Source of the DNA: Solirubrobacteraceae bacterium
GTDB taxonomy: Bacteria > Actinomycetota > Thermoleophilia > Solirubrobacterales > Solirubrobacteraceae
Reading direction: 5' to 3'
Length of the DNA stretch: 64,000 nt
NCBI GenBank assembly: GCA_035484215.1
Contig: DATHPE010000008.1
Span: 27,326-91,325 of the forward strand
How positions within the stretch are numbered: the first letter of the stretch is position 1; the number at the start of each line of letters is the position of its first letter. The notes beneath the pieces were generated by a model. It did not search any database and was not told where the DNA came from. It saw only the letters and a program-made list of their open reading frames with translations. The position numbers and the translations under genes were made by a program. Below are positions 1-64,000 of this stretch, piece after piece.

Positions 1-2
1 TC

Positions 3-1265
3 ACGCCGGCCAGCCGCTCCAACGCGCTGCTGGAGCTCGCCGAGCTGCTCGACGAGCACGCCGAGGAGCTCGCGCTGCTGGAGTCGCGCAACACCGGCAA
101 GCCCGCCACCCTGACCGGCGAAGAACTGCCCCTGTGCGTGGACAGCCTGCGCTTCTTCGCCGGCGCCGCGCGCTGCCTCGACGGGCTGCCGGCGGGCGAG
201 TACCTCAGCGGCTACACCTCGATGGTGCGCCGCGAGGCGCTCGGCGTGGTCGGGCAGATCACGCCGTGGAACTACCCGCTGATGATGGCCGTGTGGAAGA
301 TCGGCCCGGCTCTGGCGACGGGCAACACGATCGTGCTGAAGCCCTCCGAGCTGACGCCGCTGAGCACGCTGCGCCTGGCCGAGCTGGCAGGGGAGGTGCT
401 GCCGGCGGGCGTCCTGAACGTCGTCTGCGGAGACGGCGCGGCCGGGGCGGCCATGGTCGAGCATCCCGATATCCGCATGGTCTCGCTGACCGGCAGCGTC
501 GAGACGGGCAGGCGCGTGGCGGCGGCGGCCGCGCGCACGCTCAAGCGCGTGCACCTGGAGCTCGGCGGCAAGGCGCCGATGATCGTCTTCGCCGACGCCG
601 ATCTGGAGGCGGTGGCCGCGGGCGCGCGCGCGGGAGCGTTCACGAACTCCGGGCAGGACTGCACGGCGGCCACGCGCGTGCTGGTGGCCGAGGAGATCTA
701 CGACAGCGCGCTCGAGCAGATCGTCGCGGCGGCCGGCTCGCTGGTGGTGGGCGACCCGGCCGACGGCGAGAGCGTCGAGATGGGCCCCGTGATCTCCGAG
801 CGCCAGCGCGAGCGCGTGCTCGGCTTCGTCGATCGCGCGAGCGCCGACGGGCGCGTGCTGTGCGGCGGCTCGGCCCCGCGGCGCGCGGGCTTCTTCGTCG
901 AGCCGACCGTCGTGGCTGACGTGCGCCAGGACTCGGAGCTCGTCCAGGAGGAGGTCTTCGGCCCGGTGCTGAGCGTGCAGCGCTTCGCCGACGAGGACGA
1001 GGCGATCGCGCTCGCCAACGACGTCCGCTACGGCCTTTCGGCATCGGTGTGGACCCAGAGCCTCGACCGCGCGATGCGCGCGACGCGCGAGCTCGAGTTC
1101 GGCGCGGTGTGGGTCAACGACCACCTGCCGTTCCTGTCGGAGATGCCCCACGGCGGCTTCAAGGAATCGGGCTACGGCAAGGACCTTTCCATTTACGCGG
1201 TGCAGGAGTACACCGAGATCAAGCATGTGATGGTCAGGCACGACCAGAGAGGGGAGAAGCTGTGA
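3..1265 (+). CDS. Aldehyde dehydrogenase, aminobutyraldehyde dehydrogenase-like; 5' end lies outside the window
   Basis: Open frame from nt 3 (TPASRSNALLELAELL..ESRNTGKP); motifs PWNYP, LELGGK, NSGQDC (catalytic Cys), EEVFGP, GGFKESGYG. Confidence 0.93.
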   Translation, partial: TPASRSNALLELAELLDEHAEELALLESRNTGKPATLTGEELPLCVDSLRFFAGAARCLDGLPAGEYLSGYTSMVRREALGVVGQITPWNYPLMMAVWKIGPALATGNTIVLKPSELTPLSTLRLAELAGEVLPAGVLNVVCGDGAAGAAMVEHPDIRMVSLTGSVETGRRVAAAAARTLKRVHLELGGKAPMIVFADADLEAVAAGARAGAFTNSGQDCTAATRVLVAEEIYDSALEQIVAAAGSLVVGDPADGESVEMGPVISERQRERVLGFVDRASADGRVLCGGSAPRRAGFFVEPTVVADVRQDSELVQEEVFGPVLSVQRFADEDEAIALANDVRYGLSASVWTQSLDRAMRATRELEFGAVWVNDHLPFLSEMPHGGFKESGYGKDLSIYAVQEYTEIKHVMVRHDQRGEKL

Positions 1266-2665
1266 ACGGCACCCAACGCACGGCCGAGGATCTGCAGCGC
1301 GTGGCACGCGAGCACCTGTGGATGCATTTCAGTCGCATGGGCTCCTACGGCGCCGACGCGGAGATCCCGATCATCGCCGGCGGCGATGGCTGCTACGTCA
1401 CCGACCAGCACGGCAAGCGCTATCTCGACGCGCTCGCCGGCCTGTTCGCCGTCCAGATCGGCTACGGCCACGGCGAGGAGATCGGGCAGGCGGCGCTCGA
1501 GCAGATGCGCGAGCTGCCCTTCTACACCGTCTGGGGCTACGGCCACCCCCGCGCGATCGAGCTCGCCAGCGAGATCTCCGCGCTCTCTCACGGTGAGCGC
1601 AGCCGCGTGTTCTTCACCTCCGGCGGGTCGGAGGCGGTCGACACCGCCTGGAAGATGGCGCGCCAGTACCACACGCTGCGCGGAGAGCGCCGCTGGAAGG
1701 CGATCTCGCGCGACGTCGCCTACCACGGCACGACGATGGGAGCGCTGTCGATCAACGGCGTGCCCGCGCTGCGCGAGCCGTTCGAGCCGCTCGTGCCGTC
1801 GGTGGCGCGCGTATCGAACACCAACTCCTTCCGCCGGCCCGATGGCGAGTCCGAGCAGGAGTTCGCCGCCTTCCTGCTGGACGAGCTCGAGCGCACGATC
1901 TTGCGTGAGGGCCCGTCGACGATCGCGATGGTGATCATGGAGCCCGTGCAGAACTCCGGCGGCGCGTTCACCGCTCCCGCCGGCTACTGGGCGGGCGTGC
2001 GCGAGCTGTGCGACCGCTACGGCATCCTGCTGTGCGCCGACGAGGTGATCACGGGCTTCGGGCGCATCGGCGAGTGGTTCGCCTCGCAGCGCTACGACAT
2101 CAAACCCGACCTGATGACGATGGCCAAGGGCCTGTCCTCGGCGTACGCGTCGATCGGCGCGGTCGCGGCGAGCGAGTCGGTGATGGAGCCGTTCACCGAG
2201 CAGGGGGCGGTGTTCGCGCACGGGATCACCTTCGGTGGGCATCCGGTGGCGGCGGCGATCGCGCTGAAGAACCTCGAGATCATGCGCCGCGAAGCGCTGA
2301 TCCCCCGCGTGCGGGCGAACGAACAGGCCTTCCGCGCCACGCTCGAGCAGCTCGCGGAGCTGCCGATCGTGGGGGACATCAGGGGCGCCGGCTACTTCTG
2401 GGCGATCGAGCTCGTCGCGGACAAGGACACGCGCACGACGTTCACCGCGGAGGAGAGCGAGTGGCTGCTGCGCGGCTTCCTCTCGCATCGCATGTACGAC
2501 GCCGGGCTCATCTGCCGCGCCGACGATCGCGGCGACCCCGTCATCCAGCTCTCCCCGCCGCTGATCGCGGGCCAGCCCGAGTTCGACCGGATCGTCGCGA
2601 TCCTCGGCGAGGTGCTGCTCGAGGCCCAGCAGCGGATGCTGACCACCAGCGCCGCGGCCTCCTAG
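1262..2665 (+). CDS. Class III PLP aminotransferase (omega-amine/putrescine:pyruvate type)
   Basis: GTG start overlaps the ALDH TGA, with a GGGGAG RBS; motifs FTSGGSEA, YHGTT, EPVQN, DEVITGFGR, MAKG, HGITFGGHP. Confidence 0.92.
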   Translation: MNGTQRTAEDLQRVAREHLWMHFSRMGSYGADAEIPIIAGGDGCYVTDQHGKRYLDALAGLFAVQIGYGHGEEIGQAALEQMRELPFYTVWGYGHPRAIELASEISALSHGERSRVFFTSGGSEAVDTAWKMARQYHTLRGERRWKAISRDVAYHGTTMGALSINGVPALREPFEPLVPSVARVSNTNSFRRPDGESEQEFAAFLLDELERTILREGPSTIAMVIMEPVQNSGGAFTAPAGYWAGVRELCDRYGILLCADEVITGFGRIGEWFASQRYDIKPDLMTMAKGLSSAYASIGAVAASESVMEPFTEQGAVFAHGITFGGHPVAAAIALKNLEIMRREALIPRVRANEQAFRATLEQLAELPIVGDIRGAGYFWAIELVADKDTRTTFTAEESEWLLRGFLSHRMYDAGLICRADDRGDPVIQLSPPLIAGQPEFDRIVAILGEVLLEAQQRMLTTSAAAS

Positions 2666-2703
2666 CCGCCCGCGCGCCCTCACGCAATCCAGGAAAGGTG
2701 AAC

Positions 2704-3798
2704 ATGCAACCAGCACAACCCAACGACGGCGTGCGACGCCACCGCATCGCCGTGATCGGCGGCGACGGCGTCGGTCCGGAAGTGGTCGCGGCGGGCCTGC
2801 GCGTGCTGCGCCGTGCGGCGGAGCTCGACGGCGGCTTCGAACTGGTCACCGACGAGCTGCCCTGGGGCAGCGACTACTACGGCGAGCACGGCGCGATGGC
2901 GCCGGAGGACTTCCTCGAGACCCTGCGCGGCTACGACGCGATCTACCTGGGCGCGGTCGGCTCGCCGGCGGTGCCCGACCACGTGACGCTGTGGGGCCTT
3001 CTGCTGCCGATCCGCCAGGTGTTCGACCTGTACGTGAACCTGCGCCCGGTGAGGCTGATGGCCGGCATCGACGGCCCGCTGCGCGAGAAGGGCGTCGAGG
3101 ACATCCAGATGATGTGCGTGCGCGAGAACACCGAGGGCGAGTACTGCGGCGCCGGCGGGCGCGTGCACGAGGGCTTGGACATGGAGGTCGGACTGCAGAC
3201 CGACGTGTTCACGCGTGTGGGCGTAGAGCGGATCGCGCGCTACTCCTTCGAGTTGGCGCGCACGCGCTCGAAGCGCCTCGCGAGCGTGACCAAGTCCAAC
3301 GCGGGGCGCCACGCGTTCGTCTTCTGGGACAAGATCGTGGCCGAGGTCGCGCGCGACTACCCCGACGTCGAGCTGGAACGCGTGCTGGTCGACGCCGCGG
3401 CGGCGCACTTCGTGACCGACCCGGCGCGCTTCGACGTGGTGGTCGGCTCGAACCTGTTCATGGACGTGCTGACCGACCTCGGCGCGGTGATCCAGGGGGG
3501 CATGGGCGTCGCCGCGAGCGCGAACGTGAACCCGCAGGGCGGCGTGCCGGGCATGTTCGAACCCGTGCACGGCTCAGCACCCGACATAGCCGGCCAGGGA
3601 ATCGCCAACCCGATCGGCGCGGTGTGGTCGGGGGCGATGATGCTCGAGCACCTCGGCGAGAGCGCCGCCGGCGAGACGGTGCGCGAGGCGATGGAGCAGG
3701 TCCTCGAGAGCCGCCGCGCCCACACCCGTGACCTTGGGGGCACCGCCAGCACGTCCGAGGTGGCGGACGCGCTCGTGGCGGCGATGGAGCAGAGCTGA
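2704..3798 (+). CDS. Beta-decarboxylating dehydrogenase, tartrate/D-malate dehydrogenase-like (IPMDH/IDH family)
   Basis: ATG after AGGAAAGG; IAVIGGDGVGPEV, LWGLLLPIRQ, RENTEGEY, TKSNA, NLFMDVLTD, FEPVHGSAPDIAG. Confidence 0.88.
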   Translation: MQPAQPNDGVRRHRIAVIGGDGVGPEVVAAGLRVLRRAAELDGGFELVTDELPWGSDYYGEHGAMAPEDFLETLRGYDAIYLGAVGSPAVPDHVTLWGLLLPIRQVFDLYVNLRPVRLMAGIDGPLREKGVEDIQMMCVRENTEGEYCGAGGRVHEGLDMEVGLQTDVFTRVGVERIARYSFELARTRSKRLASVTKSNAGRHAFVFWDKIVAEVARDYPDVELERVLVDAAAAHFVTDPARFDVVVGSNLFMDVLTDLGAVIQGGMGVAASANVNPQGGVPGMFEPVHGSAPDIAGQGIANPIGAVWSGAMMLEHLGESAAGETVREAMEQVLESRRAHTRDLGGTASTSEVADALVAAMEQS

Positions 3799-3819
3799 CA
3801 TGACTACGACAGGAGCGCG

Positions 3820-4950
3820 ATGACAACCATTGGAGTACCGAGCGAGATCAAGAAGGACGAGTACCGCGTGGCGATCACGCCGGCGGGCGTACGCGAGCTG
3901 ACCGACCGGGGCCACCGGCTGCTGATCCAGGCGGGCGCGGGCGAGGGCTCGAGCATCGCCGACGGCGACTACGCCGAGCAGGGCGCGAGCATCGTCGCGG
4001 ACGCCCCGGCGGTGTTCGCGCAGGCGGATCTGATCGTGAAGGTCAAGGAGCCCCAGCCGCAGGAGGTCGCCCTGCTGGAGGCGCGCCACACGCTGTTCAC
4101 CTACCTGCACCTGGCAGCCGACGAGAGCCTGACGCGCGCGCTGATGAGCTCCGGCGCGACGTGCGTCGCGTATGAGGCCGTCGAGGACAGCCACGGGCGC
4201 CTGCCGCTGCTAGCGCCGATGAGCGAGGTGGCCGGCAAGATCGCCACGCAGGCGGGCGCGTTCATGCTGGAGAAGCCGCTGGGCGGGCGCGGACTGCTGC
4301 TGGGCGGGGTGCCGGGCGTGGCCGCCGGCAAGGTGATGGTGATCGGCGGCGGCATCGTCGGGCAGAACGCCGCCCAGGTGGCGATCGGGCTCGGCGCGGA
4401 GGTGTACGTGTACGACCGCTCGATCGACCGGCTGCGCGAACTTGAGATCCAGCTCGGCGGCGCGTGCTCGACGTGCTTCGCCTCGACGCTGACGATCGAG
4501 CAGGGCCTGGCCGACGCCGACCTCGTGATCGGCGCTGTCCTCGTCCGCGGCGCGAAGGCTCCGCACGTGATCACCCGCGCGCAGCTCGCGCTGATGAAGC
4601 CGGGCGCGGTGCTGGTCGACGTGAGCATCGACCAAGGCGGCTGCTTCGAGACCTCGCGCCCGACGACGCACTCCGACCCGACGTACGAGGTCGACGGGAT
4701 CACCCACTACTGCGTGGCGAACATGCCGGGCGCGGTGCCGATCACCTCGACGTGGGCGCTGACGAACGCGACGATGCCCTACGTGGTGCGGCTCGCGGAC
4801 GCGGACGGGGACGCGCTGACGGCGACCGCCGGCGACCCGGGCTTCCGCGAAGGGCTGAACGTGTGCGCCGGCGCGATCACGTATGGACCGGTGGCGGAGG
4901 CGTTCGGCGAGACGGCGGTTCCCCCGGCGGAGGCGCTCGCGGCGGCGTAG
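3820..4950 (+). CDS. ald: Alanine dehydrogenase
   Basis: IGVPSEIK..EYRVAITP, VKVKEP, YLHLAA, PLLAPMSEVAG, DVSIDQGGCFETS, YCVANMPGAVP. Confidence 0.95.
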   Translation: MTTIGVPSEIKKDEYRVAITPAGVRELTDRGHRLLIQAGAGEGSSIADGDYAEQGASIVADAPAVFAQADLIVKVKEPQPQEVALLEARHTLFTYLHLAADESLTRALMSSGATCVAYEAVEDSHGRLPLLAPMSEVAGKIATQAGAFMLEKPLGGRGLLLGGVPGVAAGKVMVIGGGIVGQNAAQVAIGLGAEVYVYDRSIDRLRELEIQLGGACSTCFASTLTIEQGLADADLVIGAVLVRGAKAPHVITRAQLALMKPGAVLVDVSIDQGGCFETSRPTTHSDPTYEVDGITHYCVANMPGAVPITSTWALTNATMPYVVRLADADGDALTATAGDPGFREGLNVCAGAITYGPVAEAFGETAVPPAEALAAA

Positions 4951-4968
4951 GCAGGGCGGAGGCACAGG

Positions 4969-4992
4969 GCGCCCCCACCGAGGTGGGGGCGT
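4969..4992. terminator. GC-rich hairpin downstream of ald
   Basis: GCGCCCCCACC-GA-GGTGGGGGCGT inverted repeat; no U-tract. Confidence 0.4.
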
Positions 4993-5029
4993 CGGCGGGC
5001 GGAAAGCGCGAGGATGAAGCCAGAGCACG

Positions 5030-5611
5030 ATGCCGAAGGTGACCTTCTACTTCGACCTGGGTTCGCCGTACGCGTACCTGGCCGCCGAGCGGCTGGACAC
5101 GCTGCTGCCCGAGCCGGTCGAGTGGCAGCCGATCCTGCTGGGCGGCCTGTTCAAGGCGACGGGGCGCAGCTCGTGGTCGCTGGGCGACGAGGGGCGCAGG
5201 CGGGCGGGCATGGCCGAGATCGAGCGCCGTGCCCGCGCGTACGGGCTGCCGCCGGTGCGCTGGCCGGAGCCGTGGCCGACGAACTACCTGACAGCGATGC
5301 TGGCTACGACGTTCGCGTTCAGGGCCGGGCGCGGGCGGGAGTTTGCGCTGCGGGCCTTTCGCAACGCTTTTCAGGAGGGGTCGGATCTGAGTGTGCCGGA
5401 GCGCGTGTTCGAGGTCGGCGGGCAGGTCGGGCTCGATCGGGATCGGCTGGAGGCGGCGACGCAGGATGCGGAGGTCAAACGGGCGCTGCGTGCGGCCACC
5501 GATGCGGCGTACGAGCTCGGCGTGATCGGTGTTCCGACGATCGCGATCGACGATGAGCTGTTCTGGGGCGACGATCGGCTCGAGGACGCCGCCGCGCATC
5601 TCAAGGCGTGA
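5030..5611 (+). CDS. DsbA-like thioredoxin-fold protein (2-hydroxychromene-2-carboxylate isomerase / GST-kappa family)
   Basis: FYFDLGSPYAYL N-terminus, WQPILLGG, GVIGVPT..IDDELFWGDDRL C-terminus. Confidence 0.88.
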   Translation: MPKVTFYFDLGSPYAYLAAERLDTLLPEPVEWQPILLGGLFKATGRSSWSLGDEGRRRAGMAEIERRARAYGLPPVRWPEPWPTNYLTAMLATTFAFRAGRGREFALRAFRNAFQEGSDLSVPERVFEVGGQVGLDRDRLEAATQDAEVKRALRAATDAAYELGVIGVPTIAIDDELFWGDDRLEDAAAHLKA

Positions 5612-5930
5612 TGGCGGGCGTGGTCGATCCGAGCACGCTGGCGGAGCCGATCGTGCAGGCGCCGATGGCCGGAGGGCCCGCCATGCCGAGCTGAGGATCG
5701 CCGTGAACGAGGTGGGCGGGCTGGGGTTCTTGGCCGCTGGCCATAGGCGGGCGCAGGATGTGCGCGAAGAGACGCCCGCGAGCGGCGAGGCAGGCGAGCC
5801 TGACATGCTTGTGGCAGTCAGCCGCTCTGTCCCGAGATCGGCACAGCTTGTGGTTTCCCGTGGAGGTCGCGCTGGCGCAGTTGCCTGGGGACGGGCTGAT
5901 GAGCTCGTTGACGCGCAATCGCCGCCGTGA
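5608..5930 (+). pseudogene. Nitronate monooxygenase-family remnant (frameshifted and truncated)
   Basis: Frame 1 reads PIVQAPMAGGP, then TGA at 5692-5694; the shifted frame continues ELRIAVNEVGGLGFLAAG. Together these match the family N-terminus; similarity then decays. Confidence 0.65.
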
Positions 5931-6035
5931 TCGCACGCTGAGGACGCCCAGCCCAAGCGTTGACTAGTCTTTCGAATCCGGTGAGGCGATGGGCGACACA
6001 GAAAGACGCGGGCTCGATGGCCGACGGCGGATCTC

Positions 6036-7412
6036 TTGACTAAGCATCGCAAGACGGCCAGGGTGATACCGGGCGCGCGACGGCTGATCATCTCAATGCG
6101 CGACCTCGGCTACGGCCCCACAGAGGCCATCGCGGATCTGGTCGACAATAGCGTCGCCGCGGGCGCTCATAGCGTGGAGATAACTCTCCACTTCGATGGT
6201 GGTGACTCCTGGATCCGGATCGCCGATGACGGTCGAGGGATGGACGCTGAGATGATCACGGAGGCGATGCGATACGGCGCGGCGCGCGATTACGGGGCCG
6301 ATGATCTCGGCAAGTTCGGGCTAGGCCTCAAGACGGCATCGATGTCCCAATGCCGTTGCCTCACTGTCGCGAGCCGAACCTCGAAGTCCGTGGCACGCGT
6401 GGAGGCGCGCCAACTCGACCTCGATTACATCGAGGACCACGATGCCTGGGACATCCTGATTGTCGGTGCTGCCGAACGCTCGGAGTCGCTCATCGGTCCC
6501 CTCAAGGAGCACCGCGGAACAGTTGTCCTCTGGGAGGACCTCGATCGGATCCTGACCTACCAGGACCCTGGCGGCGGTTGGGCGCGTCGTCACATGATCA
6601 AGCTCGCCGAGCGCCTTGACGCGCATCTAGGAATGGTGTTCCACAGATTTCTTGCTGGGGAGGTGCCGCGCAAGAAGCTCAAGATCACGATCAACGATGT
6701 GATGGTCGATCCGTGGGATCCGTTCGCACGCGACGAGCCGCAGACGGAGGCCGGCAGATCCGAGGATGTCGAGCTCAACACCGCCGCCGGTTCGGGGATC
6801 GTGCACTTCGCCCCGTACACCCTTCCCCCGAAGGCGAGCTTCAGCAGCGATCCGGCATGGCGGCGGATGTCAGGCCCAAATTCCTGGAATCGCCAGCAAG
6901 GATTTTACATCTACCGAGCCAGCCGCTTGATCCAAAGCGGTGGCTGGTCGAACATGCGCACCGCTGATGAGCACACCAAGCTCGCCCGGATTGCGCTCCT
7001 CTTCTCCCCCGAGCTCGATGCGGCCTTCGGGATCAACGTTGCGAAGATGCGAGTAACGCTTCCCCCCGAGCTGAGCGATCGAATCGAGGCACCGGTGAAT
7101 AGGGCGGTCAAGCGTGCCCGCACCGTTTACGACGCCAAGCCCGACCAAGCAAGGCCCCAGAGGCCTTCCGGGAAAGCGACGGACGCCGCGGCGGCGCGCG
7201 GGCCTGGCTCGCACGGGAACGGTCATGTGGGTGAAAGCATCGTGAGCGGCGACGAACACCGTGCGGTCGCGGCCACCATTACGGTCGCTCAGATGCGTCG
7301 AGAGGCTCTGGAGAGCGCCGCAGGCGCTGCAGGGGAGCAGGCCGCGCTCAGGAGGATCATCAACGCACTCTCCAAAGAGGCACCAGAGGTAGCGAGAGAC
7401 CTTGGCTTCTGA
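6036..7412 (+). CDS. MORC/MutL-like GHKL ATPase (HATPase_c_3 type, MzaA-like), copy A
   Basis: ADLVDNS (N box), DDGRGM (G1), LGKFGLGLKTAS (G2), GTVVLW, QGFYIYR..RLIQ.GGW. Confidence 0.9.
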   Translation: MTKHRKTARVIPGARRLIISMRDLGYGPTEAIADLVDNSVAAGAHSVEITLHFDGGDSWIRIADDGRGMDAEMITEAMRYGAARDYGADDLGKFGLGLKTASMSQCRCLTVASRTSKSVARVEARQLDLDYIEDHDAWDILIVGAAERSESLIGPLKEHRGTVVLWEDLDRILTYQDPGGGWARRHMIKLAERLDAHLGMVFHRFLAGEVPRKKLKITINDVMVDPWDPFARDEPQTEAGRSEDVELNTAAGSGIVHFAPYTLPPKASFSSDPAWRRMSGPNSWNRQQGFYIYRASRLIQSGGWSNMRTADEHTKLARIALLFSPELDAAFGINVAKMRVTLPPELSDRIEAPVNRAVKRARTVYDAKPDQARPQRPSGKATDAAAARGPGSHGNGHVGESIVSGDEHRAVAATITVAQMRREALESAAGAAGEQAALRRIINALSKEAPEVARDLGF

Positions 7413-10113
7413 ACCTGGCGCCGACGCCTACCTACGCGTCGTGAACACCGCACTGGACTCGGGTGTTCACCCATCCTTCGAGGACGCGCTGACCGCGATC
7501 GTGCCCGCGGCGATGCGAAGCACGGTCCGTGAGCTTCACGAACAGCAAACGACACAGCAGATCAAGCGAGTGCGCGGGGTGGCGGTGGATGGCGGTCCCA
7601 AGGCCTGGTTCGCCGGTTGGGATCCAGCCGAAAGATATTACTGGCCCCGTCAGCGACGGTATCTGCTCGACCAGATTGGCAGAAGCCCCGAGGCTGTCGA
7701 GGCAACAGATGACGACAGTGACCGCGTCCTGTCCTATCTCGAGGATCCACGCGACAGTGGTCCCGATACCTTCAATACACGTGGGCTCGTGATCGGCCAC
7801 GTACAGAGCGGCAAGACCGAGAACTTCAGCGCCCTCATCGCGAAGGCGGCGGATGTCGGTTATCAGGTCATCATCGTCCTCGCAGGGGTCCACAACGGGC
7901 TGCGCCAGCAGACGCAGCGCCGACTTGAGCGAGAGCTCGGGCTCGAGAACGTGACCCCCGGCGTCGGTCTTCCTGAGCCCGGTCTTCGCTGGAATAACCC
8001 GACTACTGCCGACCTGCACGGCGACTTCGTTCCGGGTACCAGCGACCCGAGCATCCTCCAGGGTAACGAGAAGGTCATCTTCATCGTCAAGAAGTGGCAC
8101 ACCGTACTCGAGAGGCTGATCCGGTTCATAAGAGATGCGGAGGCACCGTCAAACCTGCCGGTGTTGGTGATCGACGACGAGGCCGACCAAGCCTCTGTCA
8201 ACACAGGCGGCAACAGGCAGCCGCTCAGTGACCTGATCGATGCCGACGACCCGCCCGTGGACTTGGAGGACGAGACCGATCCGTCGACTACCAACCGCCT
8301 CATCCGTGACCTGCTGACCCTCTTTCCCCGCGTCGCCTACGTGGCCTACACCGCGACGCCCTTCGCGAACGTGCTCATCGACCACCGTGCGGAGGATCGC
8401 GAGGTCTACGAAGACCTATATCCCCGTGACTTCCTGCTCACGCTGTTCCCCCGCCCAGGATATGTCGGAGCTTCCCGCCTGTTCGGCCACGACAGCCTGG
8501 ACGGCACGCCCGAGGGCACGGCCGAGGGCCTCGATGTCATTCGATTCATCCCCGAAGTCGACCTGCCGATCGTGACTCCCCAGGGTGTGAAGCTTGTCGA
8601 CTTCGTACCCGGGATGCCGCCGTCACTCGACGAAGCGATCGTGGACTGGCTGCTGGCTACCGGTGGACTGCTGGCACGCGCGGGCCGTGACCACCCCTCC
8701 TCCATGCTGATCCACATCCACCAGCGTACCGACGTTCAGAACGCACTGGCGCCACAGGTCGCGGATGCGGTGCGCGCTCTGCGCAACGAGTGGCGTTACG
8801 ACAGAGACGGACCCCTGCGCGAGCAGATGCGGGCCCGGTGGGACGATGACTTCCGGACAGTCACCCGCCGGATAGACGCTGACCGCGACATGCAGTTCGA
8901 CGACATCGAGGAGCACATCGACAAACTGCTCAAGGATGGGGTGTCGGTGCTCGCGCTGAACTCGCGGTCGACAGACGTGCTCGATTACGAGCAGGACCCC
9001 AATATAAAGGCCGTGCTCATCGGTGGAAACCGCCTCTCACGAGGCATGACGCTCGAAGGCCTCACCGTCTCCTATTACGTACGCGAAACCCCCTACATGG
9101 ACACGCTGCTGCAGATGGGCCGCTGGTTCGGCTACCGTGAGTGGTATGTCGACCTGACACGTCTGTGGACAACGCCAACGCTCGCGAGCTGGTTCCGCGA
9201 CATATCCCTCCGCGAGGATGAGCTTCGCGAGCAGATCATGCAGGCTGAGCTCGAGCACCTCTCCCCGCTGCAGGTCGGCTACCGCATCCGGTCACATCCC
9301 GCGATGATGGTCACTGCCCAGAACAAGATCGGTGCGGGACGCCAAGAGCGGCTGTCTTACGCCGGTCGCATGATCCAGACGACACGTTTCCGACTCCACG
9401 AGCGAGAGTGGCTCGAGGAAAACTTCGCGGCCGCTCGCGAACTCTTGGGCGGACTCGGCGAGCCCGGGAGAGATCCAAGCGGGGTGCCGCTCTGGAATAA
9501 CGTCCCATGGGAGTCCGTTCACAGATTTCTGAGTCGCTACCGTACCGTGCAGGATCGGACCTCGTTCGATGCGGAGGCGGCAGCCAGCTACCTTGAGGCA
9601 CAGGTACGCCACCACGAGCTTGTGCGCTGGAGTGTCGCCATCGCGGAGCAGACGCGGCCCGTCGAGCGGCTCGGCTCTGTCGATTTCGAAATCGACGACG
9701 TCGAGCCTGTGAACGCAATCTCACGCACCCGCCTGAAGAGTGACATTAACTCGATTGGTGTCCTGACCAATCCGGCGCAAAGCGGCGGGGCGACGCGGCG
9801 AGGAGACGAGGAGATCGGACTCACCGACGAGGACATTCTGCGCGCACGGCAGGAATTCGGTGACGAGAAGTACGAGCGCATACGCGACGCGCTCCTCGCA
9901 CAGCGCACCTCAGAGGAAGGACTGCTGGTTCTCTACCCCATCAGCCGCTACTCGCTGCCTCGCCCGGCGAGCAGCACACGCCTCGCGCTGTTCGACGACC
10001 CCCACCAAGGGGGTGAGACCGTGATCGGAGTCGCGCTCGGCTTTCCGCCATCTGCCAGCGAGGCCACGATCGAATATGTCGCCGGTTCGGTTGCACAGGA
10101 GAAAGACGAGTGA
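7402..10113 (+). CDS. Z1-domain protein with SF2 helicase-like N-terminus (MzaB-like)
   Basis: GHVQSGKT, LVIDDEADQAS, YTATP, IGGNRLSRGMTLEGL, DTLLQMGRWFGYR; TTG start overlapping the MORC end. Confidence 0.9.
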   Translation: MASEPGADAYLRVVNTALDSGVHPSFEDALTAIVPAAMRSTVRELHEQQTTQQIKRVRGVAVDGGPKAWFAGWDPAERYYWPRQRRYLLDQIGRSPEAVEATDDDSDRVLSYLEDPRDSGPDTFNTRGLVIGHVQSGKTENFSALIAKAADVGYQVIIVLAGVHNGLRQQTQRRLERELGLENVTPGVGLPEPGLRWNNPTTADLHGDFVPGTSDPSILQGNEKVIFIVKKWHTVLERLIRFIRDAEAPSNLPVLVIDDEADQASVNTGGNRQPLSDLIDADDPPVDLEDETDPSTTNRLIRDLLTLFPRVAYVAYTATPFANVLIDHRAEDREVYEDLYPRDFLLTLFPRPGYVGASRLFGHDSLDGTPEGTAEGLDVIRFIPEVDLPIVTPQGVKLVDFVPGMPPSLDEAIVDWLLATGGLLARAGRDHPSSMLIHIHQRTDVQNALAPQVADAVRALRNEWRYDRDGPLREQMRARWDDDFRTVTRRIDADRDMQFDDIEEHIDKLLKDGVSVLALNSRSTDVLDYEQDPNIKAVLIGGNRLSRGMTLEGLTVSYYVRETPYMDTLLQMGRWFGYREWYVDLTRLWTTPTLASWFRDISLREDELREQIMQAELEHLSPLQVGYRIRSHPAMMVTAQNKIGAGRQERLSYAGRMIQTTRFRLHEREWLEENFAAARELLGGLGEPGRDPSGVPLWNNVPWESVHRFLSRYRTVQDRTSFDAEAAASYLEAQVRHHELVRWSVAIAEQTRPVERLGSVDFEIDDVEPVNAISRTRLKSDINSIGVLTNPAQSGGATRRGDEEIGLTDEDILRARQEFGDEKYERIRDALLAQRTSEEGLLVLYPISRYSLPRPASSTRLALFDDPHQGGETVIGVALGFPPSASEATIEYVAGSVAQEKDE

Positions 10114-11132
10114 ATACGGCCGACCTAGACGCAGCTTGGCGAGCCGTCGATACGCCGGCCGTGGCTGGTGGCCTAGCGGGCAAGCCCGCGCCCGGCCTCG
10201 ACCCAGAGCTCGGTGTACTACTGGCGCTCGACTCAAGGCAGCTCCGCCACATCCTCATCCCGGTCGATGAGGCGGCTGAGCCGCCGGCGACAGTCGCGAC
10301 CAAGGGCTTGGAGGTCACCGTTGATGATCTACAGGCTGATGACAGGCCTCCCAGACGCTACCTCGACATCGCGTGCCGCGATACCACGATGCACGCGAAC
10401 TTCACCGTGGTCGCCGCCGAGATCGTTGAGGAGCTGGGAGCCGAGGCAGGCAACAGCCGGAAGATACTTGAGCGTATCCTCGCCCGTTGGCGCTGGTTCT
10501 GGGACACGCCGCCGGAGGGGCTCACGGACGCGGAGGCCGTCGGCCTGTTCGGTGAGTTGTGGTTCTTGGAGTACTGGCTTGACCCGATCGACGATGCGGT
10601 GCTACAAGCGTGGACGGGTCCGAACCGCGACCGCCACGATTTCAAGTGGCCCGCCGCCTCAGTGGAGGTGAAGGCGACGCGAGCCCGAAGCGACGGGTCC
10701 GCGAGTCACCGTATTTCAGCACTCGAGCAGCTGGAAGATCCAGAGCGGGGTCAGCTGTATCTATTTAGCCTCCGCGTTAGGCCCGACCCGATTGCGGCGC
10801 ACAGTCTCAATGCGAGCGTCGAGCGGATCAGGCGAACGCTCTCCGATCGTGCCGAGCTATTGCATGCATTCGACGAACGGCTCGCTCTGCTGGGCTACGG
10901 CCCCGTGCACCGAGATCGATACGACGCGCCGATTAGAGTCGTCGCAGAGGAGCTATTCCGAGTTGATGGGCAATTTCCTCGTCTCACGAGGAGCTCTTTC
11001 GTCGAGGGTGAGGTGCCCAGCGGGGTGGACCGCATCGGATACGATCTGGAGCTCGTCGCGTGCGTGCGTTGGCGTATCGCCACCGCCCCGGGTTCCCAGG
11101 CGCGGCAGCTGCGCGAGAGCTTGCACTCATGA
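10110..11132 (+). CDS. PD-(D/E)XK nuclease-like protein (DUF4420 type, MzaC-like)
   Basis: GLFGELWFL, WTGP..DRHDF, SVEVKAT, HRISALEQL; GTGA overlap with Z1. Confidence 0.85.
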   Translation: MNTADLDAAWRAVDTPAVAGGLAGKPAPGLDPELGVLLALDSRQLRHILIPVDEAAEPPATVATKGLEVTVDDLQADDRPPRRYLDIACRDTTMHANFTVVAAEIVEELGAEAGNSRKILERILARWRWFWDTPPEGLTDAEAVGLFGELWFLEYWLDPIDDAVLQAWTGPNRDRHDFKWPAASVEVKATRARSDGSASHRISALEQLEDPERGQLYLFSLRVRPDPIAAHSLNASVERIRRTLSDRAELLHAFDERLALLGYGPVHRDRYDAPIRVVAEELFRVDGQFPRLTRSSFVEGEVPSGVDRIGYDLELVACVRWRIATAPGSQARQLRESLHS

Positions 11133-11163
11133 CTCCGCACGGTGCCTCACATGGAAGACGGGT

Positions 11164-11655
11164 CTATTGCGCCGAGCGCTGGTGGTCGACCTTCGCTGTT
11201 GCAGCCAGCGTGGGCTGTGCCACGAAGTTCCTGACCACCTGAGCAATGCGTGCTGCGGCATCCTCGGGTGGCTCATGCTCCCACACGCGGATTACGTGCC
11301 ATCCACGGGCACGCAGCGCCGCATCAGCCCGACGGTCGCGCTCCACGTTGGCTTCCAGCTTCTCCTTCCACCATCGGCCGTTGCTCTTAGGGATGGTTCC
11401 GTGCGACGGGCAGCTGTGCCAGAAGCATCCGTCCACGAAGACCGCGGTCTTTGTGGGTCCGAAGACGACGTCTGGTGTAGTGCGTAGGTCGGGCTCTGCG
11501 CGGCGATGGATTCTGAATCGTAGGCCACGCCGGTGAAGTGCGGAGCGCAGGAGTATCTCAGGTGAGGTGTTCCGCGACCGGTTGGCCTTCATGGTTGCTG
11601 CTGCCGCCGGTGATGACGCCGGAGGCGTGCCTTGCTTGGCGCTTCGTCCTAGCAT
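11164..11655 (-). CDS. vsr: Very short patch repair endonuclease
   Basis: MKANRSRNTSPE, LHRRGLRFR, PDVVF, VFVDGCFWHSCP, WKEKLEANVERD, VWEHE. Confidence 0.93.
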   Translation of the reverse strand: MLGRSAKQGTPPASSPAAAATMKANRSRNTSPEILLRSALHRRGLRFRIHRRAEPDLRTTPDVVFGPTKTAVFVDGCFWHSCPSHGTIPKSNGRWWKEKLEANVERDRRADAALRARGWHVIRVWEHEPPEDAAARIAQVVRNFVAQPTLAATAKVDHQRSAQ

Positions 11656-12952
11656 CGTTCACGTGCGCCGAATCGTCGGGATCCGCGTTGGCGAGACGAA
11701 GCAGCACGGTATCGCGCAGGTATGGATCATGTCCGAGGACATCGTCGAGCGCTGCGATTATGGCAGGCCAGTCGCGACTGATGCTTATCGCCTCTGGGGC
11801 CGCGCGGAACGGTTGCTCTTTGAGTCCCGGATCGATCGCGTCGAGGTGATCCCTGTAGCGCTCCTGAGCGACCGCTACTACTCCTGAGGCGACGGTCCGA
11901 AGCGCAGGTCTGAGCTCGTCGGGGATCGATACGCGCATCTTCGCGACATCCACCCCGAACCCCTGCTCCTCGCCGAGGGGCAGGTCAACGGCGATGCGGG
12001 CCAGCTTCGCGTGCTCGTCGAGTGTCCGAAGACGATTCCAGCCACCTGGCTGGATGAGCCGGTCGCGACGGTAGATATAGAAGCCTTGGTGTCGGTTCCA
12101 GCGACGAGGTCCGGCAGCGGCCTGATGTGCCTCGGGCGATGAGAACAACTGCTGACTGGGGAGCACATACGGTTGCACATCCACGGCGACGGTTCGCCCT
12201 TCCGAGTCTTGGTACTCGAGCACCTGCCGCGGCAGCGTCCGCGTGTGCTGCTCATGCCTCGCAAATGGATCCCAGGCCTCTATACGGTCGCCATTGAGTG
12301 TCAGGACCAGCCGACCACGGCCGTCGTACGCCGTTTCGTCGAGGAAGCGGTGGAAGACCATGGCGAGGTGGTCGCGTATCTCGTCCACAGCCGTCCGCAG
12401 CACACGTGCTGTCATACCCTCGGTGGGCCTGCGCGGAAGCACGCGGTCCAGGTGCTCCCAGAGAACTACCGTTCCGTGGCCGGTCTCCGCGATCGGGCCT
12501 GTGAGACGCTCGGACGCGGCGCGGTGTGATAGGCGTTCAAGTTCCCAGGTGTCGCGTCTCAGGACTTCGTCGAGGTCCCAGCGGCGGATCGCCCTCTTGG
12601 ATGCTCCGCGTTCTCGCGACGCGATCGTGAGGCGTCGACACTGCGACAGCGAGGCCGTCTTGAGGCCGAGGCCGTAACGCCCCAGTGCTTCAGGTGAGTA
12701 GTCCACGCGCGTTCCGTAGCGCATGGCCTCATCGAGCCTGGCTGCCGACATGCCGATGCCATCATCGCTTACACGGATCCATGACTCTGAGCCATCTGCC
12801 ACGACATCCACGTTGACCGTGCTGGAGCTGGCATCGATGGCGTTGTCAACAAGATCTGCGACCGCGCTCGGCAGGTCATAGCCGATGTCACGAAGGGAAG
12901 ACATGAGACGACCTGCCGACGGCACGATCGCAATGCGGGATTCACGGCTCAT
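11558..12952 (-). CDS. MORC/MutL-like GHKL ATPase, copy B
   Basis: SLRDIGY, ADLVDNA, DDGIGM, LGRYGLGLKTASLSQC, QGFYIYRRDRLIQPGGW; ATGA overlap with the MTase stop. Confidence 0.9.
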   Translation of the reverse strand: MSRESRIAIVPSAGRLMSSLRDIGYDLPSAVADLVDNAIDASSSTVNVDVVADGSESWIRVSDDGIGMSAARLDEAMRYGTRVDYSPEALGRYGLGLKTASLSQCRRLTIASRERGASKRAIRRWDLDEVLRRDTWELERLSHRAASERLTGPIAETGHGTVVLWEHLDRVLPRRPTEGMTARVLRTAVDEIRDHLAMVFHRFLDETAYDGRGRLVLTLNGDRIEAWDPFARHEQHTRTLPRQVLEYQDSEGRTVAVDVQPYVLPSQQLFSSPEAHQAAAGPRRWNRHQGFYIYRRDRLIQPGGWNRLRTLDEHAKLARIAVDLPLGEEQGFGVDVAKMRVSIPDELRPALRTVASGVVAVAQERYRDHLDAIDPGLKEQPFRAAPEAISISRDWPAIIAALDDVLGHDPYLRDTVLLRLANADPDDSAHVNDARTKRQARHASGVITGGSSNHEGQPVAEHLT

Positions 12953-14922
12953 GCGGCCACGAGCCCTTCATGTTTGGCCCGTGGGGAGGCCAAACTGCGG
13001 TCGGCCTGAGCGGCTCTCGTTCGGCCCGTCGCACACCCGACGTGCAGTGGGCACATTTCGCAGCGAGGTTTTGCCGGGCGGCACAGCTCGCGCCCGAGGT
13101 CGAGCAACGCCCGATTGAATTCGGCGTCAGGACCTGCCGATCCGGCGAGACGGTGCAGATCTAGCCTGACCTGGAACCGTCGGGTATCTCCGTGTCGGGC
13201 CAGTCTCCCAGCGACACGCGCGGTCGTCTGATCGAGCAGCACCTGTCGGCGGCCGAATGCGAAGGTCAGGGCTGCTCCCCCTGTGTACTCGCCAACACCC
13301 GGGAGCAGCGGCAGCAAGGTCTCGTCGTTGGGGACAGCCCCGTCAAAGTAGGTCACGAGATCCTCCGCAAGCGCGAGAAGCGCGACGGCGCGCTCCTGCG
13401 TCAATCCGATCTCGGCCAAGAGGCGCTTCGGGTCGTCGTGAGCCAGCAGTGCAGTGGGACGTGGGGCGATCTCGGATAGCCTCTCGAACGTCCCCTCGGC
13501 ATCGCTCGGGCGCATCCGTGCCAGCACCAGCTCCGCTGCAAGCACCAGCCAGGGATCGCTACCATCCCTTCTCCATGGCGGCGACCACGTGTCTGACGCT
13601 CGGCGCCATCCGACTAGGAGCTCCCGGAAGCGCTCGCGCTCCGGCGACCGAAGCCGGCGGGACTGTTCGAGTGTCGTCTTCACGGACCGGCCTATGGCCT
13701 CACCGAGAAGCACCGGCACCGCATTTCCAACCTGGCGATACCTGTGTGACTGTGTGCCGGCGAAGCGGAAGTTGTCCGGGAAGCTCTGCACCCTTGCAGC
13801 CTCGCGAAGCGAGAGAGTCCGGTGCTGGTCAGGGTGTATGTACCAGTAGCCGTCCTTCGCGATGTGAGCGGTGATCGTACGACACAGCTCGGACCAGGAC
13901 AGACGCTTGTACTTGTCTGTGAAGACGTCTGAGCGATAACGACGTAGACGGTCCGGCAGATCAATATAGGTCTGCCCCTCGCCCAGCAGCCTGAAGGCCT
14001 CCATATCGTCTGGCCGCACGTCGCGGCATATATGTTCGAGCACGACATCGTGGTCCTCGGTCGGGAGATCCTGTCTCATGAGCCGCTGGTAGTCGGAAGT
14101 CTGGCGCCTGACGTCGTAGGGGAGGCGCTCGCAGCGTTGTGCCCTGGGAATTGGCGGTAGGTCGCCGATCGCGTCGCGGAGGGTCGTATATTGATCCGTG
14201 GGCTCGGGCCAGCGAGGGCGTCGGTTTCCGTCGATCCCTATGAGAATGAGCCGTTGGCGATGCTGGGGAATCCCGTACCGGAAGCCGTCGAGGACACGTG
14301 CCTCGACTTGGTAGCCGAGGGCGTCCAGCGAGTCATGAAGGCCCATCAGAACGGCGCCGTCGTTCCAGCGCACGAGGTCGGGCACGTTCTCTACGAGTAC
14401 CGCTGCTGGCCGGAGCGCCTCGACGACCTTTACGAACGATGACCACAGGTCGGCCCTGTGGTCGTGGGCGGCACGCTCGCCCGTGTCGACCAAGTCTCGG
14501 ATCCGCGAGCTGCCGGCGCGGCTGAACGGTTGGCAAGGCACGCCGCCTGCCAAGAGGTCGATCTGGCCGACCCCCCATACATTTAGTGTCGTGAGGAACT
14601 CTGTCGGGTCTGACAGGTCGCCGCACCAGCTGAGCCCGGGGAGGTTGGCATCGTGTGTGCGCACGGCCCACTGGTCTGAGTCTGCTCCGGCGAGTACGTC
14701 GAAGCCGGCGCGCTCGAGGCCGAGCGAGAGACCGCCGGCGCCGCAGAAGAGCTCGATCGCCGTTGGGCGTCCCGACGAGCGCGAGACGAAGGAACGAATG
14801 GCCTGCAGATCGGAGCCGTCGGGTGTCTGCGGGTGCTTCGCTGGCCGCTTGGGTGCACCCCGATGGTGCGCGACCATAGGTCGCGCACCTGTGCCACGTG
14901 CATTTTGTGTCGAATCGCCCAC
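12949..14922 (-). CDS. dcm: DNA (cytosine-5)-methyltransferase fused to a C-terminal HhH-GPD (MutY/MIG-like) domain; start codon uncertain
   Basis: Motifs I (ELFCGAGG), IV (GVPCQPFS), VI (ENV), VIII (PQHRQR), IX/X (REAARVQSFP, QVGNAVP); then PWLVLAAELVLAR, LPGVGEYT and CX6CX2CX5C. Confidence 0.9.
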   Translation of the reverse strand: MGDSTQNARGTGARPMVAHHRGAPKRPAKHPQTPDGSDLQAIRSFVSRSSGRPTAIELFCGAGGLSLGLERAGFDVLAGADSDQWAVRTHDANLPGLSWCGDLSDPTEFLTTLNVWGVGQIDLLAGGVPCQPFSRAGSSRIRDLVDTGERAAHDHRADLWSSFVKVVEALRPAAVLVENVPDLVRWNDGAVLMGLHDSLDALGYQVEARVLDGFRYGIPQHRQRLILIGIDGNRRPRWPEPTDQYTTLRDAIGDLPPIPRAQRCERLPYDVRRQTSDYQRLMRQDLPTEDHDVVLEHICRDVRPDDMEAFRLLGEGQTYIDLPDRLRRYRSDVFTDKYKRLSWSELCRTITAHIAKDGYWYIHPDQHRTLSLREAARVQSFPDNFRFAGTQSHRYRQVGNAVPVLLGEAIGRSVKTTLEQSRRLRSPERERFRELLVGWRRASDTWSPPWRRDGSDPWLVLAAELVLARMRPSDAEGTFERLSEIAPRPTALLAHDDPKRLLAEIGLTQERAVALLALAEDLVTYFDGAVPNDETLLPLLPGVGEYTGGAALTFAFGRRQVLLDQTTARVAGRLARHGDTRRFQVRLDLHRLAGSAGPDAEFNRALLDLGRELCRPAKPRCEMCPLHVGCATGRTRAAQADRSLASPRAKHEGLVAA

Positions 14923-15166
14923 GGCCGATGGAAACTACACGGCGTCTAGGACCGATCGTGGGGCGGCACCGGCGGAGATCCTCGAAAGACCTGTCCAAGC
15001 CAGTCGGCCCAGCTCGCAGACGAGGTACGAGGACAGATGTCGGCGCCGGGTAGACCGAAGGCACTTGTTCGTGGAGGCCACCGCGATGGGGACTATGGCC
15101 GCCATTCACGCGAGGTCACGTCGGCCTATACCGACGCGGTGATGGCCGATGTGATGTCCTCCACCG

Positions 15167-15718
15167 ATGCCGAACGCAAGACCCGCGACCTATCCGATGT
15201 GGAAGTTCTACCCATCTCGCATGGCTGCCCCCGAGTGGGTCCCGCGGGTGATAGCCGTGTTCGCACATGCAGCGAGCAAGATCGACTCCAAGTCCAATCA
15301 CGGCGTTAGCAGCGATGCGGTACTCGCTGCACTCCGTCCCGCGCTCGTCGAGCTCGGCTTTGCGATTGAGTCCAGCAAGAAGAAGGCGGACAAGATCTGG
15401 CGCCCAGTGCTTTTTGGCGAGGCCGGCGAATCAGTGGTCGCCTACGAGGTGGACGGCTTCCACCAAGAGCTCGGCATCATCCTCGAGATCGAGGCTGGTC
15501 GCGGCGCGATGAACAATGCCGACTATCGCGATCTCGTGAGAAGTAGCCTGATCGTCGACGCCGAGTTCCTGATACTCGGCCAGATGCTCGAATACAGAGC
15601 TGGCAAGAAAGACGCGGTCACCCCGAGCTACAAGCGGACACGCGACCAGCTTGACGCGATCTACGCAAGCGAGCGTCTCAAGCTACCTTTCAAGGGCGTC
15701 TTGCTCGTCGGCTATTGA
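15167..15718 (+). CDS. Putative type II restriction endonuclease (BglII/BstYI/BamHI-like PD-(D/E)xE fold)
   Basis: 183 aa; YEVDGF..GIILEIEAG..YRDL..SY..LPFKGVLLVGY pattern; divergent from the C5-MTase. Confidence 0.55.
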   Translation: MPNARPATYPMWKFYPSRMAAPEWVPRVIAVFAHAASKIDSKSNHGVSSDAVLAALRPALVELGFAIESSKKKADKIWRPVLFGEAGESVVAYEVDGFHQELGIILEIEAGRGAMNNADYRDLVRSSLIVDAEFLILGQMLEYRAGKKDAVTPSYKRTRDQLDAIYASERLKLPFKGVLLVGY

Positions 15719-15739
15719 ACTGGTTCTGCTTCGAATTGG

Positions 15740-15836
15740 ATGCCCTCCGGAAAGCCTCCAAGTCGCCATCGCGGCCCGCGAGCTTGAGCGGCTTGATGCC
15801 CGACCCGGGCGTGTACGGATTGAGGCGTTGATCCAT
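15740..15836 (-). pseudogene. Truncated N-terminus of an AAA/STAND-type ATP-binding protein
   Basis: MDQRLNPYTPGSGIKPLKLAGRDGDLEAF matches the NPY.PG.G..P..LAGR start of actinobacterial AAA ATPases; it stops before any Walker A motif. Confidence 0.6.
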
Positions 15837-15991
15837 CTCTATCTGTAAACGCAGACAAAAGCAGATGTTGCCGGTCGCGCGACGCGCGCTACCTGGTGGC
15901 ACGCATCATCGACCGTCGGGACCTGCACCGCGCCATCGACAGGCTCTGAGCCCAGGCCACCAGCATCGGCACGTCTACGATTGCCCGCCCA

Positions 15992-16327
15992 TCAGCCATG
16001 GCATTCGACGGCCACCTCGAGCGCCGCGCACACCTCCCGCATGCGGTCATCGCTCAGTCGTCCGAGGCGCTCCACGAGGACCGCGACCGACACGCTCTCC
16101 ACAGAGTCGAGGTTGATCGAGGATCGGCGGGGGACTGGATCGTCGTCGGGCTCTAGAACGACCTCGCTGGCCAGGCTGCGAATGGTGGTCGTGCATGGCG
16201 CGACAAGCGCTCGTCGCAAGCGAGGGATAGCCGCGTCGCGTGAGAGCACCACGACAGGCCGCCGGCCGATCTCCGGCAACTCACACCACCACATCTCTCC
16301 CCTCGCGGGAAGCGGGCCGCCGCTCAC
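15992..16327 (-). CDS. mazF: MazF/PemK endoribonuclease toxin
   Basis: [41 protein letters not shown]; GTGA overlap with the antitoxin. Confidence 0.9.
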
Positions 16328-16560
16328 GATGCCGCGGCCGCCTCTCGGAACGACGCCAGATCGCCCCACGCATCGGGCTCCTCGAGAGGGTGCTTGTCGT
16401 AGGCCGCGTATGCAGCATCGATCTCGGCCGCACGATGGCGGTCCAAGAGCGCCGCGAGCGCTTGGTCGAGGACGGCGGCATCCGTCAGCGGCGCGAGTGC
16501 CTGACGGGCCCTCTCCAAGAGCTGCTCGTCAACGGTAGTGCTCACCCTCGTCCTTGCCAT
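16324..16560 (-). CDS. mazE: Ribbon-helix-helix antitoxin (MazE5-like)
   Basis: [46 protein letters not shown]; directly upstream of mazF. Confidence 0.85.
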
Positions 16561-16590
16561 GCCACTATTATGCCACGTCTGTGCCATACT
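16555..16590 (-). promoter_or_regulatory. Leaderless mazEF promoter with TGCCAY repeats (probable antitoxin operator)
   Basis: Minus strand TGG-CATAAT-agtggc-ATG; four TGCCAY copies at 16555, 16560, 16571 and 16582. Confidence 0.5.
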
Positions 16591-16647
16591 TTGTCTGCCT
16601 TCGCAAACAAAGCCCGACACAGCCCGGCTGCCGTCGGCGCGCGCGCC

Positions 16648-17898
16648 TCACGGCGCGCTCAGCACCCGTTCGCGCTGGTAGCGCCGCCACGATCGCCGCC
16701 CGCCGACGAGCGCCGCGATCACCAGCGCGAGCGGCACGAGCACCGCAGCCATGATCAGGATCACGATCAACGCCACCAGCAGCACCCGGCCCGCGTCGTG
16801 AAGGCCTTTGTGGAGCGTCAGCCCTTCGCTGCCGGCGTGCGCGTCGCCGAGCACGCTGACTTCCACTTCAGCTGTGCTCGCGCGCTGGGAGACGGCGTTG
16901 ACCGAGGCCTGTGCTCTGGCGATCGCGCTCGCCGCCTGGGCGAGCCGTTCGTGCAGGCTGTCGATCTGGCCTTCGCTCGTCGCCGCCGCCAGTGCCCGCA
17001 GCAGCGCCCGGCGTTCCGCTTCCGCGTCGCTCAGCTGCCGGTGCGCCGCGTCGTAGGAGCTCGTGATGTCCTGCAGGGATTGGCTCTCCGCGCGCACCGG
17101 AGCCAGTCGGCCGATCGCCGCCAGCGCCGCCGCAAGTCGCGCGCTCGGCAGCCTCAGCGCCAGCGTCGCTTCGCTCGCGCCCTGCTGCTGCACCTGCACG
17201 TTCGAGGTCTGCACGTAGCCGCCTTCGCGCACCACCAGCTGCGACACCTTGTCGGATGTCGCCTGCACGTTCGCGGGGGTCGTGCTCAGCGTCACCGACG
17301 CCCCCAGCTGCTGCTCGCGCCCCGGCGCCGACGCCGCACCCGTGGGGCTCGGGGAGAGGATCGAAGGCGATGCCGCTTCGCCCGCAGAGGAGCCTGCCGA
17401 TGCGGACGGCTCCAGCTGAGCATTTTTGGAGCTCGATCTCGCCACGGGCGACGCCGCTCCGCCGTTCGTCCCGTGGCTGACGGCGCCCTGACCGGTGGCG
17501 GGTGCGCTCTCGACGGGTTTCGGCGTGGCGATCACCGGGCCCGACCCGCGCGGCGTGCCGCTGATCAGCAGCACCGCCACGAGCGCCGCGGCAACGGCCG
17601 CGACCGCGGCGAGAGCCGAGCGGCGATGGGCCGCCAGCGACCGGCGGGCGGGCACATCCACATCGTCCCCGTCCACGCCGCCGGGGCGGATAGCTCCCCG
17701 TCGCTCCAGCTCCGCCGCCAGGCGCGCCTCGAACTCCGGGGTCATCGGCGGGGCGAGCGTGCGCACGTCCTCGCGCAGCTCTCGCCACGCCTGCGCCGCG
17801 GGGTCGTGCAGCTCGCCGCCCAGCGCGCCCTCCAGCTCCGCGATCCACGCCTCCTGCCCGGGCAGCGGCTCGTCGGTCGGGAAGGGGACGATCCTCAT
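16648..17898 (-). CDS. DUF4349-like membrane protein, putative anti-sigma partner
   Basis: ATGA overlap with the ECF stop; TM segment ALAAVAAVAAALVAVLLI, Ser/Ala linker, LALRLPS..QDITSSY coiled coil, C-terminal TM. Confidence 0.7.
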   Translation of the reverse strand: MRIVPFPTDEPLPGQEAWIAELEGALGGELHDPAAQAWRELREDVRTLAPPMTPEFEARLAAELERRGAIRPGGVDGDDVDVPARRSLAAHRRSALAAVAAVAAALVAVLLISGTPRGSGPVIATPKPVESAPATGQGAVSHGTNGGAASPVARSSSKNAQLEPSASAGSSAGEAASPSILSPSPTGAASAPGREQQLGASVTLSTTPANVQATSDKVSQLVVREGGYVQTSNVQVQQQGASEATLALRLPSARLAAALAAIGRLAPVRAESQSLQDITSSYDAAHRQLSDAEAERRALLRALAAATSEGQIDSLHERLAQAASAIARAQASVNAVSQRASTAEVEVSVLGDAHAGSEGLTLHKGLHDAGRVLLVALIVILIMAAVLVPLALVIAALVGGRRSWRRYQRERVLSAP

Positions 17899-18479
17899 GC
17901 CGCCCGCTCCCCGTCGCCGTCCGCGCACTGCTCGCGAAGCCGCGTCAGCGCGCGGTGCAGACGCGTGCCCACATTGGACTCGCTGATCCCCATGGTCCGA
18001 GCGAGCTCGCCGTTGGACAGCTGACCGTGGAACTTCAGCAGCACCAGCTCGCGCTCGCGCAGCGGCAGCGACGCCAGCGCGTCGCGCACGCTCGCGCGTC
18101 GCTCCACGTCCTCAAGCGCGTCATCCGACCCGCGACCGCCCGCCGCGAGATCGTCTCCCACGTCGTAGCGGCTCCTGCGCCGCCGCTGGCGCAGCTCGTC
18201 GAGCGCCGCGTTGCGCGCGATCGCGAACAGCCACGCGCGCGGCGTTCCCCGGCGATGGTCGAGGCGCCCGCGCGACCGGTAGAGGCGCTCGAAGGCCATC
18301 GCCGTCACGTCCTCCGCCGCCGCACGGTCGCCCAGCAGCGAGATCAGGTACCCGTGCACGTCCGCCGCGCACTCCTTGAACAAGGCCTCGAACGCGCCCG
18401 CGTCCAGCACGCCCCGCGCAGGTCCCGCCGCGGGCTGTGGCGCTGGCTCCTCAGTTGCGGATACGAGCGGGCTCATCAC
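17895..18479 (-). CDS. ECF RNA polymerase sigma factor
   Basis: Region 2 AEDVTAMAF..AWLFAIARNAALD; region 4 LPLRERELVLLKF..ELARTMGISESNVGTRLHRA. Confidence 0.92.
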   Translation of the reverse strand: MMSPLVSATEEPAPQPAAGPARGVLDAGAFEALFKECAADVHGYLISLLGDRAAAEDVTAMAFERLYRSRGRLDHRRGTPRAWLFAIARNAALDELRQRRRRSRYDVGDDLAAGGRGSDDALEDVERRASVRDALASLPLRERELVLLKFHGQLSNGELARTMGISESNVGTRLHRALTRLREQCADGDGERAA

Positions 18480-18572
18480 CTTAACTACGACACACCGGCC
18501 ACTCCATCACAGCCACCGCCACTCAGCGCCGCCTGCGCCAGCGCCGCACTCCGCGGTCGCCCGGGCGAACCC

Positions 18573-19271
18573 CTACTCCGCCGCGAAGAACTCCGGGTGG
18601 GCCGCCTTGATGTCCGGCAGGCTCGCCAGCACCATCTCCAGGTGGTGGCGCAGCGCCTTCTCGCCCTGGGCTGGCTTGTTGTGCGCGATCGCGTCCAGGA
18701 TCGCGTGGTGTTCGGCGATCATCTCGCTCGGGTAGTCGGGCTGGGTGAGGCTCAGGCGGCGGATGCGGTTGAGGTGGCCGCTCGCTCGCTGGCTCAGCGC
18801 CCACGCGATGCCGTGGCCGCTGAGGTCGCAGATCGCGCGGTGGAACTCATCGTCCAGGACGTACGAGCGATCGAGATCGCCGTCCGCGCTCGTCTCCGCC
18901 TGGCGGCGCAGGATCGCGCGCAGCGCCTCCACCGCTTCCGCGTCCGCGCGCTTGGCCGCGAGCTTCACCGCCGCGCATTCCAGCGACACGCGCACGAACT
19001 GCGCGTCCGCCACCGCCACCGGGCTGATGCGCGTCACGAACGTGCCCAGCTGGGGGACGATCTCCACCAGGCGGTCGTCGCGCAGGCGCACCAGCGCCTC
19101 ACGGATCGGCGTGCGGCTGACGCCGATCCGCAGCGCCAGGTCGTTCTCCGACAGCTGGTGTCCGGGCTCGAGCTCCACCGACACGATCGCCTCGCGCAGG
19201 AGCGCGTACACGTGCTGCCAGGTCGCGCCGCCGCGGAGGCGGTGCGCACGTGTGATCGCTAGCTCTGCCAT
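18573..19271 (-). CDS. GntR-family regulator (FCD domain)
   Basis: LEPGHQLSENDLALRIGVSRTPIREAL wHTH; DDEFH, EHHAILDAI. Confidence 0.92.
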   Translation of the reverse strand: MAELAITRAHRLRGGATWQHVYALLREAIVSVELEPGHQLSENDLALRIGVSRTPIREALVRLRDDRLVEIVPQLGTFVTRISPVAVADAQFVRVSLECAAVKLAAKRADAEAVEALRAILRRQAETSADGDLDRSYVLDDEFHRAICDLSGHGIAWALSQRASGHLNRIRRLSLTQPDYPSEMIAEHHAILDAIAHNKPAQGEKALRHHLEMVLASLPDIKAAHPEFFAAE

Positions 19272-19274
19272 ACC

Positions 19275-19290
19275 TGTATGCTTGCATACA
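19275..19290. promoter_or_regulatory. Palindromic GntR-type operator (likely autoregulation)
   Basis: Perfect inverted repeat TGTATGC-TT-GCATACA, 3 nt upstream of the GntR ATG. Confidence 0.7.
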
Positions 19291-19418
19291 AGTTGACCAG
19301 CTTCCCCCGCGCCGTCCGAGAGGGGCGCGCTGCGGGTAGAACTGCCGGCCTCATATCCCGCCGGTAGTAGTAGCACCCTCTCCTCCCCTCGCGGCCGGCG
19401 GGGCGACCGAACGTCGTC

Positions 19419-19444
19419 CCGCCGGCCGTATTTATGGCCGGCGG
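19419..19444 (-). terminator. Hairpin downstream of lpdA
   Basis: CCGCCGGCC-gtatttat-GGCCGGCGG, perfect 9-bp stem; no clear U-tract. Confidence 0.4.
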
Positions 19445-19476
19445 TGTTTCTGCGGGCGTGGTTGTACCGGTCGCAT

Positions 19477-20997
19477 TTATCGGCGGCGAGCCGGCGGCAG
19501 GTCCGTGATCGTGCCCTCCGCGACCTCGGCCGCCAGCGCGACCGTCTCGCTCAGCGTCGGGTGGGCGTGCACCGTCAGCGCCACGTCCTGCGTGTCCACG
19601 CCCAGCTCTAGCGCCAGGCCCGGCTCCGCGATCAGCTCGCCCGCGTTCGCGCCCACGATCCCCGCTCCCAGGAGCCTGTTCGTGTCGGGGTCGACGAGCA
19701 GCTTCGTCATGCCCTCCGTCGCGTCGCTCGCCAGCGCCCGGCCTGACGCGCTCCACGGGAACACCGCGCGCTTGTACTCAACGCCCGTGAGTTTCGCCTC
19801 CGTCTCCGTCAGGCCCACCCACGCGATCTCGGGGTCCGTGTACGCGACCGACGGGATCCCGCGGACGTCGAGCTCCACGTCCTCGCCCGCGATCACCTCC
19901 GCCGCCGCCTTGCCCTCGTGCGTCGCCTTGTGCGCCAGCATCGGCGGCCCCACCAGGTCGCCGATCGCGTAGATGTGCCGCGTGCTCGTGCGCTGCTGAG
20001 AGTCGACCGCCACGAAGCCGCGCCCGTCCACCGCCACGCCCACGTGCTCCAGGCCCAGCGACTGGCTGTTCGGCGCGCGCCCGACCGCCACCAGCACGCC
20101 GTCGAACACCTGCGGTTGCGGCGGGGAGGGCGCCGCGGCGGACTCGCCCCGCGCGCCGTACGCACCCGACGCGCTCGCATCCTCACCCGCGTCCGCGCTC
20201 GCGAAGCTCGCCCGCAGGCCACCCTCGACCGCCTCGATCGACGTCACGCGTGTGCGCAGGTGAATGCCCGCGTAGCGGTCCGTCAGACGGCGGCGCAGCG
20301 GCTCGACCAGGTCGGGGTCGCAGCCGGGCATCAGCTGCTCTGCGATCTCCACCACCGTTATCCGCGAGCCCAGCGCGTCGTACACCGTCGCCAGCTCCAG
20401 CCCGATGATGCCGCCGCCGATGACCAGCAGCCGCTCGGGGATCTCCTCCAGCTCCAGCGCGTCGGTCGAGTCCATCACGCGCGTGTCCTCGTAGGGGATG
20501 CCCGGGAGCCGGATCGCGCGCGAGCCAGTTGCCAGGATCGCGTGATCGAAGGACACCGTCGTCTCGCCCACCGCCAGCGTGTGGGGGCCGGTCAGCTGAC
20601 CCTCGCCGCGCAGCACCCGCACCCTGCGCAGCTTCGCCATCCCCGCGAGGCCCCCCGTCAGCTTCTCCACAGTCTCGCGCTTCCAGTCGCGCAGCTGCCC
20701 CAGCTCGATCCGCGGCGGCCCGAAGGAGATGCCGTGCGCCGCCGCGCGCTCGGCGTCAGCGATCACCTTCGCCACGTGCAGCAGCGCCTTCGACGGGATG
20801 CAGCCGACGTTCAGGCACACCCCGCCCAGCGTCTCGTGGCGCTCCACCAGGACAACCTCCAGACCGAGGTCCGCCGCGCGGAACGCGGCCGTGTAGCCGC
20901 CCGGGCCGGCGCCGAGGACCAGAACCTGCGCGTGGATCTCACCGCCCCGCTCGACCGCCTCGCCAGCCGCGCCCCGCGAGCGCTCGCCAGCGCTCAC
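19477..20997 (-). CDS. lpdA: Dihydrolipoamide dehydrogenase (E3)
   Basis: GAGPGGY, GGVCLNVGCIPSK, GGGIIGLE, LAHKATHEG, HAHPTLSE; GTG overlaps the aceF stop. Confidence 0.95.
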   Translation of the reverse strand: MSAGERSRGAAGEAVERGGEIHAQVLVLGAGPGGYTAAFRAADLGLEVVLVERHETLGGVCLNVGCIPSKALLHVAKVIADAERAAAHGISFGPPRIELGQLRDWKRETVEKLTGGLAGMAKLRRVRVLRGEGQLTGPHTLAVGETTVSFDHAILATGSRAIRLPGIPYEDTRVMDSTDALELEEIPERLLVIGGGIIGLELATVYDALGSRITVVEIAEQLMPGCDPDLVEPLRRRLTDRYAGIHLRTRVTSIEAVEGGLRASFASADAGEDASASGAYGARGESAAAPSPPQPQVFDGVLVAVGRAPNSQSLGLEHVGVAVDGRGFVAVDSQQRTSTRHIYAIGDLVGPPMLAHKATHEGKAAAEVIAGEDVELDVRGIPSVAYTDPEIAWVGLTETEAKLTGVEYKRAVFPWSASGRALASDATEGMTKLLVDPDTNRLLGAGIVGANAGELIAEPGLALELGVDTQDVALTVHAHPTLSETVALAAEVAEGTITDLPPARRR

Positions 20998-22337
20998 AGC
21001 AGCACCCGGCGCATGTCCGCCAGAAGCCCCGCCAGATGCGCGCAGAAGCGCGCCGCCGCCGCCCCGTCGATCACGCGGTGGTCGTAGGACAGCGACAGCG
21101 GCAGCATCAGGCGCGGCTGGAACTGCTGGCCGTCCCACACCGGCCTCATCGCCGCGCGCACCACGCCCAGGATCGCGACCTCCGGCGCGTTGACGATCGG
21201 CGTGAACGACGTCCCGCCGATGCCGCCCAGGCTCGAGATCGTGAACGTCGCGCCGCTCATCTCCTCCGCCGACAGGCGCCGCGCGCGCGCCTTCGCCGAC
21301 AGCTCCGTCAGCTCCCCCGCCAGCTCCAGCAGTCCCTTGCGCTCCACGTCGCGGATCACCGGCACGACCAGCCCCTGGGGGGTGTCCGCCGCGAAGCCCA
21401 GGTGGTAGTAGCGCTTGAGCACCAGCTCCTCGCCATCGAGCGACGCGTTGAACTGGGGGTACGCCTGCAACGCCGCCGCCGCAGCCTTCAACAGCAGCGC
21501 CACCATCGTCACCTTCACCTCCGACTGCTCCCCGTTCAGCCGCTTGCGAAACGCCTCCAGGTCGGTGATGTCCGCGTCCTCGTCGTGGGTGACGTGCGGG
21601 ATCCTCACCCAGTTGCGCGCCAGGTTCGCCCCTGTCAGCTGCTGGATGCGCGTCAGCGGCACCCGCTCGATCTCGCCGTACTTGGCGAAGTCCACGCTCG
21701 GCCACGGCGCCAGGCCGAGCGAGTCCGCGCCCGCGCCGGGAGTGCCGCCTGCACCATTCGCCGCGCCGGTGGCCGCGACCAGCGGTCGGTCGAGGTCCTC
21801 CAGCGTGATCCGTCCGCGCCGGCCGCTGCCCGTCACCGTGCGCAGGTCGATCCCACGCTCGCGGGCCACGCGGCGCACAGCCGGGCCGGCGTACACGTCG
21901 CCCCAGTCGCGTGCCGGCTCGGCCGGTGCCTCGTCCTCGCCGCCGGGGATCGTCGCGGCGTCGGCGCCATCCGTGGGCGCATCCGCCACGAGGGCGCCGT
22001 CGCCGGCCAAATCCTCGCCCCTCGCCGTGTCGGCGCCGGGCCGGACTTCGACCGCGCGCTCGGTTCCGCTCCCACGCGCATCGTCAACCGCCGCGCCATC
22101 CACATCAATCCTCAAGATCGGCGTCCCCTCAGACACCTTGTCGCCGACCGACACCAGGATCTCGCGCACCACCCCCGCCAGCGGCGCCGGGATCTCCATC
22201 GTGGCCTTGTCGGACTCGATCGCCACCAGCGGGTCCTCCACCGCGACCGCGTCGCCCACCGCGACCAGGATCTCGATCACGGGAACGTCCGCGAAGTCGC
22301 CGATGTCGGGGACGGCGATCTCTGTCAGCGTGTCCAT
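20994..22337 (-). CDS. aceF: Dihydrolipoamide acetyltransferase (E2), single lipoyl domain
   Basis: VPDIGDF, IESDKATMEIP, AGPAVRRVARE, TISSLGGIGG, LSYDHRVIDG. Confidence 0.93.
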   Translation of the reverse strand: MDTLTEIAVPDIGDFADVPVIEILVAVGDAVAVEDPLVAIESDKATMEIPAPLAGVVREILVSVGDKVSEGTPILRIDVDGAAVDDARGSGTERAVEVRPGADTARGEDLAGDGALVADAPTDGADAATIPGGEDEAPAEPARDWGDVYAGPAVRRVARERGIDLRTVTGSGRRGRITLEDLDRPLVAATGAANGAGGTPGAGADSLGLAPWPSVDFAKYGEIERVPLTRIQQLTGANLARNWVRIPHVTHDEDADITDLEAFRKRLNGEQSEVKVTMVALLLKAAAAALQAYPQFNASLDGEELVLKRYYHLGFAADTPQGLVVPVIRDVERKGLLELAGELTELSAKARARRLSAEEMSGATFTISSLGGIGGTSFTPIVNAPEVAILGVVRAAMRPVWDGQQFQPRLMLPLSLSYDHRVIDGAAAARFCAHLAGLLADMRRVLL

Positions 22338-24955
22338 GGCGGCGCCACCTCCGGGTCGATGTCGAAGTCCTCGATCGCCCTCTGCGCGTCCGCGGAGCGA
22401 CCGAGGGCGTGCAGGGCGGCGACCGTCACGTGGTGGCGGTCGACCTCGAAGAAGCGGCGCAGCACGCGCCTGTAGTCGCTGCGTCCGAAGCCGTCGGTGC
22501 CGAGCGTCGAGTACGGCCCGCCCACCCACGGGCGGATCTGCTCGGGCACCGAGCGCACGTAGTCGGTCGCCGCGATCACCGGCACCCCGCCCGCGCCCAG
22601 GCAGTCCTGGACGTAGCTGCCGCGCGGCGGCGCCGTCGGGTGCAGGCGGCTCGCGCGGTCGGCCTCGATGCCGTCGCGCGCCAGCTCCGAGAACGACGTC
22701 ACGCTCCACACCTCCGCGTCCACGCCGAAGCCCTCCAGCAGCGCCGCCGCGGCGATCACCTCGCGCAGGATCGTGCCCGAGCCGAGCAGGCGCACAGCCG
22801 GCGCGCCCGCGGCCGCGCGGATCCGGTGCAGCCCCCGCAGGATCCCCTCCTCGGCCCCCTCCGGCATCGCCGGCTGCGCGTAGTTCTCGTTCATCACCGT
22901 CAGGTAGTAGAACGCGTCCTGCTGCTCCTCCAGCAGCCGGCGCAGGCCGTCCTGCACGATCACCGCAACCTCGTACGCGAACGCCGGGTCATACGCGCGG
23001 CAGTTGGGGATCGCCGACGCCAGCAGGTGGCTGTGGCCGTCCTCGTGCTGCAGACCCTCGCCGTTGAGCGTCGTGCGCCCCGCCGTCCCGCCGATCAGAA
23101 AGCCGCGCGCGCGGCTGTCGCCCGCCGCCCACGCCAGATCGCCGATCCGCTGGAAGCCGAACATCGAGTAGAAGATGTAGAACGGGATCGTCGGGAAGTC
23201 GTGGTTGGAGTAGGACGTCGCCGCCGCGATCCACGAGGAGAACGCGCCCGGCTCGTTGATTCCCTCCTGCAGTATCTGCCCGCCGCGATCCTCGCGGTAG
23301 AACATCAGCTGCTCGGAGTCCTCCGGCTGATACAGCTGGCCGACCTGCGAGAAGATCCCCAGCTGGCGGAACATCCCCTCCATCCCGAACGTGCGCGACT
23401 CGTCGGGCACGATCGGGATGACCCGCTTGCCGATCTGCTTGTCGCGCACGAGCGCCGACAGGATGCGCACGAACGCCATCGTCGTCGAGATCTCGCGCTC
23501 GCCCGTGCCGTCCAGCTGCGACTGAAAGCTCGCCAGCGCCGGCGCGTGCAGGCGCTCGGCGCGGCGGCGGCGGGCGGGCAGCGCGCCGCCCAGCTCCGCG
23601 CGGCGCTCGCGCAGGTAGCTCAGCTCGGGGCCGTCGGCGGGCGGGAGGTAGAGGTCGCCCGCGCGCGCCTGCTCGTCGCTCAGCGGCAGCTCGAAGCGGT
23701 CGCGGAAGGCGATCAGCGCCTCCTCGGTCATCTTCTTCTGCTGGTGGGTGATGTTCTGGCCCTCGCCCGCCGCGCCCATGCCGTAGCCCTTGATCGTCTT
23801 CGCCAGGATCACCGTCGGCTGGCCGCGGTGCTCGGACGCCGAGCGGTACGCCGCGAACACCTTGCGCGGGTCGTGGCCGCCGCGGTTCAGCGCCCACACC
23901 TGCTCGTCGCTGAGATCCGCCACCAGCTCGCGCAGCGCCGGCGAGGCGCCGAAGAAGTGCTCGCGCACGTACGCGCCGTTGCGCGACTTGTACGTCTGGT
24001 AGTCGCCGTCCAGCGCCTCGTCCATGCGCCGCACCAGCGCGCCATCGGTGTCCGCCGCCAGCAGCGGGTCCCAGCGCGAGCCCCAGATCACCTTGATCAC
24101 GTTCCAGCCGGCGCCGCGGAAGTTGGTCTCCAGCTCCTGGATGATCTTGCCGTTGCCGCGCACCGGGCCGTCCAGGCGCTGCAGGTTGCAGTTGACCACG
24201 AACACCAGGTTGTCGAGGTGTTCGCGCGCCGCCAGCGAGATCGAGCCCATCGACTCCGGCTCGTCCATCTCGCCGTCGCCCATGAACGCCCACACCTTGC
24301 GCCCCTCCGTCTCACGCAGCTCGCGCGCCGACAGGTACTTCATGAAGCGGGCCTGGTAGATCGCCATCAGCGGCCCGAGCCCCATCGACACCGTCGGGAA
24401 CTGCCAGAGGTCGGGCATCAGCCACGGGTGCGGGTAAGAGGACAGCCCCTCGCCGCCGATCTCCTGACGGAAGTTGCGCACGCGGCGCTCGTCCAGGCGG
24501 CCTTCCAGGAACGCGCGTGCGTAGATGCCCGGAGCGGAGTGGCCCTGGATGTAGATCAGATCCCCTCCGTGGCCCTCGTGCGGCGCGTGCCAGAAGTGGT
24601 TGAAGCCGACCTCGTACAGCGTCGCCGCTGATTGGTAGCTGGCGATATGGCCGCCCAGCTCGGAGGACTCGCGGTTGGCCTGCACCACCATCGCCATCGC
24701 GTTCCAGCGCACGAGCGCGCGCAGGCGCTCTTCCATCGCGCCGTCACCCGGCATCGCCGGCTCGTCAGCCACCGCGATCGAGTTCACATACGGCGTCGTC
24801 AGATCACCGAGCGGGTACAGGCCTTCGATCCGTGCGTGCTCGAGCAGCGCCTCCAGGAGCTCCGCGCCGCGGTCGTGGCCCTCGTGGCGGAGCACGTCGT
24901 CGAGCGCGCTCAACCACTCGCTCGTCTCCAGCTCAACGTCCCCATCGGCCGGCAT
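22325..24955 (-). CDS. aceE: Pyruvate dehydrogenase E1, homodimeric AceE type
   Basis: ETSEWL, GGHIASYQS, QGHSAPGIYARA, FPTVSMGLGP, GDGEMDE, NCNLQRLDGPV, GTDGFGRSD. Confidence 0.95.
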   Translation of the reverse strand: MPADGDVELETSEWLSALDDVLRHEGHDRGAELLEALLEHARIEGLYPLGDLTTPYVNSIAVADEPAMPGDGAMEERLRALVRWNAMAMVVQANRESSELGGHIASYQSAATLYEVGFNHFWHAPHEGHGGDLIYIQGHSAPGIYARAFLEGRLDERRVRNFRQEIGGEGLSSYPHPWLMPDLWQFPTVSMGLGPLMAIYQARFMKYLSARELRETEGRKVWAFMGDGEMDEPESMGSISLAAREHLDNLVFVVNCNLQRLDGPVRGNGKIIQELETNFRGAGWNVIKVIWGSRWDPLLAADTDGALVRRMDEALDGDYQTYKSRNGAYVREHFFGASPALRELVADLSDEQVWALNRGGHDPRKVFAAYRSASEHRGQPTVILAKTIKGYGMGAAGEGQNITHQQKKMTEEALIAFRDRFELPLSDEQARAGDLYLPPADGPELSYLRERRAELGGALPARRRRAERLHAPALASFQSQLDGTGEREISTTMAFVRILSALVRDKQIGKRVIPIVPDESRTFGMEGMFRQLGIFSQVGQLYQPEDSEQLMFYREDRGGQILQEGINEPGAFSSWIAAATSYSNHDFPTIPFYIFYSMFGFQRIGDLAWAAGDSRARGFLIGGTAGRTTLNGEGLQHEDGHSHLLASAIPNCRAYDPAFAYEVAVIVQDGLRRLLEEQQDAFYYLTVMNENYAQPAMPEGAEEGILRGLHRIRAAAGAPAVRLLGSGTILREVIAAAALLEGFGVDAEVWSVTSFSELARDGIEADRASRLHPTAPPRGSYVQDCLGAGGVPVIAATDYVRSVPEQIRPWVGGPYSTLGTDGFGRSDYRRVLRRFFEVDRHHVTVAALHALGRSADAQRAIEDFDIDPEVAPPWTR

Positions 24956-24958
24956 CAG

Positions 24959-24972
24959 ACTAGTATACTAGT
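24959..24972. promoter_or_regulatory. Perfect 14-bp palindrome overlapping a -10 element for leaderless aceE
   Basis: ACTAGTATACTAGT in an 18-bp intergenic gap; minus strand reads TATACT-agtctg-ATG. Confidence 0.65.
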
Positions 24973-24973
24973 A

Positions 24974-25882
24974 TCACACGCCGAGCTCGTCCATATAGCG
25001 ATCCAGGATACGCCGGCCCACCGCGTCGAGCGGGACATCCGGTGCACGCAGGTCCGCGACGGTCAGCACGCCGCGCTTGCACAGGACGTACTTGGCCGTG
25101 GCGTTGTAGTGGTCGATCGTCTGCATCTGGAAGGTGAGCATCGGCAGCAGCGCGCGCATGCGCGCGCGTGCCTCCTCGACGTTCTCGGCGCTCCACAGCT
25201 CGTAGACGTCAACCAGTCGATCGACGAGATCCACGCCCGGAGCGACGCCGCCGGCGCCCTCTTCAAGGCAGTCGAGCAGGTACAGCCCGCCGCTGCCGCA
25301 GAACAGCGTGACGCGCCCGTCGAAGACGGATGACCAGCTGGCGAGACCGCACGCGCCCACCTCCAGCTTGACCGCCGCCAGGTTGGGGATGCTCTCGAGC
25401 AGCTCCTGCACGACCTCCGGGCCGACCTCGACGCTGAGGTACTCGGGGGCGTCCTGGATCATCACGGGCAGGTCTGTGGCGGCGGCGATCTCCTGGAAGT
25501 AGCGCACGAGCGCCGGCCGCGACGCCGGGGCGGTCAGCGGCGGCGGGATCACCACTCCGTCGGCGCCCGCGTCCGCGGCGGCCTTGGCGAGGCGCACGGA
25601 CGTGTGCGTGGCCTCCGTTCCCACGCCGGCGAGCACCGGCACCGCTCCGTTGGTCTCCTGCGCGATCGCGCGCAGCAGCTCGATGCGCTCCTGCGGCGTG
25701 ATGCGGAACACCTCGCCCGCGAGCCCGAAGCAGATGAGCCCGTGAGCGCCGCCGTCGAGAGCGAACCTCGTGATCGCCCGCTGGCCCGCGAGGTCGAGAT
25801 CCCCGGTGTCCGTGAAGGGTGTCGCAAGGCTCGGGAAGATGCCTCGCCACGCGGTGGGATGTTGGGCCTCGGTCATAGACAT
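24974..25882 (-). CDS. DapA/NAL-family class I aldolase or lyase (not a canonical DHDPS)
   Basis: GIFPSLATPF, GLAGE (in place of GTTGE), MIQDAP, VKLE (Schiff-base Lys). Confidence 0.85.
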   Translation of the reverse strand: MSMTEAQHPTAWRGIFPSLATPFTDTGDLDLAGQRAITRFALDGGAHGLICFGLAGEVFRITPQERIELLRAIAQETNGAVPVLAGVGTEATHTSVRLAKAAADAGADGVVIPPPLTAPASRPALVRYFQEIAAATDLPVMIQDAPEYLSVEVGPEVVQELLESIPNLAAVKLEVGACGLASWSSVFDGRVTLFCGSGGLYLLDCLEEGAGGVAPGVDLVDRLVDVYELWSAENVEEARARMRALLPMLTFQMQTIDHYNATAKYVLCKRGVLTVADLRAPDVPLDAVGRRILDRYMDELGV

Positions 25883-26062
25883 ATGATCACCATGTGAGAT
25901 GGTCAGCGCCCAGGCTACACGCTGGCGTCCTGGAAATCAAGGCCCTGGGTCGTGAAATCTGCGATCCACAAGCTGAATGTTGACATCTCTGCATATGACT
26001 ATATATGCTTGTCCACGTTCGAGACAAGCAGTTCGAGCCTCAAGGGGAGACAAGGGGAGATC

Positions 26063-27643
26063 ATGAGAAACAGCAGATACTGCGTGGCGTTCCTGGCAGC
26101 CATCGCGACCGCGCTGCTGGCAGCCGGATGTGGAGGAAGCTCCTCGACGAGCAACTCCGCGGCCAGCACCAGCTCCGAAGCGCCACATCGCGGCGGCAAC
26201 CTGATCTTCGCGCGCGCCTACGAGCCGATCACCTTCGATCCGCTGAAGACCGAGGGCGACAACGGCTCGCTCTGGGACATGATGCAGATCTACGACCAGC
26301 TCGTGGAGTACCGGCCGGGCACGTACAACGTCCAGCCCGGGCTGGCGAGCTCGTGGACGATCTCCCCCAACGGCCTCCGCTACACGTTCAAGCTGCGCAA
26401 AGCGCGCTTCTCCAACGGCGAACCGGTGACCGCGCAGGACGTCAAGTTCTCGGTCGACCGCTTCGCCAGCCCCAAGACCGACGCCGCGTACGCGGAATTC
26501 CTGGCCGCGGAGTTCAAGTCGAGCTCGGCGCCGAACCCCGAAACCTTCGTCATCGAACTGAAGAAGCCCGACGCCGGCTTTCTCGCCGCGCTCGCCGTGC
26601 CCGTCGCCTCGATCGTGCCACAGGCCGTCGTGGAACGCGAGGGCAGCGAATTCAGCAGCCATCCGGTCGGCAGCGGGCCGTTCATGCTCGCCAGCTGGGT
26701 GCGCGGGCAGTACGTCAAGCTCGTGCGCAACCCCTACTACTGGCGCACCGGTCTGCCGTATCTGAACAGCGTCACGATCAACTACGTGCCCAACGACAAC
26801 ACGCGCGTGCTGCAGGTGACCTCCGGACAGGCCGACGTGGCCGAGTCGATCCCCTACACGCAGGTGTCGGAGCTCTCCGCGCAGCCCGACGTGAGCGTGC
26901 AGAGCGCGCCGATCGTCGCGTATGACGCGATCTGGCTGAACGACAGCTACGGCCCTCTCTCGGAAGTCAAGGTTCGCCAAGCGCTCAACTACGCGCTGAA
27001 CAAGCAGGCCATCAACCAGTCCGTCTACGCCGGCAAGGCCGAAGTCAACAACAGCACGCTCGCCCAGACCAAGTTCTGGTCCTCCAAAGTCTCGGCCTAC
27101 GCCTACGACGTGGCGAAGGCCAAGGAACTGATGGCCGCGTCGAAGTACCCCAAGGGCTTCAGCCTGTCACTGAAAGTGCCCGCCGGCGACACCGTCTACG
27201 GCGCCCTGGCGCTGATCGCCAAGGAAGAGTGGAGCCAGATCGGCGTCAACGTCACGATTGAGCCCGTGGAAACCAACACCCTGTTCTCCGAATACTCCTC
27301 CGGTAACTACCAGGCCGCGATCCCGCAGCCGGCGACCACCAGCGACGTGCTCGTGCCCGAGGAGCTCGCGCTCGCCTGGCTGGTCTACACGCCCAGCTAC
27401 CAGAGCTACTTCACGCAGTACAAGGACCCCGCGGTCGAGTCGCTCGTGCTGCAGGCCGACAGGTCCACCAGCGAAGCCGAACAGGCCAAGCTGTGGCCCG
27501 AAATCCAGGAGAAGTCGTTGGCCGACGCTCCCTGGGTGCCCGTCGTGTTCCCGCCGGAGCTGACCGCGGTGCGCAGCAACGTCGCGCACTTCCAGACGCT
27601 GCGGACCGGTTGGTGGGAACTGGCCGAAACCTGGCTTCGATAA
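26063..27643 (+). CDS. ABC transporter substrate-binding lipoprotein (family 5, Dpp/Opp-like)
   Basis: LLAAGC lipobox; YTFKLRKARFSNGEPVTAQDV, PVGSGPF, VRQALNYA; duplicated CAAGGGGAGA RBS at 26041-26060. Confidence 0.93.
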   Translation: MRNSRYCVAFLAAIATALLAAGCGGSSSTSNSAASTSSEAPHRGGNLIFARAYEPITFDPLKTEGDNGSLWDMMQIYDQLVEYRPGTYNVQPGLASSWTISPNGLRYTFKLRKARFSNGEPVTAQDVKFSVDRFASPKTDAAYAEFLAAEFKSSSAPNPETFVIELKKPDAGFLAALAVPVASIVPQAVVEREGSEFSSHPVGSGPFMLASWVRGQYVKLVRNPYYWRTGLPYLNSVTINYVPNDNTRVLQVTSGQADVAESIPYTQVSELSAQPDVSVQSAPIVAYDAIWLNDSYGPLSEVKVRQALNYALNKQAINQSVYAGKAEVNNSTLAQTKFWSSKVSAYAYDVAKAKELMAASKYPKGFSLSLKVPAGDTVYGALALIAKEEWSQIGVNVTIEPVETNTLFSEYSSGNYQAAIPQPATTSDVLVPEELALAWLVYTPSYQSYFTQYKDPAVESLVLQADRSTSEAEQAKLWPEIQEKSLADAPWVPVVFPPELTAVRSNVAHFQTLRTGWWELAETWLR

Positions 27644-27665
27644 GGGTGAATGGGGCGGGCGAGCG

Positions 27666-28613
27666 GTGACGAGCGCGAAAGCCAGCCGGCGTGTCCTTCA
27701 GTCACTGCTGGTCCTGGTCGGCGTCTCGATCGTCTCGTTCGCCCTCATTCACCTAGTGCCCGGAGATCCGGCGCGCATCGCCCTCGGCCCCCGTGCCACG
27801 TTGAGGGCGGTCGACGCCGCACGGCGCACCCTGGGCCTGGACAAGCCGCTCATCACCCAGTACCTGGACTTCGTCACGGGCGCGCTGCGCGGCAACCTCG
27901 GCTACTCGATCCAGCAGCGCGCGAGCGTGAGCAGCCTGCTCGCCAACCGCATCCTGCCGAGCATCCTGCTGGTGCTCTACGCGACCGTGCTCGCTGTCCT
28001 TCTGGCGGTGCCCCTTGGCCTGATCTCAGCGCTGAAGCGCGATCGCCTGCCCGACCACGTGATCAGGATCGTGACCATGGTCACCTTCGCGATGCCGGCG
28101 TTCTGGCTCGGGCTGGTGCTCGTCGAGCTGCTCAGCCTGCGCGCCCACCTGCTGCCGGTCTCCGGGTACGGCGGGAGCTTCGCGGAAAAGCTGAAGGACC
28201 TCCTGCTTCCCGCGCTGACGATCGCCCTCTACCTCGCGCCGATGCTCATCAGGACGCTGCGCAGCAGCGTCATCGACGTGCTCGACAGCGACTTCGTCGA
28301 GGCGGCCCGCGCGCGGGGCCTGTCCGAGCGGCGTGTGGTTCTCAAGCACGTGCTGCGCAACGCGAGCATCGCCACCGTGACCGTGCTCGCCGTCAACCTC
28401 GGCTTCCTCATCAGCGGCACCGTGGTGATCGAGGTCGTGTTCGACATCCCGGGCCTCGGCTCGCTGATAGTGACAGCCGTGGAGTCGCGGGACTTCCCCG
28501 TCGTGCAGGCGCTCACGCTGATCTTCGGCGCGTTCGTCATCGCCGTCAACCTGCTCGCGGATCTCGCCTACGCGGTGATCGATCCACGGGTGCGCCAGGC
28601 ATCGGCGACATGA
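27666..28613 (+). CDS. ABC permease (DppB-like)
   Basis: LVPGDPA, GLDKPLITQY, EAARARGL (EAA motif), IEVVFDIPGLG. Confidence 0.93.
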   Translation: MTSAKASRRVLQSLLVLVGVSIVSFALIHLVPGDPARIALGPRATLRAVDAARRTLGLDKPLITQYLDFVTGALRGNLGYSIQQRASVSSLLANRILPSILLVLYATVLAVLLAVPLGLISALKRDRLPDHVIRIVTMVTFAMPAFWLGLVLVELLSLRAHLLPVSGYGGSFAEKLKDLLLPALTIALYLAPMLIRTLRSSVIDVLDSDFVEAARARGLSERRVVLKHVLRNASIATVTVLAVNLGFLISGTVVIEVVFDIPGLGSLIVTAVESRDFPVVQALTLIFGAFVIAVNLLADLAYAVIDPRVRQASAT

Positions 28614-29500
28614 GCCAGGCCGCTCGCCAGGAGATCGTGCTCGCGGGCGCGCGCGCCCTGCGCCGTCAGGTCGACCGCCAGAACCGCTGGGCCGACCTGA
28701 CGCTATGGGCGGGTGCTGGCATCCTCGCGGTGCTCGTCCTCGCCGCCGTCTTCGCCAGCGTGATCGCGCCCTACCAGCCGGACACGCAACACCTCACCGA
28801 AGGCTTCCTGCACCCATCCGGCGCGCACCTGTTCGGGACCGACGCCTTCGGCCGCGACATCTTCTCGCGCGCTCTGTACGGCCTGCGCGTGGACCTGCTG
28901 CTCGGCATCATCGCGACATACGTGCCGCTCGTGGTCGGGATGGCGCTCGGAGCGGTGGCGGGCTACTACCGCGGCTGGCCCGAGACGGTGATCATGCGTC
29001 TCACCGACGTCACCATCGCGCTGCCGTTCATCGTGCTGATCCTCGCGATCGTCGCGATCGTCGGGCCTGGTCTCACCGGTGTCTACATCGGTGAGATCGC
29101 CGTCTCGTGGGCGCTGTACGCGCGGCTCACGCGGGCCGAGATGCTCGTCCTGCGCGAGAAGCAGTTCATCGTCGCCGCGCAGGCGCTCGGCTACTCCACG
29201 CCACGCATCCTGTTCAAGCACGCCCTGCCCCACCTGGTCCGCCCCAACCTCGTGTTCTCGATGGCGGACATCGTGCTCAACATCCTCGTGCTGGCTTCGC
29301 TCTCGTTCCTTGGAGTGGGCGTTCAACCGCCGACCCCCGAGCTCGGGGCGATGATCGCCGAAGGCGGGCAGTACCTGCTCAGCGCGTGGTGGATAGCGAC
29401 GCTGCCCGGCCTGGTGCTCGTGCTCCTGGGCTCCGGCTTCTCGCTGATCGGCGACGCGCTGGCCGACCGCTTCGGGCAGCGCCTGGAGCTCCCGCGTTGA
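28610..29500 (+). CDS. ABC permease (DppC-like)
   Basis: HLFGTDAFGRDIFSR, FIVAAQALG, LSFLGVGVQPPTPELG; ATGA overlap. Confidence 0.93.
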   Translation: MSQAARQEIVLAGARALRRQVDRQNRWADLTLWAGAGILAVLVLAAVFASVIAPYQPDTQHLTEGFLHPSGAHLFGTDAFGRDIFSRALYGLRVDLLLGIIATYVPLVVGMALGAVAGYYRGWPETVIMRLTDVTIALPFIVLILAIVAIVGPGLTGVYIGEIAVSWALYARLTRAEMLVLREKQFIVAAQALGYSTPRILFKHALPHLVRPNLVFSMADIVLNILVLASLSFLGVGVQPPTPELGAMIAEGGQYLLSAWWIATLPGLVLVLLGSGFSLIGDALADRFGQRLELPR

Positions 29501-30537
29501 GCGCGCTCGGGCACGGCGGAGCCGCCCGGCCGGAGGCGGAGCGCGCCGAGGTCGACAACACGCTGGAGCTGCGCCGCCTGACGGTCGCGTTTCCCACACG
29601 CGACGGCCTGGCGGTCGCCGTCAACGACGTGTCGCTGAGCATCGCGCCCGGTCAGGTCACGGGCATCGTGGGCGAGTCCGGCTCGGGCAAGACGATGATC
29701 TGCCGCGCCATCCTCGGCCTCGTTCCCCGGCCCGGGGCGATCCTGGCCGGCGAGATCCTCTGGCGCGGGCGCGATCTCGCCAGCGCCAGCCCCAGCGGCC
29801 TGCGCCGCGTGCGCGGGCGCGAGGTCGCCATGATCTTCCAGGACCCCTCGAGCGCGCTGGACCCGCTGTTCACGATCGGCGACCAGATAGCCGAGCCGCT
29901 GCGAGCCCATCGCGGGCTCTCCCGCTCGGCGGCCGAGACGGAAGCGATCGAGCTGCTCGGGCGCGTGGGCATCCCATCCCCGCGCGAGCGCGTCAACGCA
30001 TACCCCCACCAGCTCAGCGGCGGCATGCGCCAGCGCGCGATGATCGCGATCGCGATCTCGTGCAAGCCCGCCCTCGTGCTGGCCGACGAGCCCACCACCA
30101 GCCTCGACGTGACGATCCAGGATCAGATCCTCGGCCTGCTGGCCGAGTTGCGCGACGAGTACGGCATGAGCATGGTGCTCGTGTCCCACGACCTGGGGGT
30201 CATCGCCCAGAACGCCGACACGGTGGCGGTGATGTACAGCGGCTCGATCGTCGAGACCGCGCCGACCGCCAAGATCTTCTCCGCCACGCGCCACCCCTAC
30301 ACCGCGGCCTTGATTCAGGCGCTGCCCACGATCCACGTGCAGGAGCGGCGCAGCGGGCTGGAGCCGATCCCCGGGCAACCGCCGTCGCTCGACGACCTGC
30401 CGCCCGGCTGCCCCTTCGGGCCCCGCTGCCAATACGCCACCGACGCCTGCCAGGCGGTGGACATGACGCGTGTCGCCGTGGGCGACGGGCACGACAGCGC
30501 CTGCCCGTTCGCCGAGACCGTGATGGTGGCATCGTGA
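29497..30537 (+). CDS. ABC ATPase (DppD-like)
   Basis: GESGSGKT, LSGGMRQR, LADEPTT, HPYT, PGCPFGPRC; TTG start inferred from the overlap. Confidence 0.92.
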   Translation: MSALGHGGAARPEAERAEVDNTLELRRLTVAFPTRDGLAVAVNDVSLSIAPGQVTGIVGESGSGKTMICRAILGLVPRPGAILAGEILWRGRDLASASPSGLRRVRGREVAMIFQDPSSALDPLFTIGDQIAEPLRAHRGLSRSAAETEAIELLGRVGIPSPRERVNAYPHQLSGGMRQRAMIAIAISCKPALVLADEPTTSLDVTIQDQILGLLAELRDEYGMSMVLVSHDLGVIAQNADTVAVMYSGSIVETAPTAKIFSATRHPYTAALIQALPTIHVQERRSGLEPIPGQPPSLDDLPPGCPFGPRCQYATDACQAVDMTRVAVGDGHDSACPFAETVMVAS

Positions 30538-31597
30538 GCGCGCCGGCAGACGCGCGGTCCGCCGGCGCGCGGCCCGACGCCGCGCCGATCCTCGAGGTCG
30601 AGGGGCTGCGCAAGAGCTTCGCCGTGTCACGCTCCCCGCTGCAGTGGGCGCGCCGGGAGCCGGCGCGCGCGCTCGTGGCCGTGGACGGGGTCTCGCTGGA
30701 GCTGCGTCGCGGCGAAGTGCTGGGCGTGGTGGGCGAGTCGGGCTGCGGCAAGACCACGCTCGCGCGCTGCGTGCTGCGCCTGCTCGAGCCCGACGAGGGC
30801 AGCATCCGCCTCGAGGGCAGCGAGCTGCTCACGCTCGGCCGCGCGGAGCTCAGATCGATGCGCAAGCGCGTGCAGATGGTCTTCCAGGATCCGTACGCCT
30901 CGCTCAACCCCCGCATGACCATCGGCGCGGCGATCGGCGAAGCAGCGCGCGTGCACCGACTCGTGGATCGCGCCGGCGAGCGGCGATACGTCGAGGAGCT
31001 GCTCGAGCTCGTCGGGCTGCCGGCCTCCGCGTACGGGCGTGCGCCCAAGGCGCTCAGCGGAGGCCAGCGCCAGCGCGCGGTCATCGCGCGCGCGCTCGCG
31101 CTGAAACCGGACGTGCTGATCGCCGACGAGGCGGTCTCGGCTCTGGACGTCTCGATCCAAGCCCAGATCCTCGGTCTGCTGCGCAGGCTCACCGACGAGC
31201 TCGGGCTGGCCACGCTGTTCATCGCCCATCAGCTCGCGGTGATCGCGCAGATATCCGACTCGGTGGCCGTCATGTACCTCGGCCAGATCGTCGAGCAGGG
31301 CCCGACGGCGGCGGTGTTCAGCGCCCCGCGCCACCCCTACACCCGCGCGTTGCTGGACGCCCACCCGGAGCCCGACCCGACCAGACGTCGAGACGCCCCC
31401 GCCGTGGCCGGCGACATCCCCTCGCCGCTGGACATGCCGAGCGGCTGCCGCTTCCACACGCGTTGCGCGTACGCGCAGGAGCGCTGCATGCAGGCCCAGC
31501 CGCTGACCGACTTCGGCGACGGTCGCCGCGCCCGCTGCGTGGTGCTTCCGCTCAGCGCCGGCGCGGCGGGCGAAGACGAGATCGAAGCTGCGCAGCC

Positions 31598-31601
<4 letters not shown>
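30534..31601 (+). CDS. ABC ATPase (DppF-like)
   Basis: GESGCGKT, LSGGQRQR, IADEAVSALD, HPYT, SGCRFHTRC. Confidence 0.92.
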
Positions 31602-32422
<821 letters not shown>

Positions 32423-32439
32423 CGCAGCGTCCGCGCCCT

Positions 32440-33438
32440 TCAGGCGCCCGGCGGGCGCAGCACGATCTTGGTCGCCTCATCGGGCCGCTCGACGAGCGTC
32501 TGAAACGCCGCCTGCCCGTCGTCGAGCGGGCGCTCGGTGATCCAGTGCCCGTAGGGCACGGCGCCGGCTCGCAGCAGCTCCAGGGCGGCATCGAAGTCGG
32601 CCTGGGTGTACGCGTAGGAGCACTGCAGTCGCAGCTCCTTGGCGACCGCCGCGTTGACGGCGAGCTCGCTGACCGCGCTGTGCAGGCCGAGCAGCACCAC
32701 GCAGCCGCCCGCGTCACAGCGCTCGATCGCCGTGCCGCGAGAGCCGCTGGTGCCGGCGGCGTCGACCACGTGGTCGAACAGCATGCCCTCCAGGCCCCCG
32801 TCATCCGGCGCCAGCGCGGCGTGCGCGCCGCTGGCGAGCGCCGCCTGTCGCCGTGCCCGCACCGGGTCGACCGCCGTGATGCGCGCCGCGCCGGCGACCC
32901 GCAGGACGGCGACGACGCTCAGCCCGATCGCCCCCGCGCCGAGCACGGCCACGTGACGGCCGAGCGTCGCCGGCAGCAGCGCGGCGACGTGAACCGCGTT
33001 GGCGATCGGCTCGGCCATCGCGCCCGCGAGCTCGTCGAGCGAGCCGAGCGCCGTGAGGCCCGTGTACGGCACCGCCACGAGCTCGGCGAAGCCGCCATCC
33101 ACCTGCATCCCCAGCAGCACGCGCTCGGGGCACACGTTGGAGCGCCCCGATCTGCACTGCTCGCAGCGGCCGCAGGGGTGCAGCGGGTTGACCGCCACGC
33201 GCTCGCCCAGCAGCTCCTTGGGAGCGGCCGAGCCGAGCGCCTCGACGACACCCGCCAGCTCGTGGCCGAAGATCCGCCCCGGCGGCCGGCGCGTGCTGTG
33301 CCCGGTGAAGCTCGTCAGCTCCGAGCCGCAGATGCCCGCCGCCGCCACCCGCACGAGCACCTCGTCCGCACGTGGCTCCGGACACGGCCGGCTCTCGGCG
33401 GCCATCTCGCCTGTGCCCTTGAAGACAAGTGCTTGCAT
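32440..33438 (-). CDS. Zn-dependent alcohol/polyol dehydrogenase (MDR family)
   Basis: GICGSE, GHE, CGRCEQC..SNVC structural Zn site, GAGAIG. Confidence 0.9.
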   Translation of the reverse strand: MQALVFKGTGEMAAESRPCPEPRADEVLVRVAAAGICGSELTSFTGHSTRRPPGRIFGHELAGVVEALGSAAPKELLGERVAVNPLHPCGRCEQCRSGRSNVCPERVLLGMQVDGGFAELVAVPYTGLTALGSLDELAGAMAEPIANAVHVAALLPATLGRHVAVLGAGAIGLSVVAVLRVAGAARITAVDPVRARRQAALASGAHAALAPDDGGLEGMLFDHVVDAAGTSGSRGTAIERCDAGGCVVLLGLHSAVSELAVNAAVAKELRLQCSYAYTQADFDAALELLRAGAVPYGHWITERPLDDGQAAFQTLVERPDEATKIVLRPPGA

Positions 33439-33630
33439 GTTCGACATAACATCACTGATGATAAGCGACAGAGATGCTAAGTGCAACCAGCCGCTGGCGC
33501 AGCCACTCGTATGGGTTCCTAAACTTATGGGTCATCCGGTGTCGATAGCTGTATACTCAAATGCTGATATGACATCTCGTGCGGAAAGCAACGCCGGGTT
33601 CGATCGTCAACCGCCGGTCGGTGGCCGCTC

Positions 33631-34395
33631 ATGAGCGGCTCGGTGAGCACCCGCGCCCAGTCGGCGCAGCTGGCCGCCGCGGGGCTGCGCGAACCGCGTC
33701 TGCACGAGCGTGTGGCCGTGGCGCTCGCGTGCGAGGTGATCAACGGCAGCCTGGCTCCCGGAGACCAGTTCCCATCGGCAGAGGAGATCGTCGAGCGCTT
33801 CGCGGTCTCGCGAACGGTGGCGCGGGAGACGGTCCAGACGCTCTCGATGGTGGGCCTGGTGCGAGTGCACCACGGCAAGCGCTCCGACGTGCGCCCGTCG
33901 GAGGAGTGGAACGTGCTGACACCGGTGGTGCAGGAGGCGCTGCGGCGCGAGGATCGACTGCAGCCGCTGTGGCACGACCTCTACGACTTCCGCCTGCTGA
34001 TAGAGCCGACGGCGGCTGCGTGGATGGCCGAGCGCGGCGCCGACCGCGAGCTGGCCCAGCTGTCCGCTCTCGCCACAGAGATGCGCGTGCTCACCGAGGA
34101 CATCGCCAACATCAGCCGCGTGCTCGCGGCCGACCAGGCGTTCCACCGGCTGATCGCCCAGGCCTCGAGCAACCTCGTGCTCGCCGCCGTCAGCCGCAGC
34201 TTCTGGGAGGCGCTGTCGGTCGTGTGGCTGGAGTCCCACCTGGGCGTCGAGGAGCTCCACGACGTCGCCGAGCAGCACCTGCTGATCGCCGAGGCGGTCG
34301 TACGTCGAGACGCTCCCGCCGCGGCGGAGGCGATGGAAAGCCATCTCAAGGCCGCCTCGACTATGGACATCGGCCACTTCCCGACAGAGCGCTAG
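33631..34395 (+). CDS. FadR/GntR-family regulator
   Basis: PGDQFPS..FAVSRTVARE wHTH; DQAFH..ASSN, QHLLIAEAV. Confidence 0.9.
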   Translation: MSGSVSTRAQSAQLAAAGLREPRLHERVAVALACEVINGSLAPGDQFPSAEEIVERFAVSRTVARETVQTLSMVGLVRVHHGKRSDVRPSEEWNVLTPVVQEALRREDRLQPLWHDLYDFRLLIEPTAAAWMAERGADRELAQLSALATEMRVLTEDIANISRVLAADQAFHRLIAQASSNLVLAAVSRSFWEALSVVWLESHLGVEELHDVAEQHLLIAEAVVRRDAPAAAEAMESHLKAASTMDIGHFPTER

Positions 34396-34427
34396 CGCTC
34401 ACGCGGCCTGCGAGCGAACGGACACGA

Positions 34428-36458
34428 GTGGCACTGCACGCCGGCATCGACACGGGGGGAACCTTCACCGACCTGGTGGCGCTGGACGCGACCGAGGGCA
34501 CGCTGCGCGCCCTGAAGACCTCCTCGCGCCCCGACCAGCCCGGGCGCGCGATCACCACCGCGCTGGCCGACGCCGGGATCGCGGGGGAGGCGCTCGAGCG
34601 TTTCACGCACGGGACGACCGTGGGCACCAACACGCTGATCGAGCGCACCGGCTGCCGTGTCGGGCTGCTCACCACCCAGGGGTTCGAGGACACGCCCTAC
34701 ATCCAACGCATCAACCGCAAGGTCCTCTACGACCTCAGCTGGACCAAGCCCAAGCCGCTCGTCGCCACCCGTCGCGCATGCCTCGGAGTGAGCGAGCGGC
34801 TGTCGGCCAGCGGCGAGATCGTCCGCGCCCTCGACGAGGACCAGGTGCGCGAGCTCTGCGCCGAGCTGCGCGAGCAGGGCATCGAGGCGGTCGCCATCTG
34901 CCTGCTGTTCTCCTATGCCTACACCGAGCACGAGCAGGCCGTCAAGCGCATCGTCGAAGAGGAGCTCGGAGCGATACCGGTGTCGGTCTCGCACGAGGTC
35001 GCGCCGATCTGGCGCGAGTACGAGCGCTCGAACACGACCGTCGCGGACGCCTACCTGAAGCCGCTGCTGCGTCGCTACGTGGCCAGCCTCAGCGACGAGC
35101 TCGTCGCATACGGGATGACGCGCACGTGGACGATCATGAAGTCCAACGGCGGCGCCATGCTGTCCTCGGCCGCCGCCACGTCGCCGATCCAGACGGTGAT
35201 GTCCGGGCCGGCCGGCGGCATGATCGCGGCCGAGCGCGTGGCCGCGCGAGAGGGCATCGCCAACGTGATCACGTTCGACATGGGCGGCACCAGCGCCGAC
35301 GTCGGCCTGATCGTCGACGGCCAGCAACGACACACCACCGAGTACGAGATCGAGTGGGGCCTGCCCGCCTCGGTGCCGGTCATCGACATCAAGTCGATCG
35401 GAGCCGGCGGAGGCTCCGTCGCGTGGGTCGACCGCGGCGGCTTCCTACGGGTGGGACCGCGCAGCGCCGGCGCCCAGCCGGGCCCCGCCTGCTACGGGCG
35501 CGGCGGCGAGGAGGCGACGGTGACAGACGCGAACCTGCTGCTCGGTCGCCTCGACCCCGGCTACTTCCTCGGCGGGCGCATGAGCCTCGAGCACAACCTC
35601 GCGCGAGCGGCGATCGAGCGCCTGGCGGGGCAGCTCGACATGGAGCCCCTGGAGCTGGCCGCCTCGATCGTGGAGATCGCCAACGAGAACACCGCCAACG
35701 CGATCAAGATGGTCTCGCTGGAGCGCGGCCACGATCCGCGGCGCTTCACGCTGCTCGGCTTCGGCGGCGCCGGCCCGCTGCACGCGGCCGCGGTCGCGCG
35801 CTCGCTGGACATCCCGCGCGTGCTGATCCCGCCGTTCCCCGGCGTGTTCTCCGCGGTCGGGCTGCTGCTCGCGGACCTGCGCGTGGACAAGATCTGGACG
35901 AAGGCCTTCCGCTCGACCGACGTCGACGCCGGCGAAGTGCAGCGCCAGTTCGCGCTGATCGCCGAGCGGGCGCTCGCGGAGCTCCGCCAGGAGGGCTTCA
36001 GCGGGAAGCCGGAGACGCGGCGCGCGATCAACATGCGCTACCTCGGCCAGAACTACGAGCACGAGCTCGAGCTGCCCGACGGCGAGGTGAGCGAGAGGAC
36101 GCTCGCCGACGCGTTCACGCGCTTCGCCGAGATGCACCAGGAGCGCTACGGCTACGCGATCGACGGCGAGACGATCGAGCTGGTCAGCTTCAAGGTCACC
36201 GCGATCGGCCGCCGGCCGCCGGTGCGACTCGTGGACGCGCCACCCGAGCACGTGCGCGAGCCCGCTCGGCGCGAGGTCTACTTCCGCGGCCTCGGCTTCC
36301 TCGACACCGCGCTCGTGCACCGCTCGAGCCTCGAGCTGGGCCAGGTCCTGCGCGGACCGGCGCTCGTGCAGGAGGACAGCTCCACCACGCTCGTGGCGCC
36401 CGAGATGACCGTGCGGCGCAGCGAGAACGGCAGCCTGCTGGTCGAGGTGCGGCCATGA
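34428..36458 (+). CDS. Hydantoinase/oxoprolinase family subunit A (ATP-dependent lactam hydrolase)
   Basis: IDTGGTFTD, HGTTVGTN, SGPAGG, DMGGTS, IGAGGGS, GPRSAGAQPGPACYG, VTDANL. Confidence 0.93.
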   Translation: MALHAGIDTGGTFTDLVALDATEGTLRALKTSSRPDQPGRAITTALADAGIAGEALERFTHGTTVGTNTLIERTGCRVGLLTTQGFEDTPYIQRINRKVLYDLSWTKPKPLVATRRACLGVSERLSASGEIVRALDEDQVRELCAELREQGIEAVAICLLFSYAYTEHEQAVKRIVEEELGAIPVSVSHEVAPIWREYERSNTTVADAYLKPLLRRYVASLSDELVAYGMTRTWTIMKSNGGAMLSSAAATSPIQTVMSGPAGGMIAAERVAAREGIANVITFDMGGTSADVGLIVDGQQRHTTEYEIEWGLPASVPVIDIKSIGAGGGSVAWVDRGGFLRVGPRSAGAQPGPACYGRGGEEATVTDANLLLGRLDPGYFLGGRMSLEHNLARAAIERLAGQLDMEPLELAASIVEIANENTANAIKMVSLERGHDPRRFTLLGFGGAGPLHAAAVARSLDIPRVLIPPFPGVFSAVGLLLADLRVDKIWTKAFRSTDVDAGEVQRQFALIAERALAELRQEGFSGKPETRRAINMRYLGQNYEHELELPDGEVSERTLADAFTRFAEMHQERYGYAIDGETIELVSFKVTAIGRRPPVRLVDAPPEHVREPARREVYFRGLGFLDTALVHRSSLELGQVLRGPALVQEDSSTTLVAPEMTVRRSENGSLLVEVRP

Positions 36459-38209
36459 CGCCCTCCCAGGGTGCGACGGATGCGCCGGCCGCGCTCGATC
36501 CGGTCACGCTGACGGTGCTCGACAACTACCTCACGAGCACCTGCCGCGACATGGGCGTGACGATGATGACCACCGCCTACTCGCCGATCTTCAACGAGTC
36601 GCTGGACTTCTCGTGCGTGATCTTCGACCCCCGCGGCCAGATGCTCGCGCAGGCGGAGTTCTGCCCGTCGCAGATCGGCACGATCAAGTTCACCGTCGAG
36701 TGGACGATCGCCGAGCTCGGCCTGGAGGCGTTCGAGCAGGGCGACGTGGTGATCCACAACGACCCCTACCGGGGATCCGGTCACGTGCCCGAGCACATGC
36801 TGCTGAGGCCCGTCTTCTGGGAGGGCGAGCTGGTCGCGTTCGTGGCCAACGTGGCCCACATGTCCGAGGTGGGAGCCAAGACGCCCGGGGGCCTGTCGGG
36901 GGACGCGACGGAGATCTTCCAGGAGGGACTGCTGATCCCGCCGGTCAAGATCAAGCGCCGCGGCGAGGACGTCCCCGACATCTGGAAGATGGTGCTGGCC
37001 AATCACCGCACGCCGCGCGTCACCTACGGCGACTTCCACGCGATGATGGCGTCACTGGAGCTCGCCGAGCGCCGCCTGCACGCGCTGATCGCCGAGCAGG
37101 GCCTCGACACGTTCACGGCCGGCGGAGATGAGCTGATCGCGATCGCCGAGCGGCGCATGCGCGCCGAGATCGAGGAGATACCCGATGGCGTCTACAGGTT
37201 CGAAGACGCGATCGAGGACGACGGGATCGGCGAGGGCTCCTTCCCGATGAAGCTCGAGCTGACGATCGACGGCAGCGAGGTGATCGCCGACTTCACCGGC
37301 TCGGCGCGCCAGGCCGTCGGACCCGTCAACGCCATCTACGCGGTCACCGCATCGGCGATCTACAACGCCTTCCTGCACCTCACCGACCCGACGATCCCTC
37401 GCAACGAGGGCTGCTACCGGCCGTTCACGATCGTCGCCCCGCGCGGCACGATCGTCAACTGCGAGTTCCCCGCGCCCGTCGCCGGCGGCAACACCGAGAC
37501 GAGCCCGCGGATCACCGACATGGTCTTCGGCGCGCTCGCCGACGCGATCCCCGAGCGCGTGGTCGCCTCCTGCGGCGGCACCTCCTCGCCCTTCCTGTTC
37601 GGCGGACGCGACGCCCGCAGTGGCGAGCCGTACGCCCACTTCCACTTCGAGGGCGTCGGCTGGGGCGGGCGCCACGACGCCGACGGCAACGACATGATCG
37701 TGACGATCAACGGCAACTGCCGCAACACGCCCGTCGAGGTCTTCGAGACCCGCTATCCGGCGTTTCGGATCGAGTCCTATCGCCTGACCACTGACTCGGG
37801 CGGCCCGGGCACCTTCCGCGGCGGCCTCGGTGGCGAGCGGATCTTCACGGTCACGGTCGCGGAGGTCACCGTGGGCGCGCTGCTGAACCGCATGCGCGCC
37901 GATCCGTGGGGCACCCTCGGCGGCGCGGCCGGCGCCCGTGGCGGGCTGTGGGTCCGTCGCGCCGGCAACGGTGAGTGGCGCACGTTCGTGGAGGAGTTCG
38001 GCACGGCGTCCCCGTCGAAGTTCTCGGGAGTCACCCTGCACGACGGCGACCAGGTGAAGATCGTGATGCCTGGCGGCGGCGGCTACGGCGACCCGCGCAA
38101 GCGCGATCGCGAGCGCGTCGAGCGCGACATCCACGAGGGCTTCGTCGGCATCGAGGCCGCGCGCGAGCACTACGGCTACGAGCTGGAGCGGGACGGCGCG
38201 GATGGGTGA
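36455..38209 (+). CDS. Hydantoinase/oxoprolinase family subunit B
   Basis: YSPIFNESLDFS, NDPY.G.GH.PE, HMSEVG, EIFQEG, NTPVEVFE, DSGGPG.FRGG, GGGGYGDP. Confidence 0.93.
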   Translation: MTPSQGATDAPAALDPVTLTVLDNYLTSTCRDMGVTMMTTAYSPIFNESLDFSCVIFDPRGQMLAQAEFCPSQIGTIKFTVEWTIAELGLEAFEQGDVVIHNDPYRGSGHVPEHMLLRPVFWEGELVAFVANVAHMSEVGAKTPGGLSGDATEIFQEGLLIPPVKIKRRGEDVPDIWKMVLANHRTPRVTYGDFHAMMASLELAERRLHALIAEQGLDTFTAGGDELIAIAERRMRAEIEEIPDGVYRFEDAIEDDGIGEGSFPMKLELTIDGSEVIADFTGSARQAVGPVNAIYAVTASAIYNAFLHLTDPTIPRNEGCYRPFTIVAPRGTIVNCEFPAPVAGGNTETSPRITDMVFGALADAIPERVVASCGGTSSPFLFGGRDARSGEPYAHFHFEGVGWGGRHDADGNDMIVTINGNCRNTPVEVFETRYPAFRIESYRLTTDSGGPGTFRGGLGGERIFTVTVAEVTVGALLNRMRADPWGTLGGAAGARGGLWVRRAGNGEWRTFVEEFGTASPSKFSGVTLHDGDQVKIVMPGGGGYGDPRKRDRERVERDIHEGFVGIEAAREHYGYELERDGADG

Positions 38210-38402
38210 GTGGCGCGACAGCGAGGTCACCTACCTGCAGCCCTACCGGGTGGTGTGCGCGCTATGTGGACAGCTCGTCCCGGGGCGCTACTGGCTGGAG
38301 CTGGCGGCCGGCGAGCAAAGGATCTTCTGCAACCCCGACCACGCGGCCAAGTACGAGAGCTACTGGCTGCCCCGTCACGGACAACCGGAGGCGTCACGAT
38401 GA
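38202..38402 (+). CDS. Small putative metal-binding protein (CxxC-x20-C-x3-H, TRASH-like)
   Basis: 66 aa; overlaps subunit B by 8 nt and RidA by ATGA, i.e. translationally coupled on both sides. Confidence 0.7.
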   Translation: MGEWRDSEVTYLQPYRVVCALCGQLVPGRYWLELAAGEQRIFCNPDHAAKYESYWLPRHGQPEASR

Positions 38403-38776
38403 GCATGCGTCCGATCACCACAACCGGCGCCCCCGCGCCCTCCGGCGGCTACTCGCAGGGGATCGTGGCGGAGCCATTCCTGTTCCTCTCCGGTCAGGGC
38501 CCCTTCGACGAGGCGGGCAAGCTCGTGGACAGCTCGATCGAGGCGCAGGTTCGCCAGGTGTTCGCGAACCTCCAGGCCGTGGCCGAGGCCGCGGGCACCT
38601 CGCTCACGCGAGCGCTGCGCGTCGGCGTGTACCTCAGCGACCTGGAGCACTTCGACGCGATGGACCGTGTCTACCGCGAGATCTTCAGCGAGCCACGCCC
38701 GGCGCGCACCACGATCCAGACCAACATCGCCGGCTTTGACGTCGAGGCCGACGCGGTAGTGCTGCTTGACCGCTGA
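38399..38776 (+). CDS. RidA/YjgF/UK114 family imine deaminase
   Basis: APAPSGGYSQG, LFLSGQGP, VFANL, VYL.D..F..MD.VY, RPARTTI, VEADAV. Confidence 0.9.
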   Translation: MSMRPITTTGAPAPSGGYSQGIVAEPFLFLSGQGPFDEAGKLVDSSIEAQVRQVFANLQAVAEAAGTSLTRALRVGVYLSDLEHFDAMDRVYREIFSEPRPARTTIQTNIAGFDVEADAVVLLDR

Positions 38777-39839
38777 GCCGCTCCCACCCGGTGGCGCAGA
38801 CACGCCATACGCGAGCGTCGACCTCGACGCCGTCACGCGCAACGTCGAGCGGATGCAGGCGTACTGCGACAGCCACGGCCTCGCGTGCCGGCCGCACGTC
38901 AAGACCCACAGGCTGCCCGCGATCGCCCACCAGCAGATCCGCGCAGGCGCCGTGGGGATCACCTGCCAGAAGCTCAGCGAAGCGGCGATCATGGTGGCGG
39001 CCGGCATCGAGGACGTGCTCATCGCCTACCCCGTGCTCGGCGAGGCCAAGCTCGAGCGCCTCTGCGGGCTGGCGGCGCTCGCGCGGATCTCGATCGCCGC
39101 CGACTCAGCGGAGATCGCGGTCGGCGTCTCCCACGCGCTCGCGCGCAGAGGATTGGAGCTGGACTTCCTGATCGAGTGCGACACCGGGCTGGGCCGCACG
39201 GGCGTGCAGAGCCCGGAGCAGGCGCTGGAGCTCGCGACCCTCGTCGACGGCCTGCCGGGGCTGCGCTTCGCCGGGCTGATGACCTACCCGACCAGTCCGC
39301 GCACCGAGCCGTTCTTCGCCGACGCGCGCGAGCGGATCGAGCGGGCGGGCCTGGAGGTGCGCACGCTCAGCGGGGGCGGCACGGAGACCGCCCTGCATAC
39401 GCACGAGCTGGCCAACCTCACGGAGTTGCGCACGGGGACCTACGTGTTCGGCGATCGCGCGTGCATCGCCAACGGCAGCGTCGCACTCGAAGACTGCGCG
39501 CTGCGCGTCCACGCCACCGTGGTCAGCCGCCCGACGCCTCGCCGGGCGATCCTCGACGCCGGCTCCAAGGTGCTCACCAAAGACCCGGTGGAGGCGGCCG
39601 GTGCGCACGGTTACGGACTGCTGCTCGAGCGTCCCGGAGCGCTGATCGACGAGCTCTTCGAGGAGCACGCCCGCGTGGAGCTCTCCAGCGAGGAAGCCCC
39701 GCTGGAGCTGGGCGAGGTCGTGAGCATCGTGCCCAACCACGCCTGCGGCACGACGTACATGCAGCCGCGGGTGCTCGTCCACCGCGGCGGGGAGGCCGCC
39801 GGCTGGTGGCCGGTCACCGGCCGCGGAGCAGTGCGATGA
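38766..39839 (+). CDS. Fold-type III PLP enzyme (D-threonine aldolase / D-serine dehydratase-like)
   Basis: TPYASVD, RPHVKTH, ECDTGLGRTG, SGGGT, ELRTGTYVFGD, LDAGSK, PNHAC. Confidence 0.88.
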   Translation: MTAEPLPPGGADTPYASVDLDAVTRNVERMQAYCDSHGLACRPHVKTHRLPAIAHQQIRAGAVGITCQKLSEAAIMVAAGIEDVLIAYPVLGEAKLERLCGLAALARISIAADSAEIAVGVSHALARRGLELDFLIECDTGLGRTGVQSPEQALELATLVDGLPGLRFAGLMTYPTSPRTEPFFADARERIERAGLEVRTLSGGGTETALHTHELANLTELRTGTYVFGDRACIANGSVALEDCALRVHATVVSRPTPRRAILDAGSKVLTKDPVEAAGAHGYGLLLERPGALIDELFEEHARVELSSEEAPLELGEVVSIVPNHACGTTYMQPRVLVHRGGEAAGWWPVTGRGAVR

Positions 39840-40507
39840 CGTCACCGGCCGGGCTGATGGCGCTGCGCCCGGGGAAGATCGTCGCCATCGGGCTGAACTA
39901 CCTCGACCACATCCGCGAGGCGAAGCTGGAGGCGCCCAAGCGCCCGCTGGTGTTCGCCAAGTTCACGACGAGCGTGATCGGCGACGGCGAGGAGATCGTG
40001 ATCGACCGCGAGCTGACCGCCCGCGTCGACTGGGAGGTCGAGCTGGCGGTCGTGATCGGCACGCGCATGTCGCGCGTGGGTGTGGGGGATGCGCTCGATC
40101 ATGTGTTCGGCTACACGGTCGCCAACGACGTGTCCGCCCGCGATCTGCAGTTCTCCGACGGGCAGTGGGTGCGCGCCAAGAGCCTCGACACGTTCTGCCC
40201 GCTCGGCCCGGTGGTCGTGACCGCCGATGAGATCCCCGACCCCCAGCGGCTGGCGCTGCGCACACGGGTCAACGGCGAGACGGTGCAGGACTCGAGCACC
40301 TCCGAGATGCTGTTCGGGGTGGCTGAGCTGCTGTCGTTCTGCTCGCACAGCTTTGTGTTGGAGCCCGGCGACGTCGTGCTGACGGGCACGCCGTGGGGGT
40401 GCGGAGAGTTCATGTCGCCGCCTCGCTCGCTGCAGGCCGGCGACGTCGTCGAAGTCGAGGTCGAGGGGATCGGCACGCTGCGCAACCCGGTCGTCGAGCT
40501 TGGCTGA
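39836..40507 (+). CDS. Fumarylacetoacetate hydrolase family protein
   Basis: KIVAIGLNY, DWEVEL, ANDVSARD, KSLDTFCPLGP, GDVVLTGTP. Confidence 0.92.
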   Translation: MTSPAGLMALRPGKIVAIGLNYLDHIREAKLEAPKRPLVFAKFTTSVIGDGEEIVIDRELTARVDWEVELAVVIGTRMSRVGVGDALDHVFGYTVANDVSARDLQFSDGQWVRAKSLDTFCPLGPVVVTADEIPDPQRLALRTRVNGETVQDSSTSEMLFGVAELLSFCSHSFVLEPGDVVLTGTPWGCGEFMSPPRSLQAGDVVEVEVEGIGTLRNPVVELG

Positions 40508-41877
40508 TGAGCGAGACGCTCGAGCGCGCCCTGCGCCGCATCCTCGGTGATGACGGGGTCGGCTCGGTAGAGGACGCGCGCTTTCATCGCGACGCCACCG
40601 AGGCGCAGGGTCTCAGCGGGATCCCGAGCGCGGTCGCGCTGCCCGGCAGCAGCACGGACGTCGCGGCGGTCGTGCGCTGGTGCTACGAGCACGACGTCGG
40701 GATCGTGCCGCGCGGAGGCGGGACCGGCTTCGCCGGCGGCAGCGTGGCGGTGGACGGCGGCGTGGTCGTCGACCTGAAACGGATGAGCCGCGTGCTCGCC
40801 TTCGACCCGCCACTGTGGCGCATGCACGTCGAGGCCGGGCTGCGCACGAGCGAGGTGCACCGCCTGGCGCGCGAGAACGGGCTGCTGTTCCCCCCCGACC
40901 CGGGCGCCGCCGAGCAGTCGCAGATCGGCGGAAACGTCGCCACCAACGCCGGCGGGCCGCACGCCTTCAAGTACGGCGTCACCGGCCATTGGGTGACCGG
41001 GCTGGAGGCGGTCATGGCGCCGGGTGAGGTGATCGTTGTTGGTGGCGCGATCCGCAAGGACGTCGCGGGCTATGACCTCAAGAGCCTGCTCGTCGGCTCC
41101 GAGGGCACGCTCGGGATCATCACGTCGGTGTGGCTGCGGCTGACGCCCGCCCCGGCTGCGCGCGCGCCGGTGATCGCTGCCTATGGGAGCGCGGCGGAGG
41201 GGTGTGAGGCGATCGAGGCGGTGCTCGCCAACGGGATCGTGCCCGCCGCGCTCGAGTTCCTCGACGCCGGCGCCTTGGACGCCGCCCGCGGGGCGTATCC
41301 CTTCGAGCTGGCTGCGGATGCTCGTTTCATGGTCGTGGCTGAGGTCGACGGCTCAACGGCTGAGACCGATGCGTGCGTCGCCGAGCTGCTGGAGGTGCTC
41401 GCGGAGCGCGCGCTGCACGTCGCCTCGCCGGCGAGCGCGCGGGAGATCGCGGCGCTGTGGCGCTGGCGCGACGGGCTGTCGCTGGCGGTCGAGGCCAGGC
41501 GGGGCGGCAAGATCAGCGAGGACATCGTCGTGCCGCTCGATCGGCTGCGGGATGCGATCGAGGCGACGCTCGAGATCGCCCGCGAGCACGAGCTCGAGGC
41601 ATGCAGCTGGGGCCATGCCGGGGACGGAAACCTGCACTCCACGTTCATGGTCGATCCGCGTGATAGTGACGAGGTGAGCCGTGCGCGCGCAGCCGCGCAT
41701 CAGCTCTACGCGGTCGCGGTTGGGTACGGCGGATCGATCTCCGGCGAGCACGGGCTCGGGTGGGTCAGGCGGGGTCAGCTTGTGGCGCAGTGCAGTCCCG
41801 CGACGCTGGCGGTGCACCACGCGGTCAAGCGGTCGTTCGATCCCAAGGGGTTGATGAACCCGGGGAAGAAGTTGTAG
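40507..41877 (+). CDS. FAD-linked oxidoreductase (GlcD / D-2-hydroxyacid dehydrogenase-like)
   Basis: PRGGGTG..GG, FPPDPGA, IGGNVATNAGG, GSEGTLGII, GHAGDGNLH, SGEHGLG. Confidence 0.9.
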   Translation: MSETLERALRRILGDDGVGSVEDARFHRDATEAQGLSGIPSAVALPGSSTDVAAVVRWCYEHDVGIVPRGGGTGFAGGSVAVDGGVVVDLKRMSRVLAFDPPLWRMHVEAGLRTSEVHRLARENGLLFPPDPGAAEQSQIGGNVATNAGGPHAFKYGVTGHWVTGLEAVMAPGEVIVVGGAIRKDVAGYDLKSLLVGSEGTLGIITSVWLRLTPAPAARAPVIAAYGSAAEGCEAIEAVLANGIVPAALEFLDAGALDAARGAYPFELAADARFMVVAEVDGSTAETDACVAELLEVLAERALHVASPASAREIAALWRWRDGLSLAVEARRGGKISEDIVVPLDRLRDAIEATLEIAREHELEACSWGHAGDGNLHSTFMVDPRDSDEVSRARAAAHQLYAVAVGYGGSISGEHGLGWVRRGQLVAQCSPATLAVHHAVKRSFDPKGLMNPGKKL

Positions 41878-41878
41878 G

Positions 41879-41947
41879 GAGGCACTGGCCGAGCGCTGGC
41901 GACCGTATCGCGCGTACGCTGTCCAGCATCTGTGGGCGACAAGATGA
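41879..41947 (+). pseudogene. alkA: 3' remnant of DNA-3-methyladenine glycosylase II
   Basis: Reads EALAERWRPYRAYAVQHLWATR*, matching the AlkA C-terminal W.P.R.YA...LW motif; no start codon; TGA overlaps the next ATG. Confidence 0.72.
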
Positions 41948-42756
41948 CCACGCACGCTGAAAAGGCCACTCGCTTCCTCGAGCTCCACCGTCAGGAGCGT
42001 CCGCTGCTGCTGGCCAACGCCTGGGACGTCGGCTCGGCCAGGCTGCTGGCTTCAGTCGGCTATCAGGCTCTAGCGACCACCAGCAGCGGCTACGCCGCGA
42101 GCCTCGGCCGGCTCGACTACGGGGTCACCCGCGATGAGGCGCTCGCACATGCCGCCGCGCTCGTCGCCGCGACCGACGTGCCCGTCTCGGCGGACCTCGA
42201 GGAGTGCTTCGCCGTGGACTCCGCTGGCGTCGCCGAGACCGTGCGTCTTGCGCTTGACGTCGGCCTCGCCGGCTGCTCGGTCGAGGACTGGAACCCGCGC
42301 GGGCAACGCCTGTACGACATCGATGAGGCCGCCGAGCGCGTCGCGGCGGCAGCCGAGGCCGCGCACGCCGGTCCCGTGCACCTCGTGCTCACCGCGCGCG
42401 CCGAGAACCACCTGCGTGGGAACCCCGACGTGCAGGACACGATCTCGCGCCTGCTCGCCTATCAGCAGGCCGGCGCTGACGTGCTGTACGCCCCCGCGCT
42501 CGATCGACCCGAGGACCTGCGCGAGCTGCTCGCCGCGGTCGAGTTGCCGGTCAACGTACTCGCGCGCGCCGCCACGCCGCCGGTGGCGGAGCTCGCGGCG
42601 TTGGGGGTCAAGCGCATCTCCGTCGGCGGTGGGTTCGCGTTCGCGGCTTACGGGGCAGCGGTCAAGGTCGCGAGCGAGCTGCTCGGCCAGGGGACCTACG
42701 GCTTCACGGAGCTGTCGGCTGCAGGTGCGAAGGCTGTGCGCGCGGCGTTCGACTGA
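41944..42756 (+). CDS. Isocitrate lyase / PEP mutase family protein
   Basis: NAWDVGSA, LATTSSG, CSVED, LTARAE, AGADVLY. Confidence 0.88.
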   Translation: MTTHAEKATRFLELHRQERPLLLANAWDVGSARLLASVGYQALATTSSGYAASLGRLDYGVTRDEALAHAAALVAATDVPVSADLEECFAVDSAGVAETVRLALDVGLAGCSVEDWNPRGQRLYDIDEAAERVAAAAEAAHAGPVHLVLTARAENHLRGNPDVQDTISRLLAYQQAGADVLYAPALDRPEDLRELLAAVELPVNVLARAATPPVAELAALGVKRISVGGGFAFAAYGAAVKVASELLGQGTYGFTELSAAGAKAVRAAFD

Positions 42757-43050
42757 GCTAGTGAGTTCGAGCCACCGGGCGTTGAACGGCGTCGACCGGA
42801 TCAGGCTGCTGTCAGACGCTCGCAGGCGCACCAGACGTCGCTCGTTCGGGCGGAGTTGGCAAAGACGCCGGCAGGGCATTTCATCGGGGTTAGACGTAGG
42901 TACCTATACCCGAGCGACGGTACCGGCCGCGTTGACGGCTAACGTTTCTCGATGCTGCGATCTGCCATCAGCCGAAAAGGCTCGGTTTTTGCGTGTATGG
43001 GCACCCCGCTTGCTCCCAACAACCGCGAAGATGCATAGGAAGGCACGGCC

Positions 43051-44151
43051 GTGACCACGCTGACCACCCGCACGCACCAGTTTCGCTATAGCGTCAGTCT
43101 CGACGAGATCGAGGCGCGCCTTCTTAGCTGGTCAGCGGACAGCGACGGCGAAGCGGAGACGGTGCTTGATCTCTCCGAGTGCCGCCACGTGGACCCAGGT
43201 GCCGGCATGCGTCTGACGAATGCCATGCGGCGGTGGTCGGCAGGTCGCTTGGTTGTGTGGGTGCCTCCGGACGTTGATCTGCAGGGCAGCGACTGGTTTC
43301 GGCTATTCACGCGGTCGGGGCTCGGTTGGGCGATGGCCGCGCACGCTTGTGCTGTGTACTCCGGCAGCCGGGACATCGCTGAGGACATCAGGGCGTACTA
43401 CGAGGCGACATCATCATCACACGCTGTCAACTGCGTGATGTTCCGAGACATAGAGGACGGCGCGCTCGTCCCAACCCAGGATCGTTTCGTCAGCACGATG
43501 CTTCAGGCGATACGGCACCACTTGCAGCACGCCTATGCTTCCATCGAAGCCGGTGATCGTCGCTTGCTTGCTCGTTTGGCGCACGAGGCAGTCACGAACG
43601 TGGTCGACCATGCGTTTGCGGCACCGTGGCACGACGCCGGGACGCTACTGAGCTACCTCTCCGTCCGTTGGTATCGCACAATAAGCGCTAAGAACGACGA
43701 GCTGGGCGGCCTGCGCAGCTATATCTCAGCGCACCGCGAGGGCCTAGCGCCAACGGACACCATTGCCGGATGGATGGAGATCGTTGTGGCAGATGACGGC
43801 GTGGGCATCGCTGCCCGCCATGCCCTTATCGATGAAACGACGATGTACTCGGGATCCATCTCCGCCGAGGATGAGGCACTGCGCGAAGCACTGCGTAGCA
43901 GCTCCACAGTCAAGCTCCGCGCACTCGACGCCCAGCTCCGCGGGGAGCCAGGCTACGGCACGTCCATCATGCTTGAGTGCCTAAAGGGCATCAAGGCATA
44001 CGCTGCTCTGCGCACCGGCCGACGACTGGTGGAGTTCGATCCGTGGCGACACGAGCGATTCGAACTCCATGAGTCTGACCTCGGCTGGCTTCCTGGTACA
44101 GCGATGCAGGTCCTATTGCCCGTGCTGGACCCTCAGCTGCGCATCACGTAG
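43051..44151 (+). CDS. Uncharacterised STAS-like plus GHKL (histidine kinase-like ATPase) protein
   Basis: VLDLSECRHVDP (STAS-like); HEAVTNVVDHA (N box), ADDGVGI (G1), GEPGYG (G2); AGGAAGG RBS. Confidence 0.7.
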   Translation: MTTLTTRTHQFRYSVSLDEIEARLLSWSADSDGEAETVLDLSECRHVDPGAGMRLTNAMRRWSAGRLVVWVPPDVDLQGSDWFRLFTRSGLGWAMAAHACAVYSGSRDIAEDIRAYYEATSSSHAVNCVMFRDIEDGALVPTQDRFVSTMLQAIRHHLQHAYASIEAGDRRLLARLAHEAVTNVVDHAFAAPWHDAGTLLSYLSVRWYRTISAKNDELGGLRSYISAHREGLAPTDTIAGWMEIVVADDGVGIAARHALIDETTMYSGSISAEDEALREALRSSSTVKLRALDAQLRGEPGYGTSIMLECLKGIKAYAALRTGRRLVEFDPWRHERFELHESDLGWLPGTAMQVLLPVLDPQLRIT

Positions 44152-44167
44152 CCATAGCGACTATTCC

Positions 44168-46327
44168 GTGTCTCTGCGGTGTCTCAGCTTCCAACATTAC
44201 GAGCACCTGTTCGACGAGGAGAGCATCGCGACCGGCCCCGAGCCATTTCCAGGCCATCGCGTCATGCTGTTCGATCCGCGAGTGGAGCGCGGTAGCCGGT
44301 CGATCGGCGAGCGCTGGCGTCAACTCGATGCGGCGAAGCGAACGGCAGACCTGATCATCGTCCGAGGCAGCACCAAGCACTTCGCGGTCAGTGTCGAGGA
44401 GGACACACTGCTACGCGACACGGTTGCCGAGGTGCCATTGATCACGTTGACGGGCAGTTGGAATGCCGCCAAGCGAGCCCCACAGCTCGGAGCCCCCAGC
44501 TGGGCGTCCGCGAATGACATCGTGCTTGACCTAGATCAGCTGCGAACCTTCGAACTCCTTACGCTGATTCTTGAGAGCAAGGCTGTTTACCGAGAGCTTG
44601 GTTGCCACTTCCGCCTGCCATCGTCCAGGTTCCACGCGGCGGCGTTTATTCGCCTCGCCGATGCGCTTGATGACCATACTGACTTGGTCCGCGTCGCAGA
44701 CTGGGTTCTGCCAAGACTCGATGACGGGACGGCGCTGCTCGGCGACAACGGGTCTCTGATCGGCCTGCTAAGCGTGGTAAGCCGCGAGGCGCTGGTCCGC
44801 TTCGACTGGGAAGTGCCCGTGGCAACACTCAACGAGTACCCATCCGATTCGGAGATGATTCGCTCATTCATCGATGGCTTCCGTGCGCAGGACTGGGAGC
44901 GTTTGCTGTTCCTGATCACGGTGAGTTCGAGTGGATCGATCGCCTCGCGTGTCAGCGCACTGGATGATGTCGACATTGATGTTGTGGTGCTCTGCGGCAC
45001 CGATCCGCCTGGTGAGGGGCCCGCAACTTGCTTCACCCGTCATTGTGTTGAGCGTTGGGATGCCGGCTCCGACCAGTCTTGCCCTCAGTGCACAAGTCTT
45101 CACTGCCTCGTGGTCGACCCGCAGACCTATGAGGTGCGTACTCTTCTTTACGGAAATCAGCGGAGCGTCGATATTGACGAGGCTGGTCGATGTGCCCCGT
45201 TCTGGGAGGCAGCAGACCGCCAAGACGCCGTCTCCCTGCATGCACAAGTGCCCACCGCCGATGGGAACCCCGCCGGAAGCCGCCATCACGCCGTTGCCCT
45301 CGATGTCCCCCGGCTCCTTGAAGACCCGTGGTTCCGAGATCAATGCCTTGAGGTGCTGCGCCGTCAGCCGTGCCCCGATCTCGTGCTAATCCCACGACAT
45401 AGCGCAGGCGCACCGTTGGCCGAGCTCGTCTGCGAGGCTCACCATCTCGAGCAGTCCGCCGTCCTCCACGTGTCCATCGGCGACTTTGAGCCGAAACTCA
45501 TCGAAAGGTTGCGAACCTGCGAACGCGTTCTTGTTGCCGATGACGTCGTGATCACCGCAGAGACCATGGTGGCGCTGCGCCGTCGCGTCTACGACGCGAC
45601 GAGCGGCAGCGGTGACATCGAGGTGTGGGGCTTTACGGCGGTGATGCGCCCACCATCCAAGCTCGAGCTCAACCACGTCCGTCGTCCCTTTCGCGGTCCT
45701 GCCGCCGACGGCGGCTCCGAGGTCCGCCTCGCGACAGGCTTCGAGGTCTTCCTGCCCGCTCCCGGGAGCCAGGCGTGCCCGTGGTGCGCCGAGCGCGACC
45801 TGCTCAACAATCGGCTCGCCGGTCTTGCAGGACGGGCACGGCAGGTCGCGCAAGCTCGGCTTACGCGCCTGAGGGCCAGCGGCGGCCTTGAGCCACCGCT
45901 CTTGCTTGTGGGCGACGCCGGGACAACGCGGACCGACGGCTCCTACTTCGGCGCTCTGTACCCCAAGGCTGCCTTTGCGGCTGCCACTGCGGTAGCGCAA
46001 CGCCAGAAGGACACCTTTCTGCGCGATCGCCAAGTCAACGAACTGTGTGTTTTCAATGTCCCCCTTGCACTTGATGCCTTCTTCGACACGATCGTGCTGG
46101 CCGGGCTGCTGCGCACATTCGATCGCCGTGACTTGCGAGACGTCACGCACGACGCTGAGGTAGACCGCGCACTCGGCGAGTACCAAATGCGGCCTGGTAC
46201 GCTCATTGAGGCCGGGCTCGCTGCAGTCAACGGCAAGGTGCCACCCGAGTCCGTCCGGCACCGCCTTGAGAACAGTGATCTCGGCGAGGTCGCTGAGCTA
46301 CTACTCGCCTTGCTCGGCAGCGAATAG
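44168..46327 (+). CDS. Uncharacterised protein with two tandem PyrE-like phosphoribosyltransferase folds; start uncertain
   Basis: CHFRLPS.RFH..FI and LLFLITVSSSGS..SCPQC, then RHH..LD, VLVADDVVITAET..ACPWC. Confidence 0.6.
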   Translation: MSLRCLSFQHYEHLFDEESIATGPEPFPGHRVMLFDPRVERGSRSIGERWRQLDAAKRTADLIIVRGSTKHFAVSVEEDTLLRDTVAEVPLITLTGSWNAAKRAPQLGAPSWASANDIVLDLDQLRTFELLTLILESKAVYRELGCHFRLPSSRFHAAAFIRLADALDDHTDLVRVADWVLPRLDDGTALLGDNGSLIGLLSVVSREALVRFDWEVPVATLNEYPSDSEMIRSFIDGFRAQDWERLLFLITVSSSGSIASRVSALDDVDIDVVVLCGTDPPGEGPATCFTRHCVERWDAGSDQSCPQCTSLHCLVVDPQTYEVRTLLYGNQRSVDIDEAGRCAPFWEAADRQDAVSLHAQVPTADGNPAGSRHHAVALDVPRLLEDPWFRDQCLEVLRRQPCPDLVLIPRHSAGAPLAELVCEAHHLEQSAVLHVSIGDFEPKLIERLRTCERVLVADDVVITAETMVALRRRVYDATSGSGDIEVWGFTAVMRPPSKLELNHVRRPFRGPAADGGSEVRLATGFEVFLPAPGSQACPWCAERDLLNNRLAGLAGRARQVAQARLTRLRASGGLEPPLLLVGDAGTTRTDGSYFGALYPKAAFAAATAVAQRQKDTFLRDRQVNELCVFNVPLALDAFFDTIVLAGLLRTFDRRDLRDVTHDAEVDRALGEYQMRPGTLIEAGLAAVNGKVPPESVRHRLENSDLGEVAELLLALLGSE

Positions 46328-47896
46328 CCGGCGGCGACTCTCAGACCGGATCTCGGAGAGAATCCGCTCTAGACGTGGCTCATCGGTCATGTCGACGTAC
46401 TTCATGGCGTCGCCGACAGCGGGATGCACCTCGCGAATCAGGCGGTGCATCTCATGTGCAATCGCTCGGTAGCTCGGGTGCCCCTCGCGACCGGACCGCA
46501 ACTCGACTACGTGCATAGCCTCTCGCGCGTTGAGGTCGAGCACGTATCGAACGCGATAAGCCAAGCACAGGGCATAAGGCGCATGGAGAGAGTCACCAGC
46601 CTCAACAAGCGCCCGCCAAGCTTCGCGCGAGCGTGTCACGGCCGCACGATAGTCATCGGTGAGACCGGCGGCGGAGATCTCCTCGGGCACGGAGGCACCC
46701 AGGTGCGGACTTAGCGTCTGCCACTGGACCGTGAGCATGCGGTGGCGCTGGAGATCGCGGAAGGCTCCGTAGTCAGAGACGATCTCGAAGCGGTACCGTA
46801 GCGCCTCAAAGCCTCGCCCCGGACGGTGACGCCGGTTCTCGCGGAGACCGATAAGCGCTGCGATGCTGGCGGTCCGCTCGTCGGCACTCAGCTGTGCGAC
46901 GTGCCGGCGGATCTCGTCCCCCCCGACGTCGGAGGCCTCAAACAGCAGCGCTGTCAGCAGCAGCTCTTCGGTCCCGTCGACGTGCACAAGCCGCACGCTT
47001 GGTCCTTCATGGGTGGCGTCGCGATCGAGTCCGAAGCGACTAGCGATGATGCCGGCCTCCTCGGTCCGCCGACGCAGGAACGCTAGCCATCGCCCCCCCC
47101 GGTCTGGGTGCTCGATGCGCGAGACGAAACTGGGCATTGTCGCCTTCATGGCCGAGAGCATCATCTCGCCGTAGTTACGCGCCTCCGGCAGCGGGTGCGC
47201 CAGCAGGTGCAGAATTAGGGACTCGAAGGTTTGGCCGCTAGCGAAGATACCCATGTGGGACAGTGAGGCGGCCGGCAGCAGGCCACGGACAAGATCCAAA
47301 GCCTTGGCCTTTATCGCCCTAGAGTGAGCGGCCGGCGACTCGTCCAGGCCAGCGGGAAACTGCTCTGCGGCCCAGGCAGACACGCGAGGTAGCAATGACG
47401 CATAGGTATCGAACAGGTAATCCATCGCCTGTTCATATGATGGCCCGAGTTCGGAATTGCGGTAGTAACGGTAGCCGCCGTCTGGCACCGGCTGGTCGTA
47501 GGCGATATAGCGTGTCGACTGCTCGAGATACGAACCGAGTCGTGGGCGCTGCAGGATCTTGGTCATGATGTTGGATACCCACTCGCACGCGATGTGGGCC
47601 CCGCCTAGCTGTGCGACGGAATCGTCGCCATAACCTAGGAAGATGCGGTCATAAAGCGCGGACGCGCGCTTTCCCTCCGCGGATACCTTCGGCGCGACGT
47701 CAGACGGGAGGTCGTCAGCGAACTCGTCGAGCAGAAGTCGGCGCAGCGTGCCGGGATAGCGCGAGTACCGCGCGAACAGCGCACCCTTGACCGTCTCGGG
47801 GAGGTTAACGAGCGCAAACACGGGAGCATCGACATCGGTGACGAACTGGGCGAGCGTGGCGCGCTCGGCGTCGGTGAACTCTTCGACGGGAAGCAC
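46301..47896 (-). CDS. thyX: FAD-dependent thymidylate synthase, long tandem-domain form
   Basis: ALFARYSR, YG.DSVAQL, SYLEQSTRY, RGLLPAA, FRDLQRHR, ELRS; overlaps the PRTase gene convergently by 27 bp. Confidence 0.85.
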   Translation of the reverse strand: MLPVEEFTDAERATLAQFVTDVDAPVFALVNLPETVKGALFARYSRYPGTLRRLLLDEFADDLPSDVAPKVSAEGKRASALYDRIFLGYGDDSVAQLGGAHIACEWVSNIMTKILQRPRLGSYLEQSTRYIAYDQPVPDGGYRYYRNSELGPSYEQAMDYLFDTYASLLPRVSAWAAEQFPAGLDESPAAHSRAIKAKALDLVRGLLPAASLSHMGIFASGQTFESLILHLLAHPLPEARNYGEMMLSAMKATMPSFVSRIEHPDRGGRWLAFLRRRTEEAGIIASRFGLDRDATHEGPSVRLVHVDGTEELLLTALLFEASDVGGDEIRRHVAQLSADERTASIAALIGLRENRRHRPGRGFEALRYRFEIVSDYGAFRDLQRHRMLTVQWQTLSPHLGASVPEEISAAGLTDDYRAAVTRSREAWRALVEAGDSLHAPYALCLAYRVRYVLDLNAREAMHVVELRSGREGHPSYRAIAHEMHRLIREVHPAVGDAMKYVDMTDEPRLERILSEIRSESRRRLFAAEQGE

Positions 47897-47951
47897 GTTG
47901 ACATCCTCGCAGGGACCGCTGGTGTAGGTCGGCGTAACCAGCTCGCGGCGC

Positions 47952-49331
47952 TCAGGCCGACCCCACGGCCACCGTATCCAAGCGCGCCGGTGTCCGCCTG
48001 GCGAGCACCCGCACCCGCGTACCCCCGCGCGGCCTGAGCGTCGGCCCTCCCGGCACGGGGCGCGCCGGCGTCGCCGACACCCGCTCGAGCTCGACGCGCG
48101 CGAGCATCTCGCGCAGCACGATCTTCATCTCCAGCAGCGCCAGCGACGCGCCGAGGCAGCGATGCGCGCCGCCGCCGAACGGCAGGAACGAGTAGCCGTC
48201 GGGCTGCTCGTCGAGGAAGCGCTCGGGGCGAAACACGTGCGGCTCTGGATACGTGCGCGGGTCGTGGTGCACGCCGTAGGCGTCGACGAGCACCGCCACG
48301 TCGAACGGGATCGTCCAGGGGCCGATCGTGAACGGCTCGAGCATGTGGCGGGCGCTGGTGATCGGGATCGGCGAGCGGATGCGCAGGATCTCCTTCACGA
48401 GCGCCTCAAGATAGGCGTCGTCGCCCTCGCGCGCCCTGACCATCACGGCGGGATTGTGCACCAGCAGTTCGACCCCCCACGCGGTCGCCGTGGCGGTCGT
48501 CTCGTGGCCGGCCGCGATCAGCGTGATCAGTTCGTCGCGCAGCTGCTCGTCGTTCAAACCGTCTCCGTCCTCGTCGCGTGCGCCGACCATCAGCGCGAGG
48601 ATGTCCTCGCGCTCGCCCAGCAGCGGGTCCGAGCGGGTCGCCGCGATGTGCTCGAACAGGAGCGCGTCGAGTTCGTCTTTCAAGCGCCACGGGCGCCGCG
48701 AGAGCAGGTTCCAGCGGGCGCGGCGCGTGAGCTGCGGCACGAACATCGCGAAGCTGTTCAGCGGCGTGTTCAGCTGGTCGAAGATGTCCCGCAGCCGCCT
48801 GCGCATGGCCACGTCGGAGACCCCCAGCACCGCCTGCAGGATCACGTCGAGCGTCAGCGCCTGGGCGATCGGCTGCACCTTCACCACCTCGCCCGGGCGC
48901 AGGCGATCGAGCTCCGCGGCGGTCAGCCGCTGCATCAGGCGCGCGTAGGACTGCACGCGCTCGCCGTGGAAGGGCGGCAGCAGCATCTTGCGCCGCGTGA
49001 GGTGCTCCGGCGGCTCGAGCATCAGCATCGAGTGCTCGCCCAGGAACGTGCTCAGCAGGTCGTTGCCGTGGCGCTTGCCCAGCGGGTCGCCGGTGTACAG
49101 GCGCCGGATCACATCGCGGTCGCGCGTGAGCACCGCCGTCGGCGAGCTGCCGACGCGGACGGTGAACGTGTCCCCGTAGCGTTCGTGACCGCGATCGCTG
49201 AACTGCGCGTAGCGCCAGATCCGCGCCAGCGCCTGCACGGACCGCGGCATGCGCGGCCCGGGCGGCAGCGAGCTGCTGGCGCCGAGCGGCGCGCCTGCGT
49301 CCTCAGCCGGGGTCGCGAGGGCGGCGGACAT
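47952..49331 (-). CDS. Cytochrome P450
   Basis: AGHETT (I helix), EILR (K helix), FRPERF, FGGGAHRCLG (haem Cys). Confidence 0.95.
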   Translation of the reverse strand: MSAALATPAEDAGAPLGASSSLPPGPRMPRSVQALARIWRYAQFSDRGHERYGDTFTVRVGSSPTAVLTRDRDVIRRLYTGDPLGKRHGNDLLSTFLGEHSMLMLEPPEHLTRRKMLLPPFHGERVQSYARLMQRLTAAELDRLRPGEVVKVQPIAQALTLDVILQAVLGVSDVAMRRRLRDIFDQLNTPLNSFAMFVPQLTRRARWNLLSRRPWRLKDELDALLFEHIAATRSDPLLGEREDILALMVGARDEDGDGLNDEQLRDELITLIAAGHETTATATAWGVELLVHNPAVMVRAREGDDAYLEALVKEILRIRSPIPITSARHMLEPFTIGPWTIPFDVAVLVDAYGVHHDPRTYPEPHVFRPERFLDEQPDGYSFLPFGGGAHRCLGASLALLEMKIVLREMLARVELERVSATPARPVPGGPTLRPRGGTRVRVLARRTPARLDTVAVGSA

Positions 49332-49362
49332 CTACGACAACGGTAGTGGTATATCCCGTGCG

Positions 49363-50910
49363 ATGTCCAGCAACGCCACTGGGGGGCAATCGCGCAACCT
49401 GGTCCTGGCGGCCATGATCTTCGCGGTCGCGATGACGTTCATCGACCAGACGATCGTGTCGATCGCGGCGCCCGAGATCCGCAAGGAGCTGGGCCTGACG
49501 AGCACGGGCGTGCAGTGGGCGATCAACGCCTACCTGCTGTCGCTGGCGGCGCTGTTCGCGTTCGGCGGCCGCGTGGCAGACACCGTCGGGCATCGCAAGA
49601 TGGTGACGCTCGGTGTGATCGTGTTCGCCGGCGCCTCGGCGCTGTGCGGGCTGACCCCGAAGGGAAGCATCGCGGAGGCCTGGATCGTCGTCTTCCGCGT
49701 CGTCCAGGGCGCGGGCGGGGCGATCATGTTCCCGGCGGCGCTGGCGATCGTGGTGCAGACGTTCCCCCTGCGCGAACGCGGCAAGGCGCTGGCGATCTTC
49801 TTCGGCATCGCCGGCGGCCTCACCGCGATCGGCCCGATCCTTGGCGGCTATCTCACGCAGTGGACCTGGCGCGCGATCTTCTGGGTGAACATTCCCGTGG
49901 CGATCATCGCGCTGTTGCTGATCGCCGTCTCCAAGCCGGTCACGGTGCACCGTCCGGCCCGCATGGACTACCGGGGCCTGGTGCTGATCGCCGCGGGCGT
50001 CGCCCTCAGCGTGTTCGGATTCCAGCAGTCGGCGATCTGGGGATGGAGCGATCCCGCGACGGGTGCGTGCATCGCCGCGGGCGTGGCGCTGCTGGTCGCG
50101 TTCTACTTCGTCGAGGTCGGCGTCTCCTCGCCGCTGATCGAGGTGAGCATCTTCCGCATCCGCCCGTTCCTCGTCGAGAACGTCGTGCTCGGCATCGCCA
50201 TGCTCGTGTTCATCCCGGTGTTCTTCTTCGGCAGCGAGTACGCGCAGATCGCGCTCGGCAAGACGCCCGCGGAAGCCGGCCTGGTGCTGCTGTACTTCTT
50301 CATCGGGTTCGTCGTCGCGGCGCAGGTCGGTGGGAGGATGCTCGACCGTATCGGCGCCAAGCGCCCGGTCGTGCTCGGCTGCACGCTCGCAGCGATCGGG
50401 TTCTGGCTGTGGGGCGGGAAGGTCACGGGACTGGACTTCCGCGCCCAGGAGTGGGACATCATCATCGCCGGGGCCGGCATGGGGTTGATGCTCGGCCCCG
50501 CCAGCACCGACGCCGTCAATCGCGCCTCGCGGCTCTCATACGGCGAGGCGACGGGCATCACCCAGACGGTCCGCAACTACGCCGCCAGCCTCGGCCTGGC
50601 GATTCTCGGCACGATCCTCGTCTCTCAGACGCGCGATCGTGTCACCAGCTCGCTGCTCGCGCGCGGCCTCTCACCTGCGCGGGCGCACGCCGTGGCGTCG
50701 AGCCTCGCCCAGTCGCAGGGTGGGAACGGCAGCGTGTCGTCGATTCCCCATTTCGTGCGCCTGGACTTCGCCTACGCCACGCGCTCGGTGTTCTACGTCA
50801 TGGCGGCGATCATGGCTGCCGCCGCGATCGCGGCGTTCGCCGGCCTGCGCGCGGGGGCGCAGGAGGAAGTGGCAGCCGGGACGGAGCCCGAAGACGGGGT
50901 CTTGGCCTGA
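49363..50910 (+). CDS. MFS efflux transporter (DHA2 type)
   Basis: FIDQTIV, GRVADTVGHRK, GPILGGYL, GRMLDRIGAK; many TM segments. Confidence 0.92.
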   Translation: MSSNATGGQSRNLVLAAMIFAVAMTFIDQTIVSIAAPEIRKELGLTSTGVQWAINAYLLSLAALFAFGGRVADTVGHRKMVTLGVIVFAGASALCGLTPKGSIAEAWIVVFRVVQGAGGAIMFPAALAIVVQTFPLRERGKALAIFFGIAGGLTAIGPILGGYLTQWTWRAIFWVNIPVAIIALLLIAVSKPVTVHRPARMDYRGLVLIAAGVALSVFGFQQSAIWGWSDPATGACIAAGVALLVAFYFVEVGVSSPLIEVSIFRIRPFLVENVVLGIAMLVFIPVFFFGSEYAQIALGKTPAEAGLVLLYFFIGFVVAAQVGGRMLDRIGAKRPVVLGCTLAAIGFWLWGGKVTGLDFRAQEWDIIIAGAGMGLMLGPASTDAVNRASRLSYGEATGITQTVRNYAASLGLAILGTILVSQTRDRVTSSLLARGLSPARAHAVASSLAQSQGGNGSVSSIPHFVRLDFAYATRSVFYVMAAIMAAAAIAAFAGLRAGAQEEVAAGTEPEDGVLA

Positions 50911-50934
50911 GGGCAGGCGCTCGCGGGGGTGACA

Positions 50935-51167
50935 CCCCTTCGGCGTGGTGTATAACCATAGCAATACACCCTGCTGGCGAGTGACCGCGGGGGCATGTCC
51001 CTTCAAGCGTGGTGTATGACCATGGCGATACACCACGCTGGCGAGTGACCGCGCCCCTTCAAGCATGGTGTATACCCATGGCGATACACCACGCTGGCGA
51101 GTGACCGAGGGGGGTGCACGGAGGTGCGCCCCCTTCAAGCGTGGTGTATAGCCATAGCAGTACACCA
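50935..51167. repeat. Array of four ~52-bp hairpin repeats (REP/BIME-like)
   Basis: CCCTTC(AA)GCGTGGTGTAT-nnCCATrGCr-ATACACCACGCTGGCGAGTGACCG at 50936, 50999, 51055 and 51131 (last copy partial); spacers of unequal length. Confidence 0.85.
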
Positions 51168-51187
51168 TCCACCACAACTTGTCGGCC

Positions 51188-52651
51188 CTACGCCGCCGCC
51201 GCCCTGTAGACCGACTGCAGCTGCAGGTAGGCAGCCAGGCCCTCGGGCCCGAGCTCGCGCCCGATGCCGCTGGCCTTGACGCCGCCGAACGGGGCGGCGG
51301 GATCGAGCATGTAGTGGTTGATGCCGATGCTGCCGGTCTGCACGCGCATGGCGAGATCCTGGCCGCGCTCGGGGTCGCTCGTCCAGATGCTGCCGCCGAG
51401 CCCGAATTCGGAGTCGTTGGCGATGGCGATGGCATCGTCGACGCCGTCGTAGGGGATCACGGCGAGGACCGGCCCGAAGATCTCCTCGCGGGCGATCGTC
51501 TGGCTGTTCTCGACGTCGGCGAAGATCGTGGGCGTCACGAACCAGCCGCGCTCGTGGTCATCCGGGCGCCCGCCACCGACGACGACCCGCCCGCCCTCGG
51601 CGCGCCCCTTCGCGATGTAGCCCTCGACGCGATCGCGCTGCCGGGCGCTGACCATCGGGCCGATCTGCGTGGCGGGGTCGAGCGAGTCGCCGACCTGCAG
51701 CGCGCCGGCGAGCGCGCCGAACAGCCCGACGATCTCGTCGTAGCGCGAGCGCGGCGCGAGCACGCGCGTGCCGAGGTAGCACGTCTGGCCGTTGTTGGCG
51801 AGCGTCGCGCCGAAGAGCGCTTCGGCGGACTCGGACAGGTCGGCGTCGTCGAGGACGATGGCGGCGGACTTGCCGCCGAGCTCGAGCGTGACCGGGCGCA
51901 GCAGCTCGCCGCAGCGCCGGGCGATCGAGCGCCCGGCGGCGGTGGAGCCGGTGAACGCGATCTTGTCGACGCGCGGGTGCTCCACCAGATACGCGCCGAG
52001 CTCTCGCCCTCCGGGCACGATGTTGACGACGCCGGCGGGCAGCCCGGCCTCGATGATCGCGTCGGCGAGCAGCAGGCTGTCGAGCACGGTCTCCGGGCTC
52101 GGCTTGATCACGACGGTGCAGCCGGCGGCGAGCAGCGGTGCGAGCTTGAACATGGTCAGGCACTGCGGGTAGTTCCACGGCACGATCGCGCCGACGACGC
52201 CGACGGGCTTGGAGAGGACGTGGATGGTGCCGCCGAGCAGCCCCTGGCGATCTTCCTCGAGCGGGGTCTGTCGGATCATCCCCGCGTAGTAGCGCGCGAG
52301 CACCGCTGGGAAGATGGCCTCGGTGGCGAGCGCGATCGAGATCGGCATGCCGTTCTGCAGCGACACGCGGTGCGCGCTCTCCTCGCTGCGGCTTTCCAGC
52401 GCGGTGGCGAGGCGCTCGAGCGCCTGCGCGCGGTCCTCGGCTGGCCAGGATGACCATCCGCTCGGGTCGTCGAACGCGGCGCGGGCGGCGCTGACGGCGG
52501 CGTCGATGTCGGCGTTGGTGCCCTCCGGCACGGAGCCGGCGGGCTCCTCGGTGCTGGCGGCGATCACGGCGATGCGCTCGGAGCCGCGCGGTTCGATCCA
52601 CTCGCCACCGATGAACAGCTCGTCGCTGTCGATGGTCGTTTGCGTGCTCAT
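51188..52651 (-). CDS. Aldehyde dehydrogenase
   Basis: LFIGGEW, PWNYP, KPSPET, FTGST, LELGGK, NNGQTC, EEIFGP. Confidence 0.94.
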   Translation of the reverse strand: MSTQTTIDSDELFIGGEWIEPRGSERIAVIAASTEEPAGSVPEGTNADIDAAVSAARAAFDDPSGWSSWPAEDRAQALERLATALESRSEESAHRVSLQNGMPISIALATEAIFPAVLARYYAGMIRQTPLEEDRQGLLGGTIHVLSKPVGVVGAIVPWNYPQCLTMFKLAPLLAAGCTVVIKPSPETVLDSLLLADAIIEAGLPAGVVNIVPGGRELGAYLVEHPRVDKIAFTGSTAAGRSIARRCGELLRPVTLELGGKSAAIVLDDADLSESAEALFGATLANNGQTCYLGTRVLAPRSRYDEIVGLFGALAGALQVGDSLDPATQIGPMVSARQRDRVEGYIAKGRAEGGRVVVGGGRPDDHERGWFVTPTIFADVENSQTIAREEIFGPVLAVIPYDGVDDAIAIANDSEFGLGGSIWTSDPERGQDLAMRVQTGSIGINHYMLDPAAPFGGVKASGIGRELGPEGLAAYLQLQSVYRAAAA

Positions 52652-52768
52652 GACAGTTACCCCCATATCCTCGGAAAAGGCCTCTCCCTCGCCATCGGAC
52701 GAGGACCTCCAGCGTAGACCCCTTCGCGCGGCGATGGTAGGATCGGCGCGCGTCGGGTGCTTCCGGCG

Positions 52769-52863
52769 TGGCGTTGAGCGCAGCGAAGTCCGGTCAGACT
52801 CCGGCGCTGTCCCGCAACGGTAAAGCCCCCTTGGGGACGAGCCCGGTCGCCTACCTCAGCGTC
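52769..52863 (+). ncRNA. Cobalamin riboswitch (compact form)
   Basis: GAAGT-CCGGT..TCCGG-CGCTG-TCCCGCAACGGTAA..GAGCCCG..CGCCT core; closing helix GGCGTTGAG/CTCAGCGTC; upstream of NiCoT and cob genes. Confidence 0.85.
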
Positions 52864-52951
52864 GCGAATCCAGTCCCTCGGATGAAGGGCGGTTCGTGCG
52901 CCACCGGTGGGAGCAGATGCGTCTCCAATCGGCCAGCATGGGCTCCTTCGT

Positions 52952-52971
52952 CCTCCAGGCCCAGGCGGAGG
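52952..52971 (+). promoter_or_regulatory. RBS-sequestering hairpin (riboswitch expression platform)
   Basis: CCTCC-aggcccaggc-GGAGG pairs the Shine-Dalgarno 6 nt before the NiCoT ATG. Confidence 0.55.
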
Positions 52972-52977
52972 ATGACG

Positions 52978-54099
52978 ATGACGGGAAAAGCAGCGCGCAT
53001 CGGATCGGCCTGGCGATCGTTGACGGGCAAGGAGCGCGCGCGCGTGGCCGTGATGCTGTCGATCATCGTCGCGGTCAACGCGCTGGGCTGGGGGATCTTC
53101 GCGCTGGCGATACTGCCGCGCCACTTCCGCTACGACGGCTTGGGTGTGGGGATCGGGGTGGCGGTCACAGCGTGGACGCTGGGGCTGCGCCACGCGTTCG
53201 ACGCCGACCACATCGCGGCGATCGACAACTCGACGCGCAAGCTGATGGCCGATGGCGGGCGCCCGCTGGGCACGGGGTTCTTCTTCGCGCTCGGGCACTC
53301 GAGCGTGATCATGGTGGTGGGCGTGGGGATCACGATCGCGGCGAAGGCGGTGTTCAAGGCGGTGGTGACGCCGAGCTCGGGCTTCGAGACCGCGGGCGGG
53401 GTCGCGGGAACGCTGCTGTCGGCGACGTTCCTGTGGCTGATCGCGGCGCTGAACCTGGTGGTGCTGGTGGGGATCGTGCGCGTCTTTCGCGACATGCGCC
53501 GCGGCGTGTACGACGAACAGGAGCTCGAGGCGCAGCTGCTCGCGCGCGGTCTCATGTACCGCTTCTTCGGGCGCATGATGAGCTCGATCGAGCACACGTG
53601 GCAGCTGTTCTTCGTGGGCTTCGTGTTCGGCATCGGCTTCGACACCGCGACGGAGGTGCTGCTGCTGGCGGGCACGGCGGCGGCGGTCACGGAGGGGCTT
53701 CCGTGGTACGCGGTGCTGACGCTGCCGCTGCTGTTCTCGGGCGGCATGATGCTGTGCGACAGCATCGACGGCCTGTTCATGAACTTCGCGTACGGCTGGG
53801 CGTTCGCGCGCCCGGTGCGCAAGGTCTATTACAACATCACGATCACGGCGCTGTCGATCGGCGTGGCCTTCCTGGTGGGCGGGATCGAGATCACGGGCCT
53901 GCTGTCGAACGAGCTGCACCTGCACGGCTGGCTGGGCGACTACATGGCGACGTTCGACCTGAACACGGCCGGCTATATGGTTGTCGGGTTGTTCGTGTTC
54001 ATCTGGGCGCTCGCGCTGACGATCTGGCGCTTCGGCAAGGTCGAGGCGCGCTGGGAAGCGGCGGCGGCGCGCAGCGTCGAGCAGCGGGGAGGGCAGTGA
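52978..54099 (+). CDS. NiCoT (HoxN/HupN/NixA) nickel/cobalt permease, probably cobalt uptake
   Basis: RHAFDADHI, GFFFALGHS, FGIGFDTATE signatures. Confidence 0.93.
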   Translation: MTGKAARIGSAWRSLTGKERARVAVMLSIIVAVNALGWGIFALAILPRHFRYDGLGVGIGVAVTAWTLGLRHAFDADHIAAIDNSTRKLMADGGRPLGTGFFFALGHSSVIMVVGVGITIAAKAVFKAVVTPSSGFETAGGVAGTLLSATFLWLIAALNLVVLVGIVRVFRDMRRGVYDEQELEAQLLARGLMYRFFGRMMSSIEHTWQLFFVGFVFGIGFDTATEVLLLAGTAAAVTEGLPWYAVLTLPLLFSGGMMLCDSIDGLFMNFAYGWAFARPVRKVYYNITITALSIGVAFLVGGIEITGLLSNELHLHGWLGDYMATFDLNTAGYMVVGLFVFIWALALTIWRFGKVEARWEAAAARSVEQRGGQ

Positions 54100-55313
54100 T
54101 GCGGGACGCATGCCCGGGCATCCTGCGCCTGCACGCCGCAGCCGACGGTCACCTGGCGCGCGTGCGCCTGCCGGGTGGGCGGCTGGACGCGCGCGCGCTG
54201 GACGCGCTCGCGGACGCGGCGGCGTGCGGCAACGACATCGTGGAGCTGACCTCGCGCGCGGGGCTGCAGGTGCGGGGGCTGCCCGAGGACGGCGCGGCGG
54301 CGCTGGCGAGCATCCTGTCGGCGGGCGGCTTGCTGCCGTCGCTCACCCACGAGAGGGTGCGCAACATCCTCGCCGCCCCGCTGGCTGGGCGCAGCCCGGC
54401 GGCGCTGGCGCGGGTGGACGGGATCGTGGACGCGCTCGACCGCGAGCTGTGCGCGGACGCGGCGCTGGCGGAGCTCCCAGGTCGCTTCCTGTTCGCCGTC
54501 GACGACGGCACGCGGGCGCTTGAGTCGCTGCGCGCGGACGTCGAGCTGGCGGCGGAGGGCGACGGTCTGCGCCTGTTCCTGGATGGCCTCGCCACGAGCC
54601 TCGTCGCCGTGCCCGCGCGGGCACCGGACGCCGCGTTGCGGGCCGCGCATGCGTTCCTGGCACTGCAGGGCGGGGACGCGGGCCGCGCCTGGCGCGTGCG
54701 TGAGCTGGAGGGCGGCGCTCGCCGGCTGGCGCGGGAGCTCGGTCTCGAAGTCCTCGATGGCGCCGACATCTTGGGCGGCTCCGAGCGGCCGAGTGGGACG
54801 GGAGCGGGCGACGCACGGCGTCTTGGCGTCAGCCTCCAGCGCGACGGCCTGTGCGCGGTCGCGGTGCTGCCGCCGCTGGCACGACTCGGCCACGCGCAGC
54901 TGCTGCGCCTGGCGGAGCTCGCGCGTGGGCTCGGTGCAGGCGTGCGTGTCTCACCATGGCGCACACTGACGTTCGTGGATGTGCTCCCTTCCGCGGCGGC
55001 GACGCTGCTGGACGACCTGCGGGAGATCGGACTGATCGTCTCCAACGAGTCGGGTTGGACGGGACTGTCGGCGTGCGCGGGGTTGGGCGCGTGCGCGCGG
55101 GCGCGCATGGATGTTCGCGCGGCGGCCGCGCGGCGCGCGCTGGTGCGCGACGAGGCATCGCCCACGGAGCACTGGTCGGGCTGCGAGCGGCGCTGCGGCG
55201 AGCCGCCGGACACGGGTATTCGCGTGATGGCGTGCGAGCACGGCCCGGAGGTGCACGGCGGCGAGGAGCGCGTCGTGGCGCAGGCGGTCGCGGCGGCGGC
55301 GGTGCCGGCGTGA
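54099..55313 (+). CDS. cobG: Precorrin-3B synthase
   Basis: CPGILRLHAAADGHLARVRLPGG, VRNILA.P, GRFLFAVDDG, SACAG.GAC, HWSGCERRCG. Confidence 0.88.
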   Translation: MRDACPGILRLHAAADGHLARVRLPGGRLDARALDALADAAACGNDIVELTSRAGLQVRGLPEDGAAALASILSAGGLLPSLTHERVRNILAAPLAGRSPAALARVDGIVDALDRELCADAALAELPGRFLFAVDDGTRALESLRADVELAAEGDGLRLFLDGLATSLVAVPARAPDAALRAAHAFLALQGGDAGRAWRVRELEGGARRLARELGLEVLDGADILGGSERPSGTGAGDARRLGVSLQRDGLCAVAVLPPLARLGHAQLLRLAELARGLGAGVRVSPWRTLTFVDVLPSAAATLLDDLREIGLIVSNESGWTGLSACAGLGACARARMDVRAAAARRALVRDEASPTEHWSGCERRCGEPPDTGIRVMACEHGPEVHGGEERVVAQAVAAAAVPA

Positions 55314-55945
55314 TCAAGTACGAGCGCGACGGCGCGGAGATCTACCGCCGCTCGTTCGCGACGATCCGCGCGGAGGCGGACCTCGACGGGCTCGACGCGA
55401 TTCTCGAACGGGTGGTGGTGCGCATGATCCACGCTTGCGGGATGGTCGATCTCGTCTCCGACGTGGCCGCGTCACCCGGCTTCGGCCCGGCGGCGCAGGC
55501 GGCGCTGCGGAGCGGCGCGCCGATCCTGTGCGACACGGCGATGGTCGCGGCGGGCGTCACGCGCACGCGGCTGCCGGCGGGCAACGAGGTGCTGTGCACG
55601 CTGTCGGATCCGCAGGTGGCGGAGCTGGCCGCGCACATGAGGACGACGCGCACGGCGGCGGCGCTGGAGCTTTGGCGCGAGCGGCTGCAGGGCGCGTTGG
55701 TGGTCGTGGGCAACGCGCCGACGGCTCTTTTCCGTCTGCTGGAGATGATGGAGGAGGACGACGATGAGGAGGGCCGGCCGGCTGCGGTCATCGGCGTTCC
55801 GGTCGGCTTCATCGGCGCGGCGGAGTCAAAGGCCGCCCTGGCCGAGCACCCGGCGGCGCTCGAGCACCTGGTCGTCCACGGCCGGCGCGGCGGCAGCGCG
55901 ATGGCGGTCGCGGCAGTGAACGCCCTCGCGAGCGAGACGGAGTGA
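55310..55945 (+). CDS. cobH: Precorrin-8X methylmutase
   Basis: YERDGAEIYRRSF, VRMIHACG, TAAALELW, IGNAPTALF-type motif, GRRGGSAMA. Confidence 0.93.
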   Translation: MIKYERDGAEIYRRSFATIRAEADLDGLDAILERVVVRMIHACGMVDLVSDVAASPGFGPAAQAALRSGAPILCDTAMVAAGVTRTRLPAGNEVLCTLSDPQVAELAAHMRTTRTAAALELWRERLQGALVVVGNAPTALFRLLEMMEEDDDEEGRPAAVIGVPVGFIGAAESKAALAEHPAALEHLVVHGRRGGSAMAVAAVNALASETE

Positions 55946-57513
55946 GAGTGATGAGTGAGGCGGGGCAGACAGCCGGCACGGCTGGGGCGGGCAGGCTGTT
56001 CGGCGTGGGGGTGGGGCCGGGCGATCCGGAGCTGATGACGGTGAAGGCCTGCCAGGTGATCGCGGCGGTGGACGTGATCGCGTACCCGAACGCGCGCCAC
56101 GGGCGCAGCGTGGCCAGGCGGATCGCGGCGTCGCACCTGCGCGCGGATCACGTAGAGCTGCCGCTGGAGTTCCCGGTGACGACGGAGATGACAGACCACC
56201 CGGGCGGCTACGAGGCGGCGCTGGGCGAGTTCTACGACGAGGCGGCGGCGGCGCTCGCGGCCCACCTCGACGCCGGGCGCGACGTGGCGGTGCTGTGCGA
56301 GGGCGACCCCCTGTTCTACGGCTCGTATATGTACCTGCACGAGCGCCTGGCGGACCGCTACGCGACGACGGTGGTTCCGGGGGTGACGGGCTTCAGCGCG
56401 GCGGCTGCGGCTGCGGGCACGCCGCTGGTCAAGCGCGACGACGTGTTCATGGCGCTGCCGGGGACGCTGGCGGCGCAGGAGCTGACGGCGCGGCTGCGCG
56501 GCGCGGACGCGGCGGTGGTGATGAAGCTGGGGCGCACGTTCGCGAAGGTGCGGGGCGCGATCGAGGCGGCGGGCGCGGGCGGGCGCGGCGTCTACGTCGA
56601 GCGCGCAAGCTCGGAGGAGGAGCGGATCGCGCCGCTGCGCGAGGTGGACGGCGAGGTGCCGTACATGTCGCTGGTGCTGGTGCCGACGCGCGAGCGTGTG
56701 GAGGAGGAGCGCTTCGAGGCGGCCCGCTCGGAGGCCGATGGGGCTCTCGATCGGGGCGCCGCGCGCGGCTCGGTGGCGGTGGTGGGCCTGGGGCCGGCGG
56801 GCCCGGACTGGCTGACGCCGGAGGCGTACGGCGAGCTCGCGGGCGCGGACGACCTGGTCGGCTACGAGACGTACCTGGCGCGCGTGCCCGAGCGCCGCGG
56901 GCAGCGCAGGCACGCGAGCGAGAACCGCGTGGAGGCACAGCGGGCGCGCCACGCGCTGGAGCTGGCGGCGGCGGGCTCGCGCGTGGCGGTGGTGTCCTCG
57001 GGCGACCCGGGGATCTTCGCGATGGCGGCGGCGGTGCTCGAGGCCTTGGAGCAGGACCAGTCGCTGGCGGACGTGGAGGTGCGCGTGGTGCCGGGAGTGT
57101 CGGCGATGCAGGCGGCGGCGGCGCGCGTGGGCGCGCCGTTGGGCCACGACTTCTGCGTGCTGTCGTTGTCGGACCAGCTGAAGCCGTGGGACGTGCTCGA
57201 GCGCCGCCTGGACGCGGCGGGCGCGGCGGACCTGGTGCTGGCGCTGTACAACCCCGCCTCGCGCACACGCCGCGAGCAGCTTGCGCGCGCGCTGGCGGTG
57301 CTGCGCCGCCATCGCGCGAACACGACTCCGGTGGTGGTGGCACGGGCGGTGGGCGCGCAGGACGAGTCGGTCACGGTGACGACGCTGGGCGCGCTGGACG
57401 TGGAGGTGGTCGACATGCGCACGCTGCTGATCGTGGGCTCGTCGACGACGCGCACGATGCAGCACGACGGGCGCCCGCCACGCGTGTACACGCCGAGGCG
57501 CTATCCCGCGTGA
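55942..57513 (+). CDS. cobIJ: Fused precorrin-2 C20-methyltransferase / precorrin-3B C17-methyltransferase
   Basis: GVGVGPGDPEL, EGDPLFYGSY, PYMSL; then VVGLGPAG, SSGDPGIFAM, LGHDFC..SLSD, YTPRRY. Confidence 0.92.
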   Translation: MRVMSEAGQTAGTAGAGRLFGVGVGPGDPELMTVKACQVIAAVDVIAYPNARHGRSVARRIAASHLRADHVELPLEFPVTTEMTDHPGGYEAALGEFYDEAAAALAAHLDAGRDVAVLCEGDPLFYGSYMYLHERLADRYATTVVPGVTGFSAAAAAAGTPLVKRDDVFMALPGTLAAQELTARLRGADAAVVMKLGRTFAKVRGAIEAAGAGGRGVYVERASSEEERIAPLREVDGEVPYMSLVLVPTRERVEEERFEAARSEADGALDRGAARGSVAVVGLGPAGPDWLTPEAYGELAGADDLVGYETYLARVPERRGQRRHASENRVEAQRARHALELAAAGSRVAVVSSGDPGIFAMAAAVLEALEQDQSLADVEVRVVPGVSAMQAAAARVGAPLGHDFCVLSLSDQLKPWDVLERRLDAAGAADLVLALYNPASRTRREQLARALAVLRRHRANTTPVVVARAVGAQDESVTVTTLGALDVEVVDMRTLLIVGSSTTRTMQHDGRPPRVYTPRRYPA

Positions 57514-58244
57514 GCCCGCTCGCGCTCCAGCGACCAGGCGAGCGCGTCGGCGACGGTCGCGACCGTGTCGACGTCCGGACGCGGCGGGCGCCGCACGACG
57601 ATCACGGGCAACCCGCGCAGGCTGGCGGCGTCGAGCTTGGCCTCGGTGAGCGCACCGCCGCTGTCCTTGGTGACGACGAGCTCGATGCGGTGCCGGTCGA
57701 TGAGCGCGAGTTCGCGGTCGAGTGTGTAGGGGCCGCGGTCGAGCAGCAGCAGGTGATGTGCGGGCAGCGGCAGGTCGGGCTGCTCGACGCAGCGCACGAG
57801 AAACCACGCGTCGCGCACGCCGGCGAAAGCGGCGAGGCCCTGGCGCCCGGTGGTCAGCAGCACGCGCTCGCCCAGCGACGGGATCGCGTCGGCGGCCGCG
57901 TGGAGGTCGTCGACCCAGTGCCAGTAATCGCCCGGTCGCTCACTCCAGCCCGGTCGCTGCAGGCGCAGCAGCGGCACGCCAGCGCGCTGGCACGCGGTGG
58001 CAGCCGACTCGGAGATGCGCTCGGCGAAGGGATGCGTGGCGTCGACGACCGCCGCGGCGCCACGCTCGGTGATCCACCGCGCGAGCCCATCGGGTCCGCC
58101 GAAGCCGCCGATGCGCACGCTGCCGGCGGGCAGGCGCGGGCGCGAGACGCGACCGGCGAGCGAGGAGGTGACGTGCACGCCGTCAGCGTCCAGTGCGTCG
58201 GCGAGCTCACGCGCCTCGGCGGTGCCGCCGAGCACGAGGATCAC
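57501..58244 (-). CDS. cobK: Precorrin-6A reductase
   Basis: ILVLGGTAEA, SSLAGRV, IGGFGG, DATHPFA, VTKDSGG, KLDAA; AAGGAG RBS. Confidence 0.93.
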   Translation of the reverse strand: MILVLGGTAEARELADALDADGVHVTSSLAGRVSRPRLPAGSVRIGGFGGPDGLARWITERGAAAVVDATHPFAERISESAATACQRAGVPLLRLQRPGWSERPGDYWHWVDDLHAAADAIPSLGERVLLTTGRQGLAAFAGVRDAWFLVRCVEQPDLPLPAHHLLLLDRGPYTLDRELALIDRHRIELVVTKDSGGALTEAKLDAASLRGLPVIVVRRPPRPDVDTVATVADALAWSLERERAHAG

Positions 58245-58309
58245 GCGGCGCTCCTTCGACGCGAGCGCAGCCGCGACGCGCGAGCGCAGCCGATCCGGGG
58301 GCGCGGGCG

Positions 58310-59068
58310 ATGAGGCGGCTGCTGGTGATCGGCATCGGCGCGGGCGATCCCGAGCACGTGACCGTGCAGGCGATCAGGGCGCTGAACGAGGTGGACGTGT
58401 TCTTCGTGATTGATAAGGGGCATCAGGAAGATGAGCTGGTGCGCCTGCGCAGGGAGATCTGCGAGCGCTACATCGACGGGCATACCTACAGGATCGTCGA
58501 GATCCCCGATCCGCCGCGCGACCGCACGACGCCCGCCTACTCGCGGGCGGTGGAGGACTGGCGCGACCGGCGGGCCGAGCGCTGGGAGCGCGCGATCGTG
58601 GACGAGCTCGAGGAGGACGAATGCGGAGCGTTCCTGGTGTGGGGCGACCCGTCGCTGTACGACAGCACGCTGGCGGTCCTCGATCGCATCCTCGCACGGG
58701 GGAGCCTGGAGTTCGAGCACGAGGTGCTGCCGGGGATCACGAGCGTGCAGGCGCTGACCGCGCGCCACCGCATCCCGCTCAACCGCGTCGGCCGGGCGGT
58801 GCAGATAACGACCGGCCGCCGCCTCGCGGCGGGCTTCCCGGAGGGCGTGGACGAAGTGGTGGTGATGCTCGACGCAGACTGCTCGTTCAGGCACCTGCAG
58901 GACGGGGAGATCGAGATCCACTGGGGCGCCTACCTTGGGATGGACGACGAGATCCTCGTGTCGGGCACGCTGCGCGAGGTGGGCGAGGAGATCGAGCGCG
59001 TGAGGCGCGAGGCGCGAGAGCGCAAGGGCTGGATCATGGACGCGTACCTGCTGCGGCGCAGTCTCTGA
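58310..59068 (+). CDS. cobF: Precorrin-6A synthase (deacetylating)
   Basis: LLVIGIGAGDPEH, FLVWGDPSLYDS, VLPGITS, WGAYLG, GWIMDAYLL. Confidence 0.92.
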   Translation: MRRLLVIGIGAGDPEHVTVQAIRALNEVDVFFVIDKGHQEDELVRLRREICERYIDGHTYRIVEIPDPPRDRTTPAYSRAVEDWRDRRAERWERAIVDELEEDECGAFLVWGDPSLYDSTLAVLDRILARGSLEFEHEVLPGITSVQALTARHRIPLNRVGRAVQITTGRRLAAGFPEGVDEVVVMLDADCSFRHLQDGEIEIHWGAYLGMDDEILVSGTLREVGEEIERVRREARERKGWIMDAYLLRRSL

Positions 59069-60242
59069 GCGCACACTTCTTCGCAACCTCACCGACGATG
59101 AGCAGCGAGCGACCGCCAGCGTGCGACTAACTTCTAAATGTGACGCGCGAGAGCCAGCCAGTCGCGCCGGACGCGGTGTCCCACCACACGCTGGGCGCCT
59201 TGAGGTGTGGTCGTGGCCACCTGCGCAGGTTCGCGCTCAGGCTGCTGGTCTTCGGCGTGCTCGCGTTCCTGTTGTTGCGGCTCGTCCCGAGCCTGGCGCA
59301 GGCGCTGCACGATCTCGAGCGGGTCAGCTGGCTGTGGCTGGCGGCCGCGCTTGCGCTGGAGACGCTGTCTGAGATCGGATACGTGGTCGCGTGGCGCCAG
59401 ATCGTTGACCCTGAGCGCGTGCTCGAGCAGGAGGGGCGGGGCCGGCGGCTTGACGCTCGACTCGCCTGGGCGCAGCTCGGCGGTGGCCTGCTCGTTCCCG
59501 CGGGGTCGTTCTCGGGGGTCGGCGCCGGTGCGGTTCTCCTACACCGGTTCGGGTTGCCGCTGAAGACGGTCACCGAGCGCGAGTTCAACCTCAGCTTCCT
59601 GAACACGACGATCGACGCGCTCGCGTTGATCTCGTTCGGTGTCCTGCTCGGGCTCGGGATCTTCGCTGGCAAAAACGATTTGACGCTTACAATCCTGCCC
59701 GCGGTGGTTGCTGGCGCCTGCGTCGCTGCGGCAATCGTGATCGCACGCCGCGCGGACCATTTCGCCGCACAGCTCGAAGGCCGCCGTCCACGTATCGCCG
59801 GGGGGATCGCAACCGTCGCCCGAGCCGTCGAGGACACCGACGCGCTCGTCTTCGGCAGAGGCGACTGGCGCAGTCTGCTCGGCGCACTCGTCTACCTCTT
59901 CTTCGACGTGCTCGTGCTCTGGACGGCGTTCTTCGCGTTGCATGCGCACAGCGTGCCCGCGTTCGCTCCAGTGCTGATGGCCTACATCATCGGGGCGCTG
60001 GGAGGTTCGCTGCCGCTGCCTGCCGGGCTTGGCGCGATCGGGGGGATAGGTGGCTGCCTGATCCTCTACGGCGCCGGGCGCAACGCGGCGGTTGGCGCGG
60101 CCGTCATCTACGGCGCGATCGGGCTCATAGTGCCGTTCGTCGGCGGCCTCGTCGCCTATCTGCTGCTGACACACCAGGCCCGCAACCTACGCGGGGACAC
60201 CGGCTGGCGAACACGACGCAGTCCGTGAGCGCACATCTTCGC
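59057..60242. repeat. Imperfect ~27-bp direct repeats at 59057-59084 and 60217-60242 flanking the YbhN-like gene
   Basis: CGCAGTC-tc-TGAGCGCACA-ct-TCTTCGC versus CGCAGTC-cg-TGAGCGCACA-TCTTCGC; each copy contains a stop codon. Confidence 0.7.
59140..60228 (+). CDS. YbhN/UPF0104 (lysylphosphatidylglycerol synthase TM / flippase-like) membrane protein
   Basis: Multiple TM helices; SLPLPAGLGAIGG motif; leaderless-type TAACTT-6 nt-GTG start. Confidence 0.7.
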   Translation: MTRESQPVAPDAVSHHTLGALRCGRGHLRRFALRLLVFGVLAFLLLRLVPSLAQALHDLERVSWLWLAAALALETLSEIGYVVAWRQIVDPERVLEQEGRGRRLDARLAWAQLGGGLLVPAGSFSGVGAGAVLLHRFGLPLKTVTEREFNLSFLNTTIDALALISFGVLLGLGIFAGKNDLTLTILPAVVAGACVAAAIVIARRADHFAAQLEGRRPRIAGGIATVARAVEDTDALVFGRGDWRSLLGALVYLFFDVLVLWTAFFALHAHSVPAFAPVLMAYIIGALGGSLPLPAGLGAIGGIGGCLILYGAGRNAAVGAAVIYGAIGLIVPFVGGLVAYLLLTHQARNLRGDTGWRTRRSP

Positions 60243-60243
60243 G

Positions 60244-62091
60244 TCAGCGGACGGTGACCGACTTCGCGAGGGCACGCGGCTGGTCTATCTCGCGGCCGAG
60301 CGAGACCGCGCAGTGGTAGGCGAACAGCTGGCCAGCCAGCAGCTGGATGATTACGTCTGTAGCGTCCTGCTCGAGGTACGGTAGAGCGATATAGGAGCGA
60401 ATATTAGAGAGATCGTCTGATTCCAGATGTGCGGGGCCGAACGCGAGGACGGGTCCGTTGCGCGCGGCGATCTCGCTCACGTTTGCGAGCGTCGCATGGA
60501 AGCGACGTGGCGCGGCGAGCTTGGATGGGAGAAGCGCGACGGTAAAGAATTCCTCGTCGATCAACGAGATCGTGCCGTGCTTGAAGAATCCGGCTGGTAG
60601 TCCCTCGGCGTGTCGGTAGGAGACCTCCTTGAACTTCAGTGCTGACTCGAGAGCTAGGGGATAGTAGGGGCCGCGCCCGATGAAGAACCAGTGCTCGAAC
60701 TCGCTGTGCAGCTCCGCCAGGGCCTGAATCTGCTCTTTATCATGGCCTAGTACATGCTCGAGCGCGCTGGGTAGTCGCTCGAGCGCGTCACAGATCGTTC
60801 GGTAGCGCTCTGATGGAAGATGTCCGTTGCGTCGGCCGAGCTCGAGCGCTGAGCGGATCAGGATCGTTACCTGGCTGACGATCGACTTCGTGCTGAGCAC
60901 ACATATCTCCGGCCCGGATGCCTGGGGCAGTTGGTGGTGGCTGAGCCGGTCGAGGCTTGAATGGGGTACGTTGGCGAGCGAGGTGAGGAATGCGCCGCGT
61001 TCGACCGCTTCGCGGCCAATCTCGAGCGTGTCGAACGTCTCTCCCGATTGGGAGATGGCAATGGCTGCGTCCTGATCGTCGAATGAGATCCATTCGGCTG
61101 CCTCGTCTGATGGCACGGCATCCGCGCGGATGCCGGCGAGTGTCCGGAAGAAGTACTGACCGAGACGTGCCACGTAGAAGGCGCTCCCAGAGCCGAACAG
61201 CGTTAGGCGGGCGGAGGAGGCGGGAAGGACACCGGCGAGTTGCTCGTCGGTGAGTTCGAGTCCGGCGCGTACCGCTGCAGGTGTTTCGTGCATCTCCTTG
61301 AGCATGTAGTGCGCATAACCTGCCTTGTCGGGAGCTGTGTAGCTTTGATCGAGCAGAACAGCTGCTCGGATGACCTCTGTTGGCTGGTGACCGGCGGCCG
61401 AGAACACCGTCGCGTGACCGGCGGTCGCTCGTACGATGTCCTCGTCGTTGAGGTGGGTCACTTCGCTGCCGATCGCGATGGCTGCCAGCTGGTCTGATGC
61501 GATGAGGGTGTCTTCTGGTCCGGTCGCGAAGAGCAGCGGGCTCTTGTACTTGAACGCATATACGGCGTGCGGATCATCGAGCGTGACACAGACGACCGCG
61601 TACTCGCCCTCGAGTCGCTGCATGACGGACGCGATTGCCGTAGTGATCGAGGTGGCCTCGGGAACCGCTCTTGCGATCAAGTGTGCGATGACCTCTGAGT
61701 CCGTTTCGGAGGCAAGCTGGACGCCTTCGTCTTCTAGCTCGCGGCGTAGCGAGAGATAGTTCTCGATAACCCCGTTGTGAACAATGGCGACCCTCCCGTC
61801 GAATGAGAGGTGAGGGTGTGCGTTCTTCTCGCTGACGCCGCCGTGAGTCGCCCACCGGGTATGGCCGAGCGCCAGATTGGCGGGCGCGAGATTGCTGTGC
61901 GGGCCGTCGCCAAAAATGCCTGTCTGGTGCGCCCTGCTTACGGAGCCGACACCCCTGAGGCGGTCAAGGGTGTCACCACGCACACTGACGAGGCCCCACG
62001 AGTCGTAGCCTCGGTACTCGAGGGTCTCGAGCCCTTCCATTACATCGGTGACGATGTCTCGGGTCGAGGCTCTGCCAATTATTCCGCACAT
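60244..62091 (-). CDS. glmS: Glutamine--fructose-6-phosphate aminotransferase (isomerizing), in an AT-richer block
   Basis: MCGIIG, GHTRWATHG, HNGVIEN, SQSGET, LKFKEVSYRHAEG, QPRALAKSVTV. Confidence 0.93.
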   Translation of the reverse strand: MCGIIGRASTRDIVTDVMEGLETLEYRGYDSWGLVSVRGDTLDRLRGVGSVSRAHQTGIFGDGPHSNLAPANLALGHTRWATHGGVSEKNAHPHLSFDGRVAIVHNGVIENYLSLRRELEDEGVQLASETDSEVIAHLIARAVPEATSITTAIASVMQRLEGEYAVVCVTLDDPHAVYAFKYKSPLLFATGPEDTLIASDQLAAIAIGSEVTHLNDEDIVRATAGHATVFSAAGHQPTEVIRAAVLLDQSYTAPDKAGYAHYMLKEMHETPAAVRAGLELTDEQLAGVLPASSARLTLFGSGSAFYVARLGQYFFRTLAGIRADAVPSDEAAEWISFDDQDAAIAISQSGETFDTLEIGREAVERGAFLTSLANVPHSSLDRLSHHQLPQASGPEICVLSTKSIVSQVTILIRSALELGRRNGHLPSERYRTICDALERLPSALEHVLGHDKEQIQALAELHSEFEHWFFIGRGPYYPLALESALKFKEVSYRHAEGLPAGFFKHGTISLIDEEFFTVALLPSKLAAPRRFHATLANVSEIAARNGPVLAFGPAHLESDDLSNIRSYIALPYLEQDATDVIIQLLAGQLFAYHCAVSLGREIDQPRALAKSVTVR

Positions 62092-62243
62092 ATAGTCGAG
62101 TGGAGTGCCAGCGTCGGCGCTTCATAGGCACCCAGAACGGACCCCGAAGGCCATCCTACCATGGACTCGAACGGGTCATCCAAGGGCCCCGTCCGGCTGA
62201 TGAATGACCCTGAATGGGTCATCTCGCTTGGCTCATGCTGGGA

Positions 62244-63824
62244 TCATGCCGCGTCTGAGCCGATGTGCGCGAGGGCCGCTACCTCGGAGAGCTGTGCGTG
62301 GGGACGTGGCCCCACGCGCTCGGGCGTGGTCGGCGATGTCTGTCGGGCGGCGGCTGTACGTGGCGATCCGCGAAGCCCTAGTTCAGTCCACACTCGACCG
62401 GCGAACACGGGCGTCACAGGGGCAGCTAGCAACGTGACCCCTGTGAGCCACGAACGGGCTTGCGCGGCGCTCGCGAGGTCGACGTCGGGGCGCTCTAGCC
62501 ATCGGTCAAGGATCGTCGTCGCCTCGGTCATCCGAACATGGCTTGGGTCCAGCTGCTCAGCTTGGCGTTCGGTTTGCGTGATCGCCGCGTCGAGCAACGC
62601 TGGGGCGTGCTCGGCGCCCGCGGTGGCGAGCGCGGTTTGGACTCGATTGGCATCAAGGTCCCGCAGCCGATTCACGTGCCGAACCAGCTCGGCCATCGCA
62701 AGTGAGCACAATTCGTCTTCGAGCGGAAGATGGCTGAGGCAGTAGCGGAGCTCGTCGCCGGTGATTGAGCTGCCTTCGATCAGCTCGCTGACCCAGATCC
62801 CATGTCGTTTGCTTGTGGAGCACTTGCTGCCCTCAAAGCTGAGGAGGTGGTTGACGGCGAGCGTGTCGAACCCGCGGTACCGATCAGAGCAGCTCGAGAT
62901 CACATATGGGGCGACGAGCCCTATGCCTGCGTTGTCCTTTCCGAATAGGGCGACGACATGCGTGGCGGAGTCGCGGTCCAGGTCGTTGCCCTCCTCGCCG
63001 CGGATCGCCGTGGAGACCTGGGCACAGTACAAACAGTATGAGTAGAACGTGTTCGTCAGGACACATCGTTCGCTGACCAGTGGGCTCCGAAGGCCCCAAT
63101 CTCCCGGCTGCGACAGTCGCACGCTCGTGCCGGAGCGATGGAGGTGACGGCGGGCGATCGACAAGAACTCGTCATCCAGCCCCGTTTCGGCGAGATTGGC
63201 CAGGATGCTCTCGGTGTTGCCGGGATCGACAAACCAGCTGTCCTCGTGCGTCCATCGCAGTTCGCCCTCATCGAGCCGAGACCGGGGTTCCAGGATCTCC
63301 GCAGGCTGGAATCCGGCGCCGCATCGCACGCACGAGTTGCCCGCCACATCGCTTCCGCACTCCGGACACCGACCGAGGATCCAGACCCCGACGACGTACC
63401 GGCCCGACGCGGCCGAGCGAGGTACGCGCTCAGCTACGAGCTTCGCCGTACCGGCGCGGCGTAGCTCCTCGACGAGCTGCTCGTGGATGTGGCGGTAGGC
63501 ACCCGCGTGATCCGGCGTGAGCGGGTTGATCCAGGCGTCCAGATCAACGTTGAGGTTCGCTAGGTCCTGGGCGATGAGCCCGTGAAGTCGCGTACATGTC
63601 TGCTCTGGCGTCTCGTTGCTTTGCAGTGCCTCCACAAGGATCCAGTTCTCGTATACGTCGGTGCCTGTTATGACTTGTACCTGAGACCCGTCTCTTCGCA
63701 GGCGACGGGCGAGCGCGTCAGCTCGAAGGTAAGGGCCCGCGGCGTGCCCGATGTGCATACGACCGTTCGGGGTCGGCTGCATCGGCAGGAGCAAATGCCG
63801 GCGAGTGGACTCACCGGTGCTCAT
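62244..63824 (-). CDS. Methionyl-tRNA synthetase-like paralog (class I ligase fold, degenerate C-terminus)
   Basis: PTPNGRMHIGHAAGPYL, GTD, CPEC-x8-CVRC knuckle, FGKDN, KCSTSK (KMSKS-like); AAAGGA RBS. Confidence 0.8.
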   Translation of the reverse strand: MSTGESTRRHLLLPMQPTPNGRMHIGHAAGPYLRADALARRLRRDGSQVQVITGTDVYENWILVEALQSNETPEQTCTRLHGLIAQDLANLNVDLDAWINPLTPDHAGAYRHIHEQLVEELRRAGTAKLVAERVPRSAASGRYVVGVWILGRCPECGSDVAGNSCVRCGAGFQPAEILEPRSRLDEGELRWTHEDSWFVDPGNTESILANLAETGLDDEFLSIARRHLHRSGTSVRLSQPGDWGLRSPLVSERCVLTNTFYSYCLYCAQVSTAIRGEEGNDLDRDSATHVVALFGKDNAGIGLVAPYVISSCSDRYRGFDTLAVNHLLSFEGSKCSTSKRHGIWVSELIEGSSITGDELRYCLSHLPLEDELCSLAMAELVRHVNRLRDLDANRVQTALATAGAEHAPALLDAAITQTERQAEQLDPSHVRMTEATTILDRWLERPDVDLASAAQARSWLTGVTLLAAPVTPVFAGRVWTELGLRGSPRTAAARQTSPTTPERVGPRPHAQLSEVAALAHIGSDAA

Positions 63825-63898
63825 CCGTACACATCCTTTGCGGTTGCTGGAGGGCGGTTATCAAGAGGCTTTCGACGCAGCTGTGTCCGGCGTAACTC

Positions 63899-64000
63899 TC
63901 ATACTAGGGTGAGGATCTCCGCGATGTTCTCGATTTGCGTCGCTGGGAAGCCGTCACCTTTTCGGCTCGTGAGCTTGACGGCGGTCAGCCCGAGGGCAGC
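63899..64000 (-). CDS. 3' end of a probable HAD-like hydrolase; the rest lies outside the window
   Basis: Minus frame reads AALGLTAVKLTSRKGDGFPATQIENIAEILTLV*, resembling HAD C-termini (A..AG...V....I..L.EL..L). Confidence 0.45.
   Translation of the reverse strand, partial: AALGLTAVKLTSRKGDGFPATQIENIAEILTLV

Follow-up and report, generated by a model that had tools for sequence, protein, structure and literature searches.

What kind of system is encoded where MORC, Z1 and DUF4420 genes on one strand face vsr, a second MORC gene and a C5 methylase gene on the other? The question is raised by positions 6036 to 15718 of the window, that is, the whole 64-kb stretch of Solirubrobacteraceae DNA analysed here. 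A first-pass annotation had read this locus as a possibly undescribed subtype of the Mza anti-phage system, and the seven genes it had called were recovered at the same coordinates and in the same orientations (Pfam, PADLOC, TIGR and ORF positions). Here, I argue that the locus belongs to a recurrent, AIPR-free sister group of Mza, which makes it a mosaic variation on a known type and not a system of a new type. With a probability of about 0.6, it is an intact, horizontally acquired MORC-Z1-DUF4420 defence island of this AIPR-less class in a soil actinobacterium, with an ATP-dependent function of restriction-modification (R-M) type and of inferred mechanism.

The plus-strand arm (module 1, 6036-11132) opens with a MORC gene (MORC1, 6036-7412, +), whose product matches Pfam HATPase_c_3 at 1.7e-28 and PADLOC MzaB at about 1e-62 to 7.8e-62. 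Its motifs are intact (ADLVDN, DDGRGM, GLGLKTAS and the MORC S5 signature QQGFYIYRASRLI), the S5 motif GFYIYRASRLI fits the GhXhhpXXRhl pattern of Iyer 2008, and its closest solved relative is the N-terminal domain of MutL (1e-5). In motif I, every MORC of the family has Asp in place of the catalytic Glu of MutL, so that ATPase activity is an assumption. The following gene (7402-10113, +) encodes a protein matching Pfam Z1 at 9.3e-63 and PADLOC MzaC at 6.7e-106, with Walker A GHVQSGKT, DDEAD, TATP and the Z1 motif DTLLQMGRWFG, all at positions invariant or nearly so across 39 homologues. Its AlphaFold2 (AF2) model (pLDDT 80) matches SF2 helicases and translocases in Foldseek, including Rad54, Mfd and HsdR; the whole-chain search returned generic SF2 helicases only and yields no comparison with the C-terminal domain of H.CglI. 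As judged from its motifs, the Z1 protein is an SF2 helicase-like motor, similar to MzaC and of the domain type found in the H-subunit of CglI. It overlaps by 4 nt, stop on start, with the DUF4420 gene (10110-11132, +), which indicates a single operon. The DUF4420 protein (Pfam DUF4420 1.9e-52; PADLOC MzaD 3.5e-15) is a predicted PD-(D/E)XK nuclease, MzaD-like and equivalent to the 'novel RE' of Iyer 2008; 15 homologues drawn from all classes share E149, D177, E186-V-K188 and Q207 without exception. A sequence search of the PDB with the Z1 and DUF4420 proteins gave no matches.

The minus-strand arm (module 2, 11164-14922) begins with a fusion gene (12949-14922, -; Pfam DNA_methylase 4.3e-61). 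Its C5 cytosine DNA methyltransferase domain (13636-14922, -; Pfam DNA_methylase, aa 55-415) carries the motifs FCGAGG, GVPCQPFS, ENV, QHRQR and GNAVPV, and its target-recognition region aligns without gaps to all relatives at 61-87% identity, being conserved like the catalytic motifs. The C-terminal 230 or so residues (12949-13635, -), which had escaped the first-pass annotation, form a HhH-GPD glycosylase domain of the MutY/Mig/EndoIII type with a four-cysteine cluster (C-x6-C-x2-C-x5-C). In PDB phmmer searches it matches MutY (8dvp, 4.8e-21) and Mig.MthI (1kea, 2.2e-19), and TIGR01084 (mutY) is hit at 4.3e-25 over aa 432-635, below the equivalog cut-off; in the alignment its catalytic Glu and Asp correspond to those of MutY, and no MutY C-terminal domain is present. 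EndoIII carries Lys at the position equivalent to the Tyr of GVGEYT, and with Tyr in place of this Lys the enzyme is predicted to be monofunctional.

The methylase-linked MORC (MORC2, 11558-12952, -; Pfam HATPase_c_3 1.1e-28; PADLOC MzaB 4e-67) has intact motifs, the S5 motif being GFYIYRRDRLI. Its 3' end is overlapped by the final gene of the arm, vsr (11164-11655, -), as also happens in its homologue at locus L022. The Vsr product scores 132 bits against TIGR00632 (8.9e-39; cut-off 98) and 2.9e-18 against Pfam Vsr and, on these profile matches, is a very-short-patch (T:G) mismatch endonuclease. Pairs such as Mig.MthI with M.MthTI, or Vsr with Dcm, likewise join a C5 methylase to an enzyme repairing the deamination of its product, whereas in the window the methylase has the glycosylase as part of the same polypeptide and Vsr in addition, with a MutL-like MORC gene between the fusion gene and vsr.

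The two arms have different histories. Positions 5953-11123 are 79.4% identical at the DNA level to another Solirubrobacterales locus (L015), and positions 11272-14958 are 79.4% identical, in inverted orientation, to the corresponding cassette in L022, an Mza locus with AIPR. In the identity matrices the grouping of methylase and MORC2 differs from that of MORC1, Z1 and DUF4420, and the MORC2 tree matches the methylase tree and differs from the Z1 tree. MORC2 is 83% identical to its counterpart in L022 and 66% to those in L023 and L024, and Vsr is 61-66% identical to the Vsr proteins of these three loci. The cassette precedes an AIPR-positive Mza module in L022, Z1-DUF4420-DUF6339 modules in L023 and L024, and a Z1-free module in L108. 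The locus is thus a mosaic in which two modules, each exchangeable, meet tail to tail; the convergent layout, presented at first as a hallmark of the variant, is real, yet it is the product of this join, and Dcm and Vsr genes run convergent to the Z1 arm in other loci too. Likewise, the extra MORC is a true second MORC, but part of a portable Dcm::glycosylase-MORC(-Vsr) cassette which is also found beside AIPR-positive Mza. The idea that the swapped methylase brings a different specificity, with MORC2 as its specificity subunit, was dropped as unnecessary, given a target-recognition region that is free of gaps and conserved to the same degree as the catalytic motifs.

The absence of AIPR, on which the earlier proposal of a subtype had partly turned, holds over the whole 64 kb: three AIPR proteins of related loci, used as tblastn queries, found nothing (best E 0.37), and neither PADLOC MzaE nor MzaA matched any island ORF, while a control AIPR protein matched MzaE at 3.7e-225 and a control sigma-like protein matched MzaA at 5.7e-58. 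There is no free room in the island for a gene of about 600 aa, and a nearby ECF sigma gene has host-like GC and no PADLOC match. The relation to Mza also stands, as homologues of MzaB, MzaC and MzaD follow one another in order without AIPR and without the sigma-like MzaA.

What was not foreseen is that such loci recur. About 100 Z1 loci were surveyed with home-made HMMs, in a sample where relatives of the window are over-represented, and 16 of those with enough flank, from several phyla, form an AIPR-less class (class 1). The MORC genes sort with these classes. MORC1 is of clade B, clustering with the Z1-adjacent MORCs of AIPR-less loci, a clade never seen with AIPR (16/16); clade C occurs in 43 of 45 AIPR-positive loci, and MORC2 is of clade A, with the MORCs that come after Dcm::HhH-GPD genes. 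The window Z1 protein is only about 33-35% identical to those of AIPR-positive loci. A Dcm gene lies within about 11 kb in all 16 class-1 loci and in 38 of the 45 AIPR-positive ones, and Vsr is the usual companion in every class surveyed, not an extra component as first supposed. The expectation that the arms co-occur elsewhere is borne out, since the family of each is found with that of the other in further genomes; in seven Solirubrobacterales loci the order Dcm::HhH-GPD - MORC(A) - MORC(B) - Z1 - DUF4420 runs on a single strand with short gaps or overlaps. An AIPR-less, Mza-related subtype is therefore upheld, but not as something unique: the class recurs, has a MORC clade to itself, and has precedents from 2008, in silico, and from 2022.

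Mza (mzaABCDE) reportedly goes back to Gao et al. 2020 and is taken here as PADLOC and NCBIfam model it. It has been described as a validated defence system (PMC9523054), and its mechanism is stated to be unknown in a preprint (10.64898/2025.12.11.693642). In the window, homologues of its GHKL ATPase, Z1 helicase and DUF4420 nuclease follow the Mza gene order, with scores far under the NCBIfam equivalog cut-offs, and Dcm and Vsr are usually near Mza. It differs in having neither AIPR (MzaE) nor the sigma-like MzaA, in a Z1-adjacent MORC of another clade than MzaB, and in possessing a second MORC and the methylase-glycosylase fusion. The methylase, which had been listed among the named Mza components, is not one of them, PADLOC MzaA being a sigma-70-like protein (PMC9523054). 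The suspicion that standard models would score the locus only partially proved right: the NCBIfam equivalog models give the MORCs 255-260 bits for MzaB (MORC1 255; cut-off 850), the Z1 protein 436 for MzaC (cut-off 1500) and the DUF4420 protein 115 for MzaD (cut-off 420). Pipelines that demand AIPR or equivalog scores probably miss the AIPR-less class.

An in silico study of 2008 described operons in which a MORC, a Z1 helicase and a novel RE are accompanied by Dcm and Vsr, and it set out their R-M logic and the parallel with MutL and Vsr (PMC2292703). The window agrees with its MORC 'type 3' R-M operon in having a GhXhhpXXRhl MORC, a DThhQXuRhFG SFII helicase and an E-D-ExK RE-fold protein, and in the nearby cytosine methylase and Vsr that are frequent in the type; the part of PMC2292703 used here draws no line between AIPR-less and AIPR-positive classes and singles out neither two-MORC loci nor the glycosylase fusion. 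The candidate 'Type I' system of Miller et al. 2022 has an AIPR-free core of Z1, DUF4420 and Dcm and is associated with repair endonucleases (PMC9523054). The window has the same core, with a cytosine methylase and a repair endonuclease, and its cassette shows 61-70% identity with the cassettes of two loci of this type, L023 and L024. It carries a Z1-adjacent clade-B MORC instead, and identity with Type I is rejected as profiles made from the L023 and L024 proteins detect in the window none of their MORC-like proteins of about 670-700 aa, their proteins of about 300 aa or their DUF6339 proteins.

For the action of the Z1 protein, CglI offers the best model available. Its H-subunit is a DEAD-Z1 dsDNA translocase required for cleavage, which depends on ATP-driven translocation, and CglI and NgoAVII, like the window, combine a C5 methylase, a DEAD-Z1 motor (in the window, Walker A/B plus Z1) and a separate nuclease subunit (PMC5861437). 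Unlike the window, CglI has no GHKL ATPase, and its nuclease domain differs from the PD-(D/E)XK domain of DUF4420. The CglI nuclease subunit is B3-like, of the PLD type; no island ORF gave a PLD-type match, and the DUF4420 protein is the sole nuclease of the operon.

Module 1 would be the effector, composed of a MORC GHKL ATPase, an SF2 Z1 motor and a PD-(D/E)XK nuclease, and module 2 would serve modification and its upkeep through the methylase-glycosylase fusion, the methylase-linked MORC and Vsr. The methylase would mark the sites of the host; on incoming DNA that lacks the mark, the Z1 motor would hydrolyse ATP and translocate along dsDNA, like the DEAD-Z1 H-subunit of CglI, and a MORC dimer might serve as an ATP-gated clamp in the manner of MutL and license cleavage by the DUF4420 nuclease. 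T:G mismatches arising from deamination of 5-methylcytosine would be removed by the glycosylase domain and Vsr, thereby lowering the mutational cost of having the methylase. The methylase-linked MORC may help in this repair, as MutL does with Vsr in E. coli, or may pair with the Z1-linked MORC.

Several features mark the region as an island. Its GC content, 63-65%, is below the roughly 72% of the flanks, and the island is bordered by a DSBA-like gene on one side and a DUF4349/ECF-sigma pair on the other; direct repeats, tRNA and integrase genes were looked for in the flanks and not found. A PemK toxin-antitoxin pair lies inside the same island. Two assemblies and an independent metagenome contig exclude a chimeric assembly where the arms meet, given that the identical arrangement (100%) is found in a 108-kb ENA contig and a 15.7-kb Logan contig and that a 776-nt contig from a second, independent soil metagenome bridges the junction with 0 mismatches. 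Two 'joints' were set aside, as they depended on 21-nt sides of short contigs. In a soil metatranscriptome, contigs map to MORC1, Z1, Vsr/MORC2 and the methylase, DNA carry-over being possible among them, and most bins of both arms are covered.

Divergent from the methylase lies a 183-aa nuclease-like gene (15167-15718, +) without a family match, which the first-pass annotation had counted as a component. Its AF2 model (pLDDT 90.6) has OkrAI, BstYI and BamHI as best matches, at moderate strength (for OkrAI in Foldseek, probability 0.99, TM 0.52), and E68, D96, E107 and E109 are invariant. Its 665 homologous proteins are 60-73% identical. No methylase was found near homologues in four unrelated contexts, and no homologue occurs in the roughly 100 surveyed Z1 loci beyond the window. 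As the homologues are never beside methylases or Z1 genes, it is probably just a neighbour. Its standing as a component, let alone as the cognate REase, falls with the want of any methylase, Z1 or MORC link elsewhere among the contexts examined; the gene and the PemK pair probably are island neighbours outside the system. A conserved partner was also sought, but nothing in the window corresponds to the downstream genes of 194-197 aa seen in two contexts.

The same gene bears on a reading of the locus as a classical Type II R-M pair, with the C5 methylase and the divergent BamHI-like nuclease, plus Vsr, standing beside an Mza-like accessory module. The fold, the invariant residues and the divergent orientation would suit it, and a Type II REase-Vsr-Dcm trio does flank one canonical Mza plasmid locus. 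It is very unlikely all the same: besides the methylase-free contexts and the missing link to Z1 loci, relatives of the methylase cassette are without the 183-aa gene, its metatranscriptome depth falls from 0.56 up to position 15305 to 0 beyond it, with no contig past that point on the coding region, and conservation as high as that of its homologues is unusual for Type II REases. Another division would separate the arms themselves. As the modules swap freely and the cassette occurs without Z1 in one locus, the arms could act independently, and the locus could be two systems in juxtaposition, namely a methylation-plus-deamination-repair cassette and a MORC-Z1-DUF4420 module blind to its methylation. 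The mosaic blocks, the incongruent trees and the cassette's three other downstream modules, one of them Z1-free, agree with such a division, as do the MORC and methylase neighbourhoods without helicases noted by Iyer 2008 (PMC2292703). It is nevertheless unlikely in view of the constancy of Dcm (16/16 and 38/45), of the five genes run together on one strand in seven relatives, and of a target-recognition region conserved across swapped modules, as would be anticipated for an effector that relies on that same mark.

Might the locus serve repair rather than immunity? A MutL-like ATPase, a UvrD-like helicase, a MutH-like nuclease, Vsr and Dcm could make up a mobile methyl-directed repair system in a lineage without MutS and MutL, and the parallel with MutL-UvrD-MutH/Vsr-Dcm is stressed by Iyer 2008 (PMC2292703). 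The two predicted T:G repair activities of one cassette and the kinship of MORC1 with MutL point the same way. However, there is no MutS-like mismatch sensor, the distribution is patchy across phyla with phage or plasmid neighbours, the neighbouring loci are defence islands, the locus itself is island-like and has a toxin-antitoxin pair, and for the AIPR-positive sister system a validated role in defence is reported (PMC9523054), all of which makes a repair role distinctly improbable. That the locus is a decaying, non-functional remnant, rearranged and stripped of AIPR, is scarcely credible. It is indeed rearranged relative to collinear relatives, some of which have split methylase or Z1 reading frames, but in the window the six ORFs of the two arms are all full length with intact motifs, metatranscriptome contigs fall on both arms, and the identical sequence recurs in independent samples; moreover, AIPR is absent from the whole class and hence was not lost at this locus.

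The AIPR-less class may be regarded as a natural minimal version, consisting of methylase, T:G repair, MORC, Z1 motor and nuclease, and it shows that AIPR and the sigma-like MzaA are dispensable for the persistence of such operons across phyla. The two-MORC loci offer a route to the role of prokaryotic MORCs, kin of the eukaryotic MORC chromatin ATPases, and a modular cassette with a conserved target-recognition region provides a design for asking whether the Z1-nuclease arm reads methylation. A more tentative thought is that the clade-A MORC is a dedicated MutL-like partner of the glycosylase and Vsr rather than a restriction subunit, the cassette then being a portable unit that methylates DNA and repairs its own deamination damage with its own MutL analogue, pluggable into at least four effector modules; were this somewhat doubtful idea true, the cassette would be useful to lineages without MutS and MutL. 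Alternatively, the two MORC paralogues may form a MutL-alpha-like heterodimer coupling the methylation cassette to the Z1 motor.

A few minor observations concern the letters of the locus. A promoter and terminator scan found nothing exceeding shuffled expectation, and older methylase or MORC remnants were looked for 5' of MORC1 and not found. Gene callers place the start of MORC1 at 6036 or 20 codons downstream and that of the methylase at Met16 (642 aa), and one of them begins Vsr at Met22 (window position 11592). The inverted repeats I1-I4 are the two MORC paralogues themselves.

The locus at 6036-14922 belongs to a recurrent class in which a MORC-type GHKL ATPase adjoins a Z1 helicase and a DUF4420 protein and AIPR is missing, a class which, as far as could be found, has no name. 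It is a variant of that class by its methylase-glycosylase fusion, by the additional MORC linked to the methylase, and by a mosaic join of recent date that placed the two arms in opposite orientations.

The G+C content falls to 63-65% over about 5.6-16.6 kb, against about 72% for the window, and long ORFs whose codon bias is of the coding type are, in this stretch, precisely those listed in the first-pass annotation, whose gene set, coordinates and orientations were borne out by ORF and family scans. The plus-strand arm comprises a GHKL/MORC ATPase (MORC1, 6036-7412), a Z1-domain SF2 helicase (7402-10113) and a PD-(D/E)XK protein of the DUF4420 family (10110-11132); facing it on the minus strand are Vsr (11164-11655), a second GHKL/MORC ATPase (MORC2, 11558-12952) and a C5 methylase (12949-14922), all recovered by the family scans. 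Each arm resembles a single operon, for neighbouring genes inside it share at least a few bases. The absence of AIPR, also part of that annotation, held: tblastn of three AIPR proteins from related loci against the window gave no match, and no ORF matched the PADLOC models for MzaE (the AIPR protein) and MzaA (sigma-70-like). Neither a repeat nor a tRNA nor an integrase is seen at the edge of the island. Between the DSBA-like gene and MORC1, 425 bp (5612-6035) hold no convincing gene; DNA likeness to the related locus L015 starts at 5953, 83 bp 5' of the MORC1 start. At the right edge of the island, 3' of a 183-aa ORF, lies a PemK/MazF toxin gene (Pfam, 2.6e-16) preceded by an overlapping small antitoxin-like ORF with a weak VapB-antitoxin match (0.0038); both are on the minus strand (15992-16369 and 16324-16620), and together they are a predicted type II toxin-antitoxin pair.

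The same arrangement, from the DSBA-like gene to an ECF sigma gene, is found 100% identical in two contigs, one of 108 kb in ENA and one of 15.7 kb in Logan from a soil run, and the tail-to-tail junction of the arms is crossed with zero mismatches by a 776-nt contig (10613-11388) from a second soil metagenome of a different study. Contigs of a soil metatranscriptome, to which DNA carry-over may contribute, fall on MORC1, Z1, Vsr/MORC2 and the methylase, and none lies past 15306. The sole mismatch among the contigs compared is at position 13084 in the methylase-glycosylase gene (G in the metatranscriptome, C in the window), presumably a strain variant. Signature and catalytic motifs are whole in all six proteins of both arms: Walker A/B, TATP and DTLLQMGRWFG in the Z1 protein; E149, D177 and E186-x-K188 in the DUF4420 protein, unchanged in 15 of 15 diverse homologues; motifs I, IV, VI, VIII and X in the methylase; and the GHKL motifs with the MORC S5 signature in both MORCs. 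At the position of the catalytic Glu of MutL, all MORCs of this family carry Asp, so that their ATPase activity is an assumption.

The C-terminal 230 or so residues of the methylase (12949-13635, minus strand) form a MutY/Mig/EndoIII-type HhH-GPD glycosylase domain, overlooked in the first-pass annotation and matching MutY (5e-21), the T:G glycosylase Mig.MthI (2e-19) and TIGR01084 (4e-25). Its catalytic Glu and Asp line up with those of MutY, its Fe-S Cys motif reads C-x6-C-x2-C-x5-C, and the C-terminal domain of MutY is absent from the fused core. The GVGEYT motif carries Tyr at the position where EndoIII has Lys. The fusion is also present in L015 and in two further related loci, L022 and L023; long Dcm (C5 methylase) genes occur in L024 and L108 as well. 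With Vsr and the glycosylase in one cassette, the one methylase would be accompanied by two predicted T:G repair activities.

The 183-aa ORF (15167-15718, plus strand), which belongs to a large and closely conserved family of 665 homologues at 60-73% identity, matches no Pfam, NCBIfam or PADLOC model. The top matches of its AF2 model (pLDDT 90.6) are the small BamHI-type enzymes OkrAI, BstYI and BamHI, and E68, D96, E107 and E109, invariant in the family, are compatible with a BamHI-type active site; the protein thus appears, as modelled, to be an orphan restriction-fold nuclease. The proposal that it is an extra component of the system was rejected and the gene treated as a neighbour, because it is missing from all other surveyed Z1 loci and because four independent homologue contexts contain no methylase, Z1 or MORC: two are beside TrwC relaxases, one is beside a KAP NTPase and one is among housekeeping genes.

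The two arms do co-occur elsewhere, as five shared gene families in seven Solirubrobacterales loci (L001-L006 and L015; Z1 61-90% identical), there on a single strand in the order Dcm::HhH-GPD, MORC, MORC, Z1, DUF4420, with Vsr, AIPR and the 183-aa gene in none of the seven. More distantly related loci (Z1 about 50% identical) in MAGs of Acidipila and Steroidobacteraceae have the order Dcm, Vsr, MORC, Z1, DUF4420, again with AIPR missing, and Nitrospira and Betaproteobacteria are among the named Z1 matches, at about 51% identity. Metagenome contigs were then scanned with an alignment (A2) of eleven diverse Z1 proteins, and the 80 loci retained were annotated jointly with the earlier ones, using profiles built from sequences in hand and requiring sufficient flank for counts. 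In this sample, which is skewed towards relatives of the window and was read with home-made profiles, class 1 (n=16, including the window) lacks AIPR and has a clade-B MORC adjoining Z1 and DUF4420; Dcm is found in 16/16 of its loci and Vsr in 8/16. Vsr is missing from the seven Solirubrobacterales loci, with the fused glycosylase in its place, and from L027, where nothing but a convergent Dcm was detected. Class 2 (n=45) has AIPR, a clade-C MORC (43/45), Dcm (38/45), Vsr (29/45) and frequently a sigma-like MzaA; class 3 (n=12) carries the DUF6339 set and class 4 (n=3) a long ATPase. A quick distance (NJ) tree splits the MORCs into clade A (adjacent to Dcm), clade B (adjacent to Z1, AIPR-less) and clade C (MzaB proper): in this sample AIPR accompanies none of the 16 clade-B MORCs beside Z1 and all 43 clade-C MORCs with long enough flank, and Z1 identity to the window parallels the split (39-90% vs 30-38%). 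Dcm and Vsr take all orientations relative to the Z1 arm, convergent ones in L019, L027, L034 and L039. The first-pass suggestion of an undescribed subtype is supported in part: the AIPR-less form recurs in other loci, and the class is one for which no name could be found.

The mosaic structure is visible at the DNA level: 5953-11123 is 79.4% identical to L015, and 11272-14958 is 79.4% identical, in opposite orientation, to L022. MORC2 is only about 51% identical to Solirubrobacterales MORCs, which are not its nearest homologues; the nearest (66-83% identity) lie 3' of a full-length Dcm::glycosylase and 5' of Vsr. In protein identity matrices the window's MORC1, Z1 and DUF4420 cluster with those of L015, L001 and L002; the methylase and MORC2 yield other groupings of the relatives, with the window as an outlier (49-59%), an incongruence indicating that the methylase and its adjoining MORC move as one and recombine with the effector module. 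In L022, where the methylase, MORC and Vsr of the cassette share 84%, 83% and 64% identity with those of the window, a canonical AIPR-positive Mza module comes after it, made up of MzaB-like, Z1, DUF4420 and AIPR genes and a small sigma-like gene. In L023 and L024 the cassette precedes Z1, DUF4420 and proteins of about 670 aa, about 300 aa and DUF6339, this set being the candidate system that Miller et al. 2022 named 'Type I'. In L108 (5766-14692) Dcm and a clade-A MORC are followed by 380-, 628- and 334-aa genes and DUF6339, plus Vsr, with both Z1 and DUF4420 absent; these genes may form a further effector module served by the same cassette. Across all compared cassettes the methylase's target-recognition region can be aligned gap-free, and its conservation equals or exceeds that of the catalytic motifs, which suggests the same or a near-identical specificity; if so, cassette swaps would be rendered harmless.

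Among described systems, the locus is homologous to Mza, mzaABCDE being described as a validated defence system (PMC9523054); according to a preprint it acts against ssDNA phages, by a mechanism which that preprint calls unknown (10.64898/2025.12.11.693642). It is not filed as Mza, however, for it lacks AIPR and MzaA, two defining components, and falls below the NCBIfam equivalog cut-offs in three of three cases. Counting the methylase as an Mza component was inaccurate, since MzaA is sigma-like (PMC9523054), although Dcm accompanies most Mza loci. With Miller Type I (PMC9523054) only the core is common, whereas all features of the MORC 'type 3' operon predicted by Iyer et al. 2008 (PMC2292703) are present. 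The kind of locus is itself unsurprising; its moderate interest lies in its modularity and in its use as a minimal Mza-like system.

The locus most likely works in the manner of an R-M system whose motor is of the CglI type. CglI includes a C5 methylase, and its DEAD-Z1 H-subunit is an ATP-driven dsDNA translocase needed for cutting by a separate nuclease subunit (PMC5861437). In the proposed scheme, the methylase would mark self DNA, and unmarked DNA would be attacked by the Z1 motor, a MORC clamp and the DUF4420 nuclease, while the glycosylase domain and Vsr would repair T:G mismatches arising from 5mC deamination. The methylase-linked MORC may be a MutL-like helper of this repair, or it may act together with the MORC linked to Z1; E. 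coli Vsr is stimulated by MutL, and nucleases are common partners of GHKL+S5 modules (PMC2292703). The helper role is favoured, since this MORC co-segregates with the methylase::glycosylase in 12 of the 12 loci bearing it (the window, L001-L006, L015, L022-L024 and L108).

Several of the related MAG loci show irregularities. L001 holds a partial second copy of the MORC1 N-terminus (8264-8539), and methylase/Z1 frames are broken into two to four pieces in L003 (5382-7265), L005 (5269-7123) and L006 (10001-12731), which could be true decay or long-read assembly errors. The Acidipila Dcm-Vsr-MORC-Z1-DUF4420 operon (L016, 130-6066) adjoins a terminase, a ParB-like methylase and a serine recombinase, and is therefore apparently carried by a prophage or an integrative element.

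Follow-up and report, generated by a model that had tools for sequence, protein, structure and literature searches.

A candidate two-arm MORC-type restriction–modification locus with a separate GHKL ATPase in each arm

The window analyzed here, a 64,000-nucleotide stretch of a Solirubrobacteraceae contig, contains a low-GC island in which six tightly packed genes occupy positions 6036–14922. These genes form two convergent arms whose stop codons, at 11132 and 11164, are separated by 31 bp. The restriction arm (R-arm), on the forward strand, is a translationally coupled operon headed by MORC_A, a GHKL+S5 ATPase (6036–7412; 458 aa, TTG start), followed by a DEAD-Z1 SF2 helicase-like motor that resembles MzaC (7402–10113) and a DUF4420 PD-(D/E)XK nuclease that resembles MzaD (10110–11132); the MORC_A and Z1 genes overlap by 11 nt and the Z1 and DUF4420 genes by 4 nt. 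The modification/repair arm (M-arm), on the reverse strand, likewise consists of overlapping genes, with the second GHKL+S5 ATPase, MORC_B (11558–12952; 464 aa, ATG start), as the middle gene between a Dcm C5 cytosine methyltransferase carrying a C-terminal HhH-GPD glycosylase (12949–14922) and a Vsr very-short-patch T:G mismatch endonuclease (11164–11655). The dcm stop codon and the MORC_B start codon share an ATGA at 12949–12952, and vsr begins at 11655 or, more likely, at 11592, both positions lying inside the 3′ end of the MORC_B gene; these overlaps suggest co-translation of the three genes. The original prediction of one MORC per arm thus holds, with MORC_A overlapping the Z1 gene and MORC_B sitting with Dcm and Vsr.

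The layout does not arise from an assembly chimera, since a single Logan contig from a soil DNA run covers positions 5400–16400 without differences; this run may be the window's own sample and is therefore not independent biological support. Contigs of a soil metatranscriptome match both arms at 99% or more, the Vsr/MORC_B and MORC_B/Dcm junctions included, although the signal is weak and may reflect DNA carry-over. Junction matches with 21-nt sides were set aside as cross-matches.

The neighbors of the two MORC genes are readily classified. The Z1 protein (Pfam Z1, 212 bits) combines a Walker A motif (GHVQSGKT), a Walker B DEAD box (VIDDEAD) and a Z1 domain in one chain, and its Z1 motif, DTLLQMGRWFG, follows the pattern DThhQXuRhFG defined in PMC2292703; the function of DEAD-Z1 motors has been described in PMC5861437. 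No chain of known structure is detectably similar to it in sequence. The DUF4420 protein (Pfam DUF4420, 178.9 bits) retains the catalytic residues RHDF...VEVK. Vsr matches its Pfam family and exceeds the curated TIGR00632 cut-off (132.5 bits versus 97.85), and is thus expected to be a T:G nickase. The methyltransferase (Pfam DNA_methylase, 207.6 bits) also exceeds the NCBIfam dcm cut-off (175 bits versus 100.65), and its fused glycosylase domain is a MutY/Nth/Mig-like HhH-GPD domain with an FeS-cluster loop, residues 432–635 giving matches below the cut-offs to mutY (88.8 bits) and nth (55.8 bits). Divergent from dcm lies a small low-GC ORF of 183 aa (15167–15718, forward strand) whose membership in the system is uncertain: it has no Pfam match and no meaningful PDB sequence match (best E 0.53), and its sole homologue among 79 related loci, at 53% identity, is directly upstream of dcm in locus L044. 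We considered whether this ORF might encode a type II nuclease cognate to the methylase; it recurs in only one of the 79 loci and lacks Pfam or PDB support for that role.

Both MORC open reading frames are present and full length, as had been proposed, and their products are clear paralogs (46% identity over 341 aa by BLASTP, E 3e-96) that each match Pfam HATPase_c_3 well above its cut-off of 25 (99.8 bits for MORC_A and 100.3 bits for MORC_B). The ordered motifs that the prediction had listed are borne out by the pairwise alignment (ADLVDN, DDGxGM, GLGLKTASxSQCRxLTxASR and WNRxQGFYIYRxxRLIQxGGWxxxRTxDEHxKLARI). GHKL motifs I–IV (A[VI]ADLVDN, DDGxGM, GxFGLGLK and GTVV) are found in MORC_A, MORC_B and all 112 relatives, and with every motif intact in both copies we reject the idea that one of them is a degenerate pseudo-ATPase. 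Throughout the family, the catalytic-base position holds Asp in place of Glu. The prokaryotic-MORC S5 signature, GhXhhpXXRhl (PMC2292703), reads GFYIYRASRLI in MORC_A and GFYIYRRDRLI in MORC_B and is kept in every clade.

AF2 models of the two proteins (pLDDT 79.5 for MORC_A and 71.7 for MORC_B) adopt the GHKL+S5 fold, and a Foldseek search of the PDB with the MORC_A model returns the ATPase modules of MORC3, SMCHD1, MORC4 and MORC2 as best matches, followed by the MutL N-terminal domain. The models end differently: MORC_A has a disordered linker (about residues 374–415) and a C-terminal three-helix bundle, and in MORC_B the linker is short and a pair of helices (391–422) forms the C-terminal part. 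The differing C-tails that had been noticed are real, and each is conserved inside its own subfamily, as ...RREALExAAxxxGExxALxxIxxALxxxxPEVARDLG[WF] for MORC_A and AISISRDWPAIxxxVxxVLGxDxxLRDxLLxRLANADP for MORC_B. A further Dcm-linked lineage, clade C, has an A-like tail, so the tail does not simply encode arm identity.

To place the two copies among their relatives, we assembled a comparison set of 80 loci, comprising the window and 79 related loci. Among the best 120 matches to each copy, identity to the query never falls below 51% for MORC_A or 54% for MORC_B, and the two lists are disjoint. The phylogeny called for by the original prediction resolves MORC_A and MORC_B into old, separate clades (clade A, support 98, and clade B, support 99). 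With at least 120 closer orthologues per copy, separate well-supported clades and a conserved C-tail of its own for each, a recent tandem or segmental duplication of one MORC gene can be rejected. More broadly, the Dcm-linked MORCs (clades B and C) and the Z1-linked MORCs (clades A, Zd and X) are separate lineages, and their gene neighborhoods are correspondingly distinct. Z1 is encoded directly downstream of the MORC gene in 18/18 clade A, 11/12 clade S, 3/3 clade T and 23/23 clade Zd members. Dcm, with or without a fused HhH-GPD domain, lies directly upstream of 12 of the 13 clade B genes and is a direct neighbor in 35 of the 38 clade C loci (downstream in 34, nearly all convergent); in 22 of the 38, vsr is the gene immediately upstream, codirectional with the MORC gene. 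The sister group of clade B is the single-MORC clade S (support 93). In the plasmid collection we found only distant relatives (≤40% identity), and the one plasmid neighborhood examined (H3) holds a lone MORC. In locus L073 we observed an apparent HhH-GPD–MORC_B read-through, which we do not count as Rosetta-stone evidence; the metagenome-assembled genome concerned is also frameshifted within dcm.

A Dcm-linked MORC is present in 51 of the 80 loci (13 clade B, 38 clade C), and in 46 of these a Z1–DUF4420 pair lies within 10 kb of the Dcm–MORC cassette. The R-arm brings a second GHKL protein of its own in 44 of the 46, an HMM-detected MORC in 27, a 660-aa GHKL of the Type I described below in 16 and a MORC cut by the locus end in one. 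A layout with two GHKL proteins is usual in this mainly actinobacterial class, with each MORC tied to its own arm. The arms are also exchanged as units. Clade combinations A+B, A+C, Zd+B, Zd+C and X+C all occur, and Dcm-linked MORCs sit next to at least four different R-arm types; similarities correlate within arms (rho 0.61 and 0.40) but not between them (0.25, −0.23 and 0.24). The window itself illustrates this exchange, its R-arm being nearest to that of L001 and its M-arm nearest to that of L074, whose R-arm is of Type I. In five loci (L044, L048, L051, L058 and L060), the Dcm–MORC cassette is found beside non-Z1 modules or alone. In two others (L035 and L036), a B-type MORC is the only GHKL protein of an operon encoding Dcm–HhH-GPD, MORC, Z1 and DUF4420, indicating that a B-type MORC can serve a restriction arm by itself; single-MORC systems are also common in other phyla. 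The prediction had allowed that two unrelated loci might have been joined by chance; the arms do differ in history, yet the recurrence of M- and R-arm pairing in 46/51 loci speaks against this.

The composition of the methylase cassette bears on what MORC_B accompanies. The constant neighbor of the B-type MORC is Dcm, often glycosylase-fused, and not Vsr. An HhH-GPD-fused Dcm is found in 38 of the 51 loci with a Dcm-linked MORC versus 1 of the 29 without; Vsr is found in 40 of the 51 and is missing from the flank in the remaining 11, and all 51 have Vsr and/or HhH-GPD. The hosts are Actinomycetota in 45 of 50 loci with a Dcm-linked MORC versus 7 of 29 without, as raw counts uncorrected for phylogeny and transfer barriers. 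Almost no Actinobacteria have MutS–MutL, and NucS is present in two Thermoleophilia (PMC5290159).

These features place the window system in the MORC/Z1 restriction–modification family (Iyer 2008), as a recurring variant found mainly in actinobacteria, an assignment that follows from the separate MORC lineages, the 46/51 pairing and the free reassortment of arms. Taken as a whole, the locus has the gene content of the type-3 MORC operon (Iyer, Abhiman & Aravind 2008; PMC2292703): an S5-motif MORC, an SFII helicase with the Z1 motif, an RE-fold protein (now DUF4420) and, as is often the case for such operons, a cytosine methylase together with Vsr. Within it, only MORC_A adjoins Z1, and MORC_B adjoins Dcm and Vsr. 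The same survey treats helicase-less MORC–methylase neighborhoods as a separate minority class and describes a second GHKL protein only as paraMORC1, whereas in the window the second GHKL protein belongs to a Dcm-specific lineage of true MORCs and the methylase is glycosylase-fused.

The Mza system (mzaABCDE) is referred to as validated in PMC9523054, with citation of Gao et al. 2020; a search of Vassallo 2022 turned up no mention of Mza. Like Mza, the window encodes a MutL/MORC-like ATPase, a Z1 protein and a DUF4420 PD-(D/E)XK protein in the same order, and MzaB, MzaC and MzaD are the best-scoring NCBIfam and PADLOC models for these proteins. The NCBIfam scores are nonetheless far below the cut-offs (MORC_A 254.7 and MORC_B 260.1 bits versus 850 for MzaB; 436.4 versus 1500 for MzaC; 115.2 versus 420 for MzaD), no AIPR (MzaE) domain was found by Pfam among seven island proteins and no NCBIfam match to MzaA or MzaE among the six proteins scanned. 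The window instead has a Dcm–glycosylase, Vsr and a second MORC, and we reject membership in Mza on the basis of these scores and the missing AIPR and MzaA. Miller, Stern & Burstein (2022; PMC9523054) described a putative Z1/DUF4420/C5-methylase defense system, in Types I and II, with which the window shares the three core genes. Many of the related loci combine the Type I set (Z1, DUF4420, a 660–704-aa MORC-like protein, an approximately 300-aa protein and DUF6339) with the same Dcm–MORC–Vsr cassette as the window. The R-arm of the window differs from Type I in having an ordinary 458-aa MORC upstream of Z1 and in lacking DUF6339, the 300-aa partner and AIPR, and a Dcm-linked MORC is absent from the component list given for that system (PMC9523054). 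A profile–profile alignment of the 660-aa Type I protein with MORC is not significant (probability 3.7%), although GHKL motifs can be read by eye in the Type I protein.

Three further systems offer analogies. E. coli combines the same three kinds of protein as the M-arm, a GHKL+S5 ATPase, a Vsr nickase and a Dcm methylase, and MutL–Vsr cooperation there is established (cited in PMC2292703). The MutL N-terminal domain is the best PDB sequence match (E 8e-10) and belongs to the second-best group of fold matches. The TIGR00585 scores are far below the MutL cut-off (31.9 and 36.2 versus 180) and cover the first 50–90 residues only; the Pfam search found no MutL_C domain, the C-terminus being a small helical bundle. 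MORC_B differs from E. coli MutL in lacking the C-terminal dimerization/endonuclease domain, in being encoded in a mobile island rather than the core genome and in that its partnership with Vsr is a predicted one. CglI and NgoAVII likewise pair a DEAD-Z1 motor with a methyltransferase, and ATP-driven dsDNA translocation by their H-subunit activates the partner nuclease (PMC5861437); that nuclease is a PLD/B3 R-subunit, absent here in favor of DUF4420, and these systems have no GHKL partner. Eukaryotic MORC and SMCHD1 modules, finally, head the structural matches (Foldseek E 1e-14, TM about 0.5), contain the same S5 motif and, like the bacterial proteins described here, have a connection to cytosine methylation; identity is 13–16%, and the bacterial proteins lack CW and coiled-coil regions and have Asp for Glu at the catalytic base.

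Our best explanation, put forward at about even confidence from gene context and analogy, is a two-arm MORC-type restriction–modification (defense) system with separate, arm-specific clamps, in which MORC_B acts in a MutL-like manner. Each MORC would form its own ATP-driven dimeric clamp. MORC_A would couple DNA engagement to the Z1 motor, a predicted dsDNA translocase, and to the nuclease, which together would attack DNA that lacks the Dcm mark. MORC_B would serve the methylase cassette as MutL serves Vsr in E. coli, organizing or licensing the processing of T:G mismatches that arise from deamination of 5-methylcytosine, by Vsr nicking and/or by the fused glycosylase. Comparative data favor such arm-specific roles. 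Of the two options originally offered, a heterodimeric clamp coupling the arms and a MutL-like role of MORC_B for Vsr, the second is the better fit and an obligate heterodimer the poorer one, since the arms reassort, similarity tracks within arms and not between them, and cassettes occur beside non-Z1 modules or alone. Points against the explanation are the constancy of Dcm, not Vsr, beside the B-type MORC and the ability of such a MORC to serve a Z1–DUF4420 arm by itself in L035 and L036.

The principal alternative, which we consider unlikely, joins the two copies in one heterodimeric clamp, MORC_B on the Dcm/target-recognition side and MORC_A on the side of the Z1 motor and nuclease, through ATP-induced dimerization of their GHKL N-terminal domains; the restriction arm would then receive the signal that a site is unmethylated, or be vetoed by methylated self DNA. 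GHKL dimer contacts are made by the N-terminal strap and the ATP-lid, both of which are highly conserved between MORC_A and MORC_B, making such heterodimers sterically plausible, and both proteins have full ATP motifs. The near-constant linkage of the arms also agrees with this model, as does an R-arm with no obvious sequence-recognition module of its own, and L001 and L002 encode their B- and A-type MORCs in tandem within one operon, an arrangement compatible with joint action. Against it, the arms recombine in all combinations without cross-arm co-variation, the counterpart of the Dcm-linked MORC in the R-arm is in some loci a GHKL protein of quite another kind (an 801-aa HATPase_c_3 protein or the 660-aa type, whose motif I has Glu), other phyla commonly have single-MORC systems and some cassettes stand without any Z1 arm.

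A rather improbable account takes MORC_B as a redundant leftover, the dispensable relic of a methylase-cassette donor after two single-MORC systems recombined or an R-arm was swapped. That the arms differ in their nearest relatives, that a B-type MORC alone can run a Z1 system and that clade B is sister to a single-MORC clade are all in keeping with such an origin. Yet the Dcm-linked MORCs are large, old lineages with every catalytic motif intact and have been kept next to diverse R-arm types, MORC_B of the window is still overlap-coupled with dcm and vsr and matching contigs occur, if faintly and perhaps through the DNA carry-over mentioned above, in a metatranscriptome. Least probable of all is a self-contained split GHKL type II enzyme of the BbrUII/HgiDII kind, made up of Dcm, MORC_B and the Vsr-fold nuclease, beside an independent MORC_A–Z1–DUF4420 system: Dcm–MORC(–Vsr) cassettes do occur without a Z1 arm and MORC_B weakly matches the PADLOC REase_II model and NCBIfam restrict_BbrUII (NF050001; 32 bits over residues 27–185, with 17.9 for MORC_A), but the latter match is confined to the GHKL domain and far below the cut-off of 550, MORC_B has no nuclease domain, Vsr scores as a genuine Vsr and 11 cassettes lack it.

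Returning to separate, arm-specific clamps, a more tentative extension concerns the Dcm-linked lineage as a whole. Clades B and C may possibly constitute a portable MutL surrogate within a mobile methylase cassette, activating Vsr and/or the Mig-like glycosylase at T:G mismatches; this would let MutL-less Actinomycetota tolerate C5-methylation and could represent the bacterial root of the link between MORCs and cytosine methylation in eukaryotes.

We found no report that singles out the two-MORC layout, common as it is in Actinomycetota, or tests it at the bench, and no prokaryotic MORC from a Z1-type system has been characterized in the literature searched. Prokaryotic MORCs are the presumed ancestors of the eukaryotic MORC chromatin ATPases. 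The comparison reveals a large, mostly actinobacterial class with two GHKL ATPases, one of them from a lineage dedicated to the methylase cassette, and this leads to a testable hypothesis of a division of labor between a restriction clamp and a methylation/deamination-repair clamp. If the two MORCs were to heterodimerize, they would provide a simple model for the coupling of an epigenetic mark to DNA cleavage by GHKL clamps. If instead the Dcm-linked MORC replaces MutL, this would explain very-short-patch repair in bacteria without MutS and MutL, and would offer a bacterial precedent for MORC action on methylated cytosine.

MORC_A (A; 6036-7412, + strand), in the restriction arm, and MORC_B (B; 12952-11558, - strand), in the modification/repair arm, were predicted from the sequence to be full-length paralogues with different short C-tails. 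The two proteins indeed share 46% identity over 341 residues (E 3e-96), all of the quoted shared motifs are found in both, and the distinct tails are real, each being kept within its own subfamily. Both harbor the four GHKL motifs and the S5-domain signature GhXhhpXXRhl, by which Iyer, Abhiman and Aravind defined prokaryotic and eukaryotic MORCs (PMC2292703), and their GHKL dimer-contact regions are nearly invariant. AlphaFold2 models (pLDDT 79.5 for A and 71.7 for B) reveal a common layout of GHKL, S5, long helix, disordered linker (~45 residues in A, ~18 in B) and small C-terminal helical bundle. In a structural search the A model matches ATPase modules best, those of MORC3, SMCHD1, MORC4 and MORC2, with the MutL N-terminal domain ranking next; by sequence, the only solved relatives are the MutL N-terminal domain and MORC4/MORC2. 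In A, B and all 112 relatives examined, the catalytic base in GHKL motif I is Asp in place of Glu (A[VI]ADLVDN), a substitution that, judged from sequence, may make ATP hydrolysis slow or regulated in this particular MORC family.

The pair sits in an island of 62-66% G+C at roughly 5,600-16,000 in a window of ~72% G+C, where six tightly packed genes, three per strand, fill 6036-14922, with Pfam, NCBIfam and PADLOC in agreement on each. On the + strand, MORC_A overlaps the 903-aa Z1 protein (7402-10113) by 11 nt, which in turn overlaps the DUF4420 PD-(D/E)XK protein (10110-11132) by 4 nt. On the - strand, a 657-aa C5-methyltransferase (Dcm) with a C-terminal HhH-GPD glycosylase domain (14922-12949) shares an ATGA with MORC_B, and Vsr (11655 or 11592 to 11164) starts inside the MORC_B 3' end. 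The arms are convergent, with stop codons at 11132 and 11164 and 31 bp between. Housekeeping genes flank the locus, with alanine dehydrogenase and a DsbA-like isomerase to its left and a sigma/anti-sigma pair to its right. A search for tRNA genes across the window found none. Solirubrobacterales MAGs supply the nearest loci, and the locus itself occurs in soil metagenomes; a single contig of a soil DNA run contains all of 5400-16400 with zero differences. A soil metatranscriptome (run X3) yielded 21 contigs ≥99% alike over both arms, at low depth and with possible DNA carry-over; pieces cross the Vsr/B and B/Dcm junctions, a single C>G difference from the window occurs at 13084, and no contig of this run matches 15309-16400. 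Divergent from dcm is a low-GC 183-aa ORF (15167-15718, + strand) with no Pfam match and no meaningful PDB sequence match (best E 0.53); among 79 related loci its sole homologue (L044, 13346-13786; 53% identity) is immediately upstream of dcm, and the ORF may now and then serve the methylase cassette as an accessory.

Homologues of A and of B number in the thousands each, and the best 120 of these (51-97% identity to A; 54-100% to B) do not overlap. We scanned one genome per species, which returned 79 loci, positioned the six window proteins on them by tblastn, detected MORC genes with a profile from alignment A1 and built a maximum-likelihood tree of 112 MORCs. This phylogeny, suggested as a check alongside the original prediction, places A and B in separate clades. 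Clade A (18 members) includes the window A, clade B (13) includes the window B, clade C (38) is Actinomycetota throughout and has an A-like tail, clades S and T (15) are single-MORC systems from many phyla, clade Zd (23) is Z1-linked, and the distant clade X (5) has DUF4420 (3) or Z1 (1) as downstream gene. Recent duplication as the origin of the pair is rejected, since the 120 best matches per copy are disjoint and the clades separate. Gene neighbors follow the same division: Z1 lies immediately downstream in 55 of 56 MORCs of clades A, S, T and Zd, and 12 of 13 clade B MORCs directly follow Dcm(-HhH-GPD). In clade C, Dcm(-HhH-GPD) is a direct neighbor in 35 of 38 (34 downstream, nearly all convergent), and 22 of 38 have a co-directional Vsr upstream. 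An AU test did not reject B and C as one clade (p = 0.23), and a single origin of this Dcm-linked lineage is therefore possible.

Dcm-linked MORCs occur in 51 of 80 loci (window counted), and for 46 of these 51 the 10 kb fetched include a Z1-DUF4420 pair. A second profile-detected MORC lies upstream of Z1 in 27 of these 46; in 16 the restriction arm is the one that Miller et al. 2022 called Type I (PMC9523054), in which Z1 and DUF4420 are joined by a 660-aa protein, one of roughly 300 aa and DUF6339; one (L052) has its second MORC cut off by the locus end; and in two (L035 and L036) a B-type MORC is the only GHKL and sole MORC of the Z1 system. In the 660-aa protein (L033:5385-7367; homologues in 20 further loci), GHKL motifs I-IV are readable by eye (LVREAxQNxWDA, DxGTxGLxGP, GGxxGyGK and GTT), with Glu kept at the catalytic-base position (REAxQN); Pfam returned no match, and hhalign profile-profile comparison with the MORC alignment was not significant (probability 3.7%). 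The two-GHKL layout is the rule for Z1-DUF4420 loci with a Dcm-linked MORC. Three additional B orthologues, from metagenome contigs, likewise stand between Dcm and Vsr, except that in L082 the Vsr position is taken by an 85-aa ORF of unknown family; two of these cassettes lie upstream of Type I arms. The third, L084:8052-19109, reads Dcm (650 aa), MORC_B, Vsr, an 801-aa HATPase_c_3 protein, Z1 (split into two ORFs), DUF4420 and AIPR, joining an AIPR arm like that of the anti-phage system Mza to the same methylase cassette. In other phyla (Acidobacteriota, Planctomycetota, Spirochaetota, Verrucomicrobiota, Pseudomonadota, Woesearchaeota and others), single-MORC systems dominate, in the order Dcm, Vsr, MORC, Z1, DUF4420 or variants. 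Two Solirubrobacterales MAGs (L001:6488-15477 and L002:6708-15101) carry five co-directional genes with MORC_B and MORC_A in tandem in one operon, and both lack Vsr; in L001, a long-read MAG, the MORC_A gene is apparently frameshifted (10001-10384 and 10369-11748).

The restriction and modification arms are swapped as units. MORC combinations A+B, A+C, Zd+B, Zd+C and X+C are all seen, and similarity to the window covaries within arms (rho 0.61 for Z-arm MORC and Z1; 0.40 for Dcm-arm MORC and Dcm), with none of the cross-arm values significant (rho 0.25, -0.23 and 0.24). For the window restriction arm the nearest locus is L001 (A 75%, Z1 83%, DUF4420 74%), and for its modification arm L074 (Dcm 77%, B 64%, Vsr 64%), whose restriction arm is Type I. 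Five cassettes lack a Z1 arm within 10 kb, three of which adjoin other modules; beside those of L058 and L060, no other module was identified. In L044:1182-13786, a complete Mycobacterium chromosome, an operon of an AAA_16 ATPase, an unknown 426-aa protein and a 1692-aa FtsK/HerA-like protein lies directly upstream of Vsr, MORC_C and convergent Dcm. The L048 cassette adjoins a HEPN-DUF4011 helicase. In L051:8073-19234, Dcm-HhH-GPD and MORC_B are followed by a paraMORC (HATPase_c_3+HATPase_c, 733 aa), an SFII helicase (1322 aa) and an MZB/DUF1998-type protein (579 aa), a DISARM-like arm in place of Z1-DUF4420.

Every locus with a Dcm-linked MORC contains Vsr and/or a glycosylase domain. Dcm fused to HhH-GPD, a Mig/MutY-like domain, is found in 38 of these 51 loci versus 1 of 29 others, and in that one the expected MORC site lies beyond the locus end. 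Because 11 cassettes are missing Vsr, the constant partner of the Dcm-linked MORC is Dcm and not Vsr. In L073:9860-10120, no stop codon separates the HhH-GPD FeS loop from the MORC_B start, so that this is a natural glycosylase-MORC fusion or else an indel introduced by sequencing; dcm of this MAG carries a frameshift. Stimulation of Vsr by MutL is established in E. coli (as cited in PMC2292703). Almost no Actinobacteria possess MutS-MutL, and NucS is present in two Thermoleophilia (PMC5290159). Actinomycetota make up 45 of the 50 hosts that carry a Dcm-linked MORC and 7 of the 29 that lack one (phylogenetically uncorrected Fisher p = 3e-9).

The methylase and repair partners of B, the MutL-Vsr precedent, the MutL-less Actinobacteria and this host bias favor A and B as separate, arm-specific clamps, a reading by analogy that we hold at about an even chance. 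A would work with the DEAD-Z1 translocase, as the CglI H-subunit suggests (PMC5861437), and with the DUF4420 nuclease; B would be a MutL-like organizer of T:G processing or methylase function. That A and B instead form a heterodimeric bridge between the arms, one of the two options originally proposed, is unlikely, and is kept in play by the Vsr-less cassettes, the sole B-type MORCs, the tandem genes of L001 and L002, the near-invariant dimer contacts and the A-like tail of clade C. Both further readings are less likely than this bridge. That B is a leftover seems quite improbable given the long retention of Dcm-linked MORCs next to restriction arms of at least four kinds, each with its own GHKL, and with every catalytic motif intact, which argues that they are neither redundant with the restriction-arm ATPase nor decaying relics. 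A split restriction enzyme is slightly more doubtful still.

The window locus belongs to the restriction-modification class of MORC, Z1 helicase and RE fold predicted in 2008. It is Mza-like by best-scoring model but falls below all three equivalog cut-offs and lacks AIPR and MzaA, so it is not to be filed as Mza. Iyer et al. (PMC2292703) already recorded MORC-methylase neighborhoods without a helicase and, in some operons, a second GHKL, paraMORC1; our literature search found no paper singling out a Dcm-dedicated MORC lineage or the two-GHKL rule. The separate-clamp mechanism is a prediction, and the two-MORC observation itself is solid and general.

Follow-up and report, generated by a model that had tools for sequence, protein, structure and literature searches.

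A C5-cytosine methyltransferase fused to a Mig/MutY-like DNA glycosylase domain in an MZA-like defence island of Solirubrobacterales

Introduction

Why should a cytosine methyltransferase carry a DNA glycosylase at its C terminus? Through cytosine methylation, a genome is shielded from the restriction-type defences that it encodes, at the price of more C-to-T mutation, which weighs on an organism with 71% G+C. Two answers to this cost are known: the methylase may be accompanied by a Vsr nuclease as a protein of its own, or have the gene of a stand-alone Mig glycosylase beside its own gene. In the second case, exemplified by Mig.MthI, a T:G/U:G mismatch glycosylase, the gene neighbours that of M.MthTI, a C5-methyltransferase, on a plasmid of Methanothermobacter. 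In the 64,000-nucleotide stretch of Solirubrobacteraceae DNA analysed here (the window), the repair enzyme appears to be welded onto the methylase itself. An initial annotation of the window had proposed a "writer-repair" function for this protein, and here we ask whether the fusion is real, what its second domain is, and in which setting the gene resides.

Results

The fusion is a genuine and conserved protein

The initial annotation had described a C5-methyltransferase joined to a MIG/MutY-like glycosylase, and the open reading frame and the matches to PF00145, TIGR01084, and PDB structures all agreed with this description (Table 1). Translated from its GTG codon, the protein has 657 amino acids (aa); the database gene call (P0029) begins at Met16, with an ATG at 14877, and comprises 642 aa. 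In an alignment of homologues, the mean column conservation was 0.82 for the methyltransferase domain, 0.64 for the glycosylase domain, and 0.44 for the linker of about 20 aa.

Table 1. Features of the fusion gene and of the surrounding island (positions in the window)
Feature	Position	Strand	Basis or remark
GHKL/HATPase_c_3 ATPase 2, first gene of the convergent operon	6036..7412	(+)	paralogue of ATPase 1, 45% identity
Z1-domain (SFII helicase-like) protein, MzaC-like	7402..10113	(+)	PF10593, E 9e-63
DUF4420 PD-(D/E)XK motif protein, MzaD-like, putative nuclease effector	10110..11132	(+)	PF14390, E 2e-52
Vsr very-short-patch repair endonuclease, last gene of its operon	11164..11655	(-)	TIGR00632, Pfam Vsr
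GHKL/HATPase_c_3 ATPase 1 (paraMORC/MzaB-like), directly downstream of the fusion	11558..12952	(-)	PF13589, E 1e-28
Whole fusion ORF	12949..14922	(-)	C5-methyltransferase, linker, and Mig/MutY-like glycosylase
Variable C-terminal tail, conserved VAA at its end	12949..13026	(-)	homologue alignment
HhH-GPD/[4Fe-4S]-type DNA glycosylase domain, aa ~438-632	13027..13611	(-)	profile, PDB, and model matches
Predicted iron-sulfur loop, Cys614-x6-Cys621-x2-Cys624-x5-Cys630	13033..13083	(-)	in register with the MutY and Mig cluster cysteines
Thr566	13225..13227	(-)	within LLDQTT
Catalytic Asp564	13231..13233	(-)	within LLDQTT
HhH LPGVGEY, aa 540-546	13285..13305	(-)	
Arg469 (Glu+5)	13516..13518	(-)	within AAELVLARMRP
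Catalytic Glu464	13531..13533	(-)	within AAELVLARMRP
Linker, poorly conserved, aa 416-437	13612..13677	(-)	column conservation
C5-cytosine methyltransferase domain, aa 55-415	13678..14760	(-)	Pfam PF00145, TIGR00675, motifs
Catalytic Cys130	14533..14535	(-)	within PCQ

A frameshift had been named from the outset as a possible source of the fusion, and a misassembly joining two separate genes could have the same effect. The two domains do lie in different frames at three of the 17 genome loci (L002, L013, and L017), and the gene copy is partial or degenerate at two more (L015 and L016), while at L014 the break falls within the methylase domain and leaves motif X and the glycosylase in one frame. 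The frame-broken loci, however, all come from "MFD" metagenome-assembled genomes (MAGs) that contain other internal frame breaks. The same fusion was found in all of the best 120 database clusters (56 to 77% identity, query coverage 81 to 100%) and as a single open frame at 12 of the 17 loci, mostly in Solirubrobacterales MAGs; a protein identical to it is present on three independently assembled contigs. These observations refute the artefact, whose probability we take to be negligible, and the fusion is genuine and conserved. The family numbers at least 120 clusters at 90% identity, drawn from JGI, ENA, NCBI, and Logan, and nearly all of them come from uncultured soil lineages.

The N-terminal domain is a C5-cytosine methyltransferase

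PF00145 (DNA_methylase) matched with 207.6 bits against a cutoff of 22 (E 4e-61), and TIGR00675 (dcm) passed with 175 bits against 100.65. The methyltransferase motifs were all present (motif I FCGAGG, the PCQ motif, ENV, and motif X GNAVP) and turned out to be invariant across 64 homologues; Foldseek matched the domain to DNMT1, MET1, and M.HaeIII. As far as sequence and fold can tell, this is a complete enzyme of the Dcm superfamily.

By family profile, the C-terminal domain matches Mig better than MutY or endonuclease III

We then carried out the profile and structure searches that had been suggested for the C-terminal domain. The best NCBIfam name was mutY (TIGR01084), matching aa 432-635 with model positions 2-211 of 277 (E 4e-25) and a score of 88.8 bits, far under the cutoff of 286.5, while the Nth model TIGR01083 failed with 55.8 bits against 211.7. 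The Pfam HhH-GPD model (PF00730) gave no match at E<0.01 on the fusion protein, which explains why the database clusters of its homologues are annotated solely as cytosine methyltransferase; with every member so named, the fusion is invisible to annotation. In a single-sequence search of the PDB, MutY came first (E 5e-21) and Mig.MthI (1kea) gave E 2e-19, and the search with the family profile was headed by 1kea, which scored 112 bits (E 2e-31), with MutY reaching 99 bits and endonuclease III (EndoIII) 78 bits. The AlphaFold model of the domain (pLDDT 92) superimposed on 1kea with a TM score of 0.82 and an rmsd of 2.8 Å; Foldseek TM scores against known catalytic cores, those of MutY included, ranged between 0.77 and 0.82.

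Every motif quoted in the initial annotation (ELVLAR, LPGVGEYT, LDQT, and CX6CX2CX5C) was present in the translation, and Glu464, Arg469, Asp564, and all four cluster cysteines were invariant in 64 homologues down to 56% identity. With a dN/dS of 0.15 to 0.3, the domain evolves under purifying selection. The alignments confirmed the difference at Glu+5 stated in the initial annotation, Arg in Mig (EILLRRT) against Gln in MutY (EVMLQQT), and Arg or Lys occupies this position in 94 of 106 short stand-alone relatives. Tyr546 lies at the position of the EndoIII lyase Lys, like Tyr126 of Mig, and is Tyr in 43 of the 64 homologues; the glycosylase should thus be monofunctional. The C-terminal domain of MutY and its GLGYY wedge were absent, as judged from profile and alignment.

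By its fold, its hairpin and Asp, and its Cys motif, the domain is assigned to the HhH-GPD/Fe-S superfamily (Nth/MutY/Mig), and within it the predicted architecture is that of Mig: a short protein without the MutY C-terminal domain, with Glu and Asp, a basic residue at Glu+5, Tyr, and a C5-methylase partner. We infer that the domain would bind a [4Fe-4S] cluster and act catalytically with T:G/U:G specificity, to the benefit of its carrier. An identity as endonuclease III was rejected because TIGR01083 stays below its cutoff and Tyr546 replaces the lyase Lys, and membership of the MutY equivalog because of the low TIGR01084 score, the Arg plug, the missing wedge, and Arg604 at the adenine-contact position. 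A chance fusion of the methylase with an adenine glycosylase of the MutY type, directed at A:8-oxoG or A:G, could account for the mutY name and for MutY heading the single-sequence matches, but such a glycosylase would have lost its C-terminal 8-oxoG-recognition domain, its Tyr wedge, and its Gln plug, and would have Arg in place of the adenine-contacting Gln/Glu; we regard this explanation as highly improbable.

The base pocket is diverged

In the fused clade, four positions in the pocket or next to the catalytic residues depart from what Mig-like and MutY proteins both conserve: Thr at Glu+6 to Ala, Ala50 of Mig (Glu+8) to Pro, Asn at Asp+2 mostly to Thr, and Leu187 of Mig to Arg. The stand-alone relatives have Thr (104/106), Ala (79/106), Asn (84/106), and Tyr, Leu, Trp, or Phe (92/106) at these positions, and the Mig set of pocket residues (Thr, Ala, Asn, and a hydrophobic or aromatic residue at Leu187) was not found in the fused clade. 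Arg604 stands where Mig-like proteins have a hydrophobic Leu, Tyr, or Trp and MutY has Gln or Glu. Pairwise distances put the fused clade at 1.79 from Mig and at 1.72 from MutY, roughly the same. A family-specific motif, RRFQLRLDLHRLAG (R582, Q584, D588), is invariant and absent from Mig and MutY. Because of the four diverged positions, T:G specificity is a matter of inference, the substrate is uncertain, and specificity or rate may differ from those of Mig. The initial annotation had held that the Asn-to-Thr change might alter or abolish catalysis; this argument proved weak, since the position is variable (T36 N12 A7 V4 S3 G2 among the 64 homologues) and Thr there is not a fixed trait of the family.

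The fusion gene belongs to an MZA-like island

Judged by the proteins encoded around it, the fusion is the methylase of a six-gene MZA-like or paraMORC-Z1-DUF4420 phage-defence island (Table 1). The TGA stop codon of the fusion overlaps the ATG of ATPase 1 (GCATGA), which implies translational coupling, and the order of fusion and ATPase 1 is kept in every related locus (L001-L017 and L020-L027). The Vsr gene, which had been reported as lying next to the fusion, is in the same operon but separated from it by the ATPase 1 gene, whose 3' end it overlaps; TIGR00632 passed on it with 132.5 bits (cutoff 97.85), and the database call has 142 aa. The NCBIfam models MzaB (NF041932; E 3e-77, 260 against a cutoff of 850), MzaC (E 2e-130, 436 against 1500), and MzaD (E 4e-33, 115 against 420) matched ATPase 1, the Z1 protein, and the DUF4420 protein, respectively. 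With all three scores far below the equivalog cutoffs and neither a sigma-like (MzaA) nor an AIPR (MzaE) gene in the island, a true MzaABCDE system was rejected; the related locus L026 has both of these genes. The island is best called MZA-like, or a "type I" Z1-DUF4420-Dcm system.

Vsr was missing nearby in 6 of the 17 related loci with enough flanking sequence, although the fusion was present there, so the two parallel T:G repair routes that had been proposed are not general. Where Vsr is found, as in most loci, a second T:G enzyme looks redundant. Unfused relatives of the glycosylase on archaeal and Thermus plasmids lay within two genes of a dcm in all five cases inspected. On a Thermus plasmid, the dcm precedes the glycosylase gene and their ends overlap, plausibly a state preceding fusion, and the 19-kb Thermus plasmids that bear a dcm and an unfused relative have no annotated Z1 or DUF4420 genes. 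From haloarchaeal plasmids to Solirubrobacterales, a Mig-like glycosylase recurs in a trio with Dcm and a GHKL ATPase.

Discussion

The fusion is a variant of the known pairing of a methylase with T:G repair, and its glycosylase most likely, to judge from its residues and relatives, removes T:G mismatches caused by its own methylation. That one polypeptide combines two working DNA enzymes, a self-marking C5-methyltransferase and a Mig-type monofunctional glycosylase for T:G/U:G repair, is a proposition to which we give an even chance; it is the best available reading, since the catalytic residues are kept, the domain is under purifying selection, Mig.MthI is the top profile match, and dcm genes are the neighbours of unfused relatives. 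Deamination would turn the 5-methylcytosine made by the methylase domain into thymine, and could turn a cytosine bound in the methylase active site into uracil, leaving T:G or U:G mispairs at the recognition sites. The glycosylase, tethered by the flexible linker, would flip the mispaired pyrimidine out, with Arg469 filling the gap opposite the orphan guanine. This residue occupies the "plug" position, which is likewise Arg in Mig and in MutY serves to read the orphan base. Asp564 and Glu464 would cleave the glycosidic bond, and base-excision repair of the host would turn the abasic site back into C:G. For a genome with 71% G+C, the burden of C-to-T mutation that comes with the system would thereby be limited, with Vsr, where present, providing a second, nick-directed route. 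The initial proposal of writer-repair thus holds as regards the conserved fusion, the catalytic residues, the Mig match, and the dcm neighbours, but was incomplete, the defence-island context having been missed.

It is this context that opens a defence-side role. The glycosylase might be directed at invading rather than host DNA, with the target-recognition domain of the methylase finding sites that lack methylation or are hypermodified. A base excised or sensed there would give abasic sites or a signal to be passed to the GHKL ATPase, the Z1 protein, and the PD-(D/E)XK nuclease. The gene does lie within an MZA-like island and is coupled to a GHKL ATPase at every locus, the pocket has diverged from those of repair enzymes at four positions, and there are precedents in the HhH/EndoIII-derived sensors of END nucleases and in glycosylases acting as antiviral effectors (PMC12191111). 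Yet the nearest relatives are Mig-type repair enzymes, the unfused ones accompany dcm on small plasmids such as those of Thermus, dedicated nucleases are already part of the systems, the END sensor domains have lost the catalytic residues that are kept here, and an Arg plug suits a mispair opposite G; we consider this role unlikely. Less probable still is the sharper form in which the glycosylase is an arm of the defence, an HhH "restriction glycosylase" or modified-base sensor steered to invading DNA by the methylase, whose abasic sites or binding signal would be turned into lethal breaks through the coupled GHKL ATPase, Z1 protein, and nuclease. A repair glycosylase for a lesion other than T in T:G, such as uracil only, 5-hydroxymethyluracil, 3-methylcytosine, or an oxidised pyrimidine, ranks between these two in our estimate: Arg604 sits at a base-contacting position, Thr at Glu+6 and Asn at Asp+2 are lost as well, and Vsr already covers T:G at most loci, but nothing positive favours any particular lesion, and a mispair with G agrees best with the association with dcm and with an Arg plug that never varies.

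The domain could also be a non-catalytic module that binds DNA, a mismatch, or a flipped base and helps the methylase to scan or dock, or recruits the GHKL ATPase. The variable small residues beside the catalytic Asp would fit such a role (structural work on MutY, in PDB 8dvp and related entries, covers N146S, which has Ser in place of this Asn), as would the use of inactivated HhH domains as sensors elsewhere, and RRFQLRLDLHRLAG could be an interaction surface. Pure binding, however, would not need Glu464 and Asp564, which are invariant in 64 of 64 homologues. Moreover, enzymes of the EndoIII family, with their VDTH motif, are functional without Asn at Asp+2. We place this explanation marginally below the restriction glycosylase.

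In paraMORC/Z1/DUF6339 defence islands, a Mig-like glycosylase seems to recur as a component that has been overlooked. Should the restriction glycosylase be real, the glycosylase-Dcm-GHKL trio would constitute an unrecognised immunity module based on base excision, and the family becomes considerably more interesting if the diverged pocket reflects a new substrate or a defence role. It is a small, naturally occurring system in which to ask whether site-directed repair results when a mismatch glycosylase is tethered to a sequence-specific methylase.

Comparison with known systems

Canonical systems composed of Z1, DUF4420, GHKL ATPase, Dcm, and Vsr are known as the paraMORC restriction-modification systems of Iyer et al. 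2008 (PMC2292703) and as the putative "type I" Z1-DUF4420-Dcm system of Miller et al. 2022 (PMC9523054), and are relatives of the validated mzaABCDE; the searched portions of the two texts make no mention of a glycosylase in these systems. The canonical version on an Agrobacterium plasmid has the same gene set as the window (Vsr, Dcm, ATPase, Z1, and PD-(D/E)XK), but its Dcm is unfused; the window also differs by its pair of ATPase paralogues and by the absence of an AIPR gene. Since canonical systems carry an unfused Dcm together with Vsr, a T:G repair function is routinely brought along, and the Dcm-Vsr pairing and the fusion are alike in that a C5-methylase travels with such a dedicated function. 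END nucleases, in which an inactivated EndoIII domain senses hypermodified phage DNA (PMC12191111, which with its reference 60 also covers DNA glycosylases as antiviral effectors), share with the fusion the recruitment of an HhH glycosylase-superfamily domain to a phage-defence protein. They have lost the catalytic residues and are fused to a nuclease, whereas here these residues are kept and the partner is a methylase.

Mig.MthI, the best match by profile and by TM score and rmsd, has in common with the fusion domain the HhH-GPD fold, the [4Fe-4S] Cys motif, a length of about 200 aa without the MutY C-terminal domain, both catalytic residues (Glu and Asp), the Arg at Glu+5, a Tyr where lyases have Lys, and a C5-methyltransferase partner. 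In contrast to Mig.MthI, the glycosylase here is covalently attached to the methylase C terminus. Identity is only about 25 to 28%, and four residues of Mig are exchanged: Thr48 for Ala, Ala50 for Pro, Asn146 for Thr, and Leu187 for Arg. The fusion comes from a soil lineage of Actinomycetota with high G+C (Solirubrobacterales), not from a thermophilic archaeon, and it lies in a defence island of several genes, Vsr among them. MutY and MUTYH share the catalytic-domain fold, the Fe-S motif, and the Glu and Asp, but the fusion is without the NUDIX-like 8-oxoG domain and the Tyr wedge and has Arg both for the Gln plug and for the adenine-reading Gln/Glu.

The eukaryotic MBD4 (MED1) joins a methyl-CpG-binding domain to an HhH-GPD T:G/U:G glycosylase, is not known to have an Fe-S cluster, and interacts with the MutL homologue MLH1. 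In both proteins, a module recognising methylation sites is covalently tied to an HhH-GPD mismatch glycosylase, and each has a GHKL ATPase as partner, which in the present family is the product of the following, translationally coupled gene. They are probably independent inventions: MBD4 unites a reader with repair, the present family a writer with repair. The family would be a bacterial "writer-repair" counterpart to the eukaryotic "reader-repair" MBD4, with a MutL-like ATPase as its gene neighbour.

A cytosine methyltransferase fused to a Mig/MutY-type glycosylase

The fusion open reading frame (ORF) starts at a GTG, from which residues are numbered here; in the public gene call of the identical protein (P0029), translation begins at Met16 (ATG at 14877), for a length of 642 aa. 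In the methylase domain, FCGAGG, PCQ (Cys130), ENV, and GNAVP were all found and are invariant among homologues. A Pfam scan of the protein gave no HhH-GPD match at E<0.01, and the C-terminal domain was identified by NCBIfam, PDB sequence, and structure searches, Pfam not being sufficient. The NCBIfam mutY model matched the fusion with an E value of 4e-25 and 88.8 bits (cutoff, 286.5) over model positions 2 to 211 of 277 only, and the PDB sequence search returned MutY (E 5e-21) and Mig.MthI (1kea; E 2e-19). Since Foldseek with the full-length model (pLDDT 82.8, pTM 0.83) returned methylases only (DNMT1, MET1, and M.HaeIII), the glycosylase domain was modeled separately. This AlphaFold model, built on 25 homologues, had a pLDDT of 92 and superposed on Mig.MthI with a TM score of 0.82 and an rmsd of 2.8 Å; MutY catalytic cores superposed as well, with endonuclease III slightly behind both. 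The initial annotation had proposed a MIG/MutY-like C-terminal domain on the strength of its motifs, and ELVLAR (Glu464, Arg469), LPGVGEY, LLDQTT (Asp564, Thr566), and the putative iron-sulfur cluster motif C614-x6-C-x2-C-x5-C630 were indeed where it had placed them. The profile, PDB, motif, and model matches therefore confirm the methylase-glycosylase fusion far beyond chance.

Features of the fusion gene, its surroundings, and related loci (window positions, fusion residues, or positions in the named locus)
Feature	Position	Strand	Remarks
DSBA-like gene	5030-5611
Paralogous ATPase	6036-7412	+
Z1-domain protein	7402-10113	+
DUF4420 PD-(D/E)XK protein	10110-11132	+
Vsr	11164-11655	-	above TIGR00632 cutoff
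GHKL/HATPase_c_3 ATPase	11558-12952	-	downstream of fusion; ATG overlaps fusion stop
Fusion ORF	12949-14922	-	657 aa from GTG
C5-cytosine methyltransferase, complete	aa 55-415	-	Pfam PF00145, E 4e-61; TIGR00675 above cutoff
Linker between fusion domains			~20 aa, poorly conserved
Glycosylase domain	aa ~438-632	-	matches catalytic domain of MutY-type glycosylases
183-aa ORF	15167-15718	+	divergent from fusion gene
PemK/MazF-like toxin and antitoxin-like ORFs	15992-16620	-
Second low-G+C island	42134-47896		63-66% G+C
Conserved trio, L025	17364-20922
Conserved trio, L027	17319-21702

The fusion is conserved

A whole-protein search found at least 120 clusters with 56 to 77% identity and 81 to 100% query coverage, mostly of 600 to 700 aa. 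The 120 clusters listed came from JGI, ENA, NCBI, and Logan assemblies, and all were named 'DNA (cytosine-5)-methyltransferase 1' or had no name. A search of one genome per species gave 17 loci, nearly all from Solirubrobacterales/Thermoleophilia MAGs, the exceptions being single bins of Chloroflexota, Trueperaceae, and a 'Burkholderia'-labelled one. Twelve of the 17 have methylase and glycosylase in one open frame. L014 is a 13th locus in which motif X of the methylase and the glycosylase still share a frame, its break lying inside the methylase domain. The two domains are in different frames in L002, L013, and L017, and in L015 and L016 the gene is partial or degenerate. All these broken loci (L002 and L013 to L017) are 'MFD' MAGs with other internal frame breaks, and an identical copy of the window protein is present on three independently assembled contigs. 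The initial annotation had allowed for a frameshift artefact absent from homologues; with the fusion intact in those 12 loci and in the 120 or more clusters, the probability of an assembly or frameshift artefact is negligible. The frameshifts in several 'MFD' MAGs may be explained by sequencing error or true decay. In L016, the partial glycosylase domain adjoins another methylase, with an identity of just 38%.

In 64 full-length homologues, Glu464, Arg469, Asp564, Arg569, Arg573, the four Cys, and a family-specific motif, RRFQLRLDLHRLAG (R582, Q584, D588), are invariant. The dN/dS ratio (Nei-Gojobori) was 0.15 to 0.3 for the glycosylase domain in the least saturated pairs and 0.05 to 0.2 for the methylase domain. 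These invariant residues and the ratio for the glycosylase show that selection maintains this domain and that its predicted catalytic residues are intact.

The fusion gene lies in a defence island

The initial annotation had not noticed that the fusion gene stands in a defence island. The island spans ~10 kb with 63 to 64% G+C (background, ~71%) and consists of two convergent operons, the minus-strand one containing the fusion gene. MzaB-, MzaC-, and MzaD-like assignments of the ATPase, Z1, and DUF4420 proteins were made by PADLOC and NCBIfam, all with scores far below the equivalog cutoffs. The two ATPases (paraMORC, MzaB-like), one per operon, are paralogues 45% identical over 350 aa, and their opposite strands account for the long inverted matches in the repeat search. 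Related loci carry one or two such ATPases, the copy downstream of the fusion being the constant one. Fusion homologues end in a conserved V-A-A, and because the fusion stop overlaps the ATPase start (GCATGA, 12949-12952), this tail may be a translational-coupling signal rather than serve protein function. Counted from its first ATG, the Vsr ORF shares 98 nt (11558-11655) with the 3' end of the ATPase gene, and the public call (142 aa) shares 35 nt; L021, another assembly of this locus, has a 426-bp gap at the Vsr position without a called Vsr gene.

The island borders were searched for a tRNA, an integrase, and flanking direct repeats, and none was found, the tRNA search covering the whole window. 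At one edge, where G+C rises back to ~72%, a PemK/MazF-like toxin ORF is overlapped by an antitoxin-like ORF upstream of it; the other side abuts the DSBA-like gene. The 183-aa ORF, which the other assemblies of the locus also contain, had no Pfam, NCBIfam, or PADLOC match, and none of the 17 related genome loci has a homologue. One homologue (P0053) is 1032 aa long and carries phage-integrase domains (PF22022, PF00589) after the fusion; it may result from an ORF calling error or point to mobility of the island. In the second low-G+C island of the window, three ORFs follow one another on the plus strand (306, 366, and 752 aa), none of them matching Pfam or PADLOC models. A convergent 531-aa ORF there, about twice the usual ThyX length, matches ThyX (PF02511) in its C-terminal half only.

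The order fusion then ATPase was found in every related locus, and some also carry the second ATPase, Z1, and DUF4420, as in the window. A complete sigma-like/ATPase/Z1/DUF4420/AIPR set without Vsr is present in L026. Eleven loci have Vsr near the fusion, and 6 have none within 10 kb. In eight loci (L025, L027, L001, L003, L009, L010, L014, and L016), Z1-DUF4420 is followed by a conserved trio, of which the first two members are proteins of ~630 and ~300 aa and the third is DUF6339; an HNH_2 protein is frequently close by. The first two trio proteins had no Pfam match, scanned or on record, in L005, L035, L025, and L027, and 'DUF6339' was not found in the literature searched. Divergent trio copies occur in L005 and on the Halobaculum plasmid NZ_CP081960.1 (L035); the trio is absent from the window.

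Glycosylase type and base pocket

Against the PDB, the family profile scored highest with Mig.MthI (112 bits, E 2e-31), then with MutY (99 bits) and endonuclease III (78 bits). Among 1.84 billion representatives searched, the fused family itself stood at >170 bits, followed at 125 to 155 bits by a continuum of stand-alone proteins of 210 to 250 aa, a Mig-like length, without the MutY C-terminal domain.

Diagnostic positions of the glycosylase domain
Position	Fused clade	Stand-alone relatives	Mig.MthI	MutY
Glu+5	Arg 22/22	Arg 68, Lys 26 of 106	Arg	Gln
EndoIII lyase Lys	Tyr		Tyr	not Lys (Tyr in G. stearothermophilus MutY)
GLGYY wedge	absent	absent	absent	present
Glu+6	mostly Ala	Thr 104/106	Thr	Thr
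Mig Ala50	mostly Pro	Ala 79/106	Ala	Val
Asp+2	T36 N12 A7 V4 S3 G2 of 64	Asn 84/106	Asn	Asn
Mig Leu187	Arg 48/64	Tyr/Leu/Trp/Phe 92/106	Leu	Gln/Glu

Glu+5 (the 'plug' position, inserted into the helix in MutY), the lyase position, and the absent wedge point to an enzyme that would be monofunctional and excise a base standing opposite G. At Glu+6, Asp+2, and the Ala50 and Leu187 positions, the fused clade has, as judged from its residues, departed from both Mig and the stand-alone relatives; changed together with Ala50, Leu187 presumably switches Mig towards A/G. The initial annotation had suspected the Asn-to-Thr change at Asp+2 of altering or abolishing catalysis; this position is relaxed, and the change is not a fixed inactivating one.

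Neighbour-joining distances put the stand-alone group nearest to the fused clade (1.53); Mig (1.79) and MutY (1.72) are at nearly the same distance, and a placement closer to Mig than to MutY was not obtained. In the reference tree, the fused sequences formed their own clade with the fragment P0178 inside it and P0160 as sister with P0178, without other intruders; only 15 of 30 bootstraps gave the fused sequences alone as monophyletic. Our reading is that the domain, judged by its architecture, its plug residue, and its partnership, is probably a Mig-type enzyme whose base pocket has been remodelled.

Unfused relatives stand beside dcm

The best plasmid matches to the glycosylase domain (30 to 35% identity) include 'hypothetical proteins' of 214 to 257 aa, and a DNA cytosine methyltransferase lay at most two genes away in all five inspected. 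The Natronobeatus gene is divergent from dcm, on Thermus thermophilus 19-kb plasmids dcm is immediately upstream with overlapping ends, and the Haloplanus, Halorubrum, and Halobaculum genes are within two genes of dcm. On the Halobaculum plasmid, the glycosylase is followed by Dcm with an overlapping 677-aa HATPase_c_3 protein and then the DUF6339 trio; the modules are those of the Solirubrobacterales loci, with the glycosylase unfused. The inspected stand-alone plasmid proteins retain the Mig-like Asn and Leu/Trp. The recurrent partnership with dcm speaks for a glycosylase in the service of the methylase or of its system, and for an origin of the fusion from a dcm-then-glycosylase gene pair.

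The four nearest stand-alone representatives (P0158, P0166, P0169, and P0173) are on contigs of 0.9 to 2.2 kb, and their context was uninformative. Apparent stand-alone members of the family itself turned out to be contig-end fragments, such as P0150, which begins with the first base of its 3-kb contig and has the ATPase gene next to it downstream. Seeming glycosylase-HATPase fusions (P0019, P0020, and P0176) were rejected because of their Arg/Pro/Ser-rich out-of-frame stretches: these ORF calls are frame-shifted and extend from the fusion gene's end into the gene that follows.

Proposed function and relation to known systems

Pairing of a C5-methylase with a Mig glycosylase or Vsr is established biology, and so the fusion is not a new kind of system. 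A limited literature search found no described methylase-glycosylase fusion, an earlier description being possible, and relative to it four features appear new: the covalent fusion; the size and lineage restriction of the family, at least 120 clusters at 90% identity, mostly from uncultured soil Thermoleophilia, behind a 'Dcm' annotation; the diverged base pocket of the fused clade; and the recurrence of the glycosylase in paraMORC/Z1/DUF6339 defence islands across Bacteria and Archaea.

The best-supported reading, to which we give about an even chance, is that the fusion is a writer-repair enzyme. The methylase domain would mark self DNA for the defence system, and deamination at its own sites would produce T:G and U:G mispairs, from which the tethered Mig-type glycosylase would take out the T or U. 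Base-excision repair of the host would finish the restoration, presumably to the host's benefit, with Vsr, where present, as a second route.

A role on the defence side, as a restriction glycosylase or modified-base sensor, has precedents in the END nucleases and antiviral glycosylases (PMC12191111) and seems unlikely to us. Repair of a different lesion, which the remodelled pocket suggests, is slightly less probable still, and a non-catalytic reader or recruitment module, to be set beside the invariant catalytic residues, is a little more doubtful again. Very improbable is a MutY-like adenine glycosylase, the clade carrying Arg and not Gln as its plug residue and having no GLGYY wedge.

The island is of the kind represented by the paraMORC restriction-modification systems of Iyer et al. 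2008 (PMC2292703), in which an SFII helicase is accompanied by Dcm and Vsr. A further apparent match is the six-gene putative 'type I' defence system of Miller et al. 2022 (PMC9523054), which includes Z1, a PD-(D/E)XK protein, and a cytosine methyltransferase and is related to the validated mzaABCDE; MzaA was rejected as the MZA methylase, being described there as sigma-factor-like. A glycosylase is not mentioned in the searched text of either paper, nor MZA in Payne et al. 2021. The canonical Agrobacterium plasmid system comprises Vsr, an unfused Dcm, ATPase, Z1, PD-(D/E)XK, and AIPR, whereas in the window Dcm is fused.
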